Of a stretch of 64,000 nucleotides of DNA, positions 1 to 64,000 are shown one piece after another. The stretch is from Candidatus Poribacteria bacterium (GTDB lineage Bacteria; Poribacteria; WGA-4E; PCPOR2b). The notes below the pieces were generated by a model that did no database searches, was not told the DNA's origin, and was given only the letters and a program-made list of their open reading frames with translations. The number at the start of each line of letters is the position of its first letter. The first letter of the stretch is position 1. Position numbers and translations under genes: made by a program. The stretch spans positions 4,416,001-4,480,000 of the forward strand of contig OZ220744.1 of the NCBI GenBank assembly GCA_965116925.1. The letters run 5' to 3'.

Positions 1-815
1 AGATTCCGCTCTATATCAATACCCCCGGTCCCGATGATTGGTTTGATCCCGTTTCGTGTCGAGATTGGTCGCAACGGATGAAGGAAGCACCGCAAGGCTG
101 GAGCACCTTGAAATTTGGATTTGAACGCTTGATGGGAAATGGACTGCCTGAAGGCAGATACAGCCCCGGACAGATGTCCCAAACGTTGCGAGCAACAGAA
201 TTAGACCTGATTCGTCGGGGCTATGAAAACTGTCGGGAGGCGTTGGGGGACGAGACTGATTTCATCGTCCATTGCCACAACGAATGGGATCTTGCCACTG
301 CGATTGGGTTGGCGCGGGCGGTTGCATCTAGCAATCCGCTCTGGGTAGAGGATGCGTTGCCGGTGTGGTACTCAGATTCCTGGAAGGCACTCAAGCAGGC
401 ATCTCCGGTACGGATTATTACCGGAGAGAAGCTGGAGTTACCGCGTGAATTCCTACCGTTTCTGATGAACGAGGCGTTGGACGCCATCCATCCAGACCTT
501 GTTTTCGCGGGTGGGTTGACAGGTTGTCGAAAGATTGCTGACCTTGCGGAGATGTTCTATATCCCCATTGCAACACATAATGTCGGCAGCTTGGTGCAGA
601 ATATGGCGACAGCGCATTTCGGCGCGTCGGTTAGGAACTTCGTTATAACGGAGACTCGGATCAGCCAAAATGCACTCATCGACGAAATGGCTAAAGAGAA
701 GGTCCAAGTCGCTGATGGGAAGTTGACTGTGCCGAATGGACCAGGACTGGGGATTACATTGATTCCAGAAGTGTTGCGTGAGAATCTACTAGAGGATGAG
801 CCGTATTGGAATTAG
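1..815 (+). CDS. Mandelate racemase/muconate lactonizing enzyme family (enolase superfamily), 5'-truncated by window edge
   Basis: KxG motif (TLKFG), metal-ligand region VED..TGEK..HPD, C-terminal PNGPGLGI; frame open upstream of 78. Confidence 0.85.
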   Translation, partial: IPLYINTPGPDDWFDPVSCRDWSQRMKEAPQGWSTLKFGFERLMGNGLPEGRYSPGQMSQTLRATELDLIRRGYENCREALGDETDFIVHCHNEWDLATAIGLARAVASSNPLWVEDALPVWYSDSWKALKQASPVRIITGEKLELPREFLPFLMNEALDAIHPDLVFAGGLTGCRKIADLAEMFYIPIATHNVGSLVQNMATAHFGASVRNFVITETRISQNALIDEMAKEKVQVADGKLTVPNGPGLGITLIPEVLRENLLEDEPYWN

Positions 816-833
816 TAGGTAGGAAAGCAATAA

Positions 834-857
834 TAGGGCTTATGCATTTCAGTCCTA
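834..857. repeat. Collapsed copy of the TAGGACTTACGCA-ended MITE family
   Basis: TAGGGCTTATGCATTTCAGTCCTA resembles both ends of 23331-23442. Confidence 0.5.
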
Positions 858-1051
858 GAAGTAGATGTGGACGCAGATTACGCAAAATTTCGCAGATAAA
901 AATGGAAAAACGAAAGAAACCTATGTTCTCTCCAATTCATTGGGGACACATTATAATGGGGAGAATGCCATTAGGGTGTCCTCTGCTTATCGGTTAGCTA
1001 CATGAAAAGGGGTGACTTGGGGTTTCCTTATTTTCGATAGAAGGAGATTTT

Positions 1052-1807
1052 ATGACGTTGCGATTTCTTTTGGGGATGTGCATGGTTGTAGCAATTTCGT
1101 TAACTCCTTGGAATGTTATTGCCCAATCCTCTCCCCATAAATTATCCCCTAGAAAAAACACATTGGGATTTGATCTTATTTTCTTGGAGAATGGAGAAAT
1201 AATCCGTGGCGGGCTTGAATATACTATTAACGAAAGTTCAGCGGCAATTTTTACTGCTGGTGTTGGATTACTGGATAATCCCACCGTTCCTCAGTTTCTT
1301 GATGATTTCACAATTCCCCCATATCCTCTTGCTGCGTTCACAATAGGGAAAACCGGTGTACTTGGAGTGACCCCATTGAGTTATTTTTCATATATCGGTT
1401 TTGGTGTTACGTTTGTTCGGGAAATTGGACGCTCGACGATAGAGGTTACTATTGATTCGCCTGAGCCAATTAGAAGCGAGACAATTCAGGATGTTAAAAG
1501 GACGCTGAGTTTAGGCCCTTCGGTCAATGTTGGTGTTTTCAAACCCGTTGAAATTACCCCGGGGTTTATAGCATTGCCTTTTTTCGGACTATCTTATACA
1601 TACCGGTGGACAGCAATAGGGAAAAGCTTTGGCACTGAAGATTTTAAGGGTAATACCGAGTGGAGTGATTTTGCTGGATTGCGTGATTTTGCAGGAACGC
1701 TTGGTATGGAGTTTGAACTCTCGCCTAAGTTCGGTGTATTTGGAGCTTTAGATTTCTTTTTTAATGATTCTGCGACGATAACCCGTATTGGTGTCAACTT
1801 CTACTAA
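1052..1807 (+). CDS. Hypothetical exported protein, probable outer-membrane beta-barrel
   Basis: AAGGAG RBS, signal peptide, alternating hydrophobic strands, C-terminal ..IGVNFY. Confidence 0.6.
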   Translation: MTLRFLLGMCMVVAISLTPWNVIAQSSPHKLSPRKNTLGFDLIFLENGEIIRGGLEYTINESSAAIFTAGVGLLDNPTVPQFLDDFTIPPYPLAAFTIGKTGVLGVTPLSYFSYIGFGVTFVREIGRSTIEVTIDSPEPIRSETIQDVKRTLSLGPSVNVGVFKPVEITPGFIALPFFGLSYTYRWTAIGKSFGTEDFKGNTEWSDFAGLRDFAGTLGMEFELSPKFGVFGALDFFFNDSATITRIGVNFY

Positions 1808-2040
1808 ATACGGTGCTCTAGATAAATGACGGTGGACGATTTCTCAATATGGGTAGGAAATAATAAAATTATAATGAAAATTAACCGCAGAGACACAGAG
1901 AACACAGAGCAAAATTTTGTTATGTTTCTCCAAGTCTCTGCGTTAAATTCAGAAAGGTTTGTCGCAATTTATTGTGCAATGAGAGGAAAAACTGGGACAT
2001 CTACCGGTTTGATTTCTGTGGCGGTCATGTTACGTATGGC

Positions 2041-2382
2041 TTAACCGACTGCCGCAGCGACGATGAGTCCCAATGCGATGATTACACCGGCAACAGCAAT
2101 TCCCGCCGCCGTGTTGTTATCTTCGGCGATCTGATGATCGAGGTCAAAGGGGGTAACCAAGTCGAAAATTTTATAGCCAACCATCAGAACAATCACTCCG
2201 ACGATGCTAAAAATAACGCTTTCGATGACAAGCAGCGCAAGATGCTTGAAATCAATGAACACCGCGTTTGCTGCCGCGGCTTCACCTGTTGCCTGTGCAT
2301 CGGCTGGCGTTGACCACATTGATGCAGCAACGATACATCCAATCGCGATACAAAAACTGAGCAGCACAATTTTCTTCGCCAT
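2041..2382 (-). CDS. DUF350-like small membrane protein
   Basis: FDLVTPFDLDHQIAEDNNTAAGI motif; AAGGAGAG RBS before MAKKIV (ORF track starts at 2454). Confidence 0.75.
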   Translation of the reverse strand: MAKKIVLLSFCIAIGCIVAASMWSTPADAQATGEAAAANAVFIDFKHLALLVIESVIFSIVGVIVLMVGYKIFDLVTPFDLDHQIAEDNNTAAGIAVAGVIIALGLIVAAAVG

Positions 2383-2509
2383 TTGTTCTCTCCTTTTGAT
2401 CTTCGTTTGGGGTACAGAATCTCGAAACCTCGTAACAGGTTGACACTCTATCATAGTGTTACGTTCAAAATCAATAGAAAAATTAAGAGCGTATGGGTAA
2501 CACGCAGAG

Positions 2510-3549
2510 CTATCCTTTCACGATTTCTGCACGAACAAAGTGATAGCCGACCGCCCCGGCGGGATCTGCATCGAAGCCTGTTTCCTTTTGTGTCAGTCCA
2601 TCATTGGCGATGGCTCTAGCGGAGATCTCCACCTCCCCCGGATTGTCGGGCACCTGCCACCTATATTTCCAGAGATACCATGCCAACGGTGAGTCACTCC
2701 CCCAAATGTCCGCTGCCTCCCACGTGCTAACATCATCGACACTGGTGGTGATGCCGTCATCGATGCTCACTTCGACCCGCTCAATCCCTCCATGGTTTCC
2801 GCTGTCAAAGGCGGCACCGCTGATTGTATATGTCCCACCAGCTTGAAGAACCTGGTCATTACTAGGTGTACCGATTAGGGTTGCCAGTTTGACGCGGGCA
2901 ACGGGGTCCCAACCTTTTCTTCCCAATACCCCACGTGCGATTCCGCCAACATGATGTTCATGATCCATTTCGGATTCTTTGTGCCGTAGTGACCGGGATT
3001 GAGCAGCCGGACCGGGAAACCGTGGTCGGCCGGGAGAGGTTCGCCATTCATTTTATATGCCAAGAGCACCTCCTCACGGAGGGCGCGATCTATCGGGATC
3101 GCGGTATGATAACCGTCGGCACAGCGGAATACGACAACCTTTGCCTCCGCCTTGACCCCTGCCTTATCAAGGACATTTCGTAGGGGTACACCGGTCCACA
3201 TCGCATTACTCATCTGTTCTGCACCGATTGGATCGCCGATGCACTTGAGTGTCCGCATCGTCGTCACGGATTCCATGCCTGTTATATCTTCGTAATTCAA
3301 CATAATCGGTTGAGGTTTTTCAACCAATCCCGTTATCCCCATCCTCCAGTGTTCAGCCTTGAGAACCGGCACCTGATCAATCTGAAGGACATAAAACTTG
3401 CCCTTTGGTGTAATCATTGATGCCGGTTTGAGTATCTCTTTAGGGATGTCGTTTTCAGCAGGCAGAGAACGGAGCGGCAGCGTTAAACCCCCTACGCTCA
3501 CTGCGGCGACTCGAATGAATTTTCTGCGGTTCATGGTCTTCTCCATCAT
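2510..3549 (-). pseudogene. Tat-exported sulfite-oxidase-family molybdoenzyme, split by a single-base frameshift near 2913-2918
   Basis: NRRKF Tat motif, Mo-ligand LKCIG, HGFPVRL..PG.YG.K.PKW in 2875-3549; GYWEEK continues as GWDPVA plus dimerisation domain in another frame. Confidence 0.8.
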
Positions 3550-3576
3550 TATTATTTATTTGGCAAGGAGTCTTAT

Positions 3577-4905
3577 TCACTCACCTGTCACTTGGGGCGA
3601 AGTCAAGCGTTCAAGTGCCGATACCACATCAGGGTCATCGAATAAAATCTGGTTGAGCTCACGAAGATGTTCCCGCGCTACATTCACATTCCCAACCTTT
3701 TCATTCGCAAGAACAAGGTTATACTTTGCATCAAGTAGGTTCGCATCTGCTTCTAGCGCACTTTCAAAAGCCTGAATTGCTAGATTAAGTTTGTTCATTG
3801 TCATGTATAACGTGCCCAGATTGCAGTGTGGAATTGCAGGTTTCTCGGAATGTTTAATCGCAAGTTCAAATTCGCCTTGGGCGCGCTCGTCATCTTCAAT
3901 AATCAGGTAGATAAAGCCGAGGTTGTTATGTAGGCTGCCGTTCTTTGGTGCTGATCTGATTCCCTGTCGCAGCGTTGAACGCGCCTGATCTAATTCGTTG
4001 CGCTTAAAATGGATAATTGCTCGTTGATTCAGCAGATCTGGACTATTGGGCTGCTTTGCTAGTTCAGATTGGATCTCCTTAAGTTCGGCTTCATAGCCGG
4101 TCTTGGGCAGAACGGTGTGTGCTAATGTTGGGATGCGAAATTCTGCACCAAGTTTCAAAGCGTACTGGGGTGGGCGTATGCCGTTATATCGCGCCAATTG
4201 CTGCCAATCTCGATATTTTTTTGGAAAAATCCGATTTTCGTATGCCCGAACGAAATTATAGAGTGTATCCCCTTGGGAGATTTCAGCTCGAATATCGGTA
4301 TACTTTCGCACTGGATACCGCCCAATAAGTAGCCGTGGATCCGGCTCAGGAATCGGAATTGTTAGCACGGCTTCGGTCGGTGGCGTCGTGGGTGTTAAAA
4401 CCTCTGGCGCAGATGAGGTTTCGGCTGTCAGTGTCACAGGTGCTGAAACCTCTGCGGTAGATGAGGTTTCGACTGTCGATGCTTCTGGTGCTGAAACGTC
4501 TGGAGTCGGTGTAGTTTCAACTGTTGGTGCTGCCGGTGTTGAGGTCTCTGGCTTCGACGTAGTTTCAGCTGTCGATGTCGCGGGTGTTGAAGTTTCAAGC
4601 GGAACAGCTGTCTGTTTCGGTTGTTTAATTTGGGCAAACTGGATCTGTTTGACTTGGGTAGACAATAAATCGAAAGAGTCTGTTAATGTCTGCGACACTG
4701 AGATCCAAGGGACAGCATAGATTAGGAGTGCGATCAGGCTGATGCCCACAATCATCCCTATTATTAGGGCGGCTTGATTTGTTGATCGGGGTTGCGGAGA
4801 AGCGTTTATCTGTACCGGCAATGGGGGGAAGGGCAACACACCGATCTCATTTTGTTTGTGGTTACTTACTCTATCTTTTTTCACAGGCTCCCTCCAATAT
4901 AACAT
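3577..4905 (-). CDS. Membrane-anchored protein with Thr/Ser/Pro/Glu linker, LysM-like domain and TPR repeats
   Basis: One TM helix, ETS/TP-rich repeats, ISQGDTL..LARYN..LKLG..RIP, TPR motifs (HNNLG, CNLG, YNL); likely GTG start at 4884. Confidence 0.8.
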   Translation of the reverse strand: MLYWREPVKKDRVSNHKQNEIGVLPFPPLPVQINASPQPRSTNQAALIIGMIVGISLIALLIYAVPWISVSQTLTDSFDLLSTQVKQIQFAQIKQPKQTAVPLETSTPATSTAETTSKPETSTPAAPTVETTPTPDVSAPEASTVETSSTAEVSAPVTLTAETSSAPEVLTPTTPPTEAVLTIPIPEPDPRLLIGRYPVRKYTDIRAEISQGDTLYNFVRAYENRIFPKKYRDWQQLARYNGIRPPQYALKLGAEFRIPTLAHTVLPKTGYEAELKEIQSELAKQPNSPDLLNQRAIIHFKRNELDQARSTLRQGIRSAPKNGSLHNNLGFIYLIIEDDERAQGEFELAIKHSEKPAIPHCNLGTLYMTMNKLNLAIQAFESALEADANLLDAKYNLVLANEKVGNVNVAREHLRELNQILFDDPDVVSALERLTSPQVTGE

Positions 4906-5018
4906 CTGCTAGATTATAGCAACCGCTAGTATGGGTGTCAAGAACTTTCATGTCATTTTTAGGGGCGTTTAGCCTTCGGCTTTTTAACCATTTTGTTTGA
5001 AAAGTTGTAACCGGAGAA

Positions 5019-5327
5019 TCGCACCGGTTTGGAGTGTCTCATTAATTCTAAGATCCACTATAAATTATAATCCCAATCTGCAATCAACAATAAGAATCCC
5101 AACGATAAGATGAAGATAAAATGTAATTGTTTGTAACTGTTTGTAATACGATTGATGGGCATGACGAAGCATTTCATGCTGAAATAGGGACAATTTTCCC
5201 ATTTGCGCGGGAAAATTGGGAAAATTTGATTTTCGCAGGCGAAACGTAACCTTTTTAATCTCACTCATGCTACCTTAACACCTCATCTTTTAACTGCGTA
5301 AGTCCTATTATTTATGAATTCACTATA
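5019..5327. mobile_element. Cluster of degenerate MITE/IS ends
   Basis: 5031-5062 is an inverted match to the left end of 56628-56735; 5311-5327 matches its right end; TGCGTAAGTCCTA at 5295-5307. Confidence 0.65.
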
Positions 5328-5350
5328 AATGCCCCTATCTCATTTTTCCA

Positions 5351-5380
5351 TTGACAATTTGGAGGTGGATGGTGTATCTT
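5351..5380 (+). promoter_or_regulatory. Putative sigma70 promoter of the ffh operon
   Basis: TTGACA-N18-TATCTT. Confidence 0.5.
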
Positions 5381-5479
5381 AATTGATTCGCAAACCTGTT
5401 CTTATGCAGATGGAGGTCAGGAACGCACTCAGGGGTTCATCTGGGTTTTACCCATTATGTCTCAGGCAAAGGAAATATC

Positions 5480-6886
5480 ATGTTTGAAAGTTTATCGGGC
5501 AAGTTGCAAGGGGTTCTCAAATCGCTACGCGGTCAAGGCAAACTGACCGAGAAAAACATATCTGATGCACTCCGGGAGGTTCGTCTCGCATTGCTTGAGG
5601 CGGATGTGGATTACAAAACCGTCCGTGAATTTATCAACGGTGTCAGGGAAAGATCTCTCGGTCAGGCGGTGCTCGGTAGCTTCACCTCAGATCTTCAGAT
5701 AGCGAAGATTATCGGCGATGAGCTCACAAAACTGATGGGAGAGGAAGCAGCACCGGTCACTATAGCACCAAGTGGTCCAACAATCATTATGATGGTTGGT
5801 CTACAGGGTGGTGGGAAAACGACAGCTTCAGCCAAACTTGCGCTGAGATTCAAATCAGAGGGTCGAAATCCCCTTTTGGTTGCAGCAGATATCTATCGTC
5901 CAGCGGCTATTAAGCAGCTGCAAGTGCTTGGTGAACAGATTGATGTGCCTGTGTTCTCAATGGGAACTGAGGTCTCTCCTGCGACCATCATTCAAGCTGC
6001 TGTCAAGCAGTCGTTGAATCGTGGGAATAATTTTGTGATCATTGACACAGCCGGCCGGTTACATGTTGATGAAGCACTGATGGATGAATTGCGGGAGGTT
6101 AAGTCCGCCGTCAATCCGACCGAAATTTTACTCGTTGTTGATGCGATGACCGGTCAAGATGCGGTCAATGTTGCCCAGCATTTTAATGATAACTTGGACA
6201 TTGATGGTGTTATCCTGACCAAGTTGGATGGTGATGCACGTGGCGGCGCAGCACTGTCTATTCGTTCCGTAACGCAGAAACCGATCAAGTTTGTTGGCGT
6301 TGGAGAGAAGATCGATGCGACAACATTGGAGGAATTCCATCCGGATCGGATGGCGTCTCGGATACTTGGAGAAGGGGACTTTGCAACCCTGATTGAAAGG
6401 GCTGAATCTGTTTTTAGCCAAGATCAAGCCGACGAATTAGAGCGTAAGCTGCTTGAACAGGAGGGGTTAGATTTCAATGATTTGTTGATGCAGCTTGAAC
6501 AGATCAAGAACATGGGACCATTGGACCAACTTGTCGAGATGATTCCCGGCGTCAATAAGCTTCCGATGAAAAACATGCAGGTTGACGAATCGCAGTTGAA
6601 ATATACGAAAGCGATGATTCAGTCAATGACGCCGATGGAGCGCCGGAATTCGCGTCCCCTTGATAGCAGTCGTCGGTTGCGCATTGCCAAGGGAAGCGGT
6701 ACAACCGTTCGCCAAGTCAATCAATTGGTTGATCAGCTCAAATTTATGAACCGCATGATGCAGCAACACCCGATGGTGGACGTGCCGCAACTTGGTGGTG
6801 GTGGTTCGGTTGCACTTAAAGGGAAACCTGCACTTAAAGGAAAACCAAAGAAACGTAGAAAAAGGAAAAGACGTAAATCACGCTAA
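5480..6886 (+). CDS. ffh: Signal recognition particle protein
   Basis: GLQGGGKTT, DTAGR, TKLDGDARGG, Met-rich M domain with RIAKGSG. Confidence 0.98.
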   Translation: MFESLSGKLQGVLKSLRGQGKLTEKNISDALREVRLALLEADVDYKTVREFINGVRERSLGQAVLGSFTSDLQIAKIIGDELTKLMGEEAAPVTIAPSGPTIIMMVGLQGGGKTTASAKLALRFKSEGRNPLLVAADIYRPAAIKQLQVLGEQIDVPVFSMGTEVSPATIIQAAVKQSLNRGNNFVIIDTAGRLHVDEALMDELREVKSAVNPTEILLVVDAMTGQDAVNVAQHFNDNLDIDGVILTKLDGDARGGAALSIRSVTQKPIKFVGVGEKIDATTLEEFHPDRMASRILGEGDFATLIERAESVFSQDQADELERKLLEQEGLDFNDLLMQLEQIKNMGPLDQLVEMIPGVNKLPMKNMQVDESQLKYTKAMIQSMTPMERRNSRPLDSSRRLRIAKGSGTTVRQVNQLVDQLKFMNRMMQQHPMVDVPQLGGGGSVALKGKPALKGKPKKRRKRKRRKSR

Positions 6887-6906
6887 GTTTGGAGCACGGT
6901 TTATTT

Positions 6907-6944
6907 TATGAGTAGGGAACAACGATCGTTGTTCCCTACTCATA
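6907..6944. repeat. Perfect 38-bp palindrome (GTAG-type REP)
   Basis: TATGAGTAGGGAACAACGA|TCGTTGTTCCCTACTCATA; related copies at 37711-37738 and 49635-49662. Confidence 0.9.
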
Positions 6945-6975
6945 GAAAAGGTTCTTACGAAATAGGAGGTAACAT

Positions 6976-7347
6976 TTGGCAGTACGAATTAGACTTCAGC
7001 GGCATGGAAAGAAAAGACGTCCTTTTTATCGGCTGGTGGCCGTTGACTCTCGAAGTCAAAGAGATGGACGTTTTATTGAGCGGATTGGGCATTATGATCC
7101 GATGACCGATCCGGCAAACATCGTAATTGACGCGGAAAAAGCATTAAAATGGTTGAGAACTGGTGCACAACCTTCTGACACAGCCAAGGATCTCATGTCA
7201 AAAGTTGGTGTTTGGGAACAGTTCATAAACGAAAAAGAGGGCCAGCCCACCTCAACTTTAGAAACACAGTCAACGCCTGCTTCAGAAGAAGGTTCCGAGG
7301 CAGCAGCATCCGCTTCTGCTGAAGAATCCGCAGAAGAAGCAAATTAA
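6976..7347 (+). CDS. rpsP: 30S ribosomal protein S16
   Basis: MAVRIRLQRHGKKRRPFYR..GAQPSDT; AGGAGG RBS, TTG start. Confidence 0.98.
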   Translation: MAVRIRLQRHGKKRRPFYRLVAVDSRSQRDGRFIERIGHYDPMTDPANIVIDAEKALKWLRTGAQPSDTAKDLMSKVGVWEQFINEKEGQPTSTLETQSTPASEEGSEAAASASAEESAEEAN

Positions 7348-7357
7348 TGTCTCGCGT

Positions 7358-7431
7358 ACAGACTTACGCACTTCAGCACAGTTGATGCGGGAAACCAGAT
7401 GCCCCGCCTACAGTTGGCTGCGTGGGTCCTA
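7358..7431. mobile_element. MITE-like element of the TAGGACTTACGCA family
   Basis: GACTTACGCA...TGCGTGGGTCCTA; shares AGATGCCCCGCCTACAGTT with 23331-23442. Confidence 0.7.
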
Positions 7432-7463
7432 TTAGTGTAAAATTGCGTTTTTAGGGGGATCCT

Positions 7464-7715
7464 ATGCTCAAGGATTTGATTGAATATCTCGCAAAATCCC
7501 TCGTTGATTACCCAGATCAGGTCAGCGTCAACGAAGTCGAAGGTAACACTGTGACTATTCTCGAACTGAGCGTTGTCCCTGAAGATTTAGGAAAAGTCAT
7601 TGGGAAACAGGGGCGCACAGCCAAGGCAATGCGATCTCTGCTACTTGCTGCGGGAGTCAAAGCACGTAAAAAGGCAATACTTGAGATTGTCGAACACCGT
7701 CAAGCGGTAGAGTAA
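7464..7715 (+). CDS. khpA: KH-domain RNA-binding protein (YlqC/KhpA)
   Basis: LVDYPDQV, DLGKVIGKQGRTA; conserved position after rpsP. Confidence 0.93.
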   Translation: MLKDLIEYLAKSLVDYPDQVSVNEVEGNTVTILELSVVPEDLGKVIGKQGRTAKAMRSLLLAAGVKARKKAILEIVEHRQAVE

Positions 7716-7747
7716 GCATTTGGAATCCTACCGGCTCACTATAACGA

Positions 7748-8170
7748 ATGAGTGGGAGAGATATGGCTGTTATTGTCAAAAGACCTGTGATTTTGAAAAA
7801 TATTGTGACCGCTGCCTTCAAGGAGCAACTCACGCAGGAGTTAGAACACACGATTCGCCAGATTGAAACATGGCTGCAGCAAGAGGAGTTCCAAAGTCGA
7901 CGTTTGATTGCGGAAGCGCAAAAGCGAGATCCACGTCATGTAAATCAGTTGCGTGAAGAGATTCACCAAGAACGCGAAAAACAGGAGCAGGTGAAAAGCA
8001 ATCTCAGCCAGAAGTTAGCGCAGGTTAAGCAACTGGAGATCGATACCCTTTTTACCAGCGGAACGTATGATGCGCCTGTCAAAATTGAGGTAGGGGATGA
8101 CATCCGCGCCAAACTGTCTCAGGCAGAAATTATCGTCAAAGATGGAGTTGTCGTCCAGGTCATTGAATGA
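7748..8170 (+). CDS. YlqD family protein
   Basis: [16 protein letters not shown], coiled coil, EIIVKDGVV; ylqD position in operon. Confidence 0.8.
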
Positions 8171-8910
8171 GAATTGACATCATTACCATTTTTCCAGAGG
8201 TCATCCTGCCGGTATTGCAAGCTGGCATCTTGAGGCGTGCACAAGCGAGAGACATATTGGCAGTCAATGTTTACAACCTGCGCGACTTTACGACAGACCG
8301 CCACCAAACAGTTGATGACTACCCTTACGGGGGCGGCGCAGGCATGATTTTGAAACCGGAGCCGCTTTTCGCCGCGATCAGGGCACTGCATCCAGAATCA
8401 ACTGCGCGTGTTATTTACCTGACCCCACAAGGAACTCCCTTTAACCAGTCATGTGCTGAAGCCCTTTCTCTTGAAGCGCATCTAATCTTGATTTGTGGAC
8501 GCTACAAGGGCATTGATGAACGGGTACGAATGAAGCTAGTCACAGACGAGATTTCTATCGGTGATTATGTCCTCAGCGGTGGAGAAATTCCAGCACTGGT
8601 GCTCGTTGATGCGATTGGTCGAGTTTTGCCGCGGGCGTTGGGCAATTACGAATCAGCACAGGAGGATTCATTTAGCCAAGGCTTATTGGATTGTCCACAT
8701 TATACACGCCCTGCTGAGTTTGAGGGAATGAAGGTCCCCGATATTCTGTTGAGTGGGCACCATGAAAACATTACGCACTGGCAACACGAACAGTCTCTCA
8801 AGCGGACGGCTGAACGTCGTCCAGACTTGCTCGAAAACGTTGAGCTTTCGGCTGAAGATATTGCCTATCTAAAGTCTCGGAAGAATTCAGACATAAAGAG
8901 TCATGCGTAA
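8167..8910 (+). CDS. trmD: tRNA (guanine37-N1)-methyltransferase
   Basis: [29 protein letters not shown]. Confidence 0.98.
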
Positions 8911-9031
8911 AAGGTGAAGACCGGAAAACGGGACATGAAGCCACCTCGTTTTCTTAATATTCCCTATCTCCTGCTTATATCATGGGCAGTGTCAAGGCTA
9001 TAAACACCCGAATGAAAGGAGGAATCAAACA

Positions 9032-9391
9032 ATGAATCTTATTGAATCTGTTGAGAGCGAATATACGAAAACCGATATTCCTGACTTTGGGCCCGGGGAT
9101 CTCGTGCGGGTCAATACCCGTATCCGAGAGGGTTCAAAAGAACGTATCCAAGCCTATGAAGGAACGGTCATTCGACGATCTAACGGTGGGTTGAGTGAGA
9201 CATTTACCGTCCGTCGTGTTGCTTATGGCGAAGGGAGTGAAAGGACCTTTCCGGCGCATTCACCAAATATTGAAAGTATCCAAATTATTCGATACGGTGC
9301 CATCCGCCGAGCAAAACTGTACTACTTACGAGATCGAACCGGAAAAGGTATACGAATCCGTGAAAGGCGGCAAACCACCGATAACGCATAG
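9032..9391 (+). CDS. rplS: 50S ribosomal protein L19
   Basis: [23 protein letters not shown]. Confidence 0.98.
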
Positions 9392-9995
9392 AGGGAACTA
9401 TCCAGCGGAAATACAACAGTTTGAACAAACCTTACGACAGCAGGGCTATCAGCGTATCGCGGGGATTGACGAGGCTGGACGAGGCGCATTAGCGGGTCCT
9501 GTTGTCGCAGCAGCGGTTGTTCTTCCTATCAATTGTCAGATTTCAGGTGTGACAGACTCAAAACAGCTGACTCCTAAACGGCGGGCTGAACTGTTCGACG
9601 AGATCTACCGCACAGCTGTGGCGGTGGGTGTGGGTCGTGTTGATAATGAGGAGATTGATCGAATCAATATTCTCCAAGCCACAATGGGTGCGATGGCTCA
9701 AGCTATTACACAAATCACACCTGCCCCGGATTACGCCCTTGTGGATGGTACACATCTTCCTGAAATCTCTTTACTCGCCGAAGCAATTCCAAAGGGCGAT
9801 ACTCTTATCCAGTCTATTGCCGCCGCCTCGATTATTGCAAAAGTCACGCGAGATCGCCTGATGATAGCACTCGATGAAACCTATCCGGGCTACGGTTTCC
9901 CAGTCCACAAAGGATACGGTACACTTCTGCATCGTCAGGCAATCGCCCAACTTGGACCTTGCCCTATCCATCGGCGCAGCTTTAAGCTACAGTAA
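9360..9995 (+). CDS. rnhB: Ribonuclease HII
   Basis: [37 protein letters not shown]; start uncertain (in-frame GTG at 9360 overlaps rplS). Confidence 0.95.
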
Positions 9996-9996
9996 G

Positions 9997-10377
9997 ATGA
10001 GCGATTCCAGAATTAAGGTGGGAAAGATCGGCGAAGCCCTTGCCATCGAACACTTCAAAGCGCGAGGGTATCAAATTCGCGCTCAGAACTATCGCACGCG
10101 TTCAGGTGAGATTGACCTTATCGTTCAACGCGGAAAACGGGTTGTGTTCGTTGAAGTCAAGACGCGGCGGAGCAGCAAATTCGGCATACCACAAGCGGCT
10201 GTTACCCCCACCAAACAGAGGCAAATCTCTAAGATTGCGCTGAGTTATCTGCAAACGCACAAGCTCTTAGATGTCCCCTGCCAATTCGACGTTGTTGCAA
10301 TTGTCCTGTCTTGGAATTTTGAGCTAATCAAACTTCAGCACATTGAAAATGCGTTTGCGTTCTGTGCTGATGGATGA
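9997..10377 (+). CDS. YraN/UPF0102 family putative endonuclease
   Basis: GEALA, GEIDLI, FVEVKTR, FDVVAI. Confidence 0.92.
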   Translation: MSDSRIKVGKIGEALAIEHFKARGYQIRAQNYRTRSGEIDLIVQRGKRVVFVEVKTRRSSKFGIPQAAVTPTKQRQISKIALSYLQTHKLLDVPCQFDVVAIVLSWNFELIKLQHIENAFAFCADG

Positions 10378-10400
10378 TGAACCCTAACAATTTCGGAAAC

Positions 10401-11261
10401 CTATTTCGTGCCTAAACTGGATAGTATATTCCGAAGGTAAACGGCATCCTCTTCCGCCCACTGCTCCAGATTCGGCGGGGTGGTCTCCGCATATCCTACC
10501 TGACGAATAATCGATTCATCGAAGCGGTACTCCGTATGCACCGTTAGGGGACCATCAAAGCCGCTTTCGCACAGAAGCCCCAAATAACGCCCCCAATCGA
10601 CACCCCCGTCTCCCATTTTTACGAAACAGGGAACATAAGGGGGAGTATGATCCGGCTGCGAGAGGTAGAGGGCATCTTTAATTCCGACAACGGACAGATA
10701 ATCTCCGATCATCGCCAACCCCATTGCCCAATCCTCACCATCAAGAAGAAGGTGACCGGGATCGGGATAGGCACCGACGTGCTGCGGATCAAAACCTCTA
10801 ATGAGGTGCATCAGTCCTGCACAGTTTGATCCAATACAGGCTCCGCTATGAATCTGATAGCAGGTTTGTACCCCATATTTCTCACTAAACGCGCTAAACC
10901 CCTCAAGTTCCCTACGCGCAGCATCAATCACCTGCCAATAATCGTCTCCCTCGTTAAACCGCCAGAATCCGATTTTGAGGCGCGGGATGCCCGCTTCTGC
11001 ACACGCAGCGTATAGCCCCTCCACCTCTGGCGCATTCGGATTTGTTATATCCGTCGCTGCTGTAGCCAATGGACAGGTGAGGTTTTGCCCACCCCAGACC
11101 TTCATCGCTTTGGGGAGTTCTTTAATTACGTTGTCAACGTGGATAGGGTGTCCCGGACGGACACAGATATCCACCCCATCGTAGCCGAGTTCAATAGTTT
11201 TCTCACCAAGTTGTTCGACAGATAGCTCCGTAAAGAATTTAGAATTGAGTACGATTTCCAT
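10401..11261 (-). CDS. Sugar phosphate isomerase/epimerase (xylose-isomerase-like TIM barrel)
   Basis: GYDGVDI, DPGH, IKDA, GDGGVDW, GFDGPLTVHTE. Confidence 0.8.
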   Translation of the reverse strand: MEIVLNSKFFTELSVEQLGEKTIELGYDGVDICVRPGHPIHVDNVIKELPKAMKVWGGQNLTCPLATAATDITNPNAPEVEGLYAACAEAGIPRLKIGFWRFNEGDDYWQVIDAARRELEGFSAFSEKYGVQTCYQIHSGACIGSNCAGLMHLIRGFDPQHVGAYPDPGHLLLDGEDWAMGLAMIGDYLSVVGIKDALYLSQPDHTPPYVPCFVKMGDGGVDWGRYLGLLCESGFDGPLTVHTEYRFDESIIRQVGYAETTPPNLEQWAEEDAVYLRNILSSLGTK

Positions 11262-11331
11262 TTAGACTTCCTCCTGACCGAGGTATTGAAGATTCATTCG
11301 TTTTCGGTTAGACCTAATGTGCTTTGCCCTT

Positions 11332-11396
11332 CGCTCCAGAGGAGCGATATATCTATAGAACGTTGATAGGTCCGATACCTGCGCTCCAGAGGAGCG
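11332..11396. repeat. REP doublet CGCTCCAGAGGAGCG x2 (50-bp period)
   Basis: Copies at 11332-11346 and 11382-11396; related to the doublet at 17861-17932. Confidence 0.8.
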
Positions 11397-11451
11397 CAAT
11401 ATATATGTATAGCAGCTGTCAGCGGATTGGATTTCTATGATCTAAGTCGAT

Positions 11452-13026
11452 CTAATCGTGGTTGAAATGCTTGCCCGGAAGATACTTAATTTCTAACTCA
11501 ACATCGCGGACGTAACACTGAGGGGTTACATCAGGATCGCGTTCTAGTAGCATAACTTCAAGGACGTTGTTCCCTTTTTGGGGCCAGTGGCTTGGGTTAA
11601 GCCGGTAGATGAACCAGTAGCCTGAACCGGTGCGGTAACGCGGTGCCCGCATCCGGTACATCTCGTTGATTTTGCACAGCAGATGGGTCGGTAACTCCAC
11701 ACCGTTGAGTTGAAAGCGCAGCTGGTCGTTTTCGGTGGTGTTCATGATTCGCACGCGCAGGAGAACCTCGTGGACTCTGCCCACCTGCTCCCACCGAGGA
11801 AGGTCATCGCTGATTGTCAGTGCCAACTGGACGGGTACGTTTACCTCTAAGTCGGCAGGCAGTTGCGATGTGAGTTCCGGACTCGAAAAGCGACCGGCTA
11901 CTGTGGGGATATGATAGAATTTATCCTTGGGTGCCATAATATCCGGATGTGGCAACTCTCGGAGTTTTTCGTAGAACGAAGCCTCATAGGGCCAATTTGT
12001 GAACCACTGACTGATGTAGAGTCCATCAATGCCTTGTGCCCAGTAATTACAAGCCGCGGCGCGGATCATTTCAATTGACGCTTCACCCAAACGGTCAGAG
12101 TCTACATTGCTATCAATAGCAGCATGGATGCGGCACTCTGTCCCTTTGGCAGACTCCACCAAGAAACGGAGGTCATCAAGGAGGGGTGCTTCATAGGTCA
12201 GGGAAGTGCCGTTGGGATCGCGCAGCTCAGGTCTTGCAAGTGCTTGGGCGATGAGAACATCCACGATGCCTTGCTGCATCCATTCCTGTGGGTCCAACCC
12301 GCGAGACAAACAGGTCTCGACATTCGATGGGATGCTGATTGCCAATTCCCGCTCGGAGCCACTCTCCTTTACTGTTGCATAGACCTTTTTAATCCACTCG
12401 GTCATGATTTGACGACCCTCCTCCACTTCATCTGGGTGGAAGTAGTGGGGCCAGAAATTGAATTGGAGCTCGAATCCATCGACTTCATAGTTGGTCAGCA
12501 CCTCTGAGATGAGCGCGAATCGTTCATCACGGACAGCTTGGTGCATGAAATCGGCGCAGTGGATACCGGGGAAATCAGGGTCTATGTTACCCGTCGCGCC
12601 AATCTCCAGATGCTTATTATCCAATCGAAAATCCGAGCTGCGAATATCGTACCCCGGTCCCCCTCGCTCGCCGCTCTCTAGCTGCATCAGCAGGGTGGGA
12701 TAGAACAGTAATCCCACATCGTGGGCACGGTCACAGATTATCCGCAAAGGATCGTTACCTTCTTGGATTAAGTGCAGCGCGTTTTGGTATGTCCGACGAA
12801 AGATGAGATGGTTCCATTTTTGGACATTGTGCCCCCATAGCTCACCGACCTCCGTATCATGTAGGACTGTTCGCCCGTCCCCCAAGCAGAACATCAGTGC
12901 CTCAACGGGAGTGCCAGCTAGCTCATCAACTGCTGCCTCGCACTCCTCTTTCTGCATCGCAGGCTCGTACATGTAAAGAAGCGGATGCCGTCCATCGTGG
13001 TAGAACATGATGCGTGGTTTTTGCAT
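11452..13026 (-). CDS. Putative glycoside-hydrolase-like TIM-barrel protein (GHL10-like) with C-terminal beta domain
   Basis: DF.HQAVRD, YEVDGFELQF, GLDPQEW..VDVL, GIDGLY. Confidence 0.55.
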   Translation of the reverse strand: MQKPRIMFYHDGRHPLLYMYEPAMQKEECEAAVDELAGTPVEALMFCLGDGRTVLHDTEVGELWGHNVQKWNHLIFRRTYQNALHLIQEGNDPLRIICDRAHDVGLLFYPTLLMQLESGERGGPGYDIRSSDFRLDNKHLEIGATGNIDPDFPGIHCADFMHQAVRDERFALISEVLTNYEVDGFELQFNFWPHYFHPDEVEEGRQIMTEWIKKVYATVKESGSERELAISIPSNVETCLSRGLDPQEWMQQGIVDVLIAQALARPELRDPNGTSLTYEAPLLDDLRFLVESAKGTECRIHAAIDSNVDSDRLGEASIEMIRAAACNYWAQGIDGLYISQWFTNWPYEASFYEKLRELPHPDIMAPKDKFYHIPTVAGRFSSPELTSQLPADLEVNVPVQLALTISDDLPRWEQVGRVHEVLLRVRIMNTTENDQLRFQLNGVELPTHLLCKINEMYRMRAPRYRTGSGYWFIYRLNPSHWPQKGNNVLEVMLLERDPDVTPQCYVRDVELEIKYLPGKHFNHD

Positions 13027-13459
13027 GGCGGATTCCTTTGTTTGAGATAACTGATTTTGGGGTCATGATTATGGATTCCTATTTTGCCACGAGATTCTTC
13101 TGAAAGTCAAGAAGATACTCGTATCAGATTAGAGGAATTGTATCTATATTGTCTGAATCGCGGATTCGGCGGATTGAACGGATTACACGGATAAAAGACT
13201 GCTTCGACAACCCCGATAAATCGGGCTGCAAAGCCATCTGAATCACAACTTAAACTGATGATATTATTTCGGCAGTTGGGTTTATGAGCACCCCTCAAAT
13301 GAATAGCCCTATGTATCACTTTCTTTTAGGTTCTCTTTTCTGACTGATTCTTGCTATAATTTACTTTACTGTTGGTGGAAGACAAGGTGGAATCAAATTT
13401 GAAGGAATACAGCACTATTGGTGAGGATGTTAAATTACATGGGTGAAAGGAGTGTTATC

Positions 13460-14866
13460 ATGATCGATCAGCAGTACCTTCTCAATGACGAAGGGGTACA
13501 GAACTTCATTAAGAATGGGTATATCACAGTCCATCCTGATTTACCCGACCTCCATGAAGAAATCTACCGAGAGACTGCAGCAATCTTTGAGAAAGAGGGA
13601 GATCCGCGGAATCATATCCTTCAAAAAGTTCCTGCGCTGCATCAGGTTTTTGCCCATCCGACTGTTCGGGGTGTCTTGACTAGTCTTCTGGGACCGAATT
13701 ACATGATGCACCCACACCGTCACGCACATATGAAGCAGCCGGGACAAAAGGGCGGTGCTTGGCATCAGGACGGTAGATCGAAACATTTCACGACGAAGGA
13801 TCATGGATGGCTTTTTGAATGGAGGCGACACCATCGGTTTCGGTCTGTTTGGGCATGGTATTATCCGCAGGAGGTCACTGAGGATATGGGACCGACGGCG
13901 GTTATACCGGGGGTGCAGTACTACGATTTGGAAAGTATGCGGCACTACAACAATGCCTACAGCGATCCGGAGATTGGTGCGCTGCTTTGTGGAAAGGCGG
14001 GCACGATAACGATTGGTCATTACCATCAGTGGCACAGCAGTTGGGGAACGAATCACAGCAACAAGAATCGGTACATGATCAAGTTTCTCCTCACCCGCAC
14101 GGAAGAGCCGCAACAGCCCTCTTGGAATGCAAATGGCATTACCTCAACAGTGGTCAGCGAAGCACCGACGCCCGGTCAGGAAGCGGTGTGGAACCATGTA
14201 TGGGGTTGGTTAAATGGAGGGGATGACGCGATGGCAAGAAATGGGGGCAGGAATGGCAATCACATCTCTGAGTTGACTGGTATGTTGCGTGATGCCTCTG
14301 CGCCCGTTCGTCTGAACGCCGTTTATGCCCTCGGTGCGGTTGGTGAGTCTGCGGTCGATCCGCTGATAGAAACACTACGGGGGGCTGCTGAACCCGTTGA
14401 GATTACGGAGGAGCCTATCCTGACCCACGCAGCGTATGCCTTGAGCGCAATCGGGGCAGCCGCTGTTCCTGGACTAACTTCTGTGTTGAACAGCGATACG
14501 GCGTGGTGGGTACGTGCGACCGCAGCGGATACCTTAGGAGACATCGGTCAACCGGCTGCGGAGGCGGTTCCCACGTTGATTCAGGCTCTCAATGATCCGT
14601 CCGAGTGGGTCCGTCGCAATGCGGTGAATGCACTAGGGACTATTGGTGAAGGGACAGAGGCGTTGATAACGGCTTTGAAGGATGACCATCCGTTGGTTCG
14701 CTGCAATGCGGTGAATGCGTTAGCTCGGAGGTGTAAAGGGACCGATGAAAGCATTGACGCCGCTAGCCGTGCATTATCAACGGTGATGTATGACGACGAG
14801 TACGCTATCATCCGCGAGTACGCGATTGCTGCGTTAGAAGAGATAGATTCACACGTTCGCAATTAA
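13460..14866 (+). CDS. Phytanoyl-CoA dioxygenase-family domain fused to HEAT/PBS-lyase repeats
   Basis: WHQD (HxD), GPTAVIPG, distal His; repeated VR..A..ALG; AAAGGAG RBS. Confidence 0.85.
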   Translation: MIDQQYLLNDEGVQNFIKNGYITVHPDLPDLHEEIYRETAAIFEKEGDPRNHILQKVPALHQVFAHPTVRGVLTSLLGPNYMMHPHRHAHMKQPGQKGGAWHQDGRSKHFTTKDHGWLFEWRRHHRFRSVWAWYYPQEVTEDMGPTAVIPGVQYYDLESMRHYNNAYSDPEIGALLCGKAGTITIGHYHQWHSSWGTNHSNKNRYMIKFLLTRTEEPQQPSWNANGITSTVVSEAPTPGQEAVWNHVWGWLNGGDDAMARNGGRNGNHISELTGMLRDASAPVRLNAVYALGAVGESAVDPLIETLRGAAEPVEITEEPILTHAAYALSAIGAAAVPGLTSVLNSDTAWWVRATAADTLGDIGQPAAEAVPTLIQALNDPSEWVRRNAVNALGTIGEGTEALITALKDDHPLVRCNAVNALARRCKGTDESIDAASRALSTVMYDDEYAIIREYAIAALEEIDSHVRN

Positions 14867-15447
14867 TCATTTTCTAAGAGACCACCGGCGTCCAGTACGC
14901 GCCAGAAGGTGTAGTCCGCGTGGTGGACAATTGTGTTCTCCAAGCTGCGGACGACTAACTCGCCCTCACCCGAATGTGCACCCGCTGTATGTGCGACGGC
15001 TTCAGGAAGCCCGACGGTCAAGCAGACGTGGACACCGTAGCCCGGATGCCGAATTGATGGGAACCCGGCAGCCCCCGGTGATTCTCGCCAGCGGGCTTGG
15101 TTTTCTGGATCAAATTCCCACGGCTTGCCCACATCGTGGCACAACGCACAGGCAATCAGGAGGTCCCGATCCACTTCAAGTTCAGGAAACATCGCCGTCA
15201 GTTCGTCGTAGGTTCGCATTGCAAGCAGTGTGACCCCGCGGATATGGTGGGTCTGTGTCCCTCGCTTGAGCGGTGGTGTGTCTGGATTGCCCGATGCACG
15301 AATTTCGTCGATGGATTTGAATGAGCTTTTTCCTAGGGAGTAAGCCCACGCATCAATAACCTGATTCCGCAATGTTTCGTCGCCGATCTCGTTCACTTCG
15401 GGCAACGAGCGGATGACCGATTGTCGTAACTCTTCGGAAATTTGCAT
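14863..15447 (-). CDS. HD-domain metal-dependent phosphohydrolase
   Basis: DLLIACALCHDVGK, RH.GYG, AH, HHAD. Confidence 0.85.
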   Translation of the reverse strand: MQISEELRQSVIRSLPEVNEIGDETLRNQVIDAWAYSLGKSSFKSIDEIRASGNPDTPPLKRGTQTHHIRGVTLLAMRTYDELTAMFPELEVDRDLLIACALCHDVGKPWEFDPENQARWRESPGAAGFPSIRHPGYGVHVCLTVGLPEAVAHTAGAHSGEGELVVRSLENTIVHHADYTFWRVLDAGGLLEND

Positions 15448-15534
15448 AGTTTTCTCCTATAGAAGTCGTTAGATTCTGTTGACATTTCATCCCAATCAGA
15501 TAGTCGCGAGGTGTGTACAGATACATGGTCCTTC

Positions 15535-15647
15535 GTAGGGGTTGGATTTCCCAACCCTTTTCCGAAATCGACGTTTCGGTGTCGAGATATGAATCCCGAC
15601 CTACAGTCAATTGCATTAGTCAATGGGCGAGGGGACCTCGCCCCTAC
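15535..15647. repeat. Mosaic of three different GTAG-type REP palindromes
   Basis: GTAGGGGTTGGATTTCCCAACCC; GTCGAGATATGAATCCCGACCTAC; GGGCGAGGGGACCTCGCCCCTAC. Confidence 0.8.
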
Positions 15648-15665
15648 GATTATGGACATTTTTAC

Positions 15666-17300
15666 TCAAAACATGGAAAAGTCGATTTCCTTTGCTGTGA
15701 TAAATTCCAATAAGGTTGGAACCCCTTCCTCTGTTTTCTGGATTCCGCGTTTGATGGCAGGTATAATCTGGTCAGGGGTTTCCACCCGCTCACCGTAGCC
15801 ACCGAATGCCTTTGCCATGTCAGCGTAGTTTCCGGATATATCTGTGCTGCGGTATTTCTCAGTGGAAAGCTGCATAATCGGCAATTCAATTGCCATGGAG
15901 AAGTTGTTGAACAGGACTGACAGGATGGGGATACCCGCTCTGACAGCGGTCTCGAAATCCATGCCGGTGAAACCGATGGCAGCATCCCCCCAGATGTTGA
16001 CGCACAGCTTGTTTGGCTCCGCCAACTTCGCGCCCATCATCAGTCCAAGTCCATATCCCAGTTGCGTGGTTTTGCCCCAGCCGATATAGGAGAGCGGCGT
16101 GGTCGATTCCCAGAAGGGTGAAAGTTGGTCGCGCGGACTTCCGGCGTCGTGGGTGATGATGGTGTTTGCCACATCCACAGTGGCCATCAGATCCCGAATT
16201 ACCCGGTAGGGGGAGAGGGGAACCTCGTCAGAGGTTAGTTTGGGATTCCACTGTGATAGCCATTCCTGCCTGACCGTTTGAATCTCCTGTGTCACACTTT
16301 CACGGCGGCCTCGTGGGGTGCCGTTTAGACGCCCGCGAATTTCATCGACTAACGCCTCCAGTGTCAGTCGAGCGTCCCCAATCAAAGCATGTTCCACGGC
16401 TACATCTTTGTTGAGATCCGCCGCATCCAACGTGGCATGAATAATTGTTTTGCCTTTTGGTATGGTTGGTGCGTAGTTGGTGATGCTGAAGCTGCACCCA
16501 ATCCCGAAAATGACATCTGCATTTTGCAGGAAGTGGTGCACAGGTTTCGGCAGGGATCGACCACCGGAGCCGAGGGACAGGGGATGGTTTTCAGGGAAAG
16601 CACTCTTGCCGCCGAGACTGGTGGTCGTGGGTGCCTCCAAGAGCTCCGCGAGTTCTCTTAAAGCGTCCCACCCTTTGGCGTAGTGGACACCTTGACCTGC
16701 GTATAGCACGGGTCGTTCCGCCTCCAGCAAGACGCTGGCAATCTTTGGAATCTCATTCGGGTCTGGTGCGGTGCCCGAAACCGGGGCGGGTTGGTAGTTC
16801 AAGGGTTCAGACAGTTCCTCCGGTAATACATCGTTGGGAAATTCCACCAACGCCGGACGCGGTCTGCCGTTCTTTACCTGAGTAAAGGCGCGTCTCAGGG
16901 CATCGGGTGCTGCCTGCGGTAGGATGACCTGCTCGCAGGACTTGGTAACATTCTGGAAGTTGAGGAAGGAATTGAAGTTGGGAGGAACATTGGTCAAGGA
17001 ACGCGAATAGCCCATTGGCAATACCACGATTGGCACTGAGTCGCCATAAGCCTGCGCGACGCCACCGAAGGCGTTTTCCGAGCCGGGACCGCTCTGCATA
17101 CAAAACACCCCGATCCGTTCGCCGGACGATACACGACTAAACGCATCTGCCATGTGAAGCCCGATACGTTCTTGACGGACGATGATTGGGCGGATTCCTA
17201 CGGCGGCAGCGGCATCGATGATTGGATTGACCGGATAGGCAAATAGGTATTCCACACCTTCTGCCTTCAAAATGTGAGCAACAGCATCAGCAACTTTCAT
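15666..17300 (-). CDS. Thiamine-pyrophosphate-dependent enzyme (acetolactate-synthase-like superfamily)
   Basis: VRQER..MAD, GDAA..N TPP motif; true start MKVADAV at 17300 (the ORF-track extension runs through an insertion). Confidence 0.9.
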   Translation of the reverse strand: MKVADAVAHILKAEGVEYLFAYPVNPIIDAAAAVGIRPIIVRQERIGLHMADAFSRVSSGERIGVFCMQSGPGSENAFGGVAQAYGDSVPIVVLPMGYSRSLTNVPPNFNSFLNFQNVTKSCEQVILPQAAPDALRRAFTQVKNGRPRPALVEFPNDVLPEELSEPLNYQPAPVSGTAPDPNEIPKIASVLLEAERPVLYAGQGVHYAKGWDALRELAELLEAPTTTSLGGKSAFPENHPLSLGSGGRSLPKPVHHFLQNADVIFGIGCSFSITNYAPTIPKGKTIIHATLDAADLNKDVAVEHALIGDARLTLEALVDEIRGRLNGTPRGRRESVTQEIQTVRQEWLSQWNPKLTSDEVPLSPYRVIRDLMATVDVANTIITHDAGSPRDQLSPFWESTTPLSYIGWGKTTQLGYGLGLMMGAKLAEPNKLCVNIWGDAAIGFTGMDFETAVRAGIPILSVLFNNFSMAIELPIMQLSTEKYRSTDISGNYADMAKAFGGYGERVETPDQIIPAIKRGIQKTEEGVPTLLEFITAKEIDFSMF

Positions 17301-17692
17301 CAAATCTTCGCAGTGGAGACCCCGTTCTTTAGAGCGGGGAGGAAACTGCGCTCCTTTTTTGTTGTTTTTGGAATCTACCTTACACTTTTTAGGTAGATTT
17401 GTGAGAGAATAATGCTCGTAACTCGATGACTTAGGAGAAACGCTCGTTTTTCGCTGCCCTCTCCCTTCGATGGGAAAGGTAAAATTGCGTAGGCAAAGCC
17501 TACCAAGCAGTATGTCTGAGGTTTCACCCGGAAGTCGAAACAATTTCGTCACCGACGGATTGCAACGGCTTCTAAACGGTTGCTGCGACCGTGCGGTGGC
17601 GGGTGTGTAAAGTTACGAGCCAAGACCGCGTATCCCAATAAGACCCGTTGGACGGACAAACAAGCCCCCTCCTTCAGGGCGGGGTAGCTGAC
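17301..17692 (+). mobile_element. Non-autonomous IS200/IS605-type element without a recognisable protein gene
   Basis: Target TTCAT, guide GAGA and hairpin CCCCGTTCT-TT-AGAGCGGGG at left; guide CAAG, hairpin GCCCC..GGGGT and terminal TGAC at right; removal restores AAGGAGACTTT-ATG. Confidence 0.85.
17414..17692 (+). ncRNA. Candidate large structured RNA (omegaRNA-like) inside the element
   Basis: Nested pairings GCTCGTAACT/AGTTACGAGC, CACCCG/CGGGTG, GTCACCG/CGGTGGC, ACGG/CCGT, GCAAC/GTTGC, GTAGGC/GCCTAC. Confidence 0.5.
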
Positions 17693-17761
17693 AAAGTCTC
17701 CTTATTTTCAAAATGGGTTTATTTTAGAGAATTATACAATTCTAGTTTGAATACTAACCTT

Positions 17762-17996
17762 TGGTGCTAGTTTAGTGAGAAAGTTTTTTTCACATTGTTC
17801 AAGTCACTTTGGATCCCAATTTATCGGGGAGTCGGTTGGTTGATTCATTCTTTCGGATACACATGTCGCCCCGCTGGGGCTTTAGGGTATTTGTTTATCC
17901 GTATACTATAAACATGTCGCCCCGCTGGGGCTAAATAAACCTAATGAATCGACAGTTTTCACGTTTCACGTTATCAACAGCTGCAAACTAGCACCA
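17762..17996. mobile_element. 235-bp MITE-like unit with 12-bp terminal inverted repeats enclosing a REP doublet
   Basis: TGGTGCTAGTTT...AAACTAGCACCA; ACATGTCGCCCCGCTGGGGCT at 17861 and 17912. Confidence 0.7.
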
Positions 17997-18003
17997 TTGA
18001 TCA

Positions 18004-19275
18004 TTAAGTCCCCTTGATTTTTCCGCTCGCGTTGGGCAAGGGAGACTGTGGATGCATCGCTCGCGCCCTCGCCCGGAAGTCTAGCCCTTTTTGACCCAAT
18101 GCTTGCAATTCCTCTGGGCTGCCGTCAAACCATTCCTTTAGGCGGCGGCGGGCGATGTGGACGTGCAACACCTCGTCTGCCCAATCGAAGTCTTGAAGGG
18201 TTGTCATCAGGGGATGACGAGCGGCATCGCGGCAGAACTCGAACTCTTCGCGCTTGCCGGGTGGATATTTCATGAGACCGGCTTCGACGCCGAAGAGCAT
18301 GGCGTATAACTCCAGAGGATCCATCTTGAAGAGATAGGCAGACTCCCAATCGCGGATCGGCATCGCAGAACGCTCATCGAAAATATCTTCTGCCGCTGCC
18401 TCACCGAAGACGGAATGGCGCATCTCATCCCAGAGGTGACGGGAAATATCGGCGTAAAATTCCCACGGATGCCCTTTCATTTCGTACAGCACAAATCCCA
18501 ACGCTTCGGCAATCGTGGTTTCTCCGAGGCGGGTCGCAATCATCTGCATCAATCGCTCTTCTACCCGCTCATTGTCAACATGGATAATATCCCAAACACG
18601 CGGAAAGGTATCATCACGGGTGAGTTGTTTCGGAATCAGATATGGGGTAGTCGCTCGAACGGATTTCAGCGCATTAAGATTCACTTCGCCTGTGCCATCA
18701 ATGCCTCCGGCAGCTGCAAGCAGGTTATGAAGTGTCTCGCTCCAAGTCTCCGCTTCTGCTTCTTTTTTCGACGTATCAACGACATCGTGGTAGGCGGTTT
18801 CTAGCAGACCCAAGCCTTCCTCTACTTCGGCGATGACGGTTTTCAGGATACGCACAGTGGGATAGTCAGCCAAACCGTTGGTTTCGCCGACATACCTTTG
18901 GTATGCCTCCAGAAGCGCGGGTTTGAACACTTTTGCCAGTGCTGCCAGCAGTTCGACACTGTTTGCCGTATACATCGCTTCATCGAACACGATTTGCAAG
19001 GACGCATCGGGTGCTTGATACGCTTTTTTCTTAGAGACGCGCAGTTCAGGCAGTCGGGCTTTGAACTGAGACGCGTGCTGCGAGTTTTCATACTGAAGTC
19101 TTGCTAACAACACCTTGACATCTCGCTCCGGTGTGCTGATGATGTGGGCCGCTTGTAGAAACATCAATCGTTCTGCCGCGTAGGCGAATCGATGGATTCG
19201 GGCGGCGCATTGATCGACGCTGAGTCCACCCTGTGTTGCATTGTGCAAGCCAGCGTATTGATAAGTTTGATTCAT
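18004..19275 (-). CDS. Ferritin-like diiron-carboxylate protein (DUF455-like)
   Basis: WDEMRH and ADEVLH ExxH motifs, degenerate ENSQH; ATGA overlap with ribokinase. Confidence 0.65.
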   Translation of the reverse strand: MNQTYQYAGLHNATQGGLSVDQCAARIHRFAYAAERLMFLQAAHIISTPERDVKVLLARLQYENSQHASQFKARLPELRVSKKKAYQAPDASLQIVFDEAMYTANSVELLAALAKVFKPALLEAYQRYVGETNGLADYPTVRILKTVIAEVEEGLGLLETAYHDVVDTSKKEAEAETWSETLHNLLAAAGGIDGTGEVNLNALKSVRATTPYLIPKQLTRDDTFPRVWDIIHVDNERVEERLMQMIATRLGETTIAEALGFVLYEMKGHPWEFYADISRHLWDEMRHSVFGEAAAEDIFDERSAMPIRDWESAYLFKMDPLELYAMLFGVEAGLMKYPPGKREEFEFCRDAARHPLMTTLQDFDWADEVLHVHIARRRLKEWFDGSPEELQALGQKGLDFRARARAMHPQSPLPNASGKIKGT

Positions 19276-20210
19276 CCTGTTTTCTCCTCACCTTGACGTT
19301 CCAAAAACGCATTTACTTCCTGACGGGTGGGCATGACGGGTAGCGTTCCCAAGCGGGTGATAGCCAGCGCACCGGCGGCGTTGGCACGACGGATAGCGTC
19401 TACAAGCGGCAGCCCTTCCGCCACGGCGACAGAGAGGGCCCCGGAGAAGGCGTCTCCTGCCCCGGTTGTGTCTACTACGTTCACTGAGAAACTCGGAATG
19501 TGAATCGTGTCGTCCGGCGTTACGAGCAGGGCACCATGTGCCCCCCGATGTAGCACGATAGCACCCGGTCCCATTCCGATTAGTTCACGTGCAGCCTGCT
19601 CTGCTGTTGCGTCATCTGAAATGGGATAGCCCACCAAGGTTTCCGTCTCCTGTTCGTTGGGTGTCAGAATCGTGCAGTCCCGCCAAGTTTCAGGGGTGTA
19701 AGGACGGGCAGGACCTGCGTCTACAATCACCGGAATACCGTAATCTACCCCCAGTTGTACGGCAGCCGCTACGGCGGGTTCGGGAACTTCAAAGTTGACC
19801 AAGATACTGTCTAGTGTCTCCCGATGCAATGTCAGAGCCCGCCTCACATCATCGGAACTCAAATAATCGTTGGCTCCCAAGACCCCCAAGATGGTATTTT
19901 CACCGTCGGGGTCGATCATTGCGATGCCCACACCTGTCGAGGCTTCGGGGTGGATTGTGACGGCCTCCACATCAACACCTTCTTCTTGCAGGGCAGCCAT
20001 CTCCATACGTCCAAAGTCGTCGTCCCCGATGCAGCCGAGCAGCACCGCAGTCCCTCCTGCCCTTTGCACAGCGACTGCGGCGTTAGCACCTTTACCTCCG
20101 GGACCGATTTTAAGATTGTTCCCCAGCAGCGTTTCTCCCCTAGTAGGCAAGCGTGGCGTTTGCACTGCCAAATCTATGACAACGCTACCGATGACAGCGA
20201 TCTGTTTCAT
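19272..20210 (-). CDS. rbsK: Ribokinase / PfkB carbohydrate kinase
   Basis: GGKGANAAVA, TPNEQE, DTTGAGDAF. Confidence 0.85.
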   Translation of the reverse strand: MKQIAVIGSVVIDLAVQTPRLPTRGETLLGNNLKIGPGGKGANAAVAVQRAGGTAVLLGCIGDDDFGRMEMAALQEEGVDVEAVTIHPEASTGVGIAMIDPDGENTILGVLGANDYLSSDDVRRALTLHRETLDSILVNFEVPEPAVAAAVQLGVDYGIPVIVDAGPARPYTPETWRDCTILTPNEQETETLVGYPISDDATAEQAARELIGMGPGAIVLHRGAHGALLVTPDDTIHIPSFSVNVVDTTGAGDAFSGALSVAVAEGLPLVDAIRRANAAGALAITRLGTLPVMPTRQEVNAFLERQGEEKTG

Positions 20211-20224
20211 CTGCTTATCTCCCG

Positions 20225-21244
20225 TCAGGTCACTTTTAGAATCTGCGCGACTATCTCATTGGGATTAATCTCCGTCATACACAGATGTGGTTGATCCTTC
20301 CGCATACAATTCCGCTTATAACAAGGACGACATTCCACCGACTTTTCAATGATCTTATGGTTTTCGCCATACGGGCCGTGGCGAATCGGGCTCGTGGGAC
20401 CAAACAGGGCAATTGTCGGTGTACCCACAGCCGTGGCGATGTGCATCGGACCACTGTCACAGGTCAGGTAAAGGCTGCAACTTTCGATTAGAGCACCGAG
20501 CTCCATCAGCGTTGTCTTCCCAATTAGATTAATTGCCTCCACTTGTGCAATCTCCGCTAACGCTTCGCCGAGTGGAATTTCAGCGATTGAGCCTGTCAGT
20601 AGTATCCGCGCATCGAAACGCTTTTGTACTTGCGCTATCACTTCTGCGAAATTCTCTAGGGACCAACGCTTTGTACGCCACGTCGTGCCGAGATTTACTC
20701 CGATCAGGTGCTCCTTGGGAGAGATACCGTACCTTGCAAGTATCTGATGCACCGCCTGACGATCTGCGTCCGTGTGCCAAAACTCCAGTTTTGCGTTTTG
20801 TTCGTGGATATCGATTAACTCCAACACGCGCAGATAACGGTGTACTTCGTGGAGATCCGTCCGATCCGCGCAAGTCCGTGTCAGTAGGATGCCCCGACCG
20901 CTTACATTTGATCCAATCCGTTCAGGAATGTCTGCCAGAAATGGAATCAAAGCATTACGAAAGGAGGTTGGGTGAAGGACAACCGCAAGATCGAAGTCTG
21001 ACCGGCGAATTTCGCGTACCGATTTCCAGAAAGATGACAAACGACTGAGTGCCCTCCCCCTGTTGTCAACCATTAATTCATCAATATATGGGTGGGTTGC
21101 CATCAGGTTTGCAACAAGTGGACGAATCAGTAGCACCAAGTGAGATTGGGGATACGCGATTTTCAGTGCTCTTAATGCCGGTGTGAGCAGTACCATATCT
21201 CCGACCCAGCCGCCGGTTTGGGTGACAAGAATTCGATTTCTCAA
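20225..21244 (-). CDS. waaF: GT9 lipopolysaccharide heptosyltransferase II-like
   Basis: WVGDMVL, KRW, NLIGKTTL, DSGPMHIA, ALFGPT. Confidence 0.85.
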   Translation of the reverse strand: MRNRILVTQTGGWVGDMVLLTPALRALKIAYPQSHLVLLIRPLVANLMATHPYIDELMVDNRGRALSRLSSFWKSVREIRRSDFDLAVVLHPTSFRNALIPFLADIPERIGSNVSGRGILLTRTCADRTDLHEVHRYLRVLELIDIHEQNAKLEFWHTDADRQAVHQILARYGISPKEHLIGVNLGTTWRTKRWSLENFAEVIAQVQKRFDARILLTGSIAEIPLGEALAEIAQVEAINLIGKTTLMELGALIESCSLYLTCDSGPMHIATAVGTPTIALFGPTSPIRHGPYGENHKIIEKSVECRPCYKRNCMRKDQPHLCMTEINPNEIVAQILKVT

Positions 21245-21334
21245 CGAATTGCCCTTTGCCGCGTTGATGGTTCGGTTATAACCTTGCTTTCACTATAGAA
21301 ACTTGACACAGAGAGCCGAGAAATTGCAGTGCAC

Positions 21335-22363
21335 TCATTGGATCGGTACAGACCGACCGATTCGGGCGGACTCGTAGAGGGCATCGAAGATTTTCGCAAC
21401 GAGTAGCACCTCTTCTGCAGGCACAGGTGACGGCAATCCTTCACGAATTGCTTTGTGGAAGGACTCAAATTCCCCCAGTAAACCGGTAAGGAGTTCCGGT
21501 TCATAGTCGATCATTTCGTCGTCTTTATCCATATAGATGCGTGTGGGACTGTATGTCGCCCCGGCTCTATCTCCCATGAAGAAGGTCTGTCCGGTATTTT
21601 CGATATGAGATGCCCACGCGGTTTCCAACGTCACGGTTAAGCCGCCTTCAAAGCGGATAGCCCCCATCGCAAAATCTTCGACATCGAATTGGGCGGGGAT
21701 CCATGTCCCCCAATCGTTAATCACATTGGCTCGATTTCCAAATTTCTGCGCGACTGATCCAAATGCCTCGATCGGTTTCGGTGCGCCGATCATCCACAAC
21801 AATACATCAAGGATATGCACCCCGATGTCAATCAGGGGGCCGCCACCCGCTATTGATTTCGTTATGAACGATGGCGACGCAGGTACACCCCGTCGTCGCA
21901 TTGCCATTGCACGAGCGTAGTAAATATCGCCAAAAAATCCCTCTTCGTACAGCTTGCGTAATGTTCGCGCTTCTGGATTAAATCGTGACTGTAACCCAAT
22001 CTGAAGTACTTTTCCCGATGCTTTCTGGGCATCGACCATCGCCTGACCGTCGATTGCATTTCCAGCGATCGGCTTTTCGCAAATCACATGCTTTCCCGCC
22101 TCAAGTGCGGCGATTGATGGCGGAGCGTGAAAATTATTCGGAGTACAGACACTGACCGCATCCAACTCAGGCATTGCGACAAGTTCGTTGTAGTCGGTGA
22201 AGACATGTTTGATGTCGTGTTGTGTCGCAAAGTTTTCCGCACGCTCCCGGTCAATGTCGCAGACACCGATGATTGAAACGCCTTCGACATTTCGATGTCC
22301 CGGCAGATGTTTGCCACCGGCAATTCCGCCTGCACCAATGATGCCAACCTTGATCTCTTGCAT
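21335..22363 (-). CDS. Gfo/Idh/MocA oxidoreductase
   Basis: GIIGAG, HVICEKP, GGGPLIDIGVH. Confidence 0.92.
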   Translation of the reverse strand: MQEIKVGIIGAGGIAGGKHLPGHRNVEGVSIIGVCDIDRERAENFATQHDIKHVFTDYNELVAMPELDAVSVCTPNNFHAPPSIAALEAGKHVICEKPIAGNAIDGQAMVDAQKASGKVLQIGLQSRFNPEARTLRKLYEEGFFGDIYYARAMAMRRRGVPASPSFITKSIAGGGPLIDIGVHILDVLLWMIGAPKPIEAFGSVAQKFGNRANVINDWGTWIPAQFDVEDFAMGAIRFEGGLTVTLETAWASHIENTGQTFFMGDRAGATYSPTRIYMDKDDEMIDYEPELLTGLLGEFESFHKAIREGLPSPVPAEEVLLVAKIFDALYESARIGRSVPIQ

Positions 22364-22415
22364 TATGATTACCCTCTTTGGTGGTTCATACTTTATTCAG
22401 AAGTCGCATACAATC

Positions 22416-23300
22416 TCAATCCGCCCTGTGCATGACCACGCCCTTCGGATTCTCAAAGGCATCAATCCAGAGCCGACACCACTCCGCATGATCGTGCATC
22501 ACACTGTCGGGATCGCGTTGGCTGCGCACGACAAAGTCCGGGTGTCCTGTGCGGCCCGTGTGTTGACCGATTGGGTGGTAACGCAGATCCATTGACCAGC
22601 GGCACTTATCCGAGCGGTTGGGCATCCCGCGATGTGGTGTGAAGCGGCTCATGAGTACCAGATCCCCTCTGTAGCAGACCATCGGCACAGGTTCAATCTC
22701 CGGTACGTCTTCGGGGTAGATGGTGGTCCCGCCTTCGGGTTGATGCCGTAGATACCCTTTTTTGACTACGCCGGGCAAAACCTCCAGACACCCCATCTCA
22801 GCGGTCGCATCACCCAATGGGAGCCAGCAAGTGATAATATCGGAGCCTTCCGCCTCCGGCATGATAACTCCGGCGTCTTGATGTAGGGGACCGATGTGTG
22901 AACCGGGGTTGCTGTCCTCATAGTAACGGATCGGGGGTGTGGGTCGCAGGTGTTGGATCGGGTTGCAGATGATTTCCGGTCCTACGAGCGATTCGATGAC
23001 ATCGAGCAGATTTTTATTATACAGAAATTCAAAGACCGCCTTGCCGCGATAGTTCATGATGTCGAGACCGCTGCCAATCTCTTTGGATTGCGCGAACAGA
23101 CGTCCGTATCGGGTTTCAAACGGCTCATCTTCACACAGGTCTTCGATTGTTCCCTCTGCCTTGAGTTCGTGCGCTCGGCGATCGATGAACTCGGATATCT
23201 CATCGATTACTGGCTGCAAGTCCTCGTCGGTAAGGGCATTTTTGGCGATAAGGACGCCGCGGGTGTGAAATTCTTCAAGCTGTTCGGTTGTCAACTGCAT
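22416..23300 (-). CDS. Phytanoyl-CoA dioxygenase family protein
   Basis: LHQD, TCWLPL, GCLEVLPG, PHRGMPNRS..RWS. Confidence 0.88.
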   Translation of the reverse strand: MQLTTEQLEEFHTRGVLIAKNALTDEDLQPVIDEISEFIDRRAHELKAEGTIEDLCEDEPFETRYGRLFAQSKEIGSGLDIMNYRGKAVFEFLYNKNLLDVIESLVGPEIICNPIQHLRPTPPIRYYEDSNPGSHIGPLHQDAGVIMPEAEGSDIITCWLPLGDATAEMGCLEVLPGVVKKGYLRHQPEGGTTIYPEDVPEIEPVPMVCYRGDLVLMSRFTPHRGMPNRSDKCRWSMDLRYHPIGQHTGRTGHPDFVVRSQRDPDSVMHDHAEWCRLWIDAFENPKGVVMHRAD

Positions 23301-23330
23301 CGTGCTTCCTCCAGATTTAGATGATAATGA

Positions 23331-23442
23331 TAGGACTTACGCATTTCAGCGCGGGGCAAGTGCCCTAGCTACAGGCTTACACATTTTAGTACAGTTGGCG
23401 CGGGGCAAGATGCCCCGCCTACAGTTAGCTGCGTAAGTTCTA
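23331..23442. mobile_element. 112-bp MITE with TAGGACTTACGCA inverted ends and internal duplication
   Basis: TAGGACTTACGCA...TGCGTAAGTTCTA; GCGCGGGGCAAG occurs twice. Confidence 0.8.
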
Positions 23443-23471
23443 CGTGTTTTAAACGCGATCTGCATTTCTTT

Positions 23472-24416
23472 TTAATGGACTCTGACCAACTTGCGGAAGC
23501 TGCGAACTTCTCTGGGCGGAGAAAGATGTCGGCCGTAGGCGGCAAAGGAGACCTCGCCCACGTATATATCTCCGTGTGAATCGATTGCTATGCCGTGAGG
23601 GGAGATAAATTGTCCGGGGCCCTCTCCACGCCACACATCGCCCAATCGAGCGAGACGATGACCGTTGAGGTCGTGAATGGTGACGCAACCGCCAATGTTG
23701 GGATAATCGGCGTTCACCTCAAGTTGGGTAGGCACTTGACCGATGTAGACCAAGTCGTCTTCGATGTGCAGTCCACAGGGGCGGTGCAGATTATTCCATT
23801 GGTCTAGATAGCGGCCGTCCTCATCGAATATCTGTACACGGTGACTCTCCCGGTCAGCGATATATACCACCCCGTTGCTGTCGGTACAGACGCTATGCAC
23901 CAAATTGAACTGCCCTGGATCGGTTCCGTACTCTCCCCAAGAGAAAAGATGCTCCCCGTCAGGAGAATACTTATGCACTCTGGCGTTACCGTATCCGTCC
24001 GATATGTAGAGTTCATCAGTTTTGGGATCAAAGGCTACTTTGGTAGGACGGTTAAAAGGTTGCCCACTGTGGGCTGGTGCGGGTTCGCCGGGGGTGCCGA
24101 TAGTCATCAAGACTTCGCCATCGGGGGTACATTTTCGGATTGAGTGATCGCCGTCGTCCACACAATACAGCATTCCATCAGGACCTATGGTAACGCCGTG
24201 GGCGCGGGTAAACAGATCCTCTCCCCATGAGGCGATAAAGCTGCCGTCCGGCTCAAAGATTATCATGGGATGCTCGCCTCGATTGAAGACATAGACACGG
24301 TCTTGCGAATCCACCACGACATCGGCAACCTCCTTAAAACTCCAACCTTCGGGCAGCTTCGCCCAATCTGCCAATTCCTCGTAAATATAATCCTCAGCAC
24401 CAAGTTTTGTTGCCAT
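23472..24416 (-). CDS. NHL-repeat protein, peptidyl-alpha-hydroxyglycine amidating lyase-like
   Basis: FNRPT.VA, YISDGYGNARV, PGQFNLVH, YIADRE. Confidence 0.85.
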   Translation of the reverse strand: MATKLGAEDYIYEELADWAKLPEGWSFKEVADVVVDSQDRVYVFNRGEHPMIIFEPDGSFIASWGEDLFTRAHGVTIGPDGMLYCVDDGDHSIRKCTPDGEVLMTIGTPGEPAPAHSGQPFNRPTKVAFDPKTDELYISDGYGNARVHKYSPDGEHLFSWGEYGTDPGQFNLVHSVCTDSNGVVYIADRESHRVQIFDEDGRYLDQWNNLHRPCGLHIEDDLVYIGQVPTQLEVNADYPNIGGCVTIHDLNGHRLARLGDVWRGEGPGQFISPHGIAIDSHGDIYVGEVSFAAYGRHLSPPREVRSFRKLVRVH

Positions 24417-24461
24417 GCTTCGCCTCCCCTATGTGTACGCTGTTCTAATTTTGCATAGATC

Positions 24462-25655
24462 TCAGAAATCCTCCAAGCTGAACCGATACCCACGAATCTG
24501 CGCCATCGGTGCGTCGTCGTTGATGTAGTTGACGGCTAAGAATTTTCCCCGCTCATACTCGACCCAAGCGGCATAACCGCTGTCGGCACCGAGGTTATTA
24601 GCGTCGAGGTCTAGCGGGAGCAGCAAACCTTTTTGGGTTGCTTTGTCCGGGTTGAGCGCGCTCTCCAGCGGTTCCAGAAACGCGAATGTGTGCACCGATG
24701 AACCACCTGCGGCGACAATCACCTCATCATCTGTTACCAACTCACTGGGGCCCGGCTGTCTACGGGCGATGAACGCCTCGTTGGCGGGGACTCTTGGAAT
24801 AACAATCGTTCGCCGTGCCAATCGTTCCCCCCAAGTTTCTGCGGACATGTCAACACGCCAACAAGATTGCAGCCCAAAACGCCCGGTGATTAACATAAAC
24901 CCATCTTGCGTAAGACCTGCGACCGGCATCCCGTGAGCGGCTGGGTTTAAGGTGTCGCAGGGACCGTCCCACCGGTAACCGCCATCCTTAGAAATCATCT
25001 TTTGTAATGGCTGCCCCAAATCCTCCCGTAGGTAGACGACCAATTCTCCATCGGGACAAGGCACGATAGTGGCTTCACCAAGCCCGTAATCGGGATTGTC
25101 GAAGATGGTCAGTGGCGCATCCCATGTCTGTCCCTCATCACGACTTGTTGTGATATTTTGGATACTCTGTCCAGTTTTCGGATTGGTGACGTTGCTCGGC
25201 AGCAGCCACCGGCCATCGTCCATCTCCGTAACTATGTCCGGGCAGATGCCTTTAACCGGGGTTGGGATCGGATCTGACCAACTTTCCCCATCGTCATCGC
25301 TGAACCAAAGCACAATGTGGCAGTTTGCCTCTCCTTCGCCCCACTCGCCCGGTGGAAAGAGGTAGGTATCACAGAGCAACAGGATCCGTCCATCTTTGAG
25401 CTGCTGTATTTTGGGACAGTTCCATGTTGTCAAGACACCGGTTGATTTATCTTCATCACGAATCACCTGCGGTTCCGACCATGTGTATCCTGCATCGTCG
25501 CTGACTCGGACGATTAGGCGGCAAAACTCGCTAGCGACGTGGCCGTTACTTTCGCGATAGGTCAGAATAATTCTGCCGGTTCGGGAACGGCAGATGTAGG
25601 GAAAGCATTCATAAATATCATCGTTCCGCGCAATGGTGAATTTCTCGATTGCCAT
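24462..25655 (-). CDS. BNR/Asp-box sialidase-family protein
   Basis: Asp boxes SDDAGYTW, SDDDGESW, SRDEGQTW, SKDGGYRW. Confidence 0.82.
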   Translation of the reverse strand: MAIEKFTIARNDDIYECFPYICRSRTGRIILTYRESNGHVASEFCRLIVRVSDDAGYTWSEPQVIRDEDKSTGVLTTWNCPKIQQLKDGRILLLCDTYLFPPGEWGEGEANCHIVLWFSDDDGESWSDPIPTPVKGICPDIVTEMDDGRWLLPSNVTNPKTGQSIQNITTSRDEGQTWDAPLTIFDNPDYGLGEATIVPCPDGELVVYLREDLGQPLQKMISKDGGYRWDGPCDTLNPAAHGMPVAGLTQDGFMLITGRFGLQSCWRVDMSAETWGERLARRTIVIPRVPANEAFIARRQPGPSELVTDDEVIVAAGGSSVHTFAFLEPLESALNPDKATQKGLLLPLDLDANNLGADSGYAAWVEYERGKFLAVNYINDDAPMAQIRGYRFSLEDF

Positions 25656-25697
25656 GGCTACTATCTGCTCCCAACAAAAGATGAGGGGGTTAGAAAT

Positions 25698-26639
25698 TTA
25701 CGAAGAACCGCTTGATTTAAGACGTAGTATCTCCAGCAGTTTCTCATCTCGCTCTGCGATGAGCGCGCTCGCCTTTCCCGGTGGATAGTCGTAAAAGCCG
25801 GAACCGGTCTTAGCACCCAATTTCCCCGCTGCGACTAAATCCTGAAGCACTTTCGGAGAATCGGTTGCATTGCTCATAGATCTGGCAACGTAGCTTCCAA
25901 CTGTATTGAAAATATCAAGCCCACCGAGATCTGCGATCTCTAACGGACCGAGCAGTGCCCAACGCAATCCCAATCCATGCTTCATCACCGCATCGATGTC
26001 GGCAGGTGATGCGATTCCTTCCTCGACAAGGTGTAACGCTTCGCGCACGACAGCAAACTGGAGACGGCTGGCGACAAATCCGGGGACATCTTTCTGCACT
26101 AGAATCGGCTGCTTTTTCATCAGTTTCAACAGGTCGATTAGGATTTCACAGGTTGCATCGGAAGTTTCTGTCCCCTTGATAACTTCGACCGCCGGGACGA
26201 TTTCGGGCGGATTGAAGAAGTGCACCCCCGCAAATCGTTCGGGGTGAGAAACGGCTTTGGCAATCTGCGAAATGCTTAATCCTGAAGTATTTGTTGTAAA
26301 AAGCGTATTTGCGTCGCAGATTTCATCTAGTTGCCGAAAGATTTCCTGTTTTACTTTCAGATTTTCAGCGATTGATTCCGAGATGAGGTCGACCTGTGCA
26401 AGCCCTGTCAAATCATGGGTGGTGTAAATTTTTGCCCCTGTGACATCTGTATTTTCCTCGATAGGAGCGGGGGTCACGGCGATCTTAGATTGGAGACGCT
26501 CCACGGCGCGCTGCATCCCTTCTTGGCTCCTATTGTACAGAATGACGGTGTAGCCAAATCGTACAAAGATTTCTGCAACGCCCGCTCCCATTGTGCCCGC
26601 ACCGACAATACCAACCTTTTTAATATCTTCAAGATTCAT
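25698..26639 (-). CDS. 3-hydroxyacyl-CoA dehydrogenase family
   Basis: GAGTMG, TNTSGLSI, HFFNPP, PGFVASRL. Confidence 0.92.
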   Translation of the reverse strand: MNLEDIKKVGIVGAGTMGAGVAEIFVRFGYTVILYNRSQEGMQRAVERLQSKIAVTPAPIEENTDVTGAKIYTTHDLTGLAQVDLISESIAENLKVKQEIFRQLDEICDANTLFTTNTSGLSISQIAKAVSHPERFAGVHFFNPPEIVPAVEVIKGTETSDATCEILIDLLKLMKKQPILVQKDVPGFVASRLQFAVVREALHLVEEGIASPADIDAVMKHGLGLRWALLGPLEIADLGGLDIFNTVGSYVARSMSNATDSPKVLQDLVAAGKLGAKTGSGFYDYPPGKASALIAERDEKLLEILRLKSSGSS

Positions 26640-26642
26640 GCT

Positions 26643-27542
26643 TTATCCCTCTGCTAGCACCTCTTCAATTGCCTGCAATTCCGCATCTGTCAATTGCCAA
26701 CCCTGTCCCCCGACATGCTCGGCGATTTGTTCGGGGGTTTTTGCGCCGACAAGAACACAGGTGATTCCCGAAAACCGCAACTGCCAACCGATTGCTAGTT
26801 GAATGAGTGTGAGATTCCGTTCTTGAGCGATGGCTTGCAGTTTTGCCGCTGTTGCTAAGTTTCGCCGAAATTCCTCCCCTTGGAATCGGGTCATCCCTGA
26901 ACGCTCGTCGTCTGCCGGAAATTGATGGTCTGGCGTGTATTTGCCGGTCAGTAATCCCTTGGCTAATGGACTGTGTGGGAGGATGCCGATGCCATTAGCT
27001 TCACAGTGAGGCAGTATTTCCGCCTCAATCTCTCGGTCAAGCAGGTTATAGCGCGGCTGAAGTGAATGAAAAGGTGCGGTTTGGGCGGCGAGTTTCATCT
27101 GTTCAACGTCGAAGTTGGAGACGCCGATGTAGCGAGTTTTGCCTTCTTGATGCAATTTCTCCATCATTTCGATGCTTTCATCAACTGGGTACTGTGGATT
27201 CCAACCGTGGATTTGATAGAGGTCTACATGGTCTGTTTGTAAGGCACGCAGACTATTCTCCATCGCACGCCGAATACCCTCCGGCGAATAGTCACGGCTG
27301 ACCTTTGTGGCGAGAAAAACCTGATTCCGCCGACCATCCTTCAACGCTTTGCCGATGATTGCCTCCGATACACGGTATGATTGTGCGGTGTCGATGAGTG
27401 TAATGCCGTGGTCAAGCACCGCGTGCACTGTGGCAATTGCTGCCCCTTCATCAACTGCACCCATCGCTCCGCCGATGGGCCACGCCCCGAAGCCGATTAC
27501 AGATACATGATCTCCATCTTTTCCCAATTGTCGTTTTTCCAT
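26643..27542 (-). CDS. Aldo/keto reductase
   Basis: IDTAQSY, ATK, DLYQIH, IGVSNF, SPLAKGLLTGK. Confidence 0.93.
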   Translation of the reverse strand: MEKRQLGKDGDHVSVIGFGAWPIGGAMGAVDEGAAIATVHAVLDHGITLIDTAQSYRVSEAIIGKALKDGRRNQVFLATKVSRDYSPEGIRRAMENSLRALQTDHVDLYQIHGWNPQYPVDESIEMMEKLHQEGKTRYIGVSNFDVEQMKLAAQTAPFHSLQPRYNLLDREIEAEILPHCEANGIGILPHSPLAKGLLTGKYTPDHQFPADDERSGMTRFQGEEFRRNLATAAKLQAIAQERNLTLIQLAIGWQLRFSGITCVLVGAKTPEQIAEHVGGQGWQLTDAELQAIEEVLAEG

Positions 27543-27882
27543 CTGTTGGTCTCCTACAGGTGCCTAATCAAGGATTTGTGTCACGTTTTTCTTGGTTCAA
27601 GCATTTTAGCATATCATCGATTTTTATGCGAAAGAAAATCCGTGCCACTTCGCTTCTGCATCAGGATTTACTACCATCCGCTCTGCGATCGATTTCGCGC
27701 CTGTTTCTATCTTATCATATCCAATACGAAAAGTCACATCATTCCAAATCACGATACGCTTGAATCCTGGTAGATTTCTTTTGTATTCAAATCTGCGTTG
27801 GGGTATAATATTAAACAATTCTGAGTAAACGTTTCTGATTTCATTTTACGGTTTAGACATTACGATTTTCGTTGGAGAAGCG

Positions 27883-28137
27883 ATGAAAGTTAAAGTTAAA
27901 TATTTTGCAGTTTTGCACGAAGAGTTAGATCGAGACGAAGAAGAGATGGACCTACCAGAGGGAGCAACCGTGAGGGTTATCCTGGACCGCCTTGAGGCGG
28001 AGTGGCCCGAAATCGCAGAATACTACGATGTGATGCAAACGTCTGTGAATTGGGAGTATGCCACGCCAGATAGTGAGCTTTCAGATGGCGATGAGGTCGC
28101 CTTCATTCCACCTGTGACTGGAGGTCAAGATGTTTAA
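27883..28137 (+). CDS. moaD: Molybdopterin synthase sulfur carrier subunit, with C-terminal extension
   Basis: KVKYFA..DGDEVAFIPPVTGG-QDV. Confidence 0.9.
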   Translation: MKVKVKYFAVLHEELDRDEEEMDLPEGATVRVILDRLEAEWPEIAEYYDVMQTSVNWEYATPDSELSDGDEVAFIPPVTGGQDV

Positions 28138-28564
28138 GATTACCAGTGAAGATATTGAATTGGGAGATGTGATCCGAGCGGTCGAAGCGGCAGATGCCGG
28201 GGCAATTGTCCACTTCTTAGGCGTTGTTCGTAACAACACGGAAGGCAGGGAGGTCTCCTATCTCGAATACGAAGCCTATCCACCGATGGCAGAAAGGAAG
28301 ATGGCGGAAATTGCACAGGAGATCCACGAAAAGTGGGGGCTAGACCGTGTTGCCATGATTCATCGTGTAGGACGATTAGAGATTGGTGAAGTCAGTGTTG
28401 CGGTTGCGGTTGCTTCTCCGCATCGCAAAGAGGCGTTTGAGGCATGCCATTATGCGATGAATCGGCTCAAACAGATTGTGCCCATCTGGAAACGCGAAGT
28501 ATGGGCAGATGGTGAGGAGGAATGGGTCAAGCCGGACCCTGTTTTCTTTCAGTCGAAAGGCTGA
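28130..28564 (+). CDS. moaE: Molybdopterin synthase catalytic subunit
   Basis: F.GVVRN, LEYEAY, HRVG.L, PIWKRE. Confidence 0.95.
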   Translation: MFKITSEDIELGDVIRAVEAADAGAIVHFLGVVRNNTEGREVSYLEYEAYPPMAERKMAEIAQEIHEKWGLDRVAMIHRVGRLEIGEVSVAVAVASPHRKEAFEACHYAMNRLKQIVPIWKREVWADGEEEWVKPDPVFFQSKG

Positions 28565-28592
28565 GACTCGCACTCAATCAGGGTTCCTTACA

Positions 28593-28878
28593 ACTCCTAA
28601 AGTAGGAATTTCACCAATGAACCGTACCCGCTCTTGGGGCGAACGGCTTGATAAATTTCAATGAGAGGTGCTTGGTACCGGTGAGCAATAAGCCCCAAAA
28701 TGAAGGTGCAGAACAAGGCGAAGTTTCGACGGTTGAATAACGGACGAAAGTCGGTTAAAATATGGCTGAGGCAGAATATGAGGTCCATTTAAGTCTCCTT
28801 TCAAAATTGTGGTGATTTCTGAAAGGATAACCTCTTTTCTGCCTTTTTTTACCTAAAAATTGTACTAACTTTAGTACT
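28593..28878 (-). mobile_element. Internally deleted IS remnant with 63-codon transposase-like N-terminus (IS701-like, tentative)
   Basis: Near-identical inverted copy at 49373-49634; imperfect terminal repeats (11/16); strong RBS then ORF 28597-28788. Confidence 0.7.
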
Positions 28879-30436
28879 ACCTAAGAACAGCATCTAATCT
28901 GCGAAGATCAGTATTTTTCAATGCGGTATCTCTTTTGTATTGATAGTAGTTTTTGAGGACTTTGCCAACATGTCGCTCCGTTTGCGGATTGAGCTTACCG
29001 TTTTTCCGCACGTTTCCCGATCCCGCATGATAAGCGGCAAGTGAAAGGCCGTAGTCCCCATCATACTTTTTAAGCATTTCGTGCAGATATCTGACTCCCG
29101 CGTCTAGGTTTTTAAGCGGGTGGAAGCGTTCATCAACGCTGGGATTTGGTGTCGGCTTTCTTACATTCTGATAGGAGGGCATTTTGAGACCGAGATCCTG
29201 TGCCGCCGCCGGCATCAGTTGCATCAGCCCAACGGCGCCATTGGGCGAAATTGCTTTGGGATTGAAGGTTGACTCCCTTTTGACCAGAGCGAGGATGAGA
29301 TCGACTTCGACACCGTATTGCTTCGCAATCTGCTCAGTTGGAGATTTTGCATTTTTAGCAGCTTTTGTATCATTGGCGATTCGCTTCGTATTGTCGGGCG
29401 CAGGTTTGGGATGACTCTCCGTTGTGGTTTTCTCGCTTCCCTTCACAGAGGTTTTCCTTTTACTCACCGTGGTCGCCGCCCTTCCCGCCACAGAGGTCCT
29501 CATTTTCGTCACAGAAGCCCCCTCTTTGCTCATGGAAGCCGAGACTGCCCGGTCAGATAAATCAAATGTCAAGCCAACGGCGAGAAGATGCTTATATGCC
29601 ACGTCTGGCTGGCTCAAGTAGGCGTAATGGAGATGCTTTCCGTGGACATCAACAGAAAATCCCATACTCCAGTCAGGTTCTGGTTGGAGTCCTATCAGGT
29701 CAATTGCTGTCCCCAACCGGAGCGCGAGTCCATACGCGCCGACTTCACCTCCCAGTCTGAGTTGCCATAACGCTGTATCCAACACACTGTTCAATTGAAG
29801 CGGTTGAACCGGTTTCCATGCGATCCCAACGGCAAATGTCTGATCAAACTGCTTCAGGAGCCTTCCCTCCCGATCTAGAATGGTCACTCCAGATATATCT
29901 ATCAATCTTGCCCCTAGGACTAGATGGGGCGGTAGTTTAACAATAGCACCGAGGTCGTAGCTTGGCCGCCATTGACTGTCAGGGTTCGGGGCACGATTAT
30001 ATCCAAGATTCCCGCCAAGCTGGAATCGGCTGCCAATTGACCGGGCATAAGACAGGAGAACTTGATTATAGCCTCTCTCGAATGTTCCGACCGGGTTATT
30101 CCGATGGTCGTGGAAGAAGCGATCTTCGCGATTCAAATCTAAGGCACTGAAGCCGAGTGTTCCCACGTAGTGGATCGGATACCCGAAGGAAACTGCGCCT
30201 TGAGAAAGATCGTACACCAAACTGCCTTGCTCAAGGCTTGCAAGTCCCGCGGGATTCCAGAGAGCCCCCGTTGAGTCACTAGCACTGCTGATAAACGCTC
30301 CACTCATACCAAGTGCCCTTGCACCAACCACAGGGCGCAAGGAAGCCGAGGCTATGGAGACGCACAACAGCCAAAACACTGCACTCCCAACCCAGACCAG
30401 ACACCAATGGCTACGGTGTTCGTTCGTGCTTGGCAT
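28877..30436 (-). CDS. PorV/FadL-like outer-membrane barrel fused to a C-terminal lytic transglycosylase (SLT) domain
   Basis: Signal peptide, GARALGMSGA..WNPAGL; RES.FNP.A.S..GA.GLMQLMP, N...G.RYL, AAYHAG. Confidence 0.8.
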   Translation of the reverse strand: MPSTNEHRSHWCLVWVGSAVFWLLCVSIASASLRPVVGARALGMSGAFISSASDSTGALWNPAGLASLEQGSLVYDLSQGAVSFGYPIHYVGTLGFSALDLNREDRFFHDHRNNPVGTFERGYNQVLLSYARSIGSRFQLGGNLGYNRAPNPDSQWRPSYDLGAIVKLPPHLVLGARLIDISGVTILDREGRLLKQFDQTFAVGIAWKPVQPLQLNSVLDTALWQLRLGGEVGAYGLALRLGTAIDLIGLQPEPDWSMGFSVDVHGKHLHYAYLSQPDVAYKHLLAVGLTFDLSDRAVSASMSKEGASVTKMRTSVAGRAATTVSKRKTSVKGSEKTTTESHPKPAPDNTKRIANDTKAAKNAKSPTEQIAKQYGVEVDLILALVKRESTFNPKAISPNGAVGLMQLMPAAAQDLGLKMPSYQNVRKPTPNPSVDERFHPLKNLDAGVRYLHEMLKKYDGDYGLSLAAYHAGSGNVRKNGKLNPQTERHVGKVLKNYYQYKRDTALKNTDLRRLDAVLR

Positions 30437-30592
30437 ACTGCGCCCTTTCCTCTTTCTATTAAATTTCAAAATACAGGTGGGGACCTGTCGCATTATCATT
30501 CCTCCCCAAAGAACTGATCAAACACACAATCATTTAATATCAGTTCCGAATCAGCTAAAATTTTGGCTATGACAAAGCAGGAGCACCAGTTG

Positions 30593-31078
30593 TCAATTTG
30601 TAACAGTGAGTAGTATGGTTTGGGTTGATGTCAAAACTTCAGTATCAGTATCAACTCCTGACGATTGCACCGAAACGACTTGGCTAATAGCCGTAACAAC
30701 AAGCTGGAGCACTTCAACTTTGACTACACCGTCCGGCTTTTCTGGCGCAGACCAAATCGCCTTATTTTCATCCATGGGGGTCAATGTGCCGTAACCGGTT
30801 GTGTTGATCCAATTGAAGATGATGTTTGAGCCTCGAAGTTCGTCAACAGTTGCTGTCATGTTCACTGTCTCACCAGCTTGGACGGTATCTTTACTTACCT
30901 CGACCTTGACGTTAAGCGATTGGTTCTCTAGGTCTACCTGTGTAAGTGTATTATCGGTTTCTTCCGGCTCTCGAAGCGGGTTCTCAACGGAACTCCCGCC
31001 ACAACCAAGCAAGCATAGGGCAATAGTGAGTAAAACCATGGGCGACAGAACTGGTGTTATACGTATCATTTTAATCAT
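30593..31078 (-). CDS. Putative lipoprotein with Ig-like beta domain
   Basis: Lipobox LLGC; beta-rich sequence. Confidence 0.65.
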   Translation of the reverse strand: MIKMIRITPVLSPMVLLTIALCLLGCGGSSVENPLREPEETDNTLTQVDLENQSLNVKVEVSKDTVQAGETVNMTATVDELRGSNIIFNWINTTGYGTLTPMDENKAIWSAPEKPDGVVKVEVLQLVVTAISQVVSVQSSGVDTDTEVLTSTQTILLTVTN

Positions 31079-31212
31079 CGTTCTTGTCCTTTAGGTTGAA
31101 ATTTTGGGAGTATTCAGCCGAAGATGGCTGCCAAGATTTTTCCATATAACAAAAACGTAGAGATGAATGCACGGTTTCAGGCAATCGGTGATAACGATTT
31201 AATCCAAAAGGA

Positions 31213-32307
31213 TTAGAGTTTCGGATATTTGGGAACATTTTTATAATGTCTCCAATTCTCAGCGTAGATCTTCCAGACACCGTCGGCGGGATCCACCATA
31301 AAAACCAACTCTTTCTTGCCAAAATCCGAGTAAACGACTTGATTTCCAGAGGCGCGGGTGCCGACAAATTCTTGTAAGAAATTGACATCCGCTACAGCAC
31401 TATCCCCGTTGATTCGCAAATGAAAAATATTCACTTTAATTTCGCTATACCTTTCATTAAGGGATCTCATTTTTTCGCGCAACTGTTTTTTGTTCAACCG
31501 AGTTGAGTATTCGCGTCCCTTGTTAATAGTGACCCTTGTAATCTCTGCGTCTTCTGCATATTTCGACATATAGGTTCTAAGATTCTTTCCCTGCCAAGCC
31601 TGCTGCCATTCGCCCAAAACTTGACTCAATTTAAGCTGGGTATCGAGCGGTGTCTCACCGACAATCGGTGAGGAGCTTTCTGGTGCAGCGGCTTGAGACG
31701 GTGTAACAACACTATTGGAAGGCACTGGAGCATCAACGGATCGCAACAGAGGATTTTCGGGGGTTGGATTGGCAGATCGAGCAACGATCTCTTGATCTTG
31801 AGCGATATACTCCTCGGTCGTTTCGGGATATTCTAGCTCATCATGAATTCTATCGTCTATCAGTTTCCAACGTTGCAAGAGCCCTCGCTTTTCAACAGTT
31901 ATGTCCCTATAAATCATAACTAAAACCTCGCCATCTTGGTAGAGCGTGACAGGGATGCGCTCAATCTGTCGTCGATTTGTGTCCCCGAGATCTTTTTGAG
32001 GAAGATGTTCAGTTATGTCTACTTCAACCTTTTCTCTACTGAAGAGTTTCAATGCGCGTTCGTACTGACGCTGGTTTTTGGTTCGTGCGGTCGAATCCCA
32101 TAGCTGCTGATATAACCTCGGTTGTTTTGATTCGACAGCTTGTTTCCACTGTTGGAGGAAGGGATCAATCGCCCCAGTATCTTCAATAACCTGTAGCCCA
32201 AGTACCATCGCTAGAAGGATGACGGCCGCTCCAATAATGCCGATCACACCGAAACGGGTGTTGGGATTTTGAAATGTGGTGGAAAATTCAGTTTTGCCGG
32301 ATCGCAT
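31213..32307 (-). CDS. Membrane-anchored protein with two NTF2/SnoaL-like domains
   Basis: TM helix; W..AW.GKNL..Y...Y and YSDFGKKEL..WKIYAE.W. Confidence 0.6.
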   Translation of the reverse strand: MRSGKTEFSTTFQNPNTRFGVIGIIGAAVILLAMVLGLQVIEDTGAIDPFLQQWKQAVESKQPRLYQQLWDSTARTKNQRQYERALKLFSREKVEVDITEHLPQKDLGDTNRRQIERIPVTLYQDGEVLVMIYRDITVEKRGLLQRWKLIDDRIHDELEYPETTEEYIAQDQEIVARSANPTPENPLLRSVDAPVPSNSVVTPSQAAAPESSSPIVGETPLDTQLKLSQVLGEWQQAWQGKNLRTYMSKYAEDAEITRVTINKGREYSTRLNKKQLREKMRSLNERYSEIKVNIFHLRINGDSAVADVNFLQEFVGTRASGNQVVYSDFGKKELVFMVDPADGVWKIYAENWRHYKNVPKYPKL

Positions 32308-32319
32308 TAATTTACCCTC

Positions 32320-33678
32320 CTAATTAACAGCAGTACCATACCGTGGCACCGCCTCGTAAATCCGCCAGCTTTCACGGAAAATTTTCCACTCAACCCCAAC
32401 TTGACGCACCCACACCTCCCGCGTCCACAAATCGTGCAGAGCGGGCACCCCTCCACTCACCGCTTTCCGCGAAAGACGACTAAACCGATAGACAGCAATA
32501 ACATTCTCTCCATCTGCATCAAACTTGGAATCCGTCTCTTGCCACTCAACGTCCATCATCTTTTTCAAAATATCAACCATTTGCAGACGATTAAGATGAG
32601 TCTGCTCTTCGTTGCTAGAGCGGATAACGGTTTGATCTAGCGTCGCCTCCTGAGCATACTTGCTCAAGTGTCGGTGTATATCTTTTGCTGTCCACGCAAG
32701 TGCCCAATCGCTAATGACTGCTCTGCCGCTTGCAATCTGTTCATGGGTCAGTGAGGTACTGTTGGTACGAACCGCTTGTTTTTTGCGCTGCTGCTGAACA
32801 TAAGCCTTTGCTTCCTGTTTTTTTCGAGCTAGCGTATCTCCCCGTCGTTTTAATACATTAGATTGATCTAGTTGTTCAATGTGCTTTGAATAGTGCTGCG
32901 CTTGCGCTGCTGCCTGCGTTCGTGCTTCCGCCGCCTCCTTGCGAGTTTTATCTACCAACGATTGAGCATCTGCCAATTCACTACGCAATTGATGAATCTG
33001 ACGCTCATATTCTTCCATTTGACCCTGCGCTTGGTGCAGTTGTGTTTGGGTTGTATTCAGTTTTGACTGAAGGTAACCGCATTCGGCTTTGGTTTTATTA
33101 TAATCTCGCAATATCTCTCGGTTTGCACCTTCAGTCTCTTGAAGTTTTTGGTCCATGTCAGCTTGCAGCCGATCCTTTTGCATACCCAATTGCTGGACAA
33201 TCGTTTGAGATTTTTCTAGTGCCTCACTTGCTGTTTTCAAATTTGCTTCAAGCATAACAATTTCCGCTTCCTTGCGTTTAATGATAGCATTTAGCCCATT
33301 CCCCTCGGATTTATACATCGCTTCTTGTTCAGCAATTTGTGCTTGGGTCAAGGCGTTATACGCTAGGTGCATTGCTCCGAGTCCGTCCTTCGCAGCGACA
33401 GCTTCCTTCGCACTTGCAAGGGCATTTTCCGCCTGCTGCAAGGTATCTGACGCAAGGTACTGAGCGTTTGCAAGGTGTGCCTGTTCAATCGCCGTTTCAG
33501 ATTGTGCGATAACAGTATTGACGTTTTCCAATTGAACCTTCCCAAGGGAACCGCTGCAGGCAATAACGAGCATCGGTAGAAGGCACATCCATGTATGATG
33601 AATGCAATTTTTCTTCCAAATTATAAGCAATCCTTGTTTTACTATGCCTCTATCTCTGAGCGATTTCATTTTTTTCAA
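32320..33678 (-). CDS. Putative lipoprotein: DUF4398-like helices, long coiled coil, C-terminal NTF2-like domain
   Basis: Lipobox VIAC, Ala/Gln helical segment, W..AW..KD, WKIFRESW; start uncertain. Confidence 0.6.
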   Translation of the reverse strand: MKKMKSLRDRGIVKQGLLIIWKKNCIHHTWMCLLPMLVIACSGSLGKVQLENVNTVIAQSETAIEQAHLANAQYLASDTLQQAENALASAKEAVAAKDGLGAMHLAYNALTQAQIAEQEAMYKSEGNGLNAIIKRKEAEIVMLEANLKTASEALEKSQTIVQQLGMQKDRLQADMDQKLQETEGANREILRDYNKTKAECGYLQSKLNTTQTQLHQAQGQMEEYERQIHQLRSELADAQSLVDKTRKEAAEARTQAAAQAQHYSKHIEQLDQSNVLKRRGDTLARKKQEAKAYVQQQRKKQAVRTNSTSLTHEQIASGRAVISDWALAWTAKDIHRHLSKYAQEATLDQTVIRSSNEEQTHLNRLQMVDILKKMMDVEWQETDSKFDADGENVIAVYRFSRLSRKAVSGGVPALHDLWTREVWVRQVGVEWKIFRESWRIYEAVPRYGTAVN

Positions 33679-33913
33679 CTCCTGAGCGTGATTACTGATT
33701 TGGCTTAATCTTTCCCATCGGCGGACAACTACAATTCTTAATTCAGAACCTTCTTTTCCTTTTCGTTTTTTTGAAATATTCGGCTAAGGGTTCGGATAAT
33801 CCGTCAATAAAAACGAACAAAGTGAGTGAAAGGTTGCAATTTGAATGGAGTATAGCATAACATGCAACGTGAATGTTGCTGATTTGTTTCCTTTTTTCCG
33901 ATCCACCAATATC

Positions 33914-34264
33914 TCAATCCAACGTTACAAAAATACTCTTCCTCGGTTGGGCGTTGACCGCCCGGCTACGATGCCCTCTGCCGGTAGTATCTTCTGCCAA
34001 AAGGATATCCCCCGGACCGAATCGCCTTGTCGTGCCATCACCTACCTCAATGTCAACCCCACCGCTTAACGTGATGACGTATTGTCTTCGTGGAACAGTA
34101 TGCCAATCATAGTCGTAGTTAGGACCAGTTTCCCGAAAGATGATCCCTGTCGCATCTTGAAGTTGCGACATTTTGCCAATGTCACCGCTATCTTCAACGG
34201 GAATCTCTATATCCTCAAAATGAGACTCGCCATCGGAGCCAGTATAGAGACGGGTTACTTTCAT
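33914..34264 (-). CDS. Cupin-domain protein
   Basis: DGESHFED, DWH..PRRQ, EDTTGRGH. Confidence 0.8.
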   Translation of the reverse strand: MKVTRLYTGSDGESHFEDIEIPVEDSGDIGKMSQLQDATGIIFRETGPNYDYDWHTVPRRQYVITLSGGVDIEVGDGTTRRFGPGDILLAEDTTGRGHRSRAVNAQPRKSIFVTLD

Positions 34265-34326
34265 CCTTGTTTTCAAACCTCCTGTAAATGAACTAATGAA
34301 CCAATGTGCCAATTAACCAAAAAGTG

Positions 34327-35718
34327 CTACAACCTCTTGGCAAACGCTGGCCTCTCTTCCATCACCCGTTTCGCCTTAAATGCTGTGCGCTCCAAAGCCC
34401 CTTGGTCGACAAATTCCACCTCCGGTCGGAAACCCAACGCTTCCCGGAGCGCGTCTGCAGCCCTTACCTGAAGGACTGACACCTGTTCCTCAGACATTTC
34501 CTTCTGCTCCAACTCAACCGCAATAATACAGATATCTCGATGCGTTGAAACGTCATGTGTCAACCGGATACGGTACTCGGGGCTCAGTTCTTCAAAGGAA
34601 CGCACCACCTGTTCCACTTGCATCGGATAAAAGTTGACACCCATGAAAACAATCATATCGTTCGCCCTGCCCAAGATGCCCTCAGGAGAACGGGCATGGG
34701 TGCGTCCACACGGGCACCGAGATCGGTCAAGCCGCACGAGATCATTTGTCCAGTACCGGATCATCGGCGTGGCACACCGCTCAAGGTGCGTGATGACGAG
34801 AACCCCTACTTCTCCCTCCGGGACAGGTTCTTTCGTTTCGGGATCAATGACTTCAATCAAATGTAGGTCCTCACTCCAATGTAACCCCGTTTTGTGGCTG
34901 CACTCACTGGCAAAAGTAGGACCAATTTCGGCAAGCCCGTAGTAGTCGTAGGCGTCAATGCCGAGACCTCTCTCAATGGTTCGGCGTGTTGCTGGCACCT
35001 CCGTGCCCGGCTCTCCACCAAAGCAGCCAATCCGGAGATTGATATCCGATATGCTATAATTATGCGTCCTCAGTTGTTCGGCGAGATAGATGGCATAGGA
35101 AGGCGTGGCAACGAGAACGGTGCTCTTGAGACGCACCATGTAATCAATCTGTCTTTCGGTTAACGCCGCGCCGATTGGAATTACTAGGCAACCGATTTTT
35201 GCCCCGGCATAGTGCACAGCCAACCCCGCCACCCAAAGCCCATAGGCAAAAGCATTTTGCAAAATATCCCCCGGACGGACACCGACACTCCAGAGTGTTC
35301 TAGCTGTCACTTCCGTGATGTATTGTACGTCTGTCGCGCTCCAAATTGTGTTGACAGGTGTGCCTGTGGTTCCGGTGCTTGGGTGCACCTCCCGGAATGC
35401 TGTCTCCGGTGCAACGGTAAATCTCCCCAAAAACGGGTGCTGTGCCTGCTCCTCGCGTAACTCCTCCTTGTGGACAAAAGGGAACCTGCGGATATCATCT
35501 AGGGTTTTGATATCTGCCGGTGATACACCCACTGCATCAAAACGTTCTCGGTAAAAGTCGCTTCGGTGATAGCATCGATCAACCTGCCATTTGAGCTTGG
35601 TAAATTGTAACGCATCCAAGTCGCTTCTCGACATAGTCTCAATTTTATGATCGTAAAAAATCGACATATCGCGTCTCGTCTGCCTCTCCATGACATGGCT
35701 CTCGTCGAATTGTTGCAA
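34327..35718 (-). CDS. Phenylacetate-CoA ligase family protein
   Basis: STGTTGTP, YGLAE, C.CGRT, GRANDM; true start may be 35667. Confidence 0.88.
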   Translation of the reverse strand: MQQFDESHVMERQTRRDMSIFYDHKIETMSRSDLDALQFTKLKWQVDRCYHRSDFYRERFDAVGVSPADIKTLDDIRRFPFVHKEELREEQAQHPFLGRFTVAPETAFREVHPSTGTTGTPVNTIWSATDVQYITEVTARTLWSVGVRPGDILQNAFAYGLWVAGLAVHYAGAKIGCLVIPIGAALTERQIDYMVRLKSTVLVATPSYAIYLAEQLRTHNYSISDINLRIGCFGGEPGTEVPATRRTIERGLGIDAYDYYGLAEIGPTFASECSHKTGLHWSEDLHLIEVIDPETKEPVPEGEVGVLVITHLERCATPMIRYWTNDLVRLDRSRCPCGRTHARSPEGILGRANDMIVFMGVNFYPMQVEQVVRSFEELSPEYRIRLTHDVSTHRDICIIAVELEQKEMSEEQVSVLQVRAADALREALGFRPEVEFVDQGALERTAFKAKRVMEERPAFAKRL

Positions 35719-35835
35719 GGATTTGCAGCCTTTCTAAGGTTGAAACTTGTAACATCAACTGTGAAGGATTGGGGCGGTGATTCTAAACCTTATGATTATA
35801 GCAAAGCAACGGGGAACTCTCAAGCGAAAAGGCAC

Positions 35836-35864
35836 TTGACTTTACCGGTTTTGAGTGCAATAAT
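35836..35864 (+). promoter_or_regulatory. Putative sigma70 promoter
   Basis: TTGACT-N17-AATAAT with TGn extension. Confidence 0.5.
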
Positions 35865-36013
35865 TGTCATAGAATTACCATAGTTGAAAGCTGATGAGGG
35901 TTCATCGGTAATTGTTGCACAACTCCTTGTGGACGTGCAACAGATTAAAGAATTCATCTAACTCGGACGCAAAGCTGTACACTGATTTGTCCAATGCAAT
36001 AGGAGTTCAGATT

Positions 36014-37228
36014 ATGAAAATCACAGATATTGAGATTATCCCGATTTATCCACGTATCCCCGCACGCAATACAGATCATCAAGCACGATTCTCGGCTATT
36101 AACCACCGCACAATTTTCAAAGTACACACAGACAATGGATTAGTCGGCTATGGCGACTATCGTTGTTCAGCACCTGATCGGTCAACCGTCGAACCGCTCA
36201 TCGGTTGTAACCCCTTCGACTTCATCAACAACAATTTGAATATAGGGCTGTGTGGTGCCCTCTATGATGTGATGGGCAAACACTTAGAGGTCCCTGCCTA
36301 CAAACTGATGGGACAGAAAGTGCGAGACGCAATTTCTGTCGCTGCGTGGACGAGACCCGCAGCCCCAGAAGCTTTCCGCGACGAAATTCAGCGGGCAGTA
36401 GACCAAGGGTACATGACCTTTAAGATGCACACCTGCGAATATTATGACGTGATGGAGCAGACACGGTTAGCAGAAGAGGTGGCACCGGAAGGATTTAAGA
36501 TTCACTACGACTTCAACAGTAACCGTAGCTTGGCAGCAGTGCTGCCTATTGTGCGTGAATTGGAGAATCACCCCGTAGTCGGTTTCATTGAGGATCCAAT
36601 TGTCCGAAACGATATAGACGGTTGGCGACGGTTACGGGAACAGAGCCGTCTCCCAATTGTCATGCACGCTCCACAACTCGGCGGTGTCCAAGAAATCATC
36701 CACGGACTTGCAGATGCCTATATGGTTGGCGAGAGCGGTATCGGTGATAGCCTAATACGAGGGTTTGCGTGTGGGAAGGCAAATCTTCAGGTGATTATAC
36801 AGTTGACCGGTGGTACGCTCACCAAGGCACTAGCACTGCACATGGGGGCTGTTTTGCCTACGATGACAGGTCACACAGTAAACCTCGACGACCAGTATGA
36901 GGAAGATGTCACGACAGAACGGATTCCGGTCATCGAAGGATTCTCGCCTGTCCCAGAAGGTCCCGGATTGGGGATTGAGGTGGACGAAGATGCCCTAGCA
37001 CGGGTGGCGGCAAACCAACCGACGGAGATTCCTAAGCATGTTGGTGTGCTGCATATGCCAGGCGGGCATAAGATCTATACCCCGTCTTTCGCTCCGGTGA
37101 GCCGACTCACAGGGCGAGAGGAAGGTACTATCCGAGGACTCAAACAGGAACTTTGGGACGACGATGGCTCCGAGGAGTTTGCCCGAATCTATGATAGGGT
37201 GCAGCAGGAGGGGTCATTTGTCGAGTAG
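36014..37228 (+). CDS. Mandelate racemase/muconate lactonizing enzyme family
   Basis: MKITDIE, ALYD..GK, FKMH, IEDP, PEGPGLGIEVD; AGGAG RBS. Confidence 0.88.
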   Translation: MKITDIEIIPIYPRIPARNTDHQARFSAINHRTIFKVHTDNGLVGYGDYRCSAPDRSTVEPLIGCNPFDFINNNLNIGLCGALYDVMGKHLEVPAYKLMGQKVRDAISVAAWTRPAAPEAFRDEIQRAVDQGYMTFKMHTCEYYDVMEQTRLAEEVAPEGFKIHYDFNSNRSLAAVLPIVRELENHPVVGFIEDPIVRNDIDGWRRLREQSRLPIVMHAPQLGGVQEIIHGLADAYMVGESGIGDSLIRGFACGKANLQVIIQLTGGTLTKALALHMGAVLPTMTGHTVNLDDQYEEDVTTERIPVIEGFSPVPEGPGLGIEVDEDALARVAANQPTEIPKHVGVLHMPGGHKIYTPSFAPVSRLTGREEGTIRGLKQELWDDDGSEEFARIYDRVQQEGSFVE

Positions 37229-37256
37229 TTCCAAAGGCTCCTGTGTCAGCAAGGAG

Positions 37257-37296
37257 GGTTCTGGAGGTCGAGGTGACCACCTCGACCTCCAGAACC
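37257..37296. terminator. Perfect 19-bp inverted repeat between convergent genes
   Basis: GGTTCTGGAGGTCGAGGTG-AC-CACCTCGACCTCCAGAACC; no U tract, so could be a REP. Confidence 0.55.
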
Positions 37297-37379
37297 GTTA
37301 TCGCTACCCACAATTTTTTTGTGGAAAGATGTAGATACCGTTAAGGCCTACTTACTGTTTCGTCATTTGAGTGTTACTT

Positions 37380-37685
37380 TTACAACCTACCCACAACTTC
37401 AAACCGTTCTGATTCCGTAGGCTTCGACCACAATACTGATGCGCCCTCCATTACGGCTGCCCGTTCCGGAGAAGCGCGCCAAGCGTCGTAGATTTCATTA
37501 CTTTCCCACGTCACCAACGAGGTTATCTTTGTCGGGTCGGTGGTGGAGACAAGCGTCACCCGACTAATGAATCCGGGGGCTTTACTTTGTGCTAGCCCAT
37601 TGCGGTCTAAGAGTTCGCGAGCCTCATCAAATTGTTCCTCTTTTGCCCAATGGTGAGTTAATACGCCAATCATCATTCCCTCCAT
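37380..37685 (-). CDS. Antibiotic biosynthesis monooxygenase (ABM) family
   Basis: APGFIS, WES...AWRASPE. Confidence 0.8.
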   Translation of the reverse strand: MEGMMIGVLTHHWAKEEQFDEARELLDRNGLAQSKAPGFISRVTLVSTTDPTKITSLVTWESNEIYDAWRASPERAAVMEGASVLWSKPTESERFEVVGRL

Positions 37686-37710
37686 ATATTTTGACTCATG
37701 TTAAGAAACC

Positions 37711-37738
37711 GTAGGGAACAACGATCGTTGTTCCTTAC
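37711..37738. repeat. GTAG-type REP
   Basis: GTAGGGAACAACGATCGTTGTTCCTTAC, one mismatch to 6912-6939. Confidence 0.85.
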
Positions 37739-37780
37739 TGCTGCATCAATAAACCAATGTTTTCACATTTCACGCTCTTA

Positions 37781-39061
37781 TCATCTCATCGCAAACAACC
37801 GCCAGACCGATGCGACAATCAGCACTAGTGAAAAGGCAAGTCCCATTGTGCTCACGGCTACGATTCCTGCTTCCGCAAACACCGCACCTGTTCCCAAACT
37901 GCCTGCCCCCGCCGCCAAAGCCACCATCATCTCACTGGCACCCTGTGCCCGACCACGCTCGACAGGCAGAAGACCGCTGAAAAACAGCGCAGATCCCGCG
38001 ATAAAGCAGAAATTCCAGCCCAGTCCCAGCAGGAATAGACTAAAAGCAAGCATGGCAACCTGATTGGAAATTGGCGTTAGTACGGCGGAGATACCCAGTA
38101 TCAACGCACCGGCGACTATCATTGTTACCGGCCCTAAACGGTCTGCCAGACGGCTCGTCAGGCTCGAAAGCCCGTACATCCCCAACGTATGCGCCATTAT
38201 CACCCACGAAATCGCCTGTGCCCCATGGGCATGATGGTTCATGTGCAGTGGCGTAATTACCATAATTAGCGTCATAACGAACTGACCAATTATCATCGCC
38301 GTGACACCAAGTTTCACGGTCCTGTCAATAAAAATTTGCCACAACTTGCGTCCGGTGTTCTTCTCGTCTACCCCGCCCAGGTCTCCCGACACCGTCCTCC
38401 CTATCTTCATAGGATCAGGATACAGCAAGAGAAGGGTCAGCATTAGCGCAAGGGCAGCAAGCACTACCGATACCATATAAGGACCAGCGTGGGAATGCAA
38501 GCCGAACGTTGTCGCCAGCCAAGTCGAAGGAGCTACCAGCAGCGGACCCCCTACAGCCCCTATAGTCCCTGCGAAAACAATAAGACCAATCACCCCCGCT
38601 CGTTTGACCGGGTGATAGACCTCCGCCGCAATAAAACGCGCCTGTTCGCTCACCCCACGTCCCATGCCCATCAACAACACACCAGCACAGAGCCACGGTA
38701 ATGACTCCCACATGCTGATTGATAACACACAGAGCACTGATCCAGCTGCAGTAAATAAATACCCCAGTGCCAGACCCAGCCGCCGTCCTATGTGGTCCAT
38801 GAGCCAGCCCACAGGATAGGCAGCAATGGCTCGCCCCAACATCATCATTGTAGGTGGTAATCCCGCAGCACGATCTGTCCCACTCAGTTGTGCAGAAATA
38901 ATCGGCAAAAGTGTAAACGACAAAATCATTGATGCGCTGAATAAACTCTGCGAGATGAACAACGTTGCCGTTATCCGCTGCTGCACCGAACGAGGCATTG
39001 TTGATGTAGACATAGACCCTTTCGTTAAGAACCGGAATGGGGGCAATCCAAACCGTGCCAT
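37781..39061 (-). CDS. MFS transporter
   Basis: About 12 TM helices, MDHIGRR and ADRLG motifs. Confidence 0.92.
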   Translation of the reverse strand: MARFGLPPFRFLTKGSMSTSTMPRSVQQRITATLFISQSLFSASMILSFTLLPIISAQLSGTDRAAGLPPTMMMLGRAIAAYPVGWLMDHIGRRLGLALGYLFTAAGSVLCVLSISMWESLPWLCAGVLLMGMGRGVSEQARFIAAEVYHPVKRAGVIGLIVFAGTIGAVGGPLLVAPSTWLATTFGLHSHAGPYMVSVVLAALALMLTLLLLYPDPMKIGRTVSGDLGGVDEKNTGRKLWQIFIDRTVKLGVTAMIIGQFVMTLIMVITPLHMNHHAHGAQAISWVIMAHTLGMYGLSSLTSRLADRLGPVTMIVAGALILGISAVLTPISNQVAMLAFSLFLLGLGWNFCFIAGSALFFSGLLPVERGRAQGASEMMVALAAGAGSLGTGAVFAEAGIVAVSTMGLAFSLVLIVASVWRLFAMR

Positions 39062-39212
39062 ATTTCGGCATTAGGTACTTAGCCTTCAGTTGCTGACAAT
39101 CACCCTTATCCGCAACTTCAGATTATATCTTACCACGTCCCAAATATACGGTCAATTCCAAAGTAGCGCTACAAATTTTTCCTATATTTCTGGTTGAGTG
39201 GAGTCAATTCCG

Positions 39213-39241
39213 TTGACAACCACCCATGGAATAACTATAAT
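39213..39241 (+). promoter_or_regulatory. Consensus sigma70 promoter
   Basis: TTGACA-N17-TATAAT. Confidence 0.75.
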
Positions 39242-39435
39242 GAAAATCGCTCACTTACGCTCCCCAAATCAGACTTTTGCGCTGATGGTAAGAATTGCAC
39301 CGATAAATCGGGATTCATATCCGTTTACTCCAAGCGGTTTCTATTTTTGGACGGAGCACGTTGCCATACCCATGTAGAAGATTGGTGTAGAGAGGGCGTG
39401 GGGCGTGCTTTGACATAATTCAAAAGGATTCAAAA

Positions 39436-40470
39436 ATGCCCAGAGAACTCATTGCTGTTGCACCACGGACACCTGTGCTTCGTGAATACGAGGAGCCATC
39501 ACTCAATTCCGGAGAAGTGCGTCTGAGAAGCATCTTTTCTGCCCCCAAACACGGATCAGAACTTCGCGGCTACCGTGCCGAAACGAAAGACCATACATCC
39601 CCTTTTGAGTGGGAACGGCGGATGCATGTCGGAGAAGGGGGTCCCCCGAAATTTCCAACGCGGTTGGGTAACATGACAATCGGCGAAGTGATTGAAGTCG
39701 GTGAAAATGCCACCCGTTTTCAGATAGGGGATCGCGTTTTCGGACACCTGCCTATCCGTGAAACACACACCGTCCACGAAGAGCGTTTAGACGAAGTCCC
39801 AGATAAGATGTCATCTGAAGCGATTGTGTATTTGGATCCGGCAGGTGTCGCACTCAGTCCGGTGCGGGATGCCAAAATCGGTCTCGGCGATCGTGTGGCG
39901 GTATTTGGGCTTGGCGCAATCGGACAGATGGCGGTACAGATCGCACGGCTTCAAGGCGCACGGTGGATCGCCGCAACCGACCCAATTCCGGTCCGCCGCG
40001 AGCTTGCCAAACGTCACGGTGCAGATGTGGTTATCGATCCAATCGCTGAAGACGCTGGACTAGTCATCAAAGACCTAACAGACAAAGTTGGCGTTGATGT
40101 CTCCTTAGAGACAAGTGGCATTTATGGCGCACTAAACGATGCGCTGCGCGCCACAGGTTACATGGGAACCATCGTCTCTTCGGCGTATTACACAGGAGAC
40201 GCCCGTGGATTAAGCCTTGAAGGGGAGTGGCACCGAAATCGGTTGAAAATGATTTCGACCCGTGATGTGAGCCAACCCATCCCTGGTCACCCTTTGTGGG
40301 ACACACAGCGGCTGCATACGGAGGCATTCGCACTGTTGCAGGAAGGACGCCTTTCGGTAGAAGGTTTGGTTCATCCGATTGTCCCGTTCAATGAGTCCGC
40401 GGAAGCCTATCGTGACATCGATGAAGCACCGGAGAAAAGCATCAAGTTGGGTGTGATTTATGAAATCTAA
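39436..40470 (+). CDS. Medium-chain dehydrogenase (zinc-binding ADH-like family, canonical Zn cysteines not evident)
   Basis: GEVIEVG..GDRV, GLGAIG, GVDVSLETSG. Confidence 0.85.
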   Translation: MPRELIAVAPRTPVLREYEEPSLNSGEVRLRSIFSAPKHGSELRGYRAETKDHTSPFEWERRMHVGEGGPPKFPTRLGNMTIGEVIEVGENATRFQIGDRVFGHLPIRETHTVHEERLDEVPDKMSSEAIVYLDPAGVALSPVRDAKIGLGDRVAVFGLGAIGQMAVQIARLQGARWIAATDPIPVRRELAKRHGADVVIDPIAEDAGLVIKDLTDKVGVDVSLETSGIYGALNDALRATGYMGTIVSSAYYTGDARGLSLEGEWHRNRLKMISTRDVSQPIPGHPLWDTQRLHTEAFALLQEGRLSVEGLVHPIVPFNESAEAYRDIDEAPEKSIKLGVIYEI

Positions 40471-40484
40471 AAGGAGATAGCAAA

Positions 40485-41660
40485 ATGTCTGAACGCAAAA
40501 AAATTGCAGCAATCATTACCGAGTATCGTCCGGGGTCGCACGCCGATGTAATCGTTACCAAGTTCCTGAAAGGGATTCCCACAGACGATGGGTTGATCCA
40601 GCCGCGTGTCGATATTGCATCGATGTATGTCGATCAGTTCCCTGAAAACGATCTGAGTCGCGGCTTCGCCGCAGCACATAATGTGCCGATATATCCGAGT
40701 ATCGTCAAGGCGTTGACACTCGGCGGAAGCGAGCTCGCTGTCGATGGTGTCCTCCTGATCGGAGAGCACGGCGACTACGCCTGGAACGAAAAAGACCAAC
40801 AACTCTATCCGCGCAAATACTTCATGGAGCAGATCTGCGGCGTTTTTTCAACAAGCGGCAGAGGTGTCCCTGTCTTTAATGACAAACACCTCTCCTATAA
40901 CTGGCATGACGCTAAATGGATGTTTGACCGTGCGGCGCAGCTCGGTGCCCCGTTCATGGCGGGCTCATCGCTGCCTTTCGGTTATCGAAACCCGTGGTTG
41001 GAGCACCCGTTGGACGCGCCAATCACAGAGGCAGTCTCGATCGGCTATTCGGGACTCGACATCTACGGTTTTCATACGCTAGAAACACTTCAGTGTATGG
41101 TCGAGCGGCGGGTTGGTGGGGAAACCGGCGTCGCTGCGGTGACCTGCCTGGAAGGTGATGCGGTATGGAAAGCGGGAAAAGCCGGAGCATGGTGGCGGGA
41201 AATAGCGGAGGCTGCTTGCGCGCCAATTGAGAATAAACCGTCCGGAGCTATGGAAGATCACTGCGAAAATCCCGCGCTTTTTCTGCTAGAATATCGGGAC
41301 GGTTTCCGCGGTGCTGCCCTAATGCTGAACGGTTATGTAACAGACCTAGCTTACGCGGGACGGGTCGGTGGTGAGATCTACGGCTCAGAATTCTATCTAC
41401 ACGGGGATCCACACCCACACTTCAGCTACCTCAGTTTGAATATCGAAGAGATGTTCGTCACCGGGGTGCCAACCTATCCAGTCGAACGGACATTGCTTAC
41501 ATCGGGCGTGTTGGAAGCCGCTCTGGACTCACGCCATCAAGGTTATATCCGTCTCGAAACGCCACATCTTGATATCGCATACCGATCCTACGATTCAATT
41601 CCGTGGCGTCCAACGGGACCGCGTCCTGTCGGTGCATCACTGGAACCGCTACCCGAATAA
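40485..41660 (+). CDS. Conserved hypothetical protein, Gfo/Idh/MocA-like fold
   Basis: DGVLLIGEHGDY, VFNDKHL, MAGSSLP, YGFHTLE. Confidence 0.65.
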   Translation: MSERKKIAAIITEYRPGSHADVIVTKFLKGIPTDDGLIQPRVDIASMYVDQFPENDLSRGFAAAHNVPIYPSIVKALTLGGSELAVDGVLLIGEHGDYAWNEKDQQLYPRKYFMEQICGVFSTSGRGVPVFNDKHLSYNWHDAKWMFDRAAQLGAPFMAGSSLPFGYRNPWLEHPLDAPITEAVSIGYSGLDIYGFHTLETLQCMVERRVGGETGVAAVTCLEGDAVWKAGKAGAWWREIAEAACAPIENKPSGAMEDHCENPALFLLEYRDGFRGAALMLNGYVTDLAYAGRVGGEIYGSEFYLHGDPHPHFSYLSLNIEEMFVTGVPTYPVERTLLTSGVLEAALDSRHQGYIRLETPHLDIAYRSYDSIPWRPTGPRPVGASLEPLPE

Positions 41661-41731
41661 TTTCTTTTTTGGTTGGACATCAAACGAGGACTAGCGGTAT
41701 TTCGCACTGGCACACAGCAACTTCCACGAAG

Positions 41732-43780
41732 CTATTGAAACGGCACCGGAATCGTCTCCCCATGCCACGGGAAAGCATAGCTCGGATCATTCACGAAGCG
41801 ACGCATGCCGACCTCTAGCCGGACAGAGGTTGAAGGTGGAAGCTCGACTGCAAAATACTTCCCATTGACCGGGGTTTCTTTTCCCGCGTATTCCCGTTCC
41901 GACCGGAGCCATAGATAGGGATTCTGATGTAACTCCTCTTGACTCATCTCTCGGTATTTGAGCCCGGTAAACTGATGTTCTCCGAAAGCACCCGCCTGCA
42001 CGATAGTGTTTCGCGTTTCAGTCGTGCTAAGGTTCACCAACTGAATTCCAACACCATCTGATGCTAATTTGTCGACAAGAGCGGCGACATCTCTCGGCAA
42101 GCCCGGGCGAGCGTTGTCCCGATCATAATAGCGTACAGTCGCTCGGAGGAGTCCACCGTTGTAAACCGATTGCGGTGCACCCATCGTAAGTTGTGTCAGT
42201 CCTTTCGTGAAAACCGGGTTCGGCGGAAAGAAATTCGTTGTAACAATTTCTTCTACGGTACGATCATCAAGACGAATTTTGTCGAAAGCCTCCAATGCCC
42301 ATCGGTATTCCGCACTCAATATCTTCTCGGGCCAATTGGGATTTAACCCATCGTAATATTGAAAACGGGCAAACTCTGTTTCGCCGCCATTCTTTTCGCC
42401 ACCCCTGTCTCCAATTTCATTCCAATCGCGCTCGACCTCCCCATCTCGTATCTTCGTAATCAGTTCATAGTCTTCTGTAGACATTGAGGCATGATATAGG
42501 TGGGCAAGTTCCTGCATCCGCCACGGAATTGGTCCTGTGTAGACACCTCTCTTGGGCAGGATGTCATCATTTGAGGGACCGACGGGCGGATCATAGCACC
42601 AACCATCGGGACCGTATCGCGTCGGCATGATAAGCTGACCATCTTCCCGTGTTATCGAATTCTCCAACAGCAGCTGAATCTGTGAGCGGAGAAGTTCGAG
42701 ATAACCGTAGTCCCCGGTGAGCAGTAAGGCACATTCTGCGGCGATGGTAAGTGAGTGAAACATGATATTATAGCCCTGATAGTGGTTCCAACCATACTGT
42801 CCACCCCACCACCCACCGTTGCGGTGCTCACCAATCTTTCCGGTAGGCCCCACATTGTCAGGCATAATCCCGTTATTGCGACGCATCCGATCCAGCCAAG
42901 CCTCCGTGTATTCCAATACCCACCGCTTGTACTTCTCATCGCCTGTATACAGGTAAGCATTGGTAACGAGCGCGGTAGCACCCAAACTATTGGGAGTGTC
43001 GGCCTGTAAGACCATCTTCTCGAACAGTTCGACAATCTCTTCCCTACGCTTTGGATCTTCATACCAATTCAGTTCAAGGTCTTCGACGATTGGATAAAGA
43101 CTCGCACGCACACCGTAATAGTTGACCTCCCCGCCTAGATATCTTCCGGCGAGCAGCATGGTGTTCACGAAATTCGCATCTGCATGTAATCTCGGTCCCT
43201 GACTAGAATGAAATGGAGATCGAAGGATCTTATGCTCAGGGTCGTAATTGGGGGCTTCCGGATCTTCACCGATGAACATCGCAGCAAATCTTCGTGCCCG
43301 ACGGACATTCTCCGAAACCGTAGGACAAGCAACGCCGAAATCGTAGAACGCCATGTTGCCCTCACCGAGATGATGCCACTCCGTAGATTGCGCCAGATTC
43401 CAGAACTCATTGTACATCGACGGTCTGAACACTTTTGTAAAATCATTGTGTCGAAGGCGATGATTGAAGCTGTCATCACTAATTCGGGTCGACGCGTTCC
43501 AGCCCTGTAGCGCAAGGTTGAGTAGGCTCTCATCGGCACCGATGGCGTAGAACAGACACCAATTGTAGAACTGTTCGTACAAATCGTCGAAATCTTCGGC
43601 GAAGTAAAGGGCACCCCCCGGCTCCGTATACTTCTTGAACATCACGGGGGCAGCTTCCTCCATGAGGTCAATCAGGTTACGCTCCATCAACGCCCATCCG
43701 GGTGGCGCAGAGATATTAGTCGCCTTGATGGAAACCATTTCAGGCATAGAGACTCCATTTGTGGAAACGTTCGTCGTCAT
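41732..43780 (-). CDS. Large Trp/Tyr-rich hypothetical protein, possible alpha/alpha-barrel enzyme
   Basis: 682-aa ORF, AAGGAG RBS, DDLYE.FYNW, EWHHLGEG, PDNVG. Confidence 0.6.
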   Translation of the reverse strand: MTTNVSTNGVSMPEMVSIKATNISAPPGWALMERNLIDLMEEAAPVMFKKYTEPGGALYFAEDFDDLYEQFYNWCLFYAIGADESLLNLALQGWNASTRISDDSFNHRLRHNDFTKVFRPSMYNEFWNLAQSTEWHHLGEGNMAFYDFGVACPTVSENVRRARRFAAMFIGEDPEAPNYDPEHKILRSPFHSSQGPRLHADANFVNTMLLAGRYLGGEVNYYGVRASLYPIVEDLELNWYEDPKRREEIVELFEKMVLQADTPNSLGATALVTNAYLYTGDEKYKRWVLEYTEAWLDRMRRNNGIMPDNVGPTGKIGEHRNGGWWGGQYGWNHYQGYNIMFHSLTIAAECALLLTGDYGYLELLRSQIQLLLENSITREDGQLIMPTRYGPDGWCYDPPVGPSNDDILPKRGVYTGPIPWRMQELAHLYHASMSTEDYELITKIRDGEVERDWNEIGDRGGEKNGGETEFARFQYYDGLNPNWPEKILSAEYRWALEAFDKIRLDDRTVEEIVTTNFFPPNPVFTKGLTQLTMGAPQSVYNGGLLRATVRYYDRDNARPGLPRDVAALVDKLASDGVGIQLVNLSTTETRNTIVQAGAFGEHQFTGLKYREMSQEELHQNPYLWLRSEREYAGKETPVNGKYFAVELPPSTSVRLEVGMRRFVNDPSYAFPWHGETIPVPFQ

Positions 43781-43898
43781 CCTTCACTCCTTATTGGAAA
43801 CCGTATTCCGAATTCGTAATTGATTGGCTGGAAGCCACGAGTCAGCTCCAGAAAGAACTGGTACTTGTGTGCCTGCTCAAGCTGCATCATTGAATCAT

Positions 43899-44663
43899 CT
43901 ACCAAGCAACCCAACCACCATCAACAGCGATGGTTTGTCCCGTCACCCAGTTGGCAGCGTCCGAAGCGAGATACAGCACTGCGCCAACAACCTCTTCGAC
44001 CTCACCGACCCGTCCCATCGGAATGCGACGTACAACATCATCATAAAACTCCTTGCGCTTTAGGAGCTCATTGGCAAGCGGCGTCCGTGTAAACGCAGGC
44101 GCAACAGTATTCACCGTTACGTTGTGTGGTGCCCATTCGACCGCGAGTCCTTTTGTCAATGCCACAACCCCACCTTTGCTGCCGGAGTAAATCGTTCGTA
44201 ACGGACCACCCACCAACGCCATCGTTGAGGTGATGTTGATGATTTTTCCGCTTTCCCGTTCAATCATCGGTTTCACGAGCGTCTGTGTGAGGAAAAATAA
44301 TCCCTTGAGATTCAAGTCGTAAACAGTGTCCCAATCGTCCTCAGTTACTTCAAGTGCAGGCTTCGGGCGGTTCGTACCAGCGTTATTGACAAGAACATCA
44401 ACCCGTCCCCAGACATCGATCGCCTCTTGTGCACCGCGTTCAATTTCATCCATTTTGCTCGCATCGAAAACGACGGGTTCAGCGTTACCGCCCGCTGCCC
44501 GTATCTCTTCCGCAACCTCTTCGAGATCTGAGAGCGTCCGGCTATTCAGAATTACATCAGCACCCATCTGTGCCGCAGCGAGTGCGAGACCTCGACCGAT
44601 GCCTTTACCTGCACCTGTAACTAACATCACCTTACCGTTAAGATCAAATCCGGGAAACCCCAT
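43899..44663 (-). CDS. Short-chain dehydrogenase/reductase
   Basis: TGAGKGIG, NNAG, YSGSK. Confidence 0.93.
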   Translation of the reverse strand: MGFPGFDLNGKVMLVTGAGKGIGRGLALAAAQMGADVILNSRTLSDLEEVAEEIRAAGGNAEPVVFDASKMDEIERGAQEAIDVWGRVDVLVNNAGTNRPKPALEVTEDDWDTVYDLNLKGLFFLTQTLVKPMIERESGKIINITSTMALVGGPLRTIYSGSKGGVVALTKGLAVEWAPHNVTVNTVAPAFTRTPLANELLKRKEFYDDVVRRIPMGRVGEVEEVVGAVLYLASDAANWVTGQTIAVDGGWVAW

Positions 44664-44735
44664 AATAAACCTCCATTTTTGTATGATGCGTAATACGCGA
44701 ATTCAAACGTTGAACCTATCCATCAACTGATAAAC

Positions 44736-45683
44736 CTATTTCTCTTGTTGAGCCAAGGCTAACTTCAATGTGTTTTCTAATAGCATCGCGCGTGTCATCG
44801 GACCGACGCCACCGGGGACAGGTGTGATAAAGCCGGCAACCTCCTTGACACCCTCATAATCAATATCACCGACAAAACCATTCTCAGCGATAGTAATTCC
44901 CACATCAATCACGACCGCCCCCGGTTTTACCATATCCGCCGTAATCAGCTGGGGTCTGCCGGCTGCTGCAATCAAAATGTCTCCTTGCCGGGTTTCCGAT
45001 GCAAGCTCGCGAGTCCTCGTGTGGCAGTAGGTGACCGTCGCATTACGGTTGAGCAGCATCAACCCGACAGGTTTGCCAACTAGGCTGCTGCGCCCCACAC
45101 AAACCGCATGACTCCCTTCGATCTCCACACCTATTGATTCGATGAGGCGGATAATTCCTGCCGGCGTGCACGGAACAGTCTGTTCACGGTTGATGAGGAG
45201 ATTGCCTAAGTTCACAAGGGTCAACCCATCGGCGTCCTTTGCAGGCACGATTGTGTTGATAATAGCGTCTCCATCAATAGAATCAGGAACTGGCATTTGA
45301 GCAATAATTCCGTGTATATCCTCACGACCGTTCAACGTGTGAATCTGCTCTATGACCGCTGCCTGCGGCGTCTCCGCCGGCATTCGATGTACCTCCGAAT
45401 GAAAGCCAACATATTGACAATCTTTCTCCTTGTTACTGACATAGACCGTCGAAGCGGGATCGTTTCCAACTTGGACCACTGCAAGTCCGGGGGTAAATTT
45501 CAGTTTCTTCACTTGGCGTCGAATTTCGCGCCGAACAGATCTGGCGAGCTGTTTTCCATCAATAATTTTCGCCCCGATTTCATCGGGATCCAGAGCAACT
45601 GGCAATCGTGAACCCTCCCCATCAAGTGATGTAATATTTGCAAAAATGCTTCTTTCGTTCAAAGTTATTGCTGAATTTTGCAA
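44736..45683 (-). CDS. folD: Methylenetetrahydrofolate dehydrogenase/cyclohydrolase
   Basis: KDADG, PCTPAG, GRS.LVGKP, TPVPGGVGPMT. Confidence 0.96.
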   Translation of the reverse strand: MQNSAITLNERSIFANITSLDGEGSRLPVALDPDEIGAKIIDGKQLARSVRREIRRQVKKLKFTPGLAVVQVGNDPASTVYVSNKEKDCQYVGFHSEVHRMPAETPQAAVIEQIHTLNGREDIHGIIAQMPVPDSIDGDAIINTIVPAKDADGLTLVNLGNLLINREQTVPCTPAGIIRLIESIGVEIEGSHAVCVGRSSLVGKPVGLMLLNRNATVTYCHTRTRELASETRQGDILIAAAGRPQLITADMVKPGAVVIDVGITIAENGFVGDIDYEGVKEVAGFITPVPGGVGPMTRAMLLENTLKLALAQQEK

Positions 45684-45920
45684 CGCGTTATTATATCATA
45701 TCTTGTGCCGCGTATCTATTATTTCTTTGATGTAAAGGTAGACTGATGTGTTCACCTATCGGAAATCCCTTGCAACGTAAAACATGAAGAAAGAAAAGGA
45801 TCGCGTAAACAAAGAGACAATAAGGCAAGTTAGACTCAAAAAACATCAACGTAATTCTTAATCCAAAGGCTCTGACTACTTCTGCGCTATCACGCCTCTT
45901 TTGGCTCCCGGTATCTGTTC

Positions 45921-48900
45921 ATGGGGAAACTTTTCGTAACGTCGTATTTCTTACTCATTGGCATTTTCATTTTCGTGCCTTATACCGCAAAGTCCGAGGG
46001 CGACCCGCTCCAATTGCCACCCCTTTCCCTTTTGCAGAAAACCGAATCTACCCGATTCAAAGATCTTCCTGATTCTTTTATTCTAAAGCATTGGCCCCCC
46101 ATCCGTGACAGTGAACGCGTAACAATTAACGGTGTGCGACTCACCAAAAACTTGGATTATCTCATCGATTACGGCGCGGGAACGCTCAGGTTCCTGAAGG
46201 ACTACCCTCCCGAAGCCACCGTTCAAATTACCTACCGGGCTTTGCCCTTCGCAATCAAAAAGGGGTATAAACGAGATCTCTTTCGACAAGATCAACCGTT
46301 GGAGCAACCGTCTAGTGAAATCAAACTTGAACCCCGTCCAGATCTGCCCCGACAACGTCCACCGGAATCAGCACTGCCTCCAGTGCAGGTGACAGGGACT
46401 CACACATTCGGTGTCTCGGCTGGCAGCAATAGAGCATTGTCCCCGGAACGAGCCTTGCGAATCAGTGTTGACGGCAAAGTTTCGGAGAATGTCAGTGTCA
46501 CAGCACTGCTTTCAGACCAAGACCTGCCCATCCAACCTGAAGGCACAACCGAAGATATTCAAGATATAGATCAGAAACTCATCCGCATCACAAGTCCACA
46601 TGTCACGGGATTGTTGGGTGATTTTGAGGGATCGCTTGGCGATACGGATATATTCTTTAATCGTGCGCTAGAGGGGGTGCAGGTCTCAGGAGATTTTAAG
46701 TGGGGAAAATTTCATCTCATACCGAGTGCTATCCCCAAGGGGCAGTCTGCCAGCAAGACAATTAGGGGCGAGGAGGGACGCAGCGAATATCGCATTGATG
46801 CCAATGGTGAGTTTGTCATCGTGAAAGCGGGCACCGAAATTGTTTGGTTGAACGGTCAACGGATGCGGCGTGGAGAAAACAATGATTACGTGATCCGTGA
46901 CTACGGCGATCCTATTATTGAATTCACAAGCAAACACTTAATCACAAGTAACGATGTAATCCGCGTCGATTTTGAATATATCCCCGAAGACTTGGCGTAT
47001 CAGCGAAATCTACAAGGCGTCAGCGGTGTGCTGAATCTGCCCGGCGAGCGTGTCACGGTTGGATTCGGCTACGCTGTTGAATCGGATCTAAATGATCCGG
47101 AAAATGCGTTCATTATTATAAATGAAGGGGAGTTTGAGGCACTTCAGCGAAACGAGTTGGACGCAGACGGGGCTGGCAACCTCCTCATCGCGCCACAGCG
47201 ACGCACCGTATGGGACATCAGCGGACGCCTCGATTTCACCGAAAGTCAAGGTTTCCTACAACACGCCCCGACACTGGAAGGACAGATTGCTTTCGGCGCA
47301 TTGGATCAGAACACTTTCTCCAACCGAGATCGTAAAACACTGAGTAGAGCTTGGAAACTCCTCGCCAACTCATCAACCGAGAAGTTGCTATTGAATCTGG
47401 AACTCCGATCTCTCGATGCGGACTTCGTACCTGTCGGCGCGTCGAGCACCAACCGCACACGGTTTCGATACGAGGAACAGTACACCGATGAACAGTTCGA
47501 CGACCTGTATCTATTGGGTGACGTGGGTACAGCCCAAACCCCCGATGAAAAGGCCGTAGATCTCGACCTACAGGTAAAGCCGGTCACTTGGCTCAAACTC
47601 GATTACGGCTTAGGACGCACAGAGGAACGTTTCAAGAAATCAACAAATCAGCAAAGTCTCAACGGTTTCGATACAGCTACCCCACTCGCCGATGTTACCC
47701 TTCGCAACAATCTCAACGGCGGATTTGATTTCAATCCACGGGAAGGACTGATGAAACGCCCATACCTCCCCCGCCTCAGAGGCGATTATCGAAGGAGCAC
47801 CTCGAAAGTCAGGGGACAAGACCAATTCCGTAAAGCCCGTAGACATGGACAACTCTCCCAACGCATTCTCCTGCTTAATCTAAACGCCTCCATCGAACAG
47901 TTGGAAGCAATTGACCTCGATTTCGACGATAACGTGAACCTCAACCGAAAACGAAATATTTCAACGGGACGGCTCGATCTTGTCGACTTTCGGTGGGTAT
48001 CAATTAACACGAAATACGCGATCGAAAGGGCTTTCGATAAAGAACCTCTACTCACCCTTGATGGAAAGGCATTAGGCTTCTCGGATTGGCAGCAGGAGAC
48101 GAGCGCGAGGACCTGGACGGCGGGTCTCTTTTCTCAGCCGCGCAAGTGGGCAAACGTCTCGACCAATATCTCCCGGCGGGTGTTCAAAGCGGAGCGAGAA
48201 TCAAACTCCGACTCAAAGACACAGTTGGCGGATATTGAAATGCGCCTCACGCCATTCAACCGCGCATTGGACGGGCAGCTCACCTATGAACTCGACAAGA
48301 AATTGGCGACAGAACGACGCGAAATCTTCACAAACATAAATCCGTTTACAGGACGGGAAATTAAGCCGGGTGAAGGACATTACGTCAAAATTGACGATCT
48401 GCATTACAGAGAAGATTTCGAGGAGGGTGACTATATCAAATTCATCCAGAATGTCGAGGACAAGCCCGTTTCTGCAATTGATATGAAGTTGAGCCTGCGT
48501 TTTCAGCCCCGACGCTTCACGTCGCGTCGGAGGAGTAACGTAACCACGAGCTCCAAGCAAACCGAAACACAGAGAAACTTAGTATGGTTAGCAAATGCTA
48601 TTCGCGGTCAGGCTGTTATCAATATAACCGAAGAACAGGAAGATCCAGATCCAGCAAGTCTTTATCTGTTGCGTAATCTGCGAAACGAACGCACAATTTT
48701 TGGGAGAGTCAACCAGCGGTATCGACTCGACTTTTCCCCATCGCCGCTATTGAGTCTAGACCTCGGATATGATACCAATCGTCTCCTCAACAAGCGAATT
48801 AATAACAGGGAACGACGACGACATAGCCGGGATTGGGAGGTGGACTTAACGCTGAACCCAACATCGAAACTCTCATTCAAGACAAAATGGGAACAGCGGC

Positions 48901-49373
48901 GGGAAGATGAACAGTTTACTGAACTCGATCCAGACGGGAACGCATCAGAAGCGATTTCCGATCTGACGCAGTTTGAGCGCACAAACACGCTTGAATGCAA
49001 CTATGAACTCAGTCGTGTTTTGCAGTTTGGCGTTGCCGGCAGCCACGAATCTACTGCCGATCGTGAACATCTTGATGACACGCCGGAAGCCCGAACCCGA
49101 ACTTTCTCGTTGGAAAATCGGCTAACCTATTCCTTTATCAACAAAGGCCGATTTGATTTTACCTATCGACTCAATCACGGAAGCAGCGAGGGCGGGATAC
49201 CTTTCACACGATATAACTTCTACGAAGGGGTGAGCCACGAAGTCCGTATCACTGCGGATTATAAAGTTCGGAAGGTCACAGATCTGCTACTACGATTCAA
49301 TTATCGCCTGCTTTCAACGAAACAGACCAAACCAGAGCACCGGGTGGGGATGGAAGTCGTAGCGGAGTTGTAA
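45921..49373 (+). CDS. Very large exported beta-rich outer-membrane protein (SprA-like motifs, tentative)
   Basis: Signal peptide, DYLIDY..G and GTE.V.LNG..RG..NDY motifs, LSDQDLPIQPEG, many amphipathic strands. Confidence 0.65.
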   Translation: MGKLFVTSYFLLIGIFIFVPYTAKSEGDPLQLPPLSLLQKTESTRFKDLPDSFILKHWPPIRDSERVTINGVRLTKNLDYLIDYGAGTLRFLKDYPPEATVQITYRALPFAIKKGYKRDLFRQDQPLEQPSSEIKLEPRPDLPRQRPPESALPPVQVTGTHTFGVSAGSNRALSPERALRISVDGKVSENVSVTALLSDQDLPIQPEGTTEDIQDIDQKLIRITSPHVTGLLGDFEGSLGDTDIFFNRALEGVQVSGDFKWGKFHLIPSAIPKGQSASKTIRGEEGRSEYRIDANGEFVIVKAGTEIVWLNGQRMRRGENNDYVIRDYGDPIIEFTSKHLITSNDVIRVDFEYIPEDLAYQRNLQGVSGVLNLPGERVTVGFGYAVESDLNDPENAFIIINEGEFEALQRNELDADGAGNLLIAPQRRTVWDISGRLDFTESQGFLQHAPTLEGQIAFGALDQNTFSNRDRKTLSRAWKLLANSSTEKLLLNLELRSLDADFVPVGASSTNRTRFRYEEQYTDEQFDDLYLLGDVGTAQTPDEKAVDLDLQVKPVTWLKLDYGLGRTEERFKKSTNQQSLNGFDTATPLADVTLRNNLNGGFDFNPREGLMKRPYLPRLRGDYRRSTSKVRGQDQFRKARRHGQLSQRILLLNLNASIEQLEAIDLDFDDNVNLNRKRNISTGRLDLVDFRWVSINTKYAIERAFDKEPLLTLDGKALGFSDWQQETSARTWTAGLFSQPRKWANVSTNISRRVFKAERESNSDSKTQLADIEMRLTPFNRALDGQLTYELDKKLATERREIFTNINPFTGREIKPGEGHYVKIDDLHYREDFEEGDYIKFIQNVEDKPVSAIDMKLSLRFQPRRFTSRRRSNVTTSSKQTETQRNLVWLANAIRGQAVINITEEQEDPDPASLYLLRNLRNERTIFGRVNQRYRLDFSPSPLLSLDLGYDTNRLLNKRINNRERRRHSRDWEVDLTLNPTSKLSFKTKWEQRREDEQFTELDPDGNASEAISDLTQFERTNTLECNYELSRVLQFGVAGSHESTADREHLDDTPEARTRTFSLENRLTYSFINKGRFDFTYRLNHGSSEGGIPFTRYNFYEGVSHEVRITADYKVRKVTDLLLRFNYRLLSTKQTKPEHRVGMEVVAEL

Positions 49374-49634
49374 CTAAAGTTAGTACAATTTTTAGGTAAA
49401 AAAAGGCAGAAAAGAGGTTATCCTTTCAGAAATCACCACAATTTTGAAAGGAGACTTAAATGAACCTCATACTTCTGCCTCAGCCATATTTTAACCTGCT
49501 TTCGTCCGTTATTCAACTGTCAAAACTTCGCCTTGTTCTGCACCTTCATTTTGTGGCTTATCGCTCACCGGCATCAAGCGACTCTCACTGAGATTTATCA
49601 AGCCGTTCTCCCCAAGAGCGGATACAGTTCATCG
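49373..49634 (+). mobile_element. Second, frameshifted copy of the IS remnant at 28593-28878, ending at a REP (49635-49662)
   Basis: Identical leader ACTAAAGTTAGTACAATTTTTAGG..GAAAGGAGACTTAAATG; +1 base after codon 4. Confidence 0.75.
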
Positions 49635-49682
49635 GTAGGGAACGCACATCTGCGTTCCTTACATCAACGACTCCAAGATTGC

Positions 49683-50906
49683 CTAAAGCCCCCAATGCTC
49701 ATCAATCTCTTGCTGGTATCCATCGACCTTTCCATCAAGCACATCAGCGATAGTTACGACCTCTCCGCAATGCCCTGACTCATAAATTGCGATTGAGATG
49801 GCTTTGGCTTGCAAACCGGTCCGGCCATCCACTTCCGGTGACCGCCGATTCCGGATTGCGTCGATGAAGTCGTAGATCTCCAAGGCGAAACCGTCCTCAA
49901 TTTCATGGGGAAAAAGCCGTGCTTTCTCTTCATCGCTCAACGTCTCAAGGTACATTTCGCGGAGTTCTCGCATATTGTATCTTGTCCCATCAAGTCTTTC
50001 CGCCTCCCCTCGGTCCTTAGCTGTAAAGGGATGAAAGACATCGCCGCTGTCACGAATGACACCCTCGGCACCGTAGAAAGCAACATTCAGATGGTTAGCG
50101 CACGGTGCGGCAACTGTCCAACTCCACGTCCCGACCACGCCACTCTTGAAAGTGATGATTGCCACCCAAGTATCCTCATGGCAGGTGGGCACCTTCCCTT
50201 TTTCGGCGTGATTGGCGAATCGTCCATCAATTTGACGGACTTCAGCGTAAACCTTTTCGACATCACCGAAGAAGTAGCGGATGGTGTCCATCATATGCGC
50301 GCCGCTGTCCATCACCATACCGCCGCCGCTGAACTCTTTGCCTAACCGCCAATGCCAATCCCCAATACTTGCTGGATCGTTCCAAGCCGCGGATTGTGCG
50401 AAGAACATTCGGGGTGTCCCGATAATGTTTCCTTCGTTAAGTGCCCATTTGACAGTTCGTTGTCCGGGTGTCCTGCGACAATTCTCTGCCGTAGCGGTAA
50501 GTCGTCCATGTTTCTCCGCGACTTCAATCATCTTCTGGCTTGCTTTTATTGTTACGCCAAACGGCTTCTCCGTCATAATATCAACGCCTGATTCAAGACA
50601 CGGGATGGCGGAGATATGGTGATAAGCATGTGACGTACAGATATCCGCTCCATCCAAATCTTCTGCTTTTAGCATTTCTTCAACATCATCGTAAACGCGG
50701 GGCATGGTCCCCTGCAATTCTGCAACCTGTTCCGCATAATTTTTCGCCGCTTCCCTACGCACATCACACGTTGCCTCAATTGAAAAGGTATTAACCCCTT
50801 TTTCCACGAGTGCTTGATAGCCTCGCAGATGTGCATTTGCGATTCCACCACAACCAATGACCGCTAAACCAACCTTATCTGACACAGCTTTCCCCCTATA
50901 ATTCAT
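49683..50906 (-). CDS. Gfo/Idh/MocA oxidoreductase
   Basis: VIGCGGIA, TEKP, GGMVMDSGAH; probable GTG start at 50885. Confidence 0.92.
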   Translation of the reverse strand: MNYRGKAVSDKVGLAVIGCGGIANAHLRGYQALVEKGVNTFSIEATCDVRREAAKNYAEQVAELQGTMPRVYDDVEEMLKAEDLDGADICTSHAYHHISAIPCLESGVDIMTEKPFGVTIKASQKMIEVAEKHGRLTATAENCRRTPGQRTVKWALNEGNIIGTPRMFFAQSAAWNDPASIGDWHWRLGKEFSGGGMVMDSGAHMMDTIRYFFGDVEKVYAEVRQIDGRFANHAEKGKVPTCHEDTWVAIITFKSGVVGTWSWTVAAPCANHLNVAFYGAEGVIRDSGDVFHPFTAKDRGEAERLDGTRYNMRELREMYLETLSDEEKARLFPHEIEDGFALEIYDFIDAIRNRRSPEVDGRTGLQAKAISIAIYESGHCGEVVTIADVLDGKVDGYQQEIDEHWGL

Positions 50907-50934
50907 GAACCTTGGATAGAGTTAGAATAAAATC

Positions 50935-50963
50935 TTGACTTTTTGACAGCTTCAGTTTACTAT
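50935..50963 (+). promoter_or_regulatory. Putative sigma70 promoter of the eutN-HK-RR operon
   Basis: TTGACT-N17-TACTAT. Confidence 0.5.
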
Positions 50964-51063
50964 ACCTACAGCCATATAACTTTGTCAATGATGTTTTCAT
51001 GATGCCTTATATTTTGCATGATTTGCGTTTTTCGGACTAAGAATAAACAGGGAAAGATTTCGC

Positions 51064-51351
51064 ATGACGGTTGGAAAAGTTGTGGGAACTGTCGTTGCCA
51101 CACGAAAAGATGAAAAACTGGTCGGTAGTAAGTTGCTGATTGTGCAGGATACCGAGCTAGATGGAACGCTCCTCAGTCGATATACGGTGGCTGTTGATGC
51201 TGTTGGTGCGGGCGTCGGCGAGCTGGTGCTCACCGCAGCAGGAAGTTCAGCGCGCCAAACTGATGCCACCAAAAACAAGCCTATTGATGCGGTGGTCATG
51301 GCGATTATCGATTCGATCGAGGTGCACGGGGAAATCCAGTTTCAGAAGTAG
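51064..51351 (+). CDS. Bacterial microcompartment pentamer (EutN/CcmL, BMC-P)
   Basis: GKVVGTVVATRK, VAVDAVGAGVGE, GSSAR, PIDA..AIID. Confidence 0.95.
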   Translation: MTVGKVVGTVVATRKDEKLVGSKLLIVQDTELDGTLLSRYTVAVDAVGAGVGELVLTAAGSSARQTDATKNKPIDAVVMAIIDSIEVHGEIQFQK

Positions 51352-51395
51352 CGATTAATATACTTCTTTAGGGGCTGTCAGTTGTCCATATCAAC

Positions 51396-53138
51396 ATGGT
51401 TGCAAATTCAACAGATTTACCTCTTGGAATTGAACTCATCAAGCGAATCCGCTGGCTTGTTAAACTCCGCTGGATTGCCATAACGGGTGTCTTGCTGACT
51501 GTAAGCATTGCAAGCTGGGGGCTCCACATTATTGACAATCCAACGCCGTTGTATATCATCGCGGCATTGATGACCCTTTACAACTTTGAACCGCAAATCT
51601 ATCCCAAACATCTTACAGAAAAGCCGCTCGTATCAATTCAGCGTCATGCGGGCAGACATATTATCTTAGATTTGTTCTCTTTGACAGCACTCATCCACTT
51701 TAGCGGTGGCGTCGAGAACCCGTTTATTTTCTATTTTATCTTTCATCTCGTTATCGCGAGCATACTCCTTTCTAAAAAAGTTAGTTACATCCTTGCCACA
51801 CTCAATACAATCCTTTTAAGTGCTCTCATTTTCTTGGAGTATTACTACGTCCTACCCCATTACCATCTACAGAATTTTCTGCCTGTAACCCTCTGGCGAG
51901 ATCCGATTTACATCTCAAGTGTGCTGTTCGTGTTCACTAGTACCCTATTTTTCTCTGTCTATCTTGCAACATCAATTATGGATACCGCGAGAGCGCGTGA
52001 AGCGGAGACCCGTGAATTGAAAGACAATCTTGAGGAAAAGGTTGTTGAATTAGAAGAGACAAGGGGTGCGGTGCTTTTCGAGCGAAATAAACTCACATCG
52101 ATTATTGAATGTATGCAGGAAGGGGTTATCTTTGTCGATGACAAGAACCATGTGTCACTTTTTAATAAGGCAGGACAGCAGATTCAAAAGGAGCAATTCG
52201 GACTCGATACAGAAGCCCTCCAATCCCCAGAGGCTGACGGGGTACTCCTGCAAATCGCAGAGGGTTTATCGAAGGGACACGCAGTGATTGAACAGCAGAG
52301 TCTACAGATTAAGGATAAATTCTTTGAAAACACGTATGCCGCCGTGCGTGACAGGGATGACAACTACTTAGGCACGGTTTTGGTTTGTCGAGACGTGACC
52401 GATCGGAAACGGATGGAGCAGCAGATGGTTCAATCAGAAAAGATGGCGGCGATAGGCGAGTTGGCCTCAGGGGTTGCACATGAGATTAATAATCCCCTTG
52501 ACGGTCTACTCAACTGCATCCTTCGGATAAAGCGCGATCCGCAGAACGAACGACAGACCAAAGAATACTTGGGGCTCATGGAGGAAGCACTCAGACGGAT
52601 TGAATCGACTGTCGGGCAGCTTCTCAATTTCTCACGTCAACGTGATCTGGAACTCACGTCAGTGTCTCTTAATGAGGTTGTCACCGAAGTTGTTGGTCTG
52701 ATTGCGTACAGCGCTGACGAAAAGGATATTCAGATTGAGAAACATTTCCAAGAAGAACTGGAGCTAATCCGTGGGGACAAACACCTATTGGAGCAGGTTG
52801 TCCTAAACCTTGCCCTAAATGCGATTGCGGCTATGCCCGATGGTGGTGTATTGTCCTTCAAAACTGGGGAGATCGGCTTTGATGCGCTACTTGGTAAATC
52901 GACAATTTTCGTTCAAGTAACGGACACAGGAATCGGCATCCCCACGTCTGTTCAAGATCGGATTTTTGACCCGTTTTATACCACGAAGATTACTGAGAAA
53001 GGCACGGGACTGGGACTCTCGGTATCCAACCGAATCATCAGACAACATGAAGGTGTCATCGAATTCGATAGTAAGATGGATCAGGGTTCCGTGTTCACCG
53101 TCAAATTACCGATTAGGAGAGGGGTGGAAAAGGATTGA
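51396..53138 (+). CDS. Membrane sensor histidine kinase with PAS domain
   Basis: Multi-TM N-terminus, AHEINNPL, NL..NA, DTGIG, GTGLGL. Confidence 0.95.
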   Translation: MVANSTDLPLGIELIKRIRWLVKLRWIAITGVLLTVSIASWGLHIIDNPTPLYIIAALMTLYNFEPQIYPKHLTEKPLVSIQRHAGRHIILDLFSLTALIHFSGGVENPFIFYFIFHLVIASILLSKKVSYILATLNTILLSALIFLEYYYVLPHYHLQNFLPVTLWRDPIYISSVLFVFTSTLFFSVYLATSIMDTARAREAETRELKDNLEEKVVELEETRGAVLFERNKLTSIIECMQEGVIFVDDKNHVSLFNKAGQQIQKEQFGLDTEALQSPEADGVLLQIAEGLSKGHAVIEQQSLQIKDKFFENTYAAVRDRDDNYLGTVLVCRDVTDRKRMEQQMVQSEKMAAIGELASGVAHEINNPLDGLLNCILRIKRDPQNERQTKEYLGLMEEALRRIESTVGQLLNFSRQRDLELTSVSLNEVVTEVVGLIAYSADEKDIQIEKHFQEELELIRGDKHLLEQVVLNLALNAIAAMPDGGVLSFKTGEIGFDALLGKSTIFVQVTDTGIGIPTSVQDRIFDPFYTTKITEKGTGLGLSVSNRIIRQHEGVIEFDSKMDQGSVFTVKLPIRRGVEKD

Positions 53139-54454
53139 AAGTACTGGTTGTTGATGATGAAAAAATCAAACTAATTACACTACGAGATGATTTGCGCGAA
53201 GCGAGCTACGATACTATTGCGGTCGAGTCTCCAGCACTTGGACTCCAACTTGTGCAGAACGAACATTTCGATGTGCTTGTTACTGATTTGCGCCTACCGA
53301 AGATGCACGGCATTGAATTTCTCAAGCGCGTCCAGAAGGAACAACCCCATATTATTGTGATTGTCATGACCGCTTATGCGAGTGTTGAAACTGCTGTGGA
53401 AGCGATGAAATTCGGGGCGTATAACTATATCAAGAAACCTTTTTCCAGCGAAGAACTGATTAAGATGCTGGATAAACTGAAAATGCTGCACGGCAGAGAT
53501 AAACAGCGTTCACAACTAAAAGTTCCTATGAAAGGACGGTCTCCATATCATCATATTATCGGGAAAAGTCAAGCGATACAAGACCTCTTTGACCTGCTTG
53601 AAAATATCTCCGATACTCAGAGTACTGTGCTAATCTATGGGGAACATGGCACAGGAAAAACACTCGTTGCAAAATCCATTCATTTTAACAGTGGGCGTAG
53701 ATTCCACTCCTTTAGGATCGCAAACTGCTCAGGCGTGCCTACCGAAGCGTTAGATCGAGAGCTATTTGGAGACAAGCAGACGGAAAACGAGTTTGGGCGT
53801 AGAGGGACACTTTTTCTTCAAGATATTGATGCCCTTTCCATTGCCCTACAGGTCAAATTTCTACGGGCACTAGAGGGGCAGCAGTTGAACCTAGACAGAA
53901 GCACACAAGGAGAGGATGTACGGATTATTGCTGCGACGACCAAGAATTTGCGGACGAAGGTTCAGAATGGGGAATTTCGAGACGATCTCTTTTACCGTCT
54001 AAATGTTGTCCCGATTTTTCTGCCACCGTTGCGTGAGCGGGTCGAGGATATTCCCCTTCTGATTAATCATTTTTTAGATCTGTTCTCGCCTAATGCTCCT
54101 ATCCATATTGCTCCCGAAGCTGTTGCGGTGCTCGCAGCATATCCATGGCCCGGCAATGTCCGCGAATTAGAAAATGTGATCGAACGGCTTGTAACGGTTG
54201 GAGACGGTGCAGATATTACTCCCGATGATATTCCGCTTGAATTGAAACTACCGGCACAGATAAGCTTAGATGAGACGTTGAGTGAGATATCCTTCCAAGA
54301 GATTATCCGGTCGACCGAGCGTGAACTCATCGGTTGGGCAATGAAAAAAGCACAGGGGAACAAAACGCAAGCCGCAAAGCTGCTCAAAATGAAACCCTCA
54401 ACCTTCCGCGATACCCTTGCCAAGTATATTGACCAGATCGAATGGCAGGCGTGA
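53135..54454 (+). CDS. NtrC-like response regulator (REC-AAA+-Fis HTH) lacking GAFTGA
   Basis: VVDDE, TDL, GEHGTGKT, FRDDLFYRLNV, WPGNVRELEN. Confidence 0.93.
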   Translation: MKVLVVDDEKIKLITLRDDLREASYDTIAVESPALGLQLVQNEHFDVLVTDLRLPKMHGIEFLKRVQKEQPHIIVIVMTAYASVETAVEAMKFGAYNYIKKPFSSEELIKMLDKLKMLHGRDKQRSQLKVPMKGRSPYHHIIGKSQAIQDLFDLLENISDTQSTVLIYGEHGTGKTLVAKSIHFNSGRRFHSFRIANCSGVPTEALDRELFGDKQTENEFGRRGTLFLQDIDALSIALQVKFLRALEGQQLNLDRSTQGEDVRIIAATTKNLRTKVQNGEFRDDLFYRLNVVPIFLPPLRERVEDIPLLINHFLDLFSPNAPIHIAPEAVAVLAAYPWPGNVRELENVIERLVTVGDGADITPDDIPLELKLPAQISLDETLSEISFQEIIRSTERELIGWAMKKAQGNKTQAAKLLKMKPSTFRDTLAKYIDQIEWQA

Positions 54455-55041
54455 AGGGGAAGCGTACAAACCAAATGAATCAGAAACAGGCGCGCGAGCG
54501 GCTTCGAGCGGAAGTCCTCCGCAAAAGGGACAGCATTCCACCAAGTGTGAGAGCTGAACTAAGCCGACGGATTGTTGACCGTGCAATCAATTGGATTGAG
54601 GTGAACCGAGCCAATGCAGTCCTAATCTACCTCGACATGCGAAGTGAGGTGGAGACCGGTGGGTTGCTTGATTATCTGTTGGTTCAGAATAAAATTGCGC
54701 TTGCCCCTGTGATGCGTATGAAGCAGCGAAACCTTACACCATATCGTATCGTAGATGCGAAAAAAGATCTTATTCTCCACCCATACGGTATGTATCAGCC
54801 GAACCGGGCAACCTGTTCTCCCTTTCCTTTGAACCAGATCGATTTAATTTTTGTTCCCGGTGTCGCTTTTGACCTCAAGGGCTACCGGATCGGATACGGT
54901 GCCGGTTTCTATGATCGATTCCTACCGCAATGTCCACAAGCAGTTTGGATTGGGTTGGCTTACAAAGCGCAAATGGTGGCAGATACCTTTCCGCAGGCTT
55001 GGGACGTCCCTCTCCATCAAATCCTCACAGAGGACGCGTGA
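54451..55041 (+). CDS. 5-formyltetrahydrofolate cyclo-ligase
   Basis: IDLIFVPGVAFD..GYRIGYGAGFYDRFL; start uncertain (GTGA overlap). Confidence 0.93.
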   Translation: MKGKRTNQMNQKQARERLRAEVLRKRDSIPPSVRAELSRRIVDRAINWIEVNRANAVLIYLDMRSEVETGGLLDYLLVQNKIALAPVMRMKQRNLTPYRIVDAKKDLILHPYGMYQPNRATCSPFPLNQIDLIFVPGVAFDLKGYRIGYGAGFYDRFLPQCPQAVWIGLAYKAQMVADTFPQAWDVPLHQILTEDA

Positions 55042-55130
55042 TATTTGTTGACGATTTTTAATCCGTGGGGGATTGCTTGAATACGTCTGCCTATGTTTTT
55101 GTACATCGTGTGCTGTGCCCAATTTTACGC

Positions 55131-55158
55131 TTGACATGGGATGGGGCTATGATATAAT
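55131..55158 (+). promoter_or_regulatory. Strong sigma70 promoter of the dcw cluster
   Basis: TTGACA-N16-TATAAT with TGn extended -10. Confidence 0.75.
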
Positions 55159-55237
55159 TCTTTCGTTTGGGGTGAACGGTTTAGGCTGTTTAGCAAGCAC
55201 TCTTCCAAATCAGCGTAGGAAAGGAGGGTATGCCTGA

Positions 55238-56254
55238 TTGGGTGAAACGAAAACGAGGGACATTCAGAAAGAGATGGGTGGTAACCACATACCTGTTCTA
55301 GTCGATGAAGTGATTCAATTTTTAGAACCGAAAAATCACGGTTTTTATGTGGATGGCACAGTTGGATTAGGTGGGCATGCCGCTGTTATTTTACATCAGT
55401 CTGCGCCGAAAGGGTTTCTACTTGGGATTGATTTGGACTCGGAGGCGTTGGCTATTGCCAAGCAGAAACTACATGAATACAAGGAACGGGTGACACTCGT
55501 TGATGGTAATTTTGCCCACTTGGATCGGCTGCACCAGTTGTCTCAGGGTTCGGGGGGAACGGAAGCAATGATTCCGCAAATTGATGGCATTTTACTAGAC
55601 CTCGGAGTGTCATCTTTGCAACTTGATACGCCAGCGAGAGGGTTTAGTTTCACCCACTCTGGTCCCTTAGATATGCGGATGGATACTAGCCAGTCTCTAT
55701 CAGCAGCGCGCGTCGTAAACCGCCATCCAGAGGACGCGCTTGCAATGATTTTTACGCAATTCGGTCAAGAGCGTTGGGCGAAAAAAATTGCGCGCCAGAT
55801 TGTTCACGCCCGAAAACGCAAGTCTATCTCAACAACCGGTCAACTGGCTGAAATCGTTCTGGATGCGATTCCCCCCAAATCAACAGGTTGGCGCATCCAT
55901 CCCGCGACACGGGTTTTTCAAGCGTTACGAATCTTTATTAACGATGAGCTTAAAAACCTGCATTCCGGGATACATTCCGCTGCTGCTGCTTTGAAGCCCG
56001 GTGGACGCTTATGCATCATCTCTTTCCATTCTCTCGAAGATCGAATTGTTAAAGAACAGTTTCGCACTCTATCGCGTGGCTGTATCTGCCCACCGAAGAC
56101 CCCTATCTGTGTGTGTCAGCATACACCTACTCTTCAAATACTAACCAAACGTCCAATAGTTCCAACCCCCGATGAAATTCGACACAATCCTCGATCCCGA
56201 AGCGCAAAATTACGGGTTGCGATGAAGATCTACGAATCTAAAACCCAAGATTAA
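55238..56254 (+). CDS. rsmH: 16S rRNA m4C1402 methyltransferase
   Basis: HIPVL, DLGVSS.QLD, HPATRVFQALRI, SFHSLEDR, NPRSRSAKLR. Confidence 0.98.
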   Translation: MGETKTRDIQKEMGGNHIPVLVDEVIQFLEPKNHGFYVDGTVGLGGHAAVILHQSAPKGFLLGIDLDSEALAIAKQKLHEYKERVTLVDGNFAHLDRLHQLSQGSGGTEAMIPQIDGILLDLGVSSLQLDTPARGFSFTHSGPLDMRMDTSQSLSAARVVNRHPEDALAMIFTQFGQERWAKKIARQIVHARKRKSISTTGQLAEIVLDAIPPKSTGWRIHPATRVFQALRIFINDELKNLHSGIHSAAAALKPGGRLCIISFHSLEDRIVKEQFRTLSRGCICPPKTPICVCQHTPTLQILTKRPIVPTPDEIRHNPRSRSAKLRVAMKIYESKTQD

Positions 56255-56314
56255 ACGTTTCTTAAAAACCGGACGAGGCGGTTTGCAAAGGAATCATCAG
56301 AGACTATTACAATC

Positions 56315-56608
56315 ATGAAATATCAAAAACCAGTTCCATCGTCAAAATTTCATCCCTTTGCATACCTCGCGCTTGCCATTTATATTGGTATCTTTTTTTT
56401 AAGTGCATGGTTTGCGTCAAGCCAGCACAAGGTTGCGCTGCAAATGCGTGAGGACTTTGAGCAGCGAAGAGATCAACTCCACAACGAAATCAATAGGCTC
56501 AAAATACAGGAAACGAAACTCACTTCTATTGAACGGATTCACGAAATCGCTAAGGATCTTCAGATGGTTCAACCCTCCCAGCAAGCCCATGTGCTGCGTG
56601 CTGATTAA
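56315..56608 (+). CDS. ftsL: Cell division protein FtsL-like
   Basis: TM helix plus coiled coil, SIERIHEIA..L.M; located between rsmH and ftsI. Confidence 0.8.
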   Translation: MKYQKPVPSSKFHPFAYLALAIYIGIFFLSAWFASSQHKVALQMREDFEQRRDQLHNEINRLKIQETKLTSIERIHEIAKDLQMVQPSQQAHVLRAD

Positions 56609-56627
56609 GATCTGTGAATCGAGTGTT

Positions 56628-56735
56628 TATAGTGGATCTTAGAATTAATGAAACACCCAAAATCGGCGCAGTTGCAAACAGCGCCTACTAAACATGGGGA
56701 GCGAAAGTGTTCATTTATTTTTTGAATTCACTATA
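56628..56735. mobile_element. 108-bp MITE with TATAGTG inverted ends
   Basis: TATAGTGGAT...ATTCACTATA; partial copies at 5031-5062 and 5311-5327. Confidence 0.75.
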
Positions 56736-57100
56736 ATTGCGTGCTCAATCTTTGGGACATCACAGAATACACCCTTCCTTGGGGCTGTTTCCTACAGTGT
56801 GATTTGTGAACGTGAAATGTAGTGGGTGAAATGCTTCATGTTTCAGGCAAGCAATTCAATCTGTGTGGAGTTCTTCACTAGTCGTGCACGCTGTTACACT
56901 TCTGCATTAATACCTTATGAAAATACTGGAAACAATCCCAATGCTTTAGCGTTGGATCAGACCGCGTAATTTTAGTTGATTTTCTTGGCAAAGTAGGGGG
57001 TACTTGGTTTGTCTTTCGGTGGGAGAATGTCAACTCTATCGCACGATAGGGTCTGCCACAATCCACTGACATGGACACGAAAGACAGAAAGACACTTCCA

Positions 57101-58201
57101 ATGTTAAAAACTCACAAAATCGCATTAGATCCAAACAACATTCAATCGACCCAATTCGCTCAACATTGTGGGTATGCACGTGTTGCGTATAATCACGTTC
57201 TTGCTGATTTCAAGGACGGCTTAACCAATGGGGAGTGGCGTTCACACATAGAGTTAAACAAGCGATTTAACTCAGTTAAACGTGAGCAATATGAGTGGTG
57301 TGACGAGTTAAATCAACGTGCTGCTTATAATGCGATTTACTTTAATTTCCACAACGCAGTCAAACGTTGGCAGTCAGGTGAGAGTCGGTTTCCGAAATTC
57401 AAGAAGCGTTCTAAGGGTCAAAGTTTTCAAGCAGACGCCGGTCGAGGCACAACTATTATCGAAGGACAGCGTATAAAACTACCCAAGATAGGTTGGGTTC
57501 GCATGTTCCAAACACTTCGACACCTCGGCACTATCGTCAAAGTTGTAATCTCAAAGACTGCTAACCGTTGGTTCGCTTCTATCACTGTAGATACTTTCGC
57601 TAACGATACTATTGCTGCCAATGGACATCTGCCTGTTGTTGGTGTTGACGTAGGTATCAATCACTTAGCGGTCACGTCCGAAGGTGTATATCACGAAAAC
57701 CCCAAAGCCTTAAAGCGTTACGAGCGGAAGCTAAAACGGTTGCAACGTCAGTTAAGCCGTCAGCAAAAAGGGAGTCGGAATTGGCATAAGACGAAAGCGA
57801 AACTTGCCAAGCTACACTACCGTATCGCCTGCATTCGACAGGACGCTCAACACAAGGCAACAACGGGTATCGTCAATGGTGCGAGTCGTATTGGGATTGA
57901 GTCGCTAAATGTCGCCGGTATGTTAAAAAACCACAGATTTGCAAAGGCATTATCGGACGCTTCATTATCCAGTTTTCTGTCTATGCTCACATACAAAGCA
58001 GAACGGTTAGGCGTTAAAATTGTAGAGGCAGACCCCTTCTACCCGTCGAGTAAGACGTGCTCGGCTTGTGGGGCAAAAGACAAAGGCCTGTCACTATCGG
58101 ATAGGACTTACCATTGCAGCGATTGTGGGCATACCCAAGACCGAGACCTTAACGCTGCGATAAATCTACGAACCGTCGCCGTGGGACACACGGAGACGTA
58201 A
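57101..58201 (+). CDS. tnpB: RNA-guided endonuclease TnpB (IS200/IS605/IS607 OrfB), no adjacent tnpA
   Basis: N-terminal HTH, RuvC GVDVG / IESL / DRDLNAA, zinc finger CSAC..CSDC. Confidence 0.96.
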   Translation: MLKTHKIALDPNNIQSTQFAQHCGYARVAYNHVLADFKDGLTNGEWRSHIELNKRFNSVKREQYEWCDELNQRAAYNAIYFNFHNAVKRWQSGESRFPKFKKRSKGQSFQADAGRGTTIIEGQRIKLPKIGWVRMFQTLRHLGTIVKVVISKTANRWFASITVDTFANDTIAANGHLPVVGVDVGINHLAVTSEGVYHENPKALKRYERKLKRLQRQLSRQQKGSRNWHKTKAKLAKLHYRIACIRQDAQHKATTGIVNGASRIGIESLNVAGMLKNHRFAKALSDASLSSFLSMLTYKAERLGVKIVEADPFYPSSKTCSACGAKDKGLSLSDRTYHCSDCGHTQDRDLNAAINLRTVAVGHTET

Positions 58202-58292
58202 AACGCTTGTCCGCAAGGATCCCGATTTATCGGGGTGGAGAGATAGTAAGACCACACCAGCCATACGTGGCTTGTCTCGTCGAAACAAGAAA
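58170..58292 (+). ncRNA. Putative omegaRNA scaffold overlapping the tnpB 3' end
   Basis: CCGTG/CACGG hairpin, CTTGT/ACAAG and GAGATAG/CTTGTCTC pairings, GTAAGAC motif; boundaries uncertain. Confidence 0.55.
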
Positions 58293-58309
58293 ATAGCATG
58301 GAGATACTA

Positions 58310-60130
58310 ATGTCTACCAATCAGTCTATTCAGAATCCCAAGGCTTTAGACTTGGGAGCAGTCAACAATATATCTTTTTCCCGGATTACAATTGTATGGG
58401 TCGGTTTGGAACTCTGCTTAGGATTATTGATAGGACGTTTGTTTCTAATCCAGTATGTACACGGTCAGGTGCTACGCGAACGTTCTGAGAATCAGCGTAA
58501 GACGCAAGTGGGTTCTCAGGCAAAGCGCGCTACGATTTTAGATCGGCACGGAAGCGTTTTTGCAATCAATCAGGACTTAATCTCAGTCTATGCTGACCCA
58601 AAAGCGTTGAGAGATAAACCTGATGAAATTGCTGGTAAACTTGCGCCGCTACTTGATGTCTCGGAAGATAGACTTTTGTCGGTATTGCAGCAAAAGAAAA
58701 GGCGTTTTGTTTGGCTGAAAAGGAACTTAGATTATGAACGTCTTAACGCTATCCGCCAAGTCACTAGAAACATTTATGGGGTCGGATATCGAACCCATGG
58801 AAAACGGTCCTACCCAAAAGACGAGCTAGCGTCTCATATTATTGGATACACCAACTTTGAAAATAGAGGTATCGACGGGATTGAACACCAATACGATACT
58901 TACCTAAGTACTAGCAACAAAAGTAATCTTCCAGAATCACAGCCAAAAAGTAATCGAATCACTGCCGATGGTAAGAGACGCCCAATTCGTCCACCACAAC
59001 TTTATCAACAAGCGGGGCAATATGGCCGCAGCATTGTCCTTACACTTGATGAGTACCTCCAACATATCACAGAAACGGAACTGACGGCCGGTTGCGAGGA
59101 ATGGCAAGCGAGAGCAGGGAGTGCAGTCGTCATGCATTCCAAAAGCGGCGAGATTTTGGCATTAGCAAATTATCCGAACTACAATCTCAATCACTACTCA
59201 AGGAGTGAAGAGTCAGCCAAGCGAAATCGCGCCATCTGGATGCAATACGAGCCCGGTTCTGTATTTAAGATTGTTACTGCTGCTGCACTCCTCAACGAGA
59301 AGCTGATGTCTCCGGACTCGCGTGAGTATTGCGAGATGGGAGAATATCGTTTGTCCAATGGGCATGTTGTTCACGATATTAAGCCCAATGCGTGGCTAAC
59401 GTTCAGCGAAATTATCGCAAAATCTAGTAATATCGGTGTCCTCAAGGCTGCAAGACATCTTGATAAGGAGCAGTTGGAGGTCTATACGCGCCGGTTCGGA
59501 TTCGGTAAAAAAACCGGTATCGATCTGCCTTACGAACGCGTCGGCAGCTTGAGAGGCATCCAGAAGTGGGATGACTACACGATTGCCTCTGTTCCGTTTG
59601 GACAGGGAATTTCCGTGACACCTTTGCAGATGTTGAATGCTATTAATGTCATCGCTACCAAGGGTGTGCTGCTAAAGCCGTATATCACTCGGCAAATTAT
59701 TGATAAGGACGGAAGCGTGATAGAGCAGTCGTCCCCCAAGCCAATTCGTCGCGTCATTTCTGCAGAAACCGCGCAGGCAATGACACAAATGCTTGTCGGG
59801 GTGACGGAAGTCGGCGGCGGGTTGAGGGCACGGGTCGAAGGATATGCTGTTGCTGGCAAAACCGGCACAGCACAGAAAGCGGAACGTGGAAAGGGATACG
59901 TCAAAGGCAAAGTGACTGTTACTTTTGCAGGTTTTCTTCCGGCGGAGGATGCGTTACTCTCAATTATTGTTGTTGTTGATGAACCGGTGGGTGCCCCGTT
60001 GAGCAGTCGTGTCACCGCCCCGATGTTCCAGAGGATTGCGAGTGAAGCGATGTGGTATTTGAATCAAAGGGATCTCTTTGTTCAGAAATCAACTTCAAGC
60101 TATGCAGGAAACCAATCAGCACTTCATTAA
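58310..60130 (+). CDS. ftsI: Class B penicillin-binding protein (septal transpeptidase)
   Basis: RSYP, SxxK GSVFK, SSN, KTGT; dcw position. Confidence 0.92.
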   Translation: MSTNQSIQNPKALDLGAVNNISFSRITIVWVGLELCLGLLIGRLFLIQYVHGQVLRERSENQRKTQVGSQAKRATILDRHGSVFAINQDLISVYADPKALRDKPDEIAGKLAPLLDVSEDRLLSVLQQKKRRFVWLKRNLDYERLNAIRQVTRNIYGVGYRTHGKRSYPKDELASHIIGYTNFENRGIDGIEHQYDTYLSTSNKSNLPESQPKSNRITADGKRRPIRPPQLYQQAGQYGRSIVLTLDEYLQHITETELTAGCEEWQARAGSAVVMHSKSGEILALANYPNYNLNHYSRSEESAKRNRAIWMQYEPGSVFKIVTAAALLNEKLMSPDSREYCEMGEYRLSNGHVVHDIKPNAWLTFSEIIAKSSNIGVLKAARHLDKEQLEVYTRRFGFGKKTGIDLPYERVGSLRGIQKWDDYTIASVPFGQGISVTPLQMLNAINVIATKGVLLKPYITRQIIDKDGSVIEQSSPKPIRRVISAETAQAMTQMLVGVTEVGGGLRARVEGYAVAGKTGTAQKAERGKGYVKGKVTVTFAGFLPAEDALLSIIVVVDEPVGAPLSSRVTAPMFQRIASEAMWYLNQRDLFVQKSTSSYAGNQSALH

Positions 60131-60200
60131 TTAGGGTTACTTGGTTTCTATCGTCTAGGTTGCGATATCCCCGGAAGATAAGCTGCTGGAAGGAGTAAAT

Positions 60201-61016
60201 GTGAGATGCCTGATTTGCATTACAATATTGGCACTGGTCGTTGTCAACCAAGCTGCAAGTGACGTTCGGGCTGTCCCAGACGTGGTAGGTTTAGCCTCCG
60301 GGGGAGAGTTGGTTATTGTGGGGAAACTGTTAGCAGCAGAGGAGGAAACAGACCCACAGATTCAGGTGCAGTATACAGATGTCGTCGTAGAGGTTGTCCA
60401 AGTTATTCGGAATATAACAGAACAGGAGATAAAGGTCGGTGCCACTATCAATTTTCGCCTCCCTGACGTGCCAATCGGTTATGGCAGATTTGAAGCGGAG
60501 TTTAGCAAAGAGGAAGTGGGTGATTTGCTTCTTTTGTCGCTAAGACGACCTCACCCCCGAATGACAGCGGGCCGCAGAAAAGGGTTTGACACCATTTTTG
60601 ATGTTTATGGGGGAGACCACGGGAAACATACCGTTAGAATCAAAGATGACCTTCCTATGGTGTATCTGTTTGGGCTGAAACGCAGGGTTGAAGACCCACA
60701 ATTTCGACGTTCACGTAATCGACGATTATATAAAGACCGTTATCAAGAGCTGGAGATTGGATTGCCTCTTGACTGGGTCTTAGAAGTGATGGATATGGCG
60801 ATAGCCGTTGATGCTAGGAATCCGGCGAAAAACCCAAAATCTCCCGAAGACATACCCGCAGAAATCAGGCTTCAATATGAACGGCTTAGAAGTTTAGAAA
60901 AATTGGTTCGCAAATTAGCACGGGACGGCAGGTCAGAAGCCTCTATTATCAAAACTGCCCGCAAAGGACTTAATCAAGTTAAAGAGGAATTAGACCTAGA
61001 AGAAGGGAACGAATAA
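60201..61016 (+). CDS. Hypothetical exported protein inside the dcw cluster
   Basis: AAGGAG RBS, GTG start, signal peptide, 271 aa. Confidence 0.65.
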   Translation: MRCLICITILALVVVNQAASDVRAVPDVVGLASGGELVIVGKLLAAEEETDPQIQVQYTDVVVEVVQVIRNITEQEIKVGATINFRLPDVPIGYGRFEAEFSKEEVGDLLLLSLRRPHPRMTAGRRKGFDTIFDVYGGDHGKHTVRIKDDLPMVYLFGLKRRVEDPQFRRSRNRRLYKDRYQELEIGLPLDWVLEVMDMAIAVDARNPAKNPKSPEDIPAEIRLQYERLRSLEKLVRKLARDGRSEASIIKTARKGLNQVKEELDLEEGNE

Positions 61017-61104
61017 GACGAAAACAGGGTTTTCTTTTACACAGTGATTGTGTTTTTTTCGCTTTGTTCGTTATAGAATTTTCTGAAGGTCGGAGGTGGA
61101 CTAG

Positions 61105-62568
61105 GTGGTGAACTTACATCGCTTACTCAAAGGAGTAAATATTCTCTCGTCAACTGGGGTGCTTGACAAAGACGTTACCGGCATTGCGAGCGACAGTCGA
61201 GCCGTGGAGCCGGGGTACGCCTTTGTCTGCTATGAAGGGGTCAACGTTGATGGGCACACCTTTATTCCACAAGCCCTCCAAAATGGCGCAACAACGATTG
61301 TTGGGGAAAAACCGGAGTCGATCCCATCGGGTATCACCTATATCCAAACGCCAAACGGACGTATCGCGTTCTCGCTCATCGCAGCAAACTGGTACGAGAA
61401 TCCGGCAGATCGGCTGAAACTAATAGGCATTACCGGCACGAACGGCAAGACCTCAACAGCACATTTAGCGCATTCGATCTTCAACGCTGCGGGACTGAAT
61501 TCGGGGCTCATGGGCACGGTAGGGACCCATTACGCAGATGTCTTTGTGGAGCCAACGATTACGACGCTTGAGCCTTTGACGCTTCACGGGTTATTTCGAG
61601 ACATTGCGGATGCTGGCGTAGATTATGTGATCATGGAAACCTCATCGCAAGGGCTTGCACAACACCGATTGGCTGGGCTCACCTTTGAAACGGCGGTTTT
61701 CACCAATCTAACACAAGATCATCTCGATTACCATGGAACGATGGAAGAATACCTAAACGCCAAGATGATGCTCTTTCGGCAACTCAATCCTAACAACGGT
61801 CTGGCAATCCTGAACGCAGACGATCCCGCCTCCGATTCAATTCGTCATCAAATCACCCTCCCAAGCCTTACCTTTGGGGTTGAACAACCGGCGGATTTGT
61901 CAGTCAGCAATATCGAATCAACACTTAAACGGCTCTCATTCCTTGTGGATACACCGAAGGGAAAAATCTCAGCGAATCTGCGCCTGTTGGGGGATTACAA
62001 CCTATATAACGCTCTCGCTGCGATTGGGATAGGGGTGCATCACGACTGTCCGCTTGAGGCGATCCAAGTGGGACTGGAATCTACCGTTGTGCCGGGGCGG
62101 TTTGAATTGGTTGACCGGGGACAGTCTTTTGCCGTTGTTGTGGACTACGCCCATACGCCCGACGGTTTGGAAAATCTGTTGATCGCTGCACGAAAAATTA
62201 CGCAGGGCAATTTAATCTCCGTCTTCGGCTGCGGCGGAGATCGGGACAGTGGCAAACGTCCGAAGATGGGCAATATCTCCGCAACCATCGCTGATCACAG
62301 CGTAATCACCTCCGACAACCCACGCACCGAAGAGCCAGACGCGATCCTTGCCGACATTGTGGAGGGTTTACCCAACGGCGTAAGTTACGATCTGATTCAG
62401 GACCGCCGGACTGCGATCGGTCATGCGATTGAGTTGGCGAAGAGTGGTGATCTTGTCGCTATTGCGGGCAAGGGGCATGAACCGTATCAAGAGATCAATG
62501 GCGTTCGATTTGATTTCGATGACAGGGAAGTCGCGGGGGAATTTCTTGACCAGTTGAAGGCGCACTGA
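61105..62568 (+). CDS. murE: UDP-MurNAc-tripeptide synthetase (meso-DAP type)
   Basis: GITGTNGKTS, DHLDYH, DYAHTPD, DNPR, GKGHE. Confidence 0.97.
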   Translation: MVNLHRLLKGVNILSSTGVLDKDVTGIASDSRAVEPGYAFVCYEGVNVDGHTFIPQALQNGATTIVGEKPESIPSGITYIQTPNGRIAFSLIAANWYENPADRLKLIGITGTNGKTSTAHLAHSIFNAAGLNSGLMGTVGTHYADVFVEPTITTLEPLTLHGLFRDIADAGVDYVIMETSSQGLAQHRLAGLTFETAVFTNLTQDHLDYHGTMEEYLNAKMMLFRQLNPNNGLAILNADDPASDSIRHQITLPSLTFGVEQPADLSVSNIESTLKRLSFLVDTPKGKISANLRLLGDYNLYNALAAIGIGVHHDCPLEAIQVGLESTVVPGRFELVDRGQSFAVVVDYAHTPDGLENLLIAARKITQGNLISVFGCGGDRDSGKRPKMGNISATIADHSVITSDNPRTEEPDAILADIVEGLPNGVSYDLIQDRRTAIGHAIELAKSGDLVAIAGKGHEPYQEINGVRFDFDDREVAGEFLDQLKAH

Positions 62569-62613
62569 TGAGGCAATTTCATTCAACCATAGCGTCAGGA
62601 GGTGAGATGCAAT

Positions 62614-62856
62614 ATGCCAGCATTTGAGTTTTTGATCCTACTTTTGGTGGCACTCTTTTATATTTTTCCTTTCTGGCTTCTGTTACGTGCTGTTCGCGCG
62701 ATCGAAAGAATCGCGGACAAAATCGAAAAATCCCAGATAACCAAAGCACCAGAGAATAGAGCCAAATTAATCTGTTCAATCGCAGTCTGCTATTATTGTC
62801 CATTCGAGCAGACTGGACACAGCAAACAATTGCTCATACCCCATCCATCATTATGA
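62614..62856 (+). CDS. Small hypothetical membrane protein
   Basis: AGGAGG RBS, one TM helix, ATGA overlap with murF. Confidence 0.5.
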   Translation: MPAFEFLILLLVALFYIFPFWLLLRAVRAIERIADKIEKSQITKAPENRAKLICSIAVCYYCPFEQTGHSKQLLIPHPSL

Positions 62857-64000
62857 ACCTCACAATTGCTGAAATCCTACAGGCGACGCAGGGCAAACTC
62901 ATCCAAGGCACTCCCAACACTGTAATAACGCAGGTTTCGACAGACTCACGGACACTTAAAAAGGGCGATCTTTTTGTCGCATTGGTCGGTGAAAAATTCG
63001 ATGGACATAACTTCCTGGAAGGCGCGTGGCAGCAAGGCGCGATCGGGGCAGTTGTCTCGAAACCGGTAGCGGAGCTCTCCCAACTTGCACCGCCGACTAT
63101 TGTGCAAGTAGACGACACGTTGATTGCGTTGGGAGGTATTGCCAACTGTCACCGTCGCAAGTTCGATCTGCCAATCATCGCTATCACGGGCAGCAACGGC
63201 AAGACCACGACAAAGGACATAATAACTTCTGTGTTGGCACAGCGGTTTTCTGTCTTCAACTCTGAGAAAAGTTATAATAACCAGATTGGCATTCCCTTAC
63301 GATTAATGCAACTTAGCGAAGCGGATGAAATTGCTGTGTTAGAGATTGGCACGAGTTGGCCCGGAGAGATTGAGCGGTTATCGCAGATAACAACACCAAC
63401 CGTTGGTGTGATCACTAACATCGGACCGGCACACTTGGAGTTGCTGGGTTCAATTGAAGGAGTTGCGAAGGAGAAAGGGGCGTTGCTGACGCATGTCGAA
63501 CATGCCATCCTTAACGCCGATGATCCGATGACGCCGAGGCTTGCCGTCCGTGTGTGTGGTCAAATCACCACATTCGGTTGGCAAAATGATGCGGATATTT
63601 CTGCAGATGCAATTGAGATTGACGGTTTTGGAAAGTCCTCGTTCACGCTAAAGATTGGTGGGGACGAAACCAACAGAGTGCATTTGCCTTGTCTGGGAAA
63701 ACACAATATCTACAACGCCCTTGCTGCTGCTGGCGTTGGTATCTGGGCGGGTTTAACGCCAACAGAAATCTGTACTGGACTAGAACGTTTTCAGCCGGCA
63801 GACATGCGGATGCAGCCAATTGTGCACAACAATCTACGCATTATCAACGATGCCTATAACTCAAACCCGGAGTCCCTCAAGTCTGCTTTGGCATTTCTCA
63901 GTGATATTGAAATAGCTGGCAAGCGAATTGCAATACTCGGTGATATGCTTGAGCTTGGCAAACATTCTCACGCGCTCCACCTGAAAACGGGACAGGCTAT
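62853..64000 (+). CDS. murF: UDP-MurNAc-pentapeptide synthetase, 3'-truncated by window edge
   Basis: MNLTIAEI, TDSR, FDGHNF, ITGSNGKTTTK, NNQIG.P, NDAYNSNP, LGDMLELG. Confidence 0.96.
   Translation, partial: MNLTIAEILQATQGKLIQGTPNTVITQVSTDSRTLKKGDLFVALVGEKFDGHNFLEGAWQQGAIGAVVSKPVAELSQLAPPTIVQVDDTLIALGGIANCHRRKFDLPIIAITGSNGKTTTKDIITSVLAQRFSVFNSEKSYNNQIGIPLRLMQLSEADEIAVLEIGTSWPGEIERLSQITTPTVGVITNIGPAHLELLGSIEGVAKEKGALLTHVEHAILNADDPMTPRLAVRVCGQITTFGWQNDADISADAIEIDGFGKSSFTLKIGGDETNRVHLPCLGKHNIYNALAAAGVGIWAGLTPTEICTGLERFQPADMRMQPIVHNNLRIINDAYNSNPESLKSALAFLSDIEIAGKRIAILGDMLELGKHSHALHLKTGQA

Follow-up and report, generated by a model that had tools for sequence, protein, structure and literature searches.

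A gene-less IS200/IS605 mini-element of Poribacteria that probably encodes a stand-alone omegaRNA and is mostly found at start codons

Introduction

What does a mobile DNA unit carry that has no recognisable protein gene? This question is raised by a 392-bp insert in a poribacterial genome, which was analysed within a stretch of 64,000 nucleotides (64 kb, hereafter the window) and which lies directly before the start codon of a gene for a thiamine-pyrophosphate enzyme. A previous interpretation made from the letters alone (the sequence-only reading) had left two alternatives for its cargo, a stand-alone omegaRNA acting in trans or an ncRNA passenger mobilised by TnpA. PATEs often encode omegaRNAs, which TnpB must then use in trans, as described in the accessible part of Meers et al. 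(2023, 10.1101/2023.03.14.532601). Our analysis favours the omegaRNA over the passenger: with a probability of roughly three in four, the insert is a gene-less PATE of an ISDra2-like IS200/IS605 element and represents a stand-alone omegaRNA gene whose product is used by TnpB in trans. What we infer within this account is the trans action itself, together with the exact ends and the strand of the transcript, TnpB binding, cleavage and the identity of the mobilising TnpA.

Results

Limits, ends and insertion site of the mini-element

The four copies within the genome that holds the window (G000) were aligned, and 34 copies from relatives were compared. Both sets define a unit of 392 bp (Table 1), which confirms the two-hairpin unit described before and fixes its limits exactly. 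The mini-element sits seamlessly 3' of TTCAT and a target duplication is absent. The site is empty in every one of the 11 host-gene orthologues from the genus and reads AAGGAGAyyyT|ATG, which is the empty allele TTCAT|AAAGTCTCC that had been predicted. Orthologues of the host gene with 93-97% identity have an uninterrupted SD-ATG arrangement, and the insert thus separates the TPP-enzyme gene from its own ribosome-binding site, exactly before the start codon. The motif 5' of the insert was TTCAT in 38 of 56 copies, CTCAT in 12, TTCAC in three, ATCAT in two and GTCAT in one.

Table 1. Features at the locus, given in window positions.
Feature	Position	Strand	Basis or remark
Host gene, thiamine-pyrophosphate enzyme, 544 aa	15666..17300	-	TPP_enzyme_N/M/C
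Target / transposon-adjacent motif TTCAT, left flank	17296..17300	+	final CAT is the host ATG on the opposite strand
Non-autonomous IS200/IS605 mini-element (PATE)	17301..17692	+	alignments; empty site in 11/11 genus orthologues
Left-end extended hairpin	17309..17350	+	outer stem CGCAGT (17309-17314) / ACTGCG (17345-17350), inner hairpin inside
Putative left DNA guide GAGA	17316-17319	+	sequence
CTCC and T-run	17351..17360	+	plus strand: tail of terminator-like hairpin; bottom strand: AAAAAAGGAG, Shine-Dalgarno-like
Extended -10-like box TGA-GAGAAT of the putative RNA gene	17402..17410	+	relatives: TGATAGAAT or TGGTAAAAT
Structured RNA scaffold, ~280 nt	17414..17692	+	covariation, fold, RNA-library depth
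3' part with homology to tnpB-element 3' ends, predicted omegaRNA core	17568..17692 (approximate)	+	nhmmer
Right end: putative guide CAAG (17661-17664), hairpin 17664-17684	17661..17692	+	tail TAGCTGAC with cleavage site TGAC
Predicted 16-nt guide AAAGTCTCCTTATTTT	17693..17708	+	putative use as guide

Both ends carry subterminal imperfect palindromes on the same strand, terminal inverted repeats are absent and the longest internal ORFs measure 36-50 aa with no recognisable protein gene inside, which is the make-up of a PATE. The two hairpins are retained with compensatory changes in 34 copies, the right-end helix being 96% paired. At the left end the inner hairpin (17320-17339) is formed by CCCCGTTC/GAGCGGGG, and the outer stem covaries among 49 left-end (LE) variants (CGCAGU/ACUGCG, CGGGAU/AUCCCG and CGGUAU/AUACCG); the right end closes on ...GTAGCTGAC. 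Indels among copies are confined to hairpin tips, irrespective of the reading frame.

The elements of this class are cut by a rule known from IS608, in which each cleavage site is recognised by a short DNA guide on the 5' side of the hairpin. The GAGA and CAAG guides proposed for the mini-element agree in position with the sequence. TCAC is paired with the guide GAAG in four of four minis that have TCAC, and two copies from another family (L051 and L053) have CAAT/TGAA instead of CAAG/TGAC. A guide/cleavage rule of the IS608 type for these putative guides gains support from such changes on both partners, which comprise few events and one exception, a tnpB element that combines TCAT with GAAG.

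Copies in related genomes

Both further copies and empty sites, for which the sequence-only reading had suggested a search, were found. G000 holds four copies, the second of which (G000:C1:4161432-4161823) is 99% identical to that in the window. Matches were detected in 31 of 61 related genomes, among them 18 of the 19 other genomes of the genus, and at least 77 distinct copies were counted in about a dozen genomes; the core motif was seen in Poribacteria only (65 of 65 pattern matches). The flanks of the L003 site abut in at least G008, G014, G018 and G005, and the L004 site is unoccupied in other species, which rules out ancient fixed insertions in G000. Insertions at ThiE and TonB are common to G002 and G004. 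Recent movement is implied by the 99% identical copy and the species-specific sites, as far as can be judged from sequence comparison.

Sibling tnpB elements and their proteins

Nine elements of 1.4 kb with tnpB as their only gene are present in the same genome and have both ends in common with the mini-element, the stretches common to all being only bases 1-69 and 344-397 (64-69 bases at the left). When nhmmer was used, the last ~125 nt of the mini-element (profile positions 138-262) aligned to the last ~150 nt of the nine tnpB elements with E-values of 2e-14 to 5e-12, and this 3' end includes about 25 former tnpB codons. The former statement that the interior is not a recognisable remnant of tnpA, tnpB or iscB therefore holds, as regards tnpB, for the 5' half and fails for the last ~125 nt. 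Tiny PATEs of 117-150 bp and the tnpB elements have just the subterminal hairpins in common.

The TnpB of this family, encoded for example at G000:C1:4907761-4908990, contains the Pfam domains OrfB_IS605, TNB and HTH and matches the ISDra2 TnpB structures 8h1j and 8bf8 with an E-value of 3e-59; its GVDVG, AVENL and RDHNAA motifs are aligned to the catalytic sites and the D/E/D motifs are present. G000 has a cognate ISDra2-like TnpB that is, judged by these motifs, catalytically intact. Matches to the TNB domain number 26 in G000, and the family TnpB was found in 15 of 20 genus genomes at E<=1e-60. In G002 and G004 a higher number of minis goes along with a higher number of family TnpB copies, and the two genomes richest in minis have 26 and 28 family TnpB matches; G001 and G013 have minis and no family TnpB at E<=1e-60. 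None of 30 TnpA loci of the genus carries matching element ends, and none of five Y1_Tnp matches in G000 falls on a match to the family ends, so that a search for tnpA/tnpB elements with the same ends yielded the nine tnpB elements and no TnpA locus.

A covarying RNA scaffold with a pseudoknot

The scaffold is composed of P1, P2, P5, an invariant UGUCUGAGGUUUC stretch, Px, P6/P7, P8, P9, P10 and the right-end hairpin. P1 (17414-17423 / 17611-17620) is a perfect 10-mer complement and corresponds to the long-range closing helix of the sequence-only reading; its inner seven pairs are retained in 18-21 of 21 copies; at a single pair, A-U is replaced by G-C in two copies. P9 crosses Px and P1 and thereby creates a pseudoknot. 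The structure including the pseudoknot was built by hand and scored against controls with slid partners and against shuffles. It had 92.3% of its cells paired as compared to 36-44% with partners slid by 1-3 columns, both-sided changes were detected in 30 of 68 pairs, and none of 500 shuffles attained any of five measures, demonstrating that the nested stems are beyond chance and that the covariation is strong. RNAalifold found compensatory changes in 26 of 56 pairs, and folding of the single sequence was modestly better than that of shuffles (z -3.4 for the plus strand and -3.0 for the minus strand). Numerous G-U pairs turn into C-A mismatches when the opposite strand is read (146-189: GU 15, GC 5; 412-421: UG 12, CG 9), and the preference of wobbles for the plus strand that had been noticed in the window is thus also seen in the pair counts across copies.

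Since its 3' end with the former codons comes from a tnpB element, the insert might be regarded as a decaying deletion remnant of tnpB with no function of its own. This is hardly credible in view of the 30 covarying pairs, the invariant single-stranded motifs, indels at hairpin tips only and the wide spread of the element, with no fewer than 77 distinct copies.

The structured RNA ends at the right end, 17692, on the would-be tnpB strand. According to the accessible part of PMC10097598, the omegaRNA of ISDra2 consists of stem 1, stem 2 enclosing stem 3, a terminal stem 4 and a tail pseudoknot. Stem 1 finds its counterpart in P8, stem 2 in P9 and stem 4 in the right-end hairpin, which has a UUCA loop. 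For the pseudoknot of TnpB/Cas12 guides between the tail and the stem-1 loop, both candidate partners are invariant and no covariation was seen. The 5' ~135 nt of the RNA have no counterpart in tnpB elements and are the best conserved part, with strong covariation.

It could be argued that this 5' domain is the functional part, working alone or with a partner other than TnpB, and that the omegaRNA-like 3' part is an inherited transposon end. Its conservation and covariation with no counterpart in tnpB elements, the minis of G001 and G013 and the dispensability of the 5' half of the ISDra2 omegaRNA (accessible part of PMC10097598) fit such a view. However, P1, Px and the P9 pseudoknot tie the 5' domain to the omegaRNA core, no adjoining protein gene travels along, and the copy numbers of minis and of family TnpB increase in parallel in G002 and G004, which makes it quite unlikely that TnpB is dispensed with.

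A search of the whole 64-kb window against Rfam gave no match at gathering score, and the families named by the sequence-only reading (HEARO, IS605-orfB and RAGATH) were accordingly not recovered. With a threshold of E<=10, seven weak matches were obtained, none of them to an IS605-orfB, RAGATH or intron family. In this E-value mode HEARO scored 11.8 bits on the minus strand (gathering score 83), and sot0042 scored 9.8 (gathering score 88) through the hairpin only. An assignment to IscB/HEARO was ruled out, as it would put the guide at the wrong end of the RNA and its 11.8 bits fall on the wrong strand.

Promoter, transcript and guide

The TGn-GAGAAT -10 box that had been proposed is present directly upstream of P1, and variants of it occur in relatives (Table 1). 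A scan with the sigma-70 two-hexamer consensus revealed no full site on either strand, and a minus-strand promoter was not found. In sponge-microbiome RNA libraries, depth was 1176-14696x over 17465-17668 vs 3-10x for the flanking genes, and over the element it amounted to 100-1000 times that of neighbouring genes, figures that sum many copies from several strains and may include DNA carry-over. These data are contigs of four metatranscriptome runs from one study, given without strand or ends and with partial coverage. High depth starts between 17414 and 17479 in three of four runs, and one contig (run X3) extends to 17701. The element is represented in the RNA libraries at very high depth, probably by a plus-strand transcript. 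Within the predicted guide, CTCCTT (17698-17703) is the reverse complement of the host SD AAGGAG.

IS200/IS605 elements move as single-stranded DNA and depend on folded ends, and G-T pairs are possible in DNA too, so the conserved pairing might serve the single-stranded form during TnpA transposition and not an RNA. Yet TnpA requires the subterminal hairpins alone, as the 117-150-bp PATEs and the tnpB elements indicate, a promoter-like box stands at the 5' edge of the structure, and RNA libraries contain the element at 100-1000 times the depth of its neighbours. A role restricted to the DNA form is thus considered very unlikely.

Insertion at start codons

Out of 56 copies, 38 are located on the ATG or GTG of a long opposite-strand ORF, whereas start codons make up 12.5% of tolerated sites (p 1e-21) and 2.0% of all sites (p 8e-51) under a null model that uses crude ORF-based gene calls and copies from few genomes. 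The complement of an SD box was found 2-14 nt into the right flank in 37 of 56 copies as compared to 14% in the background, and copies inside genes are rare. Read on the opposite strand, TTCAT and TTCAC are ATGAA and GTGAA, which may be why start codons are where the family mostly lands or persists. Host genes include those of S4, PurQ, LipA, RibB, ThiE, TonB, SurA, LolA and GlnA; the S4 gene with an insert (rpsD), which lies behind rpsK, is the sole S4 match in its genome (G019).

With this siting, the RNA could be a cis-antisense switch that silences or tunes the host gene with its tail over the SD box, and seamless excision would restore the gene. The RNA does read over the SD complement in 37 of 56 copies, it is very abundant in RNA libraries, and insertion and excision are scarless. 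Nevertheless, the hosts are unrelated and include the only-copy rpsD, which cannot be switched off; conservation and covariation reside in the scaffold and not in the tail, and the homology to the 3' ends of tnpB elements indicates a guide RNA. A switch would moreover function equally inside genes, yet copies are rare there. An antisense function is therefore regarded as improbable.

A possible ribosome-binding site at the left end

The SD-like box on the bottom strand lies directly 5' of the left-end hairpin and is separated from the host AUG by this hairpin plus 8 nt. Most of the 49 LE variants have AAGGAGG, AAGAGG or AAGGAG at the box and show the order A-run / AAGGAGG / hairpin / 8-9 nt / AUG. 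The hairpin would place the box within 8-9 nt of the host AUG, and the mini-element could in this way substitute for the native Shine-Dalgarno box, so that the gene would not be silenced. Only tentatively, and at less than even odds, do we propose that siting at start codons is tolerated, even before essential genes, by means of this box.

Further observations at the ends count against a ribosome-site layer: the SD box is sequestrable by GGAGG/CCUCC pairing, the left-end stem has G-U pairs that speak for the plus strand, and the right end reads as a terminator-like hairpin for host transcripts.

Other ways in which host translation could be maintained were considered. An in-frame N-terminal extension of the hosts was ruled out, since the median open extension is 26 codons and the frames of LE variants differ; that many host proteins begin with signal peptides also counts against it. 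A mini-ORF that runs to the invariable TG|ATG junction reads MGFPLRRF or MLKQGVSIPKI in two subfamilies. The subfamily of the window has no start codon in this frame and no subfamily has an SD box for it, and such a mini-ORF is given low weight as a means of translational coupling. An end-to-end helix that brings the host SD to the AUG was rejected on the basis of minimum-energy folds of eight copies: seven of the eight span the distance, but with different, mostly host-derived bases.

Discussion

Taken together, the reading of the mini-element as a stand-alone omegaRNA gene is favoured because the RNA structure stops at the right end, on the strand on which tnpB would lie, its 3' part is homologous to tnpB elements and the family TnpB has the expected motifs, as well as because of the empty allele, the covariation, the RNA-library depth and the guide/cleavage co-changes. 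Having kept both subterminal hairpin ends, the element would need a Y1 TnpA in trans for its movement and would insert 3' of TTCAY with no duplication. A self-contained RNA gene would stand in place of tnpB: from the TGn -10 promoter after the left-end hairpin and T-run, a plus-strand RNA of ~280 nt would be produced and would continue past the right end into flanking DNA. Its 3' ~125 nt would be the omegaRNA core of the family, and the 5' ~135 nt an extra, strongly conserved domain that reaches, by the pairing of P1 and Px, into the loop which stem 2 closes, and there would occupy the place of the dispensable stem 3 of the ISDra2 omegaRNA. Most likely, the TnpB of the sibling 1.4-kb elements loads this RNA in trans. 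With the TAM TTCAT and the guide AAAGUCUCCUUAUUUU, the empty allele would be cut after excision and the element copied back, resulting in homing or retention.

Doubtful, though worth stating, is a more far-reaching idea that combines siting and left end, in which a start-codon-seeking guest with its own ribosome site represents a new way for a transposon to be both harmless and irremovable. Its seat before indispensable genes (rpsD, lolA, ribB and thiE) would prevent loss by sloppy deletion, and a guide RNA covering the ribosome site of the host would punish precise excision.

Stand-alone guide-RNA transposons would mean that guide and nuclease can travel apart, a step from transposon RNAs toward CRISPR arrays. 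The omegaRNA appears to have grown a conserved extra domain once it was free of an overlapping tnpB, which may be useful for questions on the limits of guide-RNA evolution and for the engineering of ISDra2-type editors. The insertion pattern of the family centres on start codons, those of essential genes included. If the left end lends a ribosome site, this would explain how single-strand transposons colonise dense genomes at no cost and would provide a natural, portable translation-initiation module. A stand-alone omegaRNA PATE is a known kind of element, and the start-codon landing site is the part for which no description was found: among the literature matches listed, none described start-codon insertion of such elements, and no paper combining "Poribacteria" and "TnpB" was found.

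Genes 38 and 25 of phage T4 have split ribosome-binding sites, in which a hairpin brings a distant Shine-Dalgarno box beside the AUG. The left end of the mini-element likewise has an SD box, a stable hairpin, a short spacer and an AUG on the host-sense strand; in contrast to T4, the predicted arrangement is borne by a transposon and would be lent to any gene behind the landing site.

IStrons, in which an IS605-type element is fused to a group I intron (10.1101/2023.11.20.567912, accessible part), are similar in that an IS200/IS605 relative can reside in or at genes with little harm owing to a built-in RNA device. Unlike IStrons as described there, the mini-element has no group I intron match (Rfam, E<=10), its structured strand is antisense to the host and its copies lie before and not within genes.

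ISDra2 of Deinococcus radiodurans (PDB 8h1j, 8exa) has a TnpB to which that of the siblings is a close homologue (E 3e-59). Following the accessible descriptions, both have a pentamer target (TTCAT here, TTGAT in ISDra2) and a guide 3' of the right end, and the omegaRNAs agree in a core of ~116-125 nt made up of stem 1, stem 2 and a terminal hairpin whose tetraloop is U-rich (accessible part of PMC10097598). By the same sources, they differ in that the RNA of the mini-element is not overlapped by tnpB, that the place of stem 3 is held by strands pairing with the long 5' domain, and that no covariation supports the tail pseudoknot, both candidate partners of which are invariant.

The closest counterparts are the omegaRNA PATEs of Meers et al. 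(2023, 10.1101/2023.03.14.532601), which, as portrayed in the accessible part of that paper, are also gene-less, keep both ends and a guide-RNA region and need TnpA and TnpB encoded elsewhere. Compared to the PATEs presented there, the mini-element has a putative promoter of its own with an upstream T-run and an extra 5' domain of 135 nt that is pseudoknotted into the core, and it is located mostly at start codons and so far in Poribacteria only.

Limits and insertion site of the mini-element

The sequence-only reading had described a mini-element of IS200/IS605 type, and both the element and all of its coordinates agree with the sequence. Sharp limits were obtained from an alignment of four copies, with TTCAT or TTCAC at the left border and ...GTAG(C/T)TGAC at the right. 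The genome holding the window (G000, 6.47 Mb) harbors a second copy that is 99% identical and two further copies of about 75% identity; about nine 1.4-kb elements in this genome have only the first 64-69 and the last 54 bases in common with the mini-element.

The predicted empty allele is present in 11 of 11 other genus genomes with an orthologue of the host gene (93-97% identical), where an uninterrupted ...AATAAGGAGAyyyT ATGAAAGTT precedes the gene. As this site corresponds to an exact join of the right and left flanks of the mini-element, the latter was inserted after TTCAT, between the Shine-Dalgarno (SD) box and the start codon, without duplication. Insertion without duplication after a motif is the usual mode of IS200/IS605 elements. 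The insertions in G000 are absent from other species.

Features of the window in and around the mini-element, and a further TnpB gene
Feature	Position	Strand	Remarks
Host gene, thiamine-pyrophosphate enzyme	15666-17300	minus	ATG directly abuts the mini-element
Mini-element	17301-17692		392 bp
TGn -10-like box	17402-17410	plus	TGATAGAAT or TGGTAAAAT in relatives
GC-rich hairpin repeat (ACATGTCGCCCCGCTGGGGCT...), two copies	17855-18010		directly right of the mini-element
Second TnpB gene	~57971-58168 (G000:C1:4473971-4474168)		TNB domain, best of 26 matches; 383-aa open frame; element family differs from that of the mini-element

A covarying, pseudoknotted RNA

Plus-strand sequence between the TGn -10-like box and the right end adopts a multi-branch fold, which is assigned to this strand because of its frequent G-U pairs. 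RNAalifold detected compensatory changes in 26 of 56 pairs among 21 diverse copies. In a hand-built model comprising P1, six local helices, Px and P9, 92.3% of the cells were paired, compared to 36-44% with slid partners; double changes were found in 30 of 68 pairs, and none of 500 shuffles reached any of five measures. The long-range helix of the sequence-only reading is kept as P1. Px is a new helix (CACCC/GGGUG) with covariation in three of five pairs, and since P9 (GCGGU/ACCGC) crosses both P1 and Px, the RNA is pseudoknotted. Indels among the copies are entire hairpins at the tips of helices. An Rfam search returned no matching family.

Secondary inserts of 60-90 nt were seen in the left-end hairpin loop of three copies (L073, L038, L077), and a 24-nt hairpin, GTTTCTTAATCCCGAyTTrTCGGGG, recurs directly before the right-end hairpin in eight (L032, L062, L065, L066, L069, L072, L074, L078).

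Distribution and tnpB-bearing siblings

A match to the mini-element was found in 31 of 61 related genomes, including 18 of the 19 other genomes of the genus. When 185,579 species genomes were searched for the core motif, all 65 places were in Candidatus Poribacteria MAGs, concentrated in two genomes (about 20 and at least 35 copies). Another family of the same order (locus L051, 1283-1612, and L053) has a shorter form of 331 bp that lacks P6/P7; its end hairpins have diverged (CCCAAG.../...CTTGGG, end CTGAA), and its RNA retains GUCUGAGGUU, P8, P9 and the P1 strand. Tiny gene-less elements (~117-270 bp) without the RNA core, hardly more than the left and right ends, were also observed (L044, ~1410-1557; L047, ~1441-1555; L112; L113). 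At L005 (1501-1584) an isolated left-end fragment (bases 1-84, 90% identical) adjoins a 409-aa open frame with an internal 'MTNNF' start, and looks like the relic of an element that lost its right part.

The single gene of the 1.4-kb relatives encodes TnpB with OrfB_IS605, TNB and HTH domains, which matches the solved ISDra2 TnpB (E 3e-59) with three RuvC motifs in place. At E<=1e-60 family TnpB was detected in 15 of 20 genus genomes, and two relatives (G001, G013) carry mini-elements but no such TnpB. G000 yielded 26 TNB and five Y1-transposase domain matches. In a genome-wide search none of these five Y1 places coincided with a match to the family ends, nor were the ends of the mini-element found at any of 30 TnpA loci inspected within the genus. 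One of the 30 (L192, 1453-3023) is an unrelated autonomous element of another IS605 family with tnpA (137 aa) and tnpB (385 aa), so canonical Y1 transposases exist in the genus. The best Y1 transposase of G000 (L099, 1900-2450; 136 aa) is followed by a tandem ~240-bp repeat, visible as recurring identical 93-aa open frames, which suggests a REP-associated (RAYT-like) setting.

Landing at start codons

Both ends could be placed in 56 of 77 distinct copies. The junction codon (ATG/GTG, other strand) opens a long ORF in 38 of these, and an SD complement lies 2-14 nt into the right flank in 37, against a background of 14% (84,458 candidate sites). By a crude ORF-based gene call, start codons in G000 account for 1,720 candidate sites, non-coding sequence for 12,053 and coding sequence for 70,719, giving an expected start-codon share of 12.5% of tolerated sites and 2.0% of all. 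The excess is significant on either basis (p 1e-21 and 8e-51, respectively); the copies represent independent insertions, yet stem from few, related genomes. Among 18 copies off start codons, six are at a distance of 11-27 nt from a gene start, a seventh opens an ORF of 78 codons, and only about three are located inside a long reading frame or at its end. An SD-like right flank was found in 24 of 32 mini-elements versus 10 of 29 elements without the RNA core (Fisher p 0.002). No earlier description of this habit was found in the literature searched.

The host genes have ordinary functions, often indispensable ones: ribosomal protein S4, PurQ, lipoyl synthase, RibB, ThiE, TonB, SurA, LolA, glutamine synthetase and HtrA. 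The S4 gene, which follows rpsK, is the sole S4 match in a genome that is 95% complete. G002 and G004 share the insertions at ThiE and TonB. For TonB, identity is 99% in either flank and ~95% between the elements; for ThiE it is 100% in the left flank and ~97% between the elements, and the right flanks agree after setting aside 23 extra nt in one copy. It follows that an insertion at such genes can hardly abolish their expression.

Read in the host-sense direction, most of 49 left-end variants present an A-run, an SD-like box (AAGGAGG, AAGAGG or AAGGAG), an extended hairpin with a covarying outer stem (CGCAGU/ACUGCG, CGGGAU/AUCCCG, CGGUAU/AUACCG) and a spacer of 8-9 nt (AAGAUUU(U)G) before the host AUG. 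This resembles phage T4 genes 38 and 25, whose ribosome sites are bridged by a hairpin. That the bottom-strand box may explain why insertion at start codons is tolerated is offered only as a hypothesis, because the box can be sequestered, wobble pairs favor the other strand, and the right end is terminator-like toward incoming host transcripts. N-terminal fusion, mini-ORF coupling and end-to-end pairing were tried as alternatives for host expression and set aside.

Representation in RNA libraries

The mini-element was present in four metatranscriptome runs of one study. RNA-library contigs over 17465-17668 had a k-mer depth of 1176-14696, compared to 6-10 for the host gene and 3-8 for the next gene; the contigs carry neither strand nor ends, copies and strains are pooled, and DNA carry-over is possible. 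High depth set in at 17414-17479 in three of four runs, and in the fourth one contig begins at 17305. Even so, copy number can hardly account for the 100-1000-fold excess by itself.

The neighboring hairpin repeats, which look like a REP-type family, had a contig depth of 59-273, well above neighbor genes; one contig form omits 17803-17959.

Comparison with known guide RNAs

The last ~125 positions of the RNA profile align to the last ~150 nt of each of the nine tnpB elements (E-values from 2e-14 to 5e-12), beginning within the codons for ...NIKKAAVA. A putative stand-alone omegaRNA (TnpB guide RNA) on a putatively TnpA-mobilised mini-element, the first alternative of the sequence-only reading, is upheld as the best explanation. 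Mini-elements with their own omegaRNA have already been described (Meers et al. 2023, 10.1101/2023.03.14.532601); this family is set apart as a new variant by a guide RNA that is enlarged, pseudoknotted and preceded by a putative promoter within the element, by the RNA abundance and by the start-codon habit reaching essential genes.

According to PMC10097598, the ISDra2 omegaRNA has a 116-nt functional scaffold consisting of stem 1, a stem 2 that encloses stem 3, stem 4 and a pseudoknot, and its 5' 115 nt are dispensable. A tail pseudoknot of the ISDra2 type was looked for in the mini-element RNA and not confirmed. Stems 1, 2 and 4 of the ISDra2 scaffold have their counterparts in P8, P9 and the UUCA-looped hairpin of the right end, whereas the place of stem 3 is taken by the 3' strands of Px and P1, so that an extra 5' domain is plugged into the stem-3 position.
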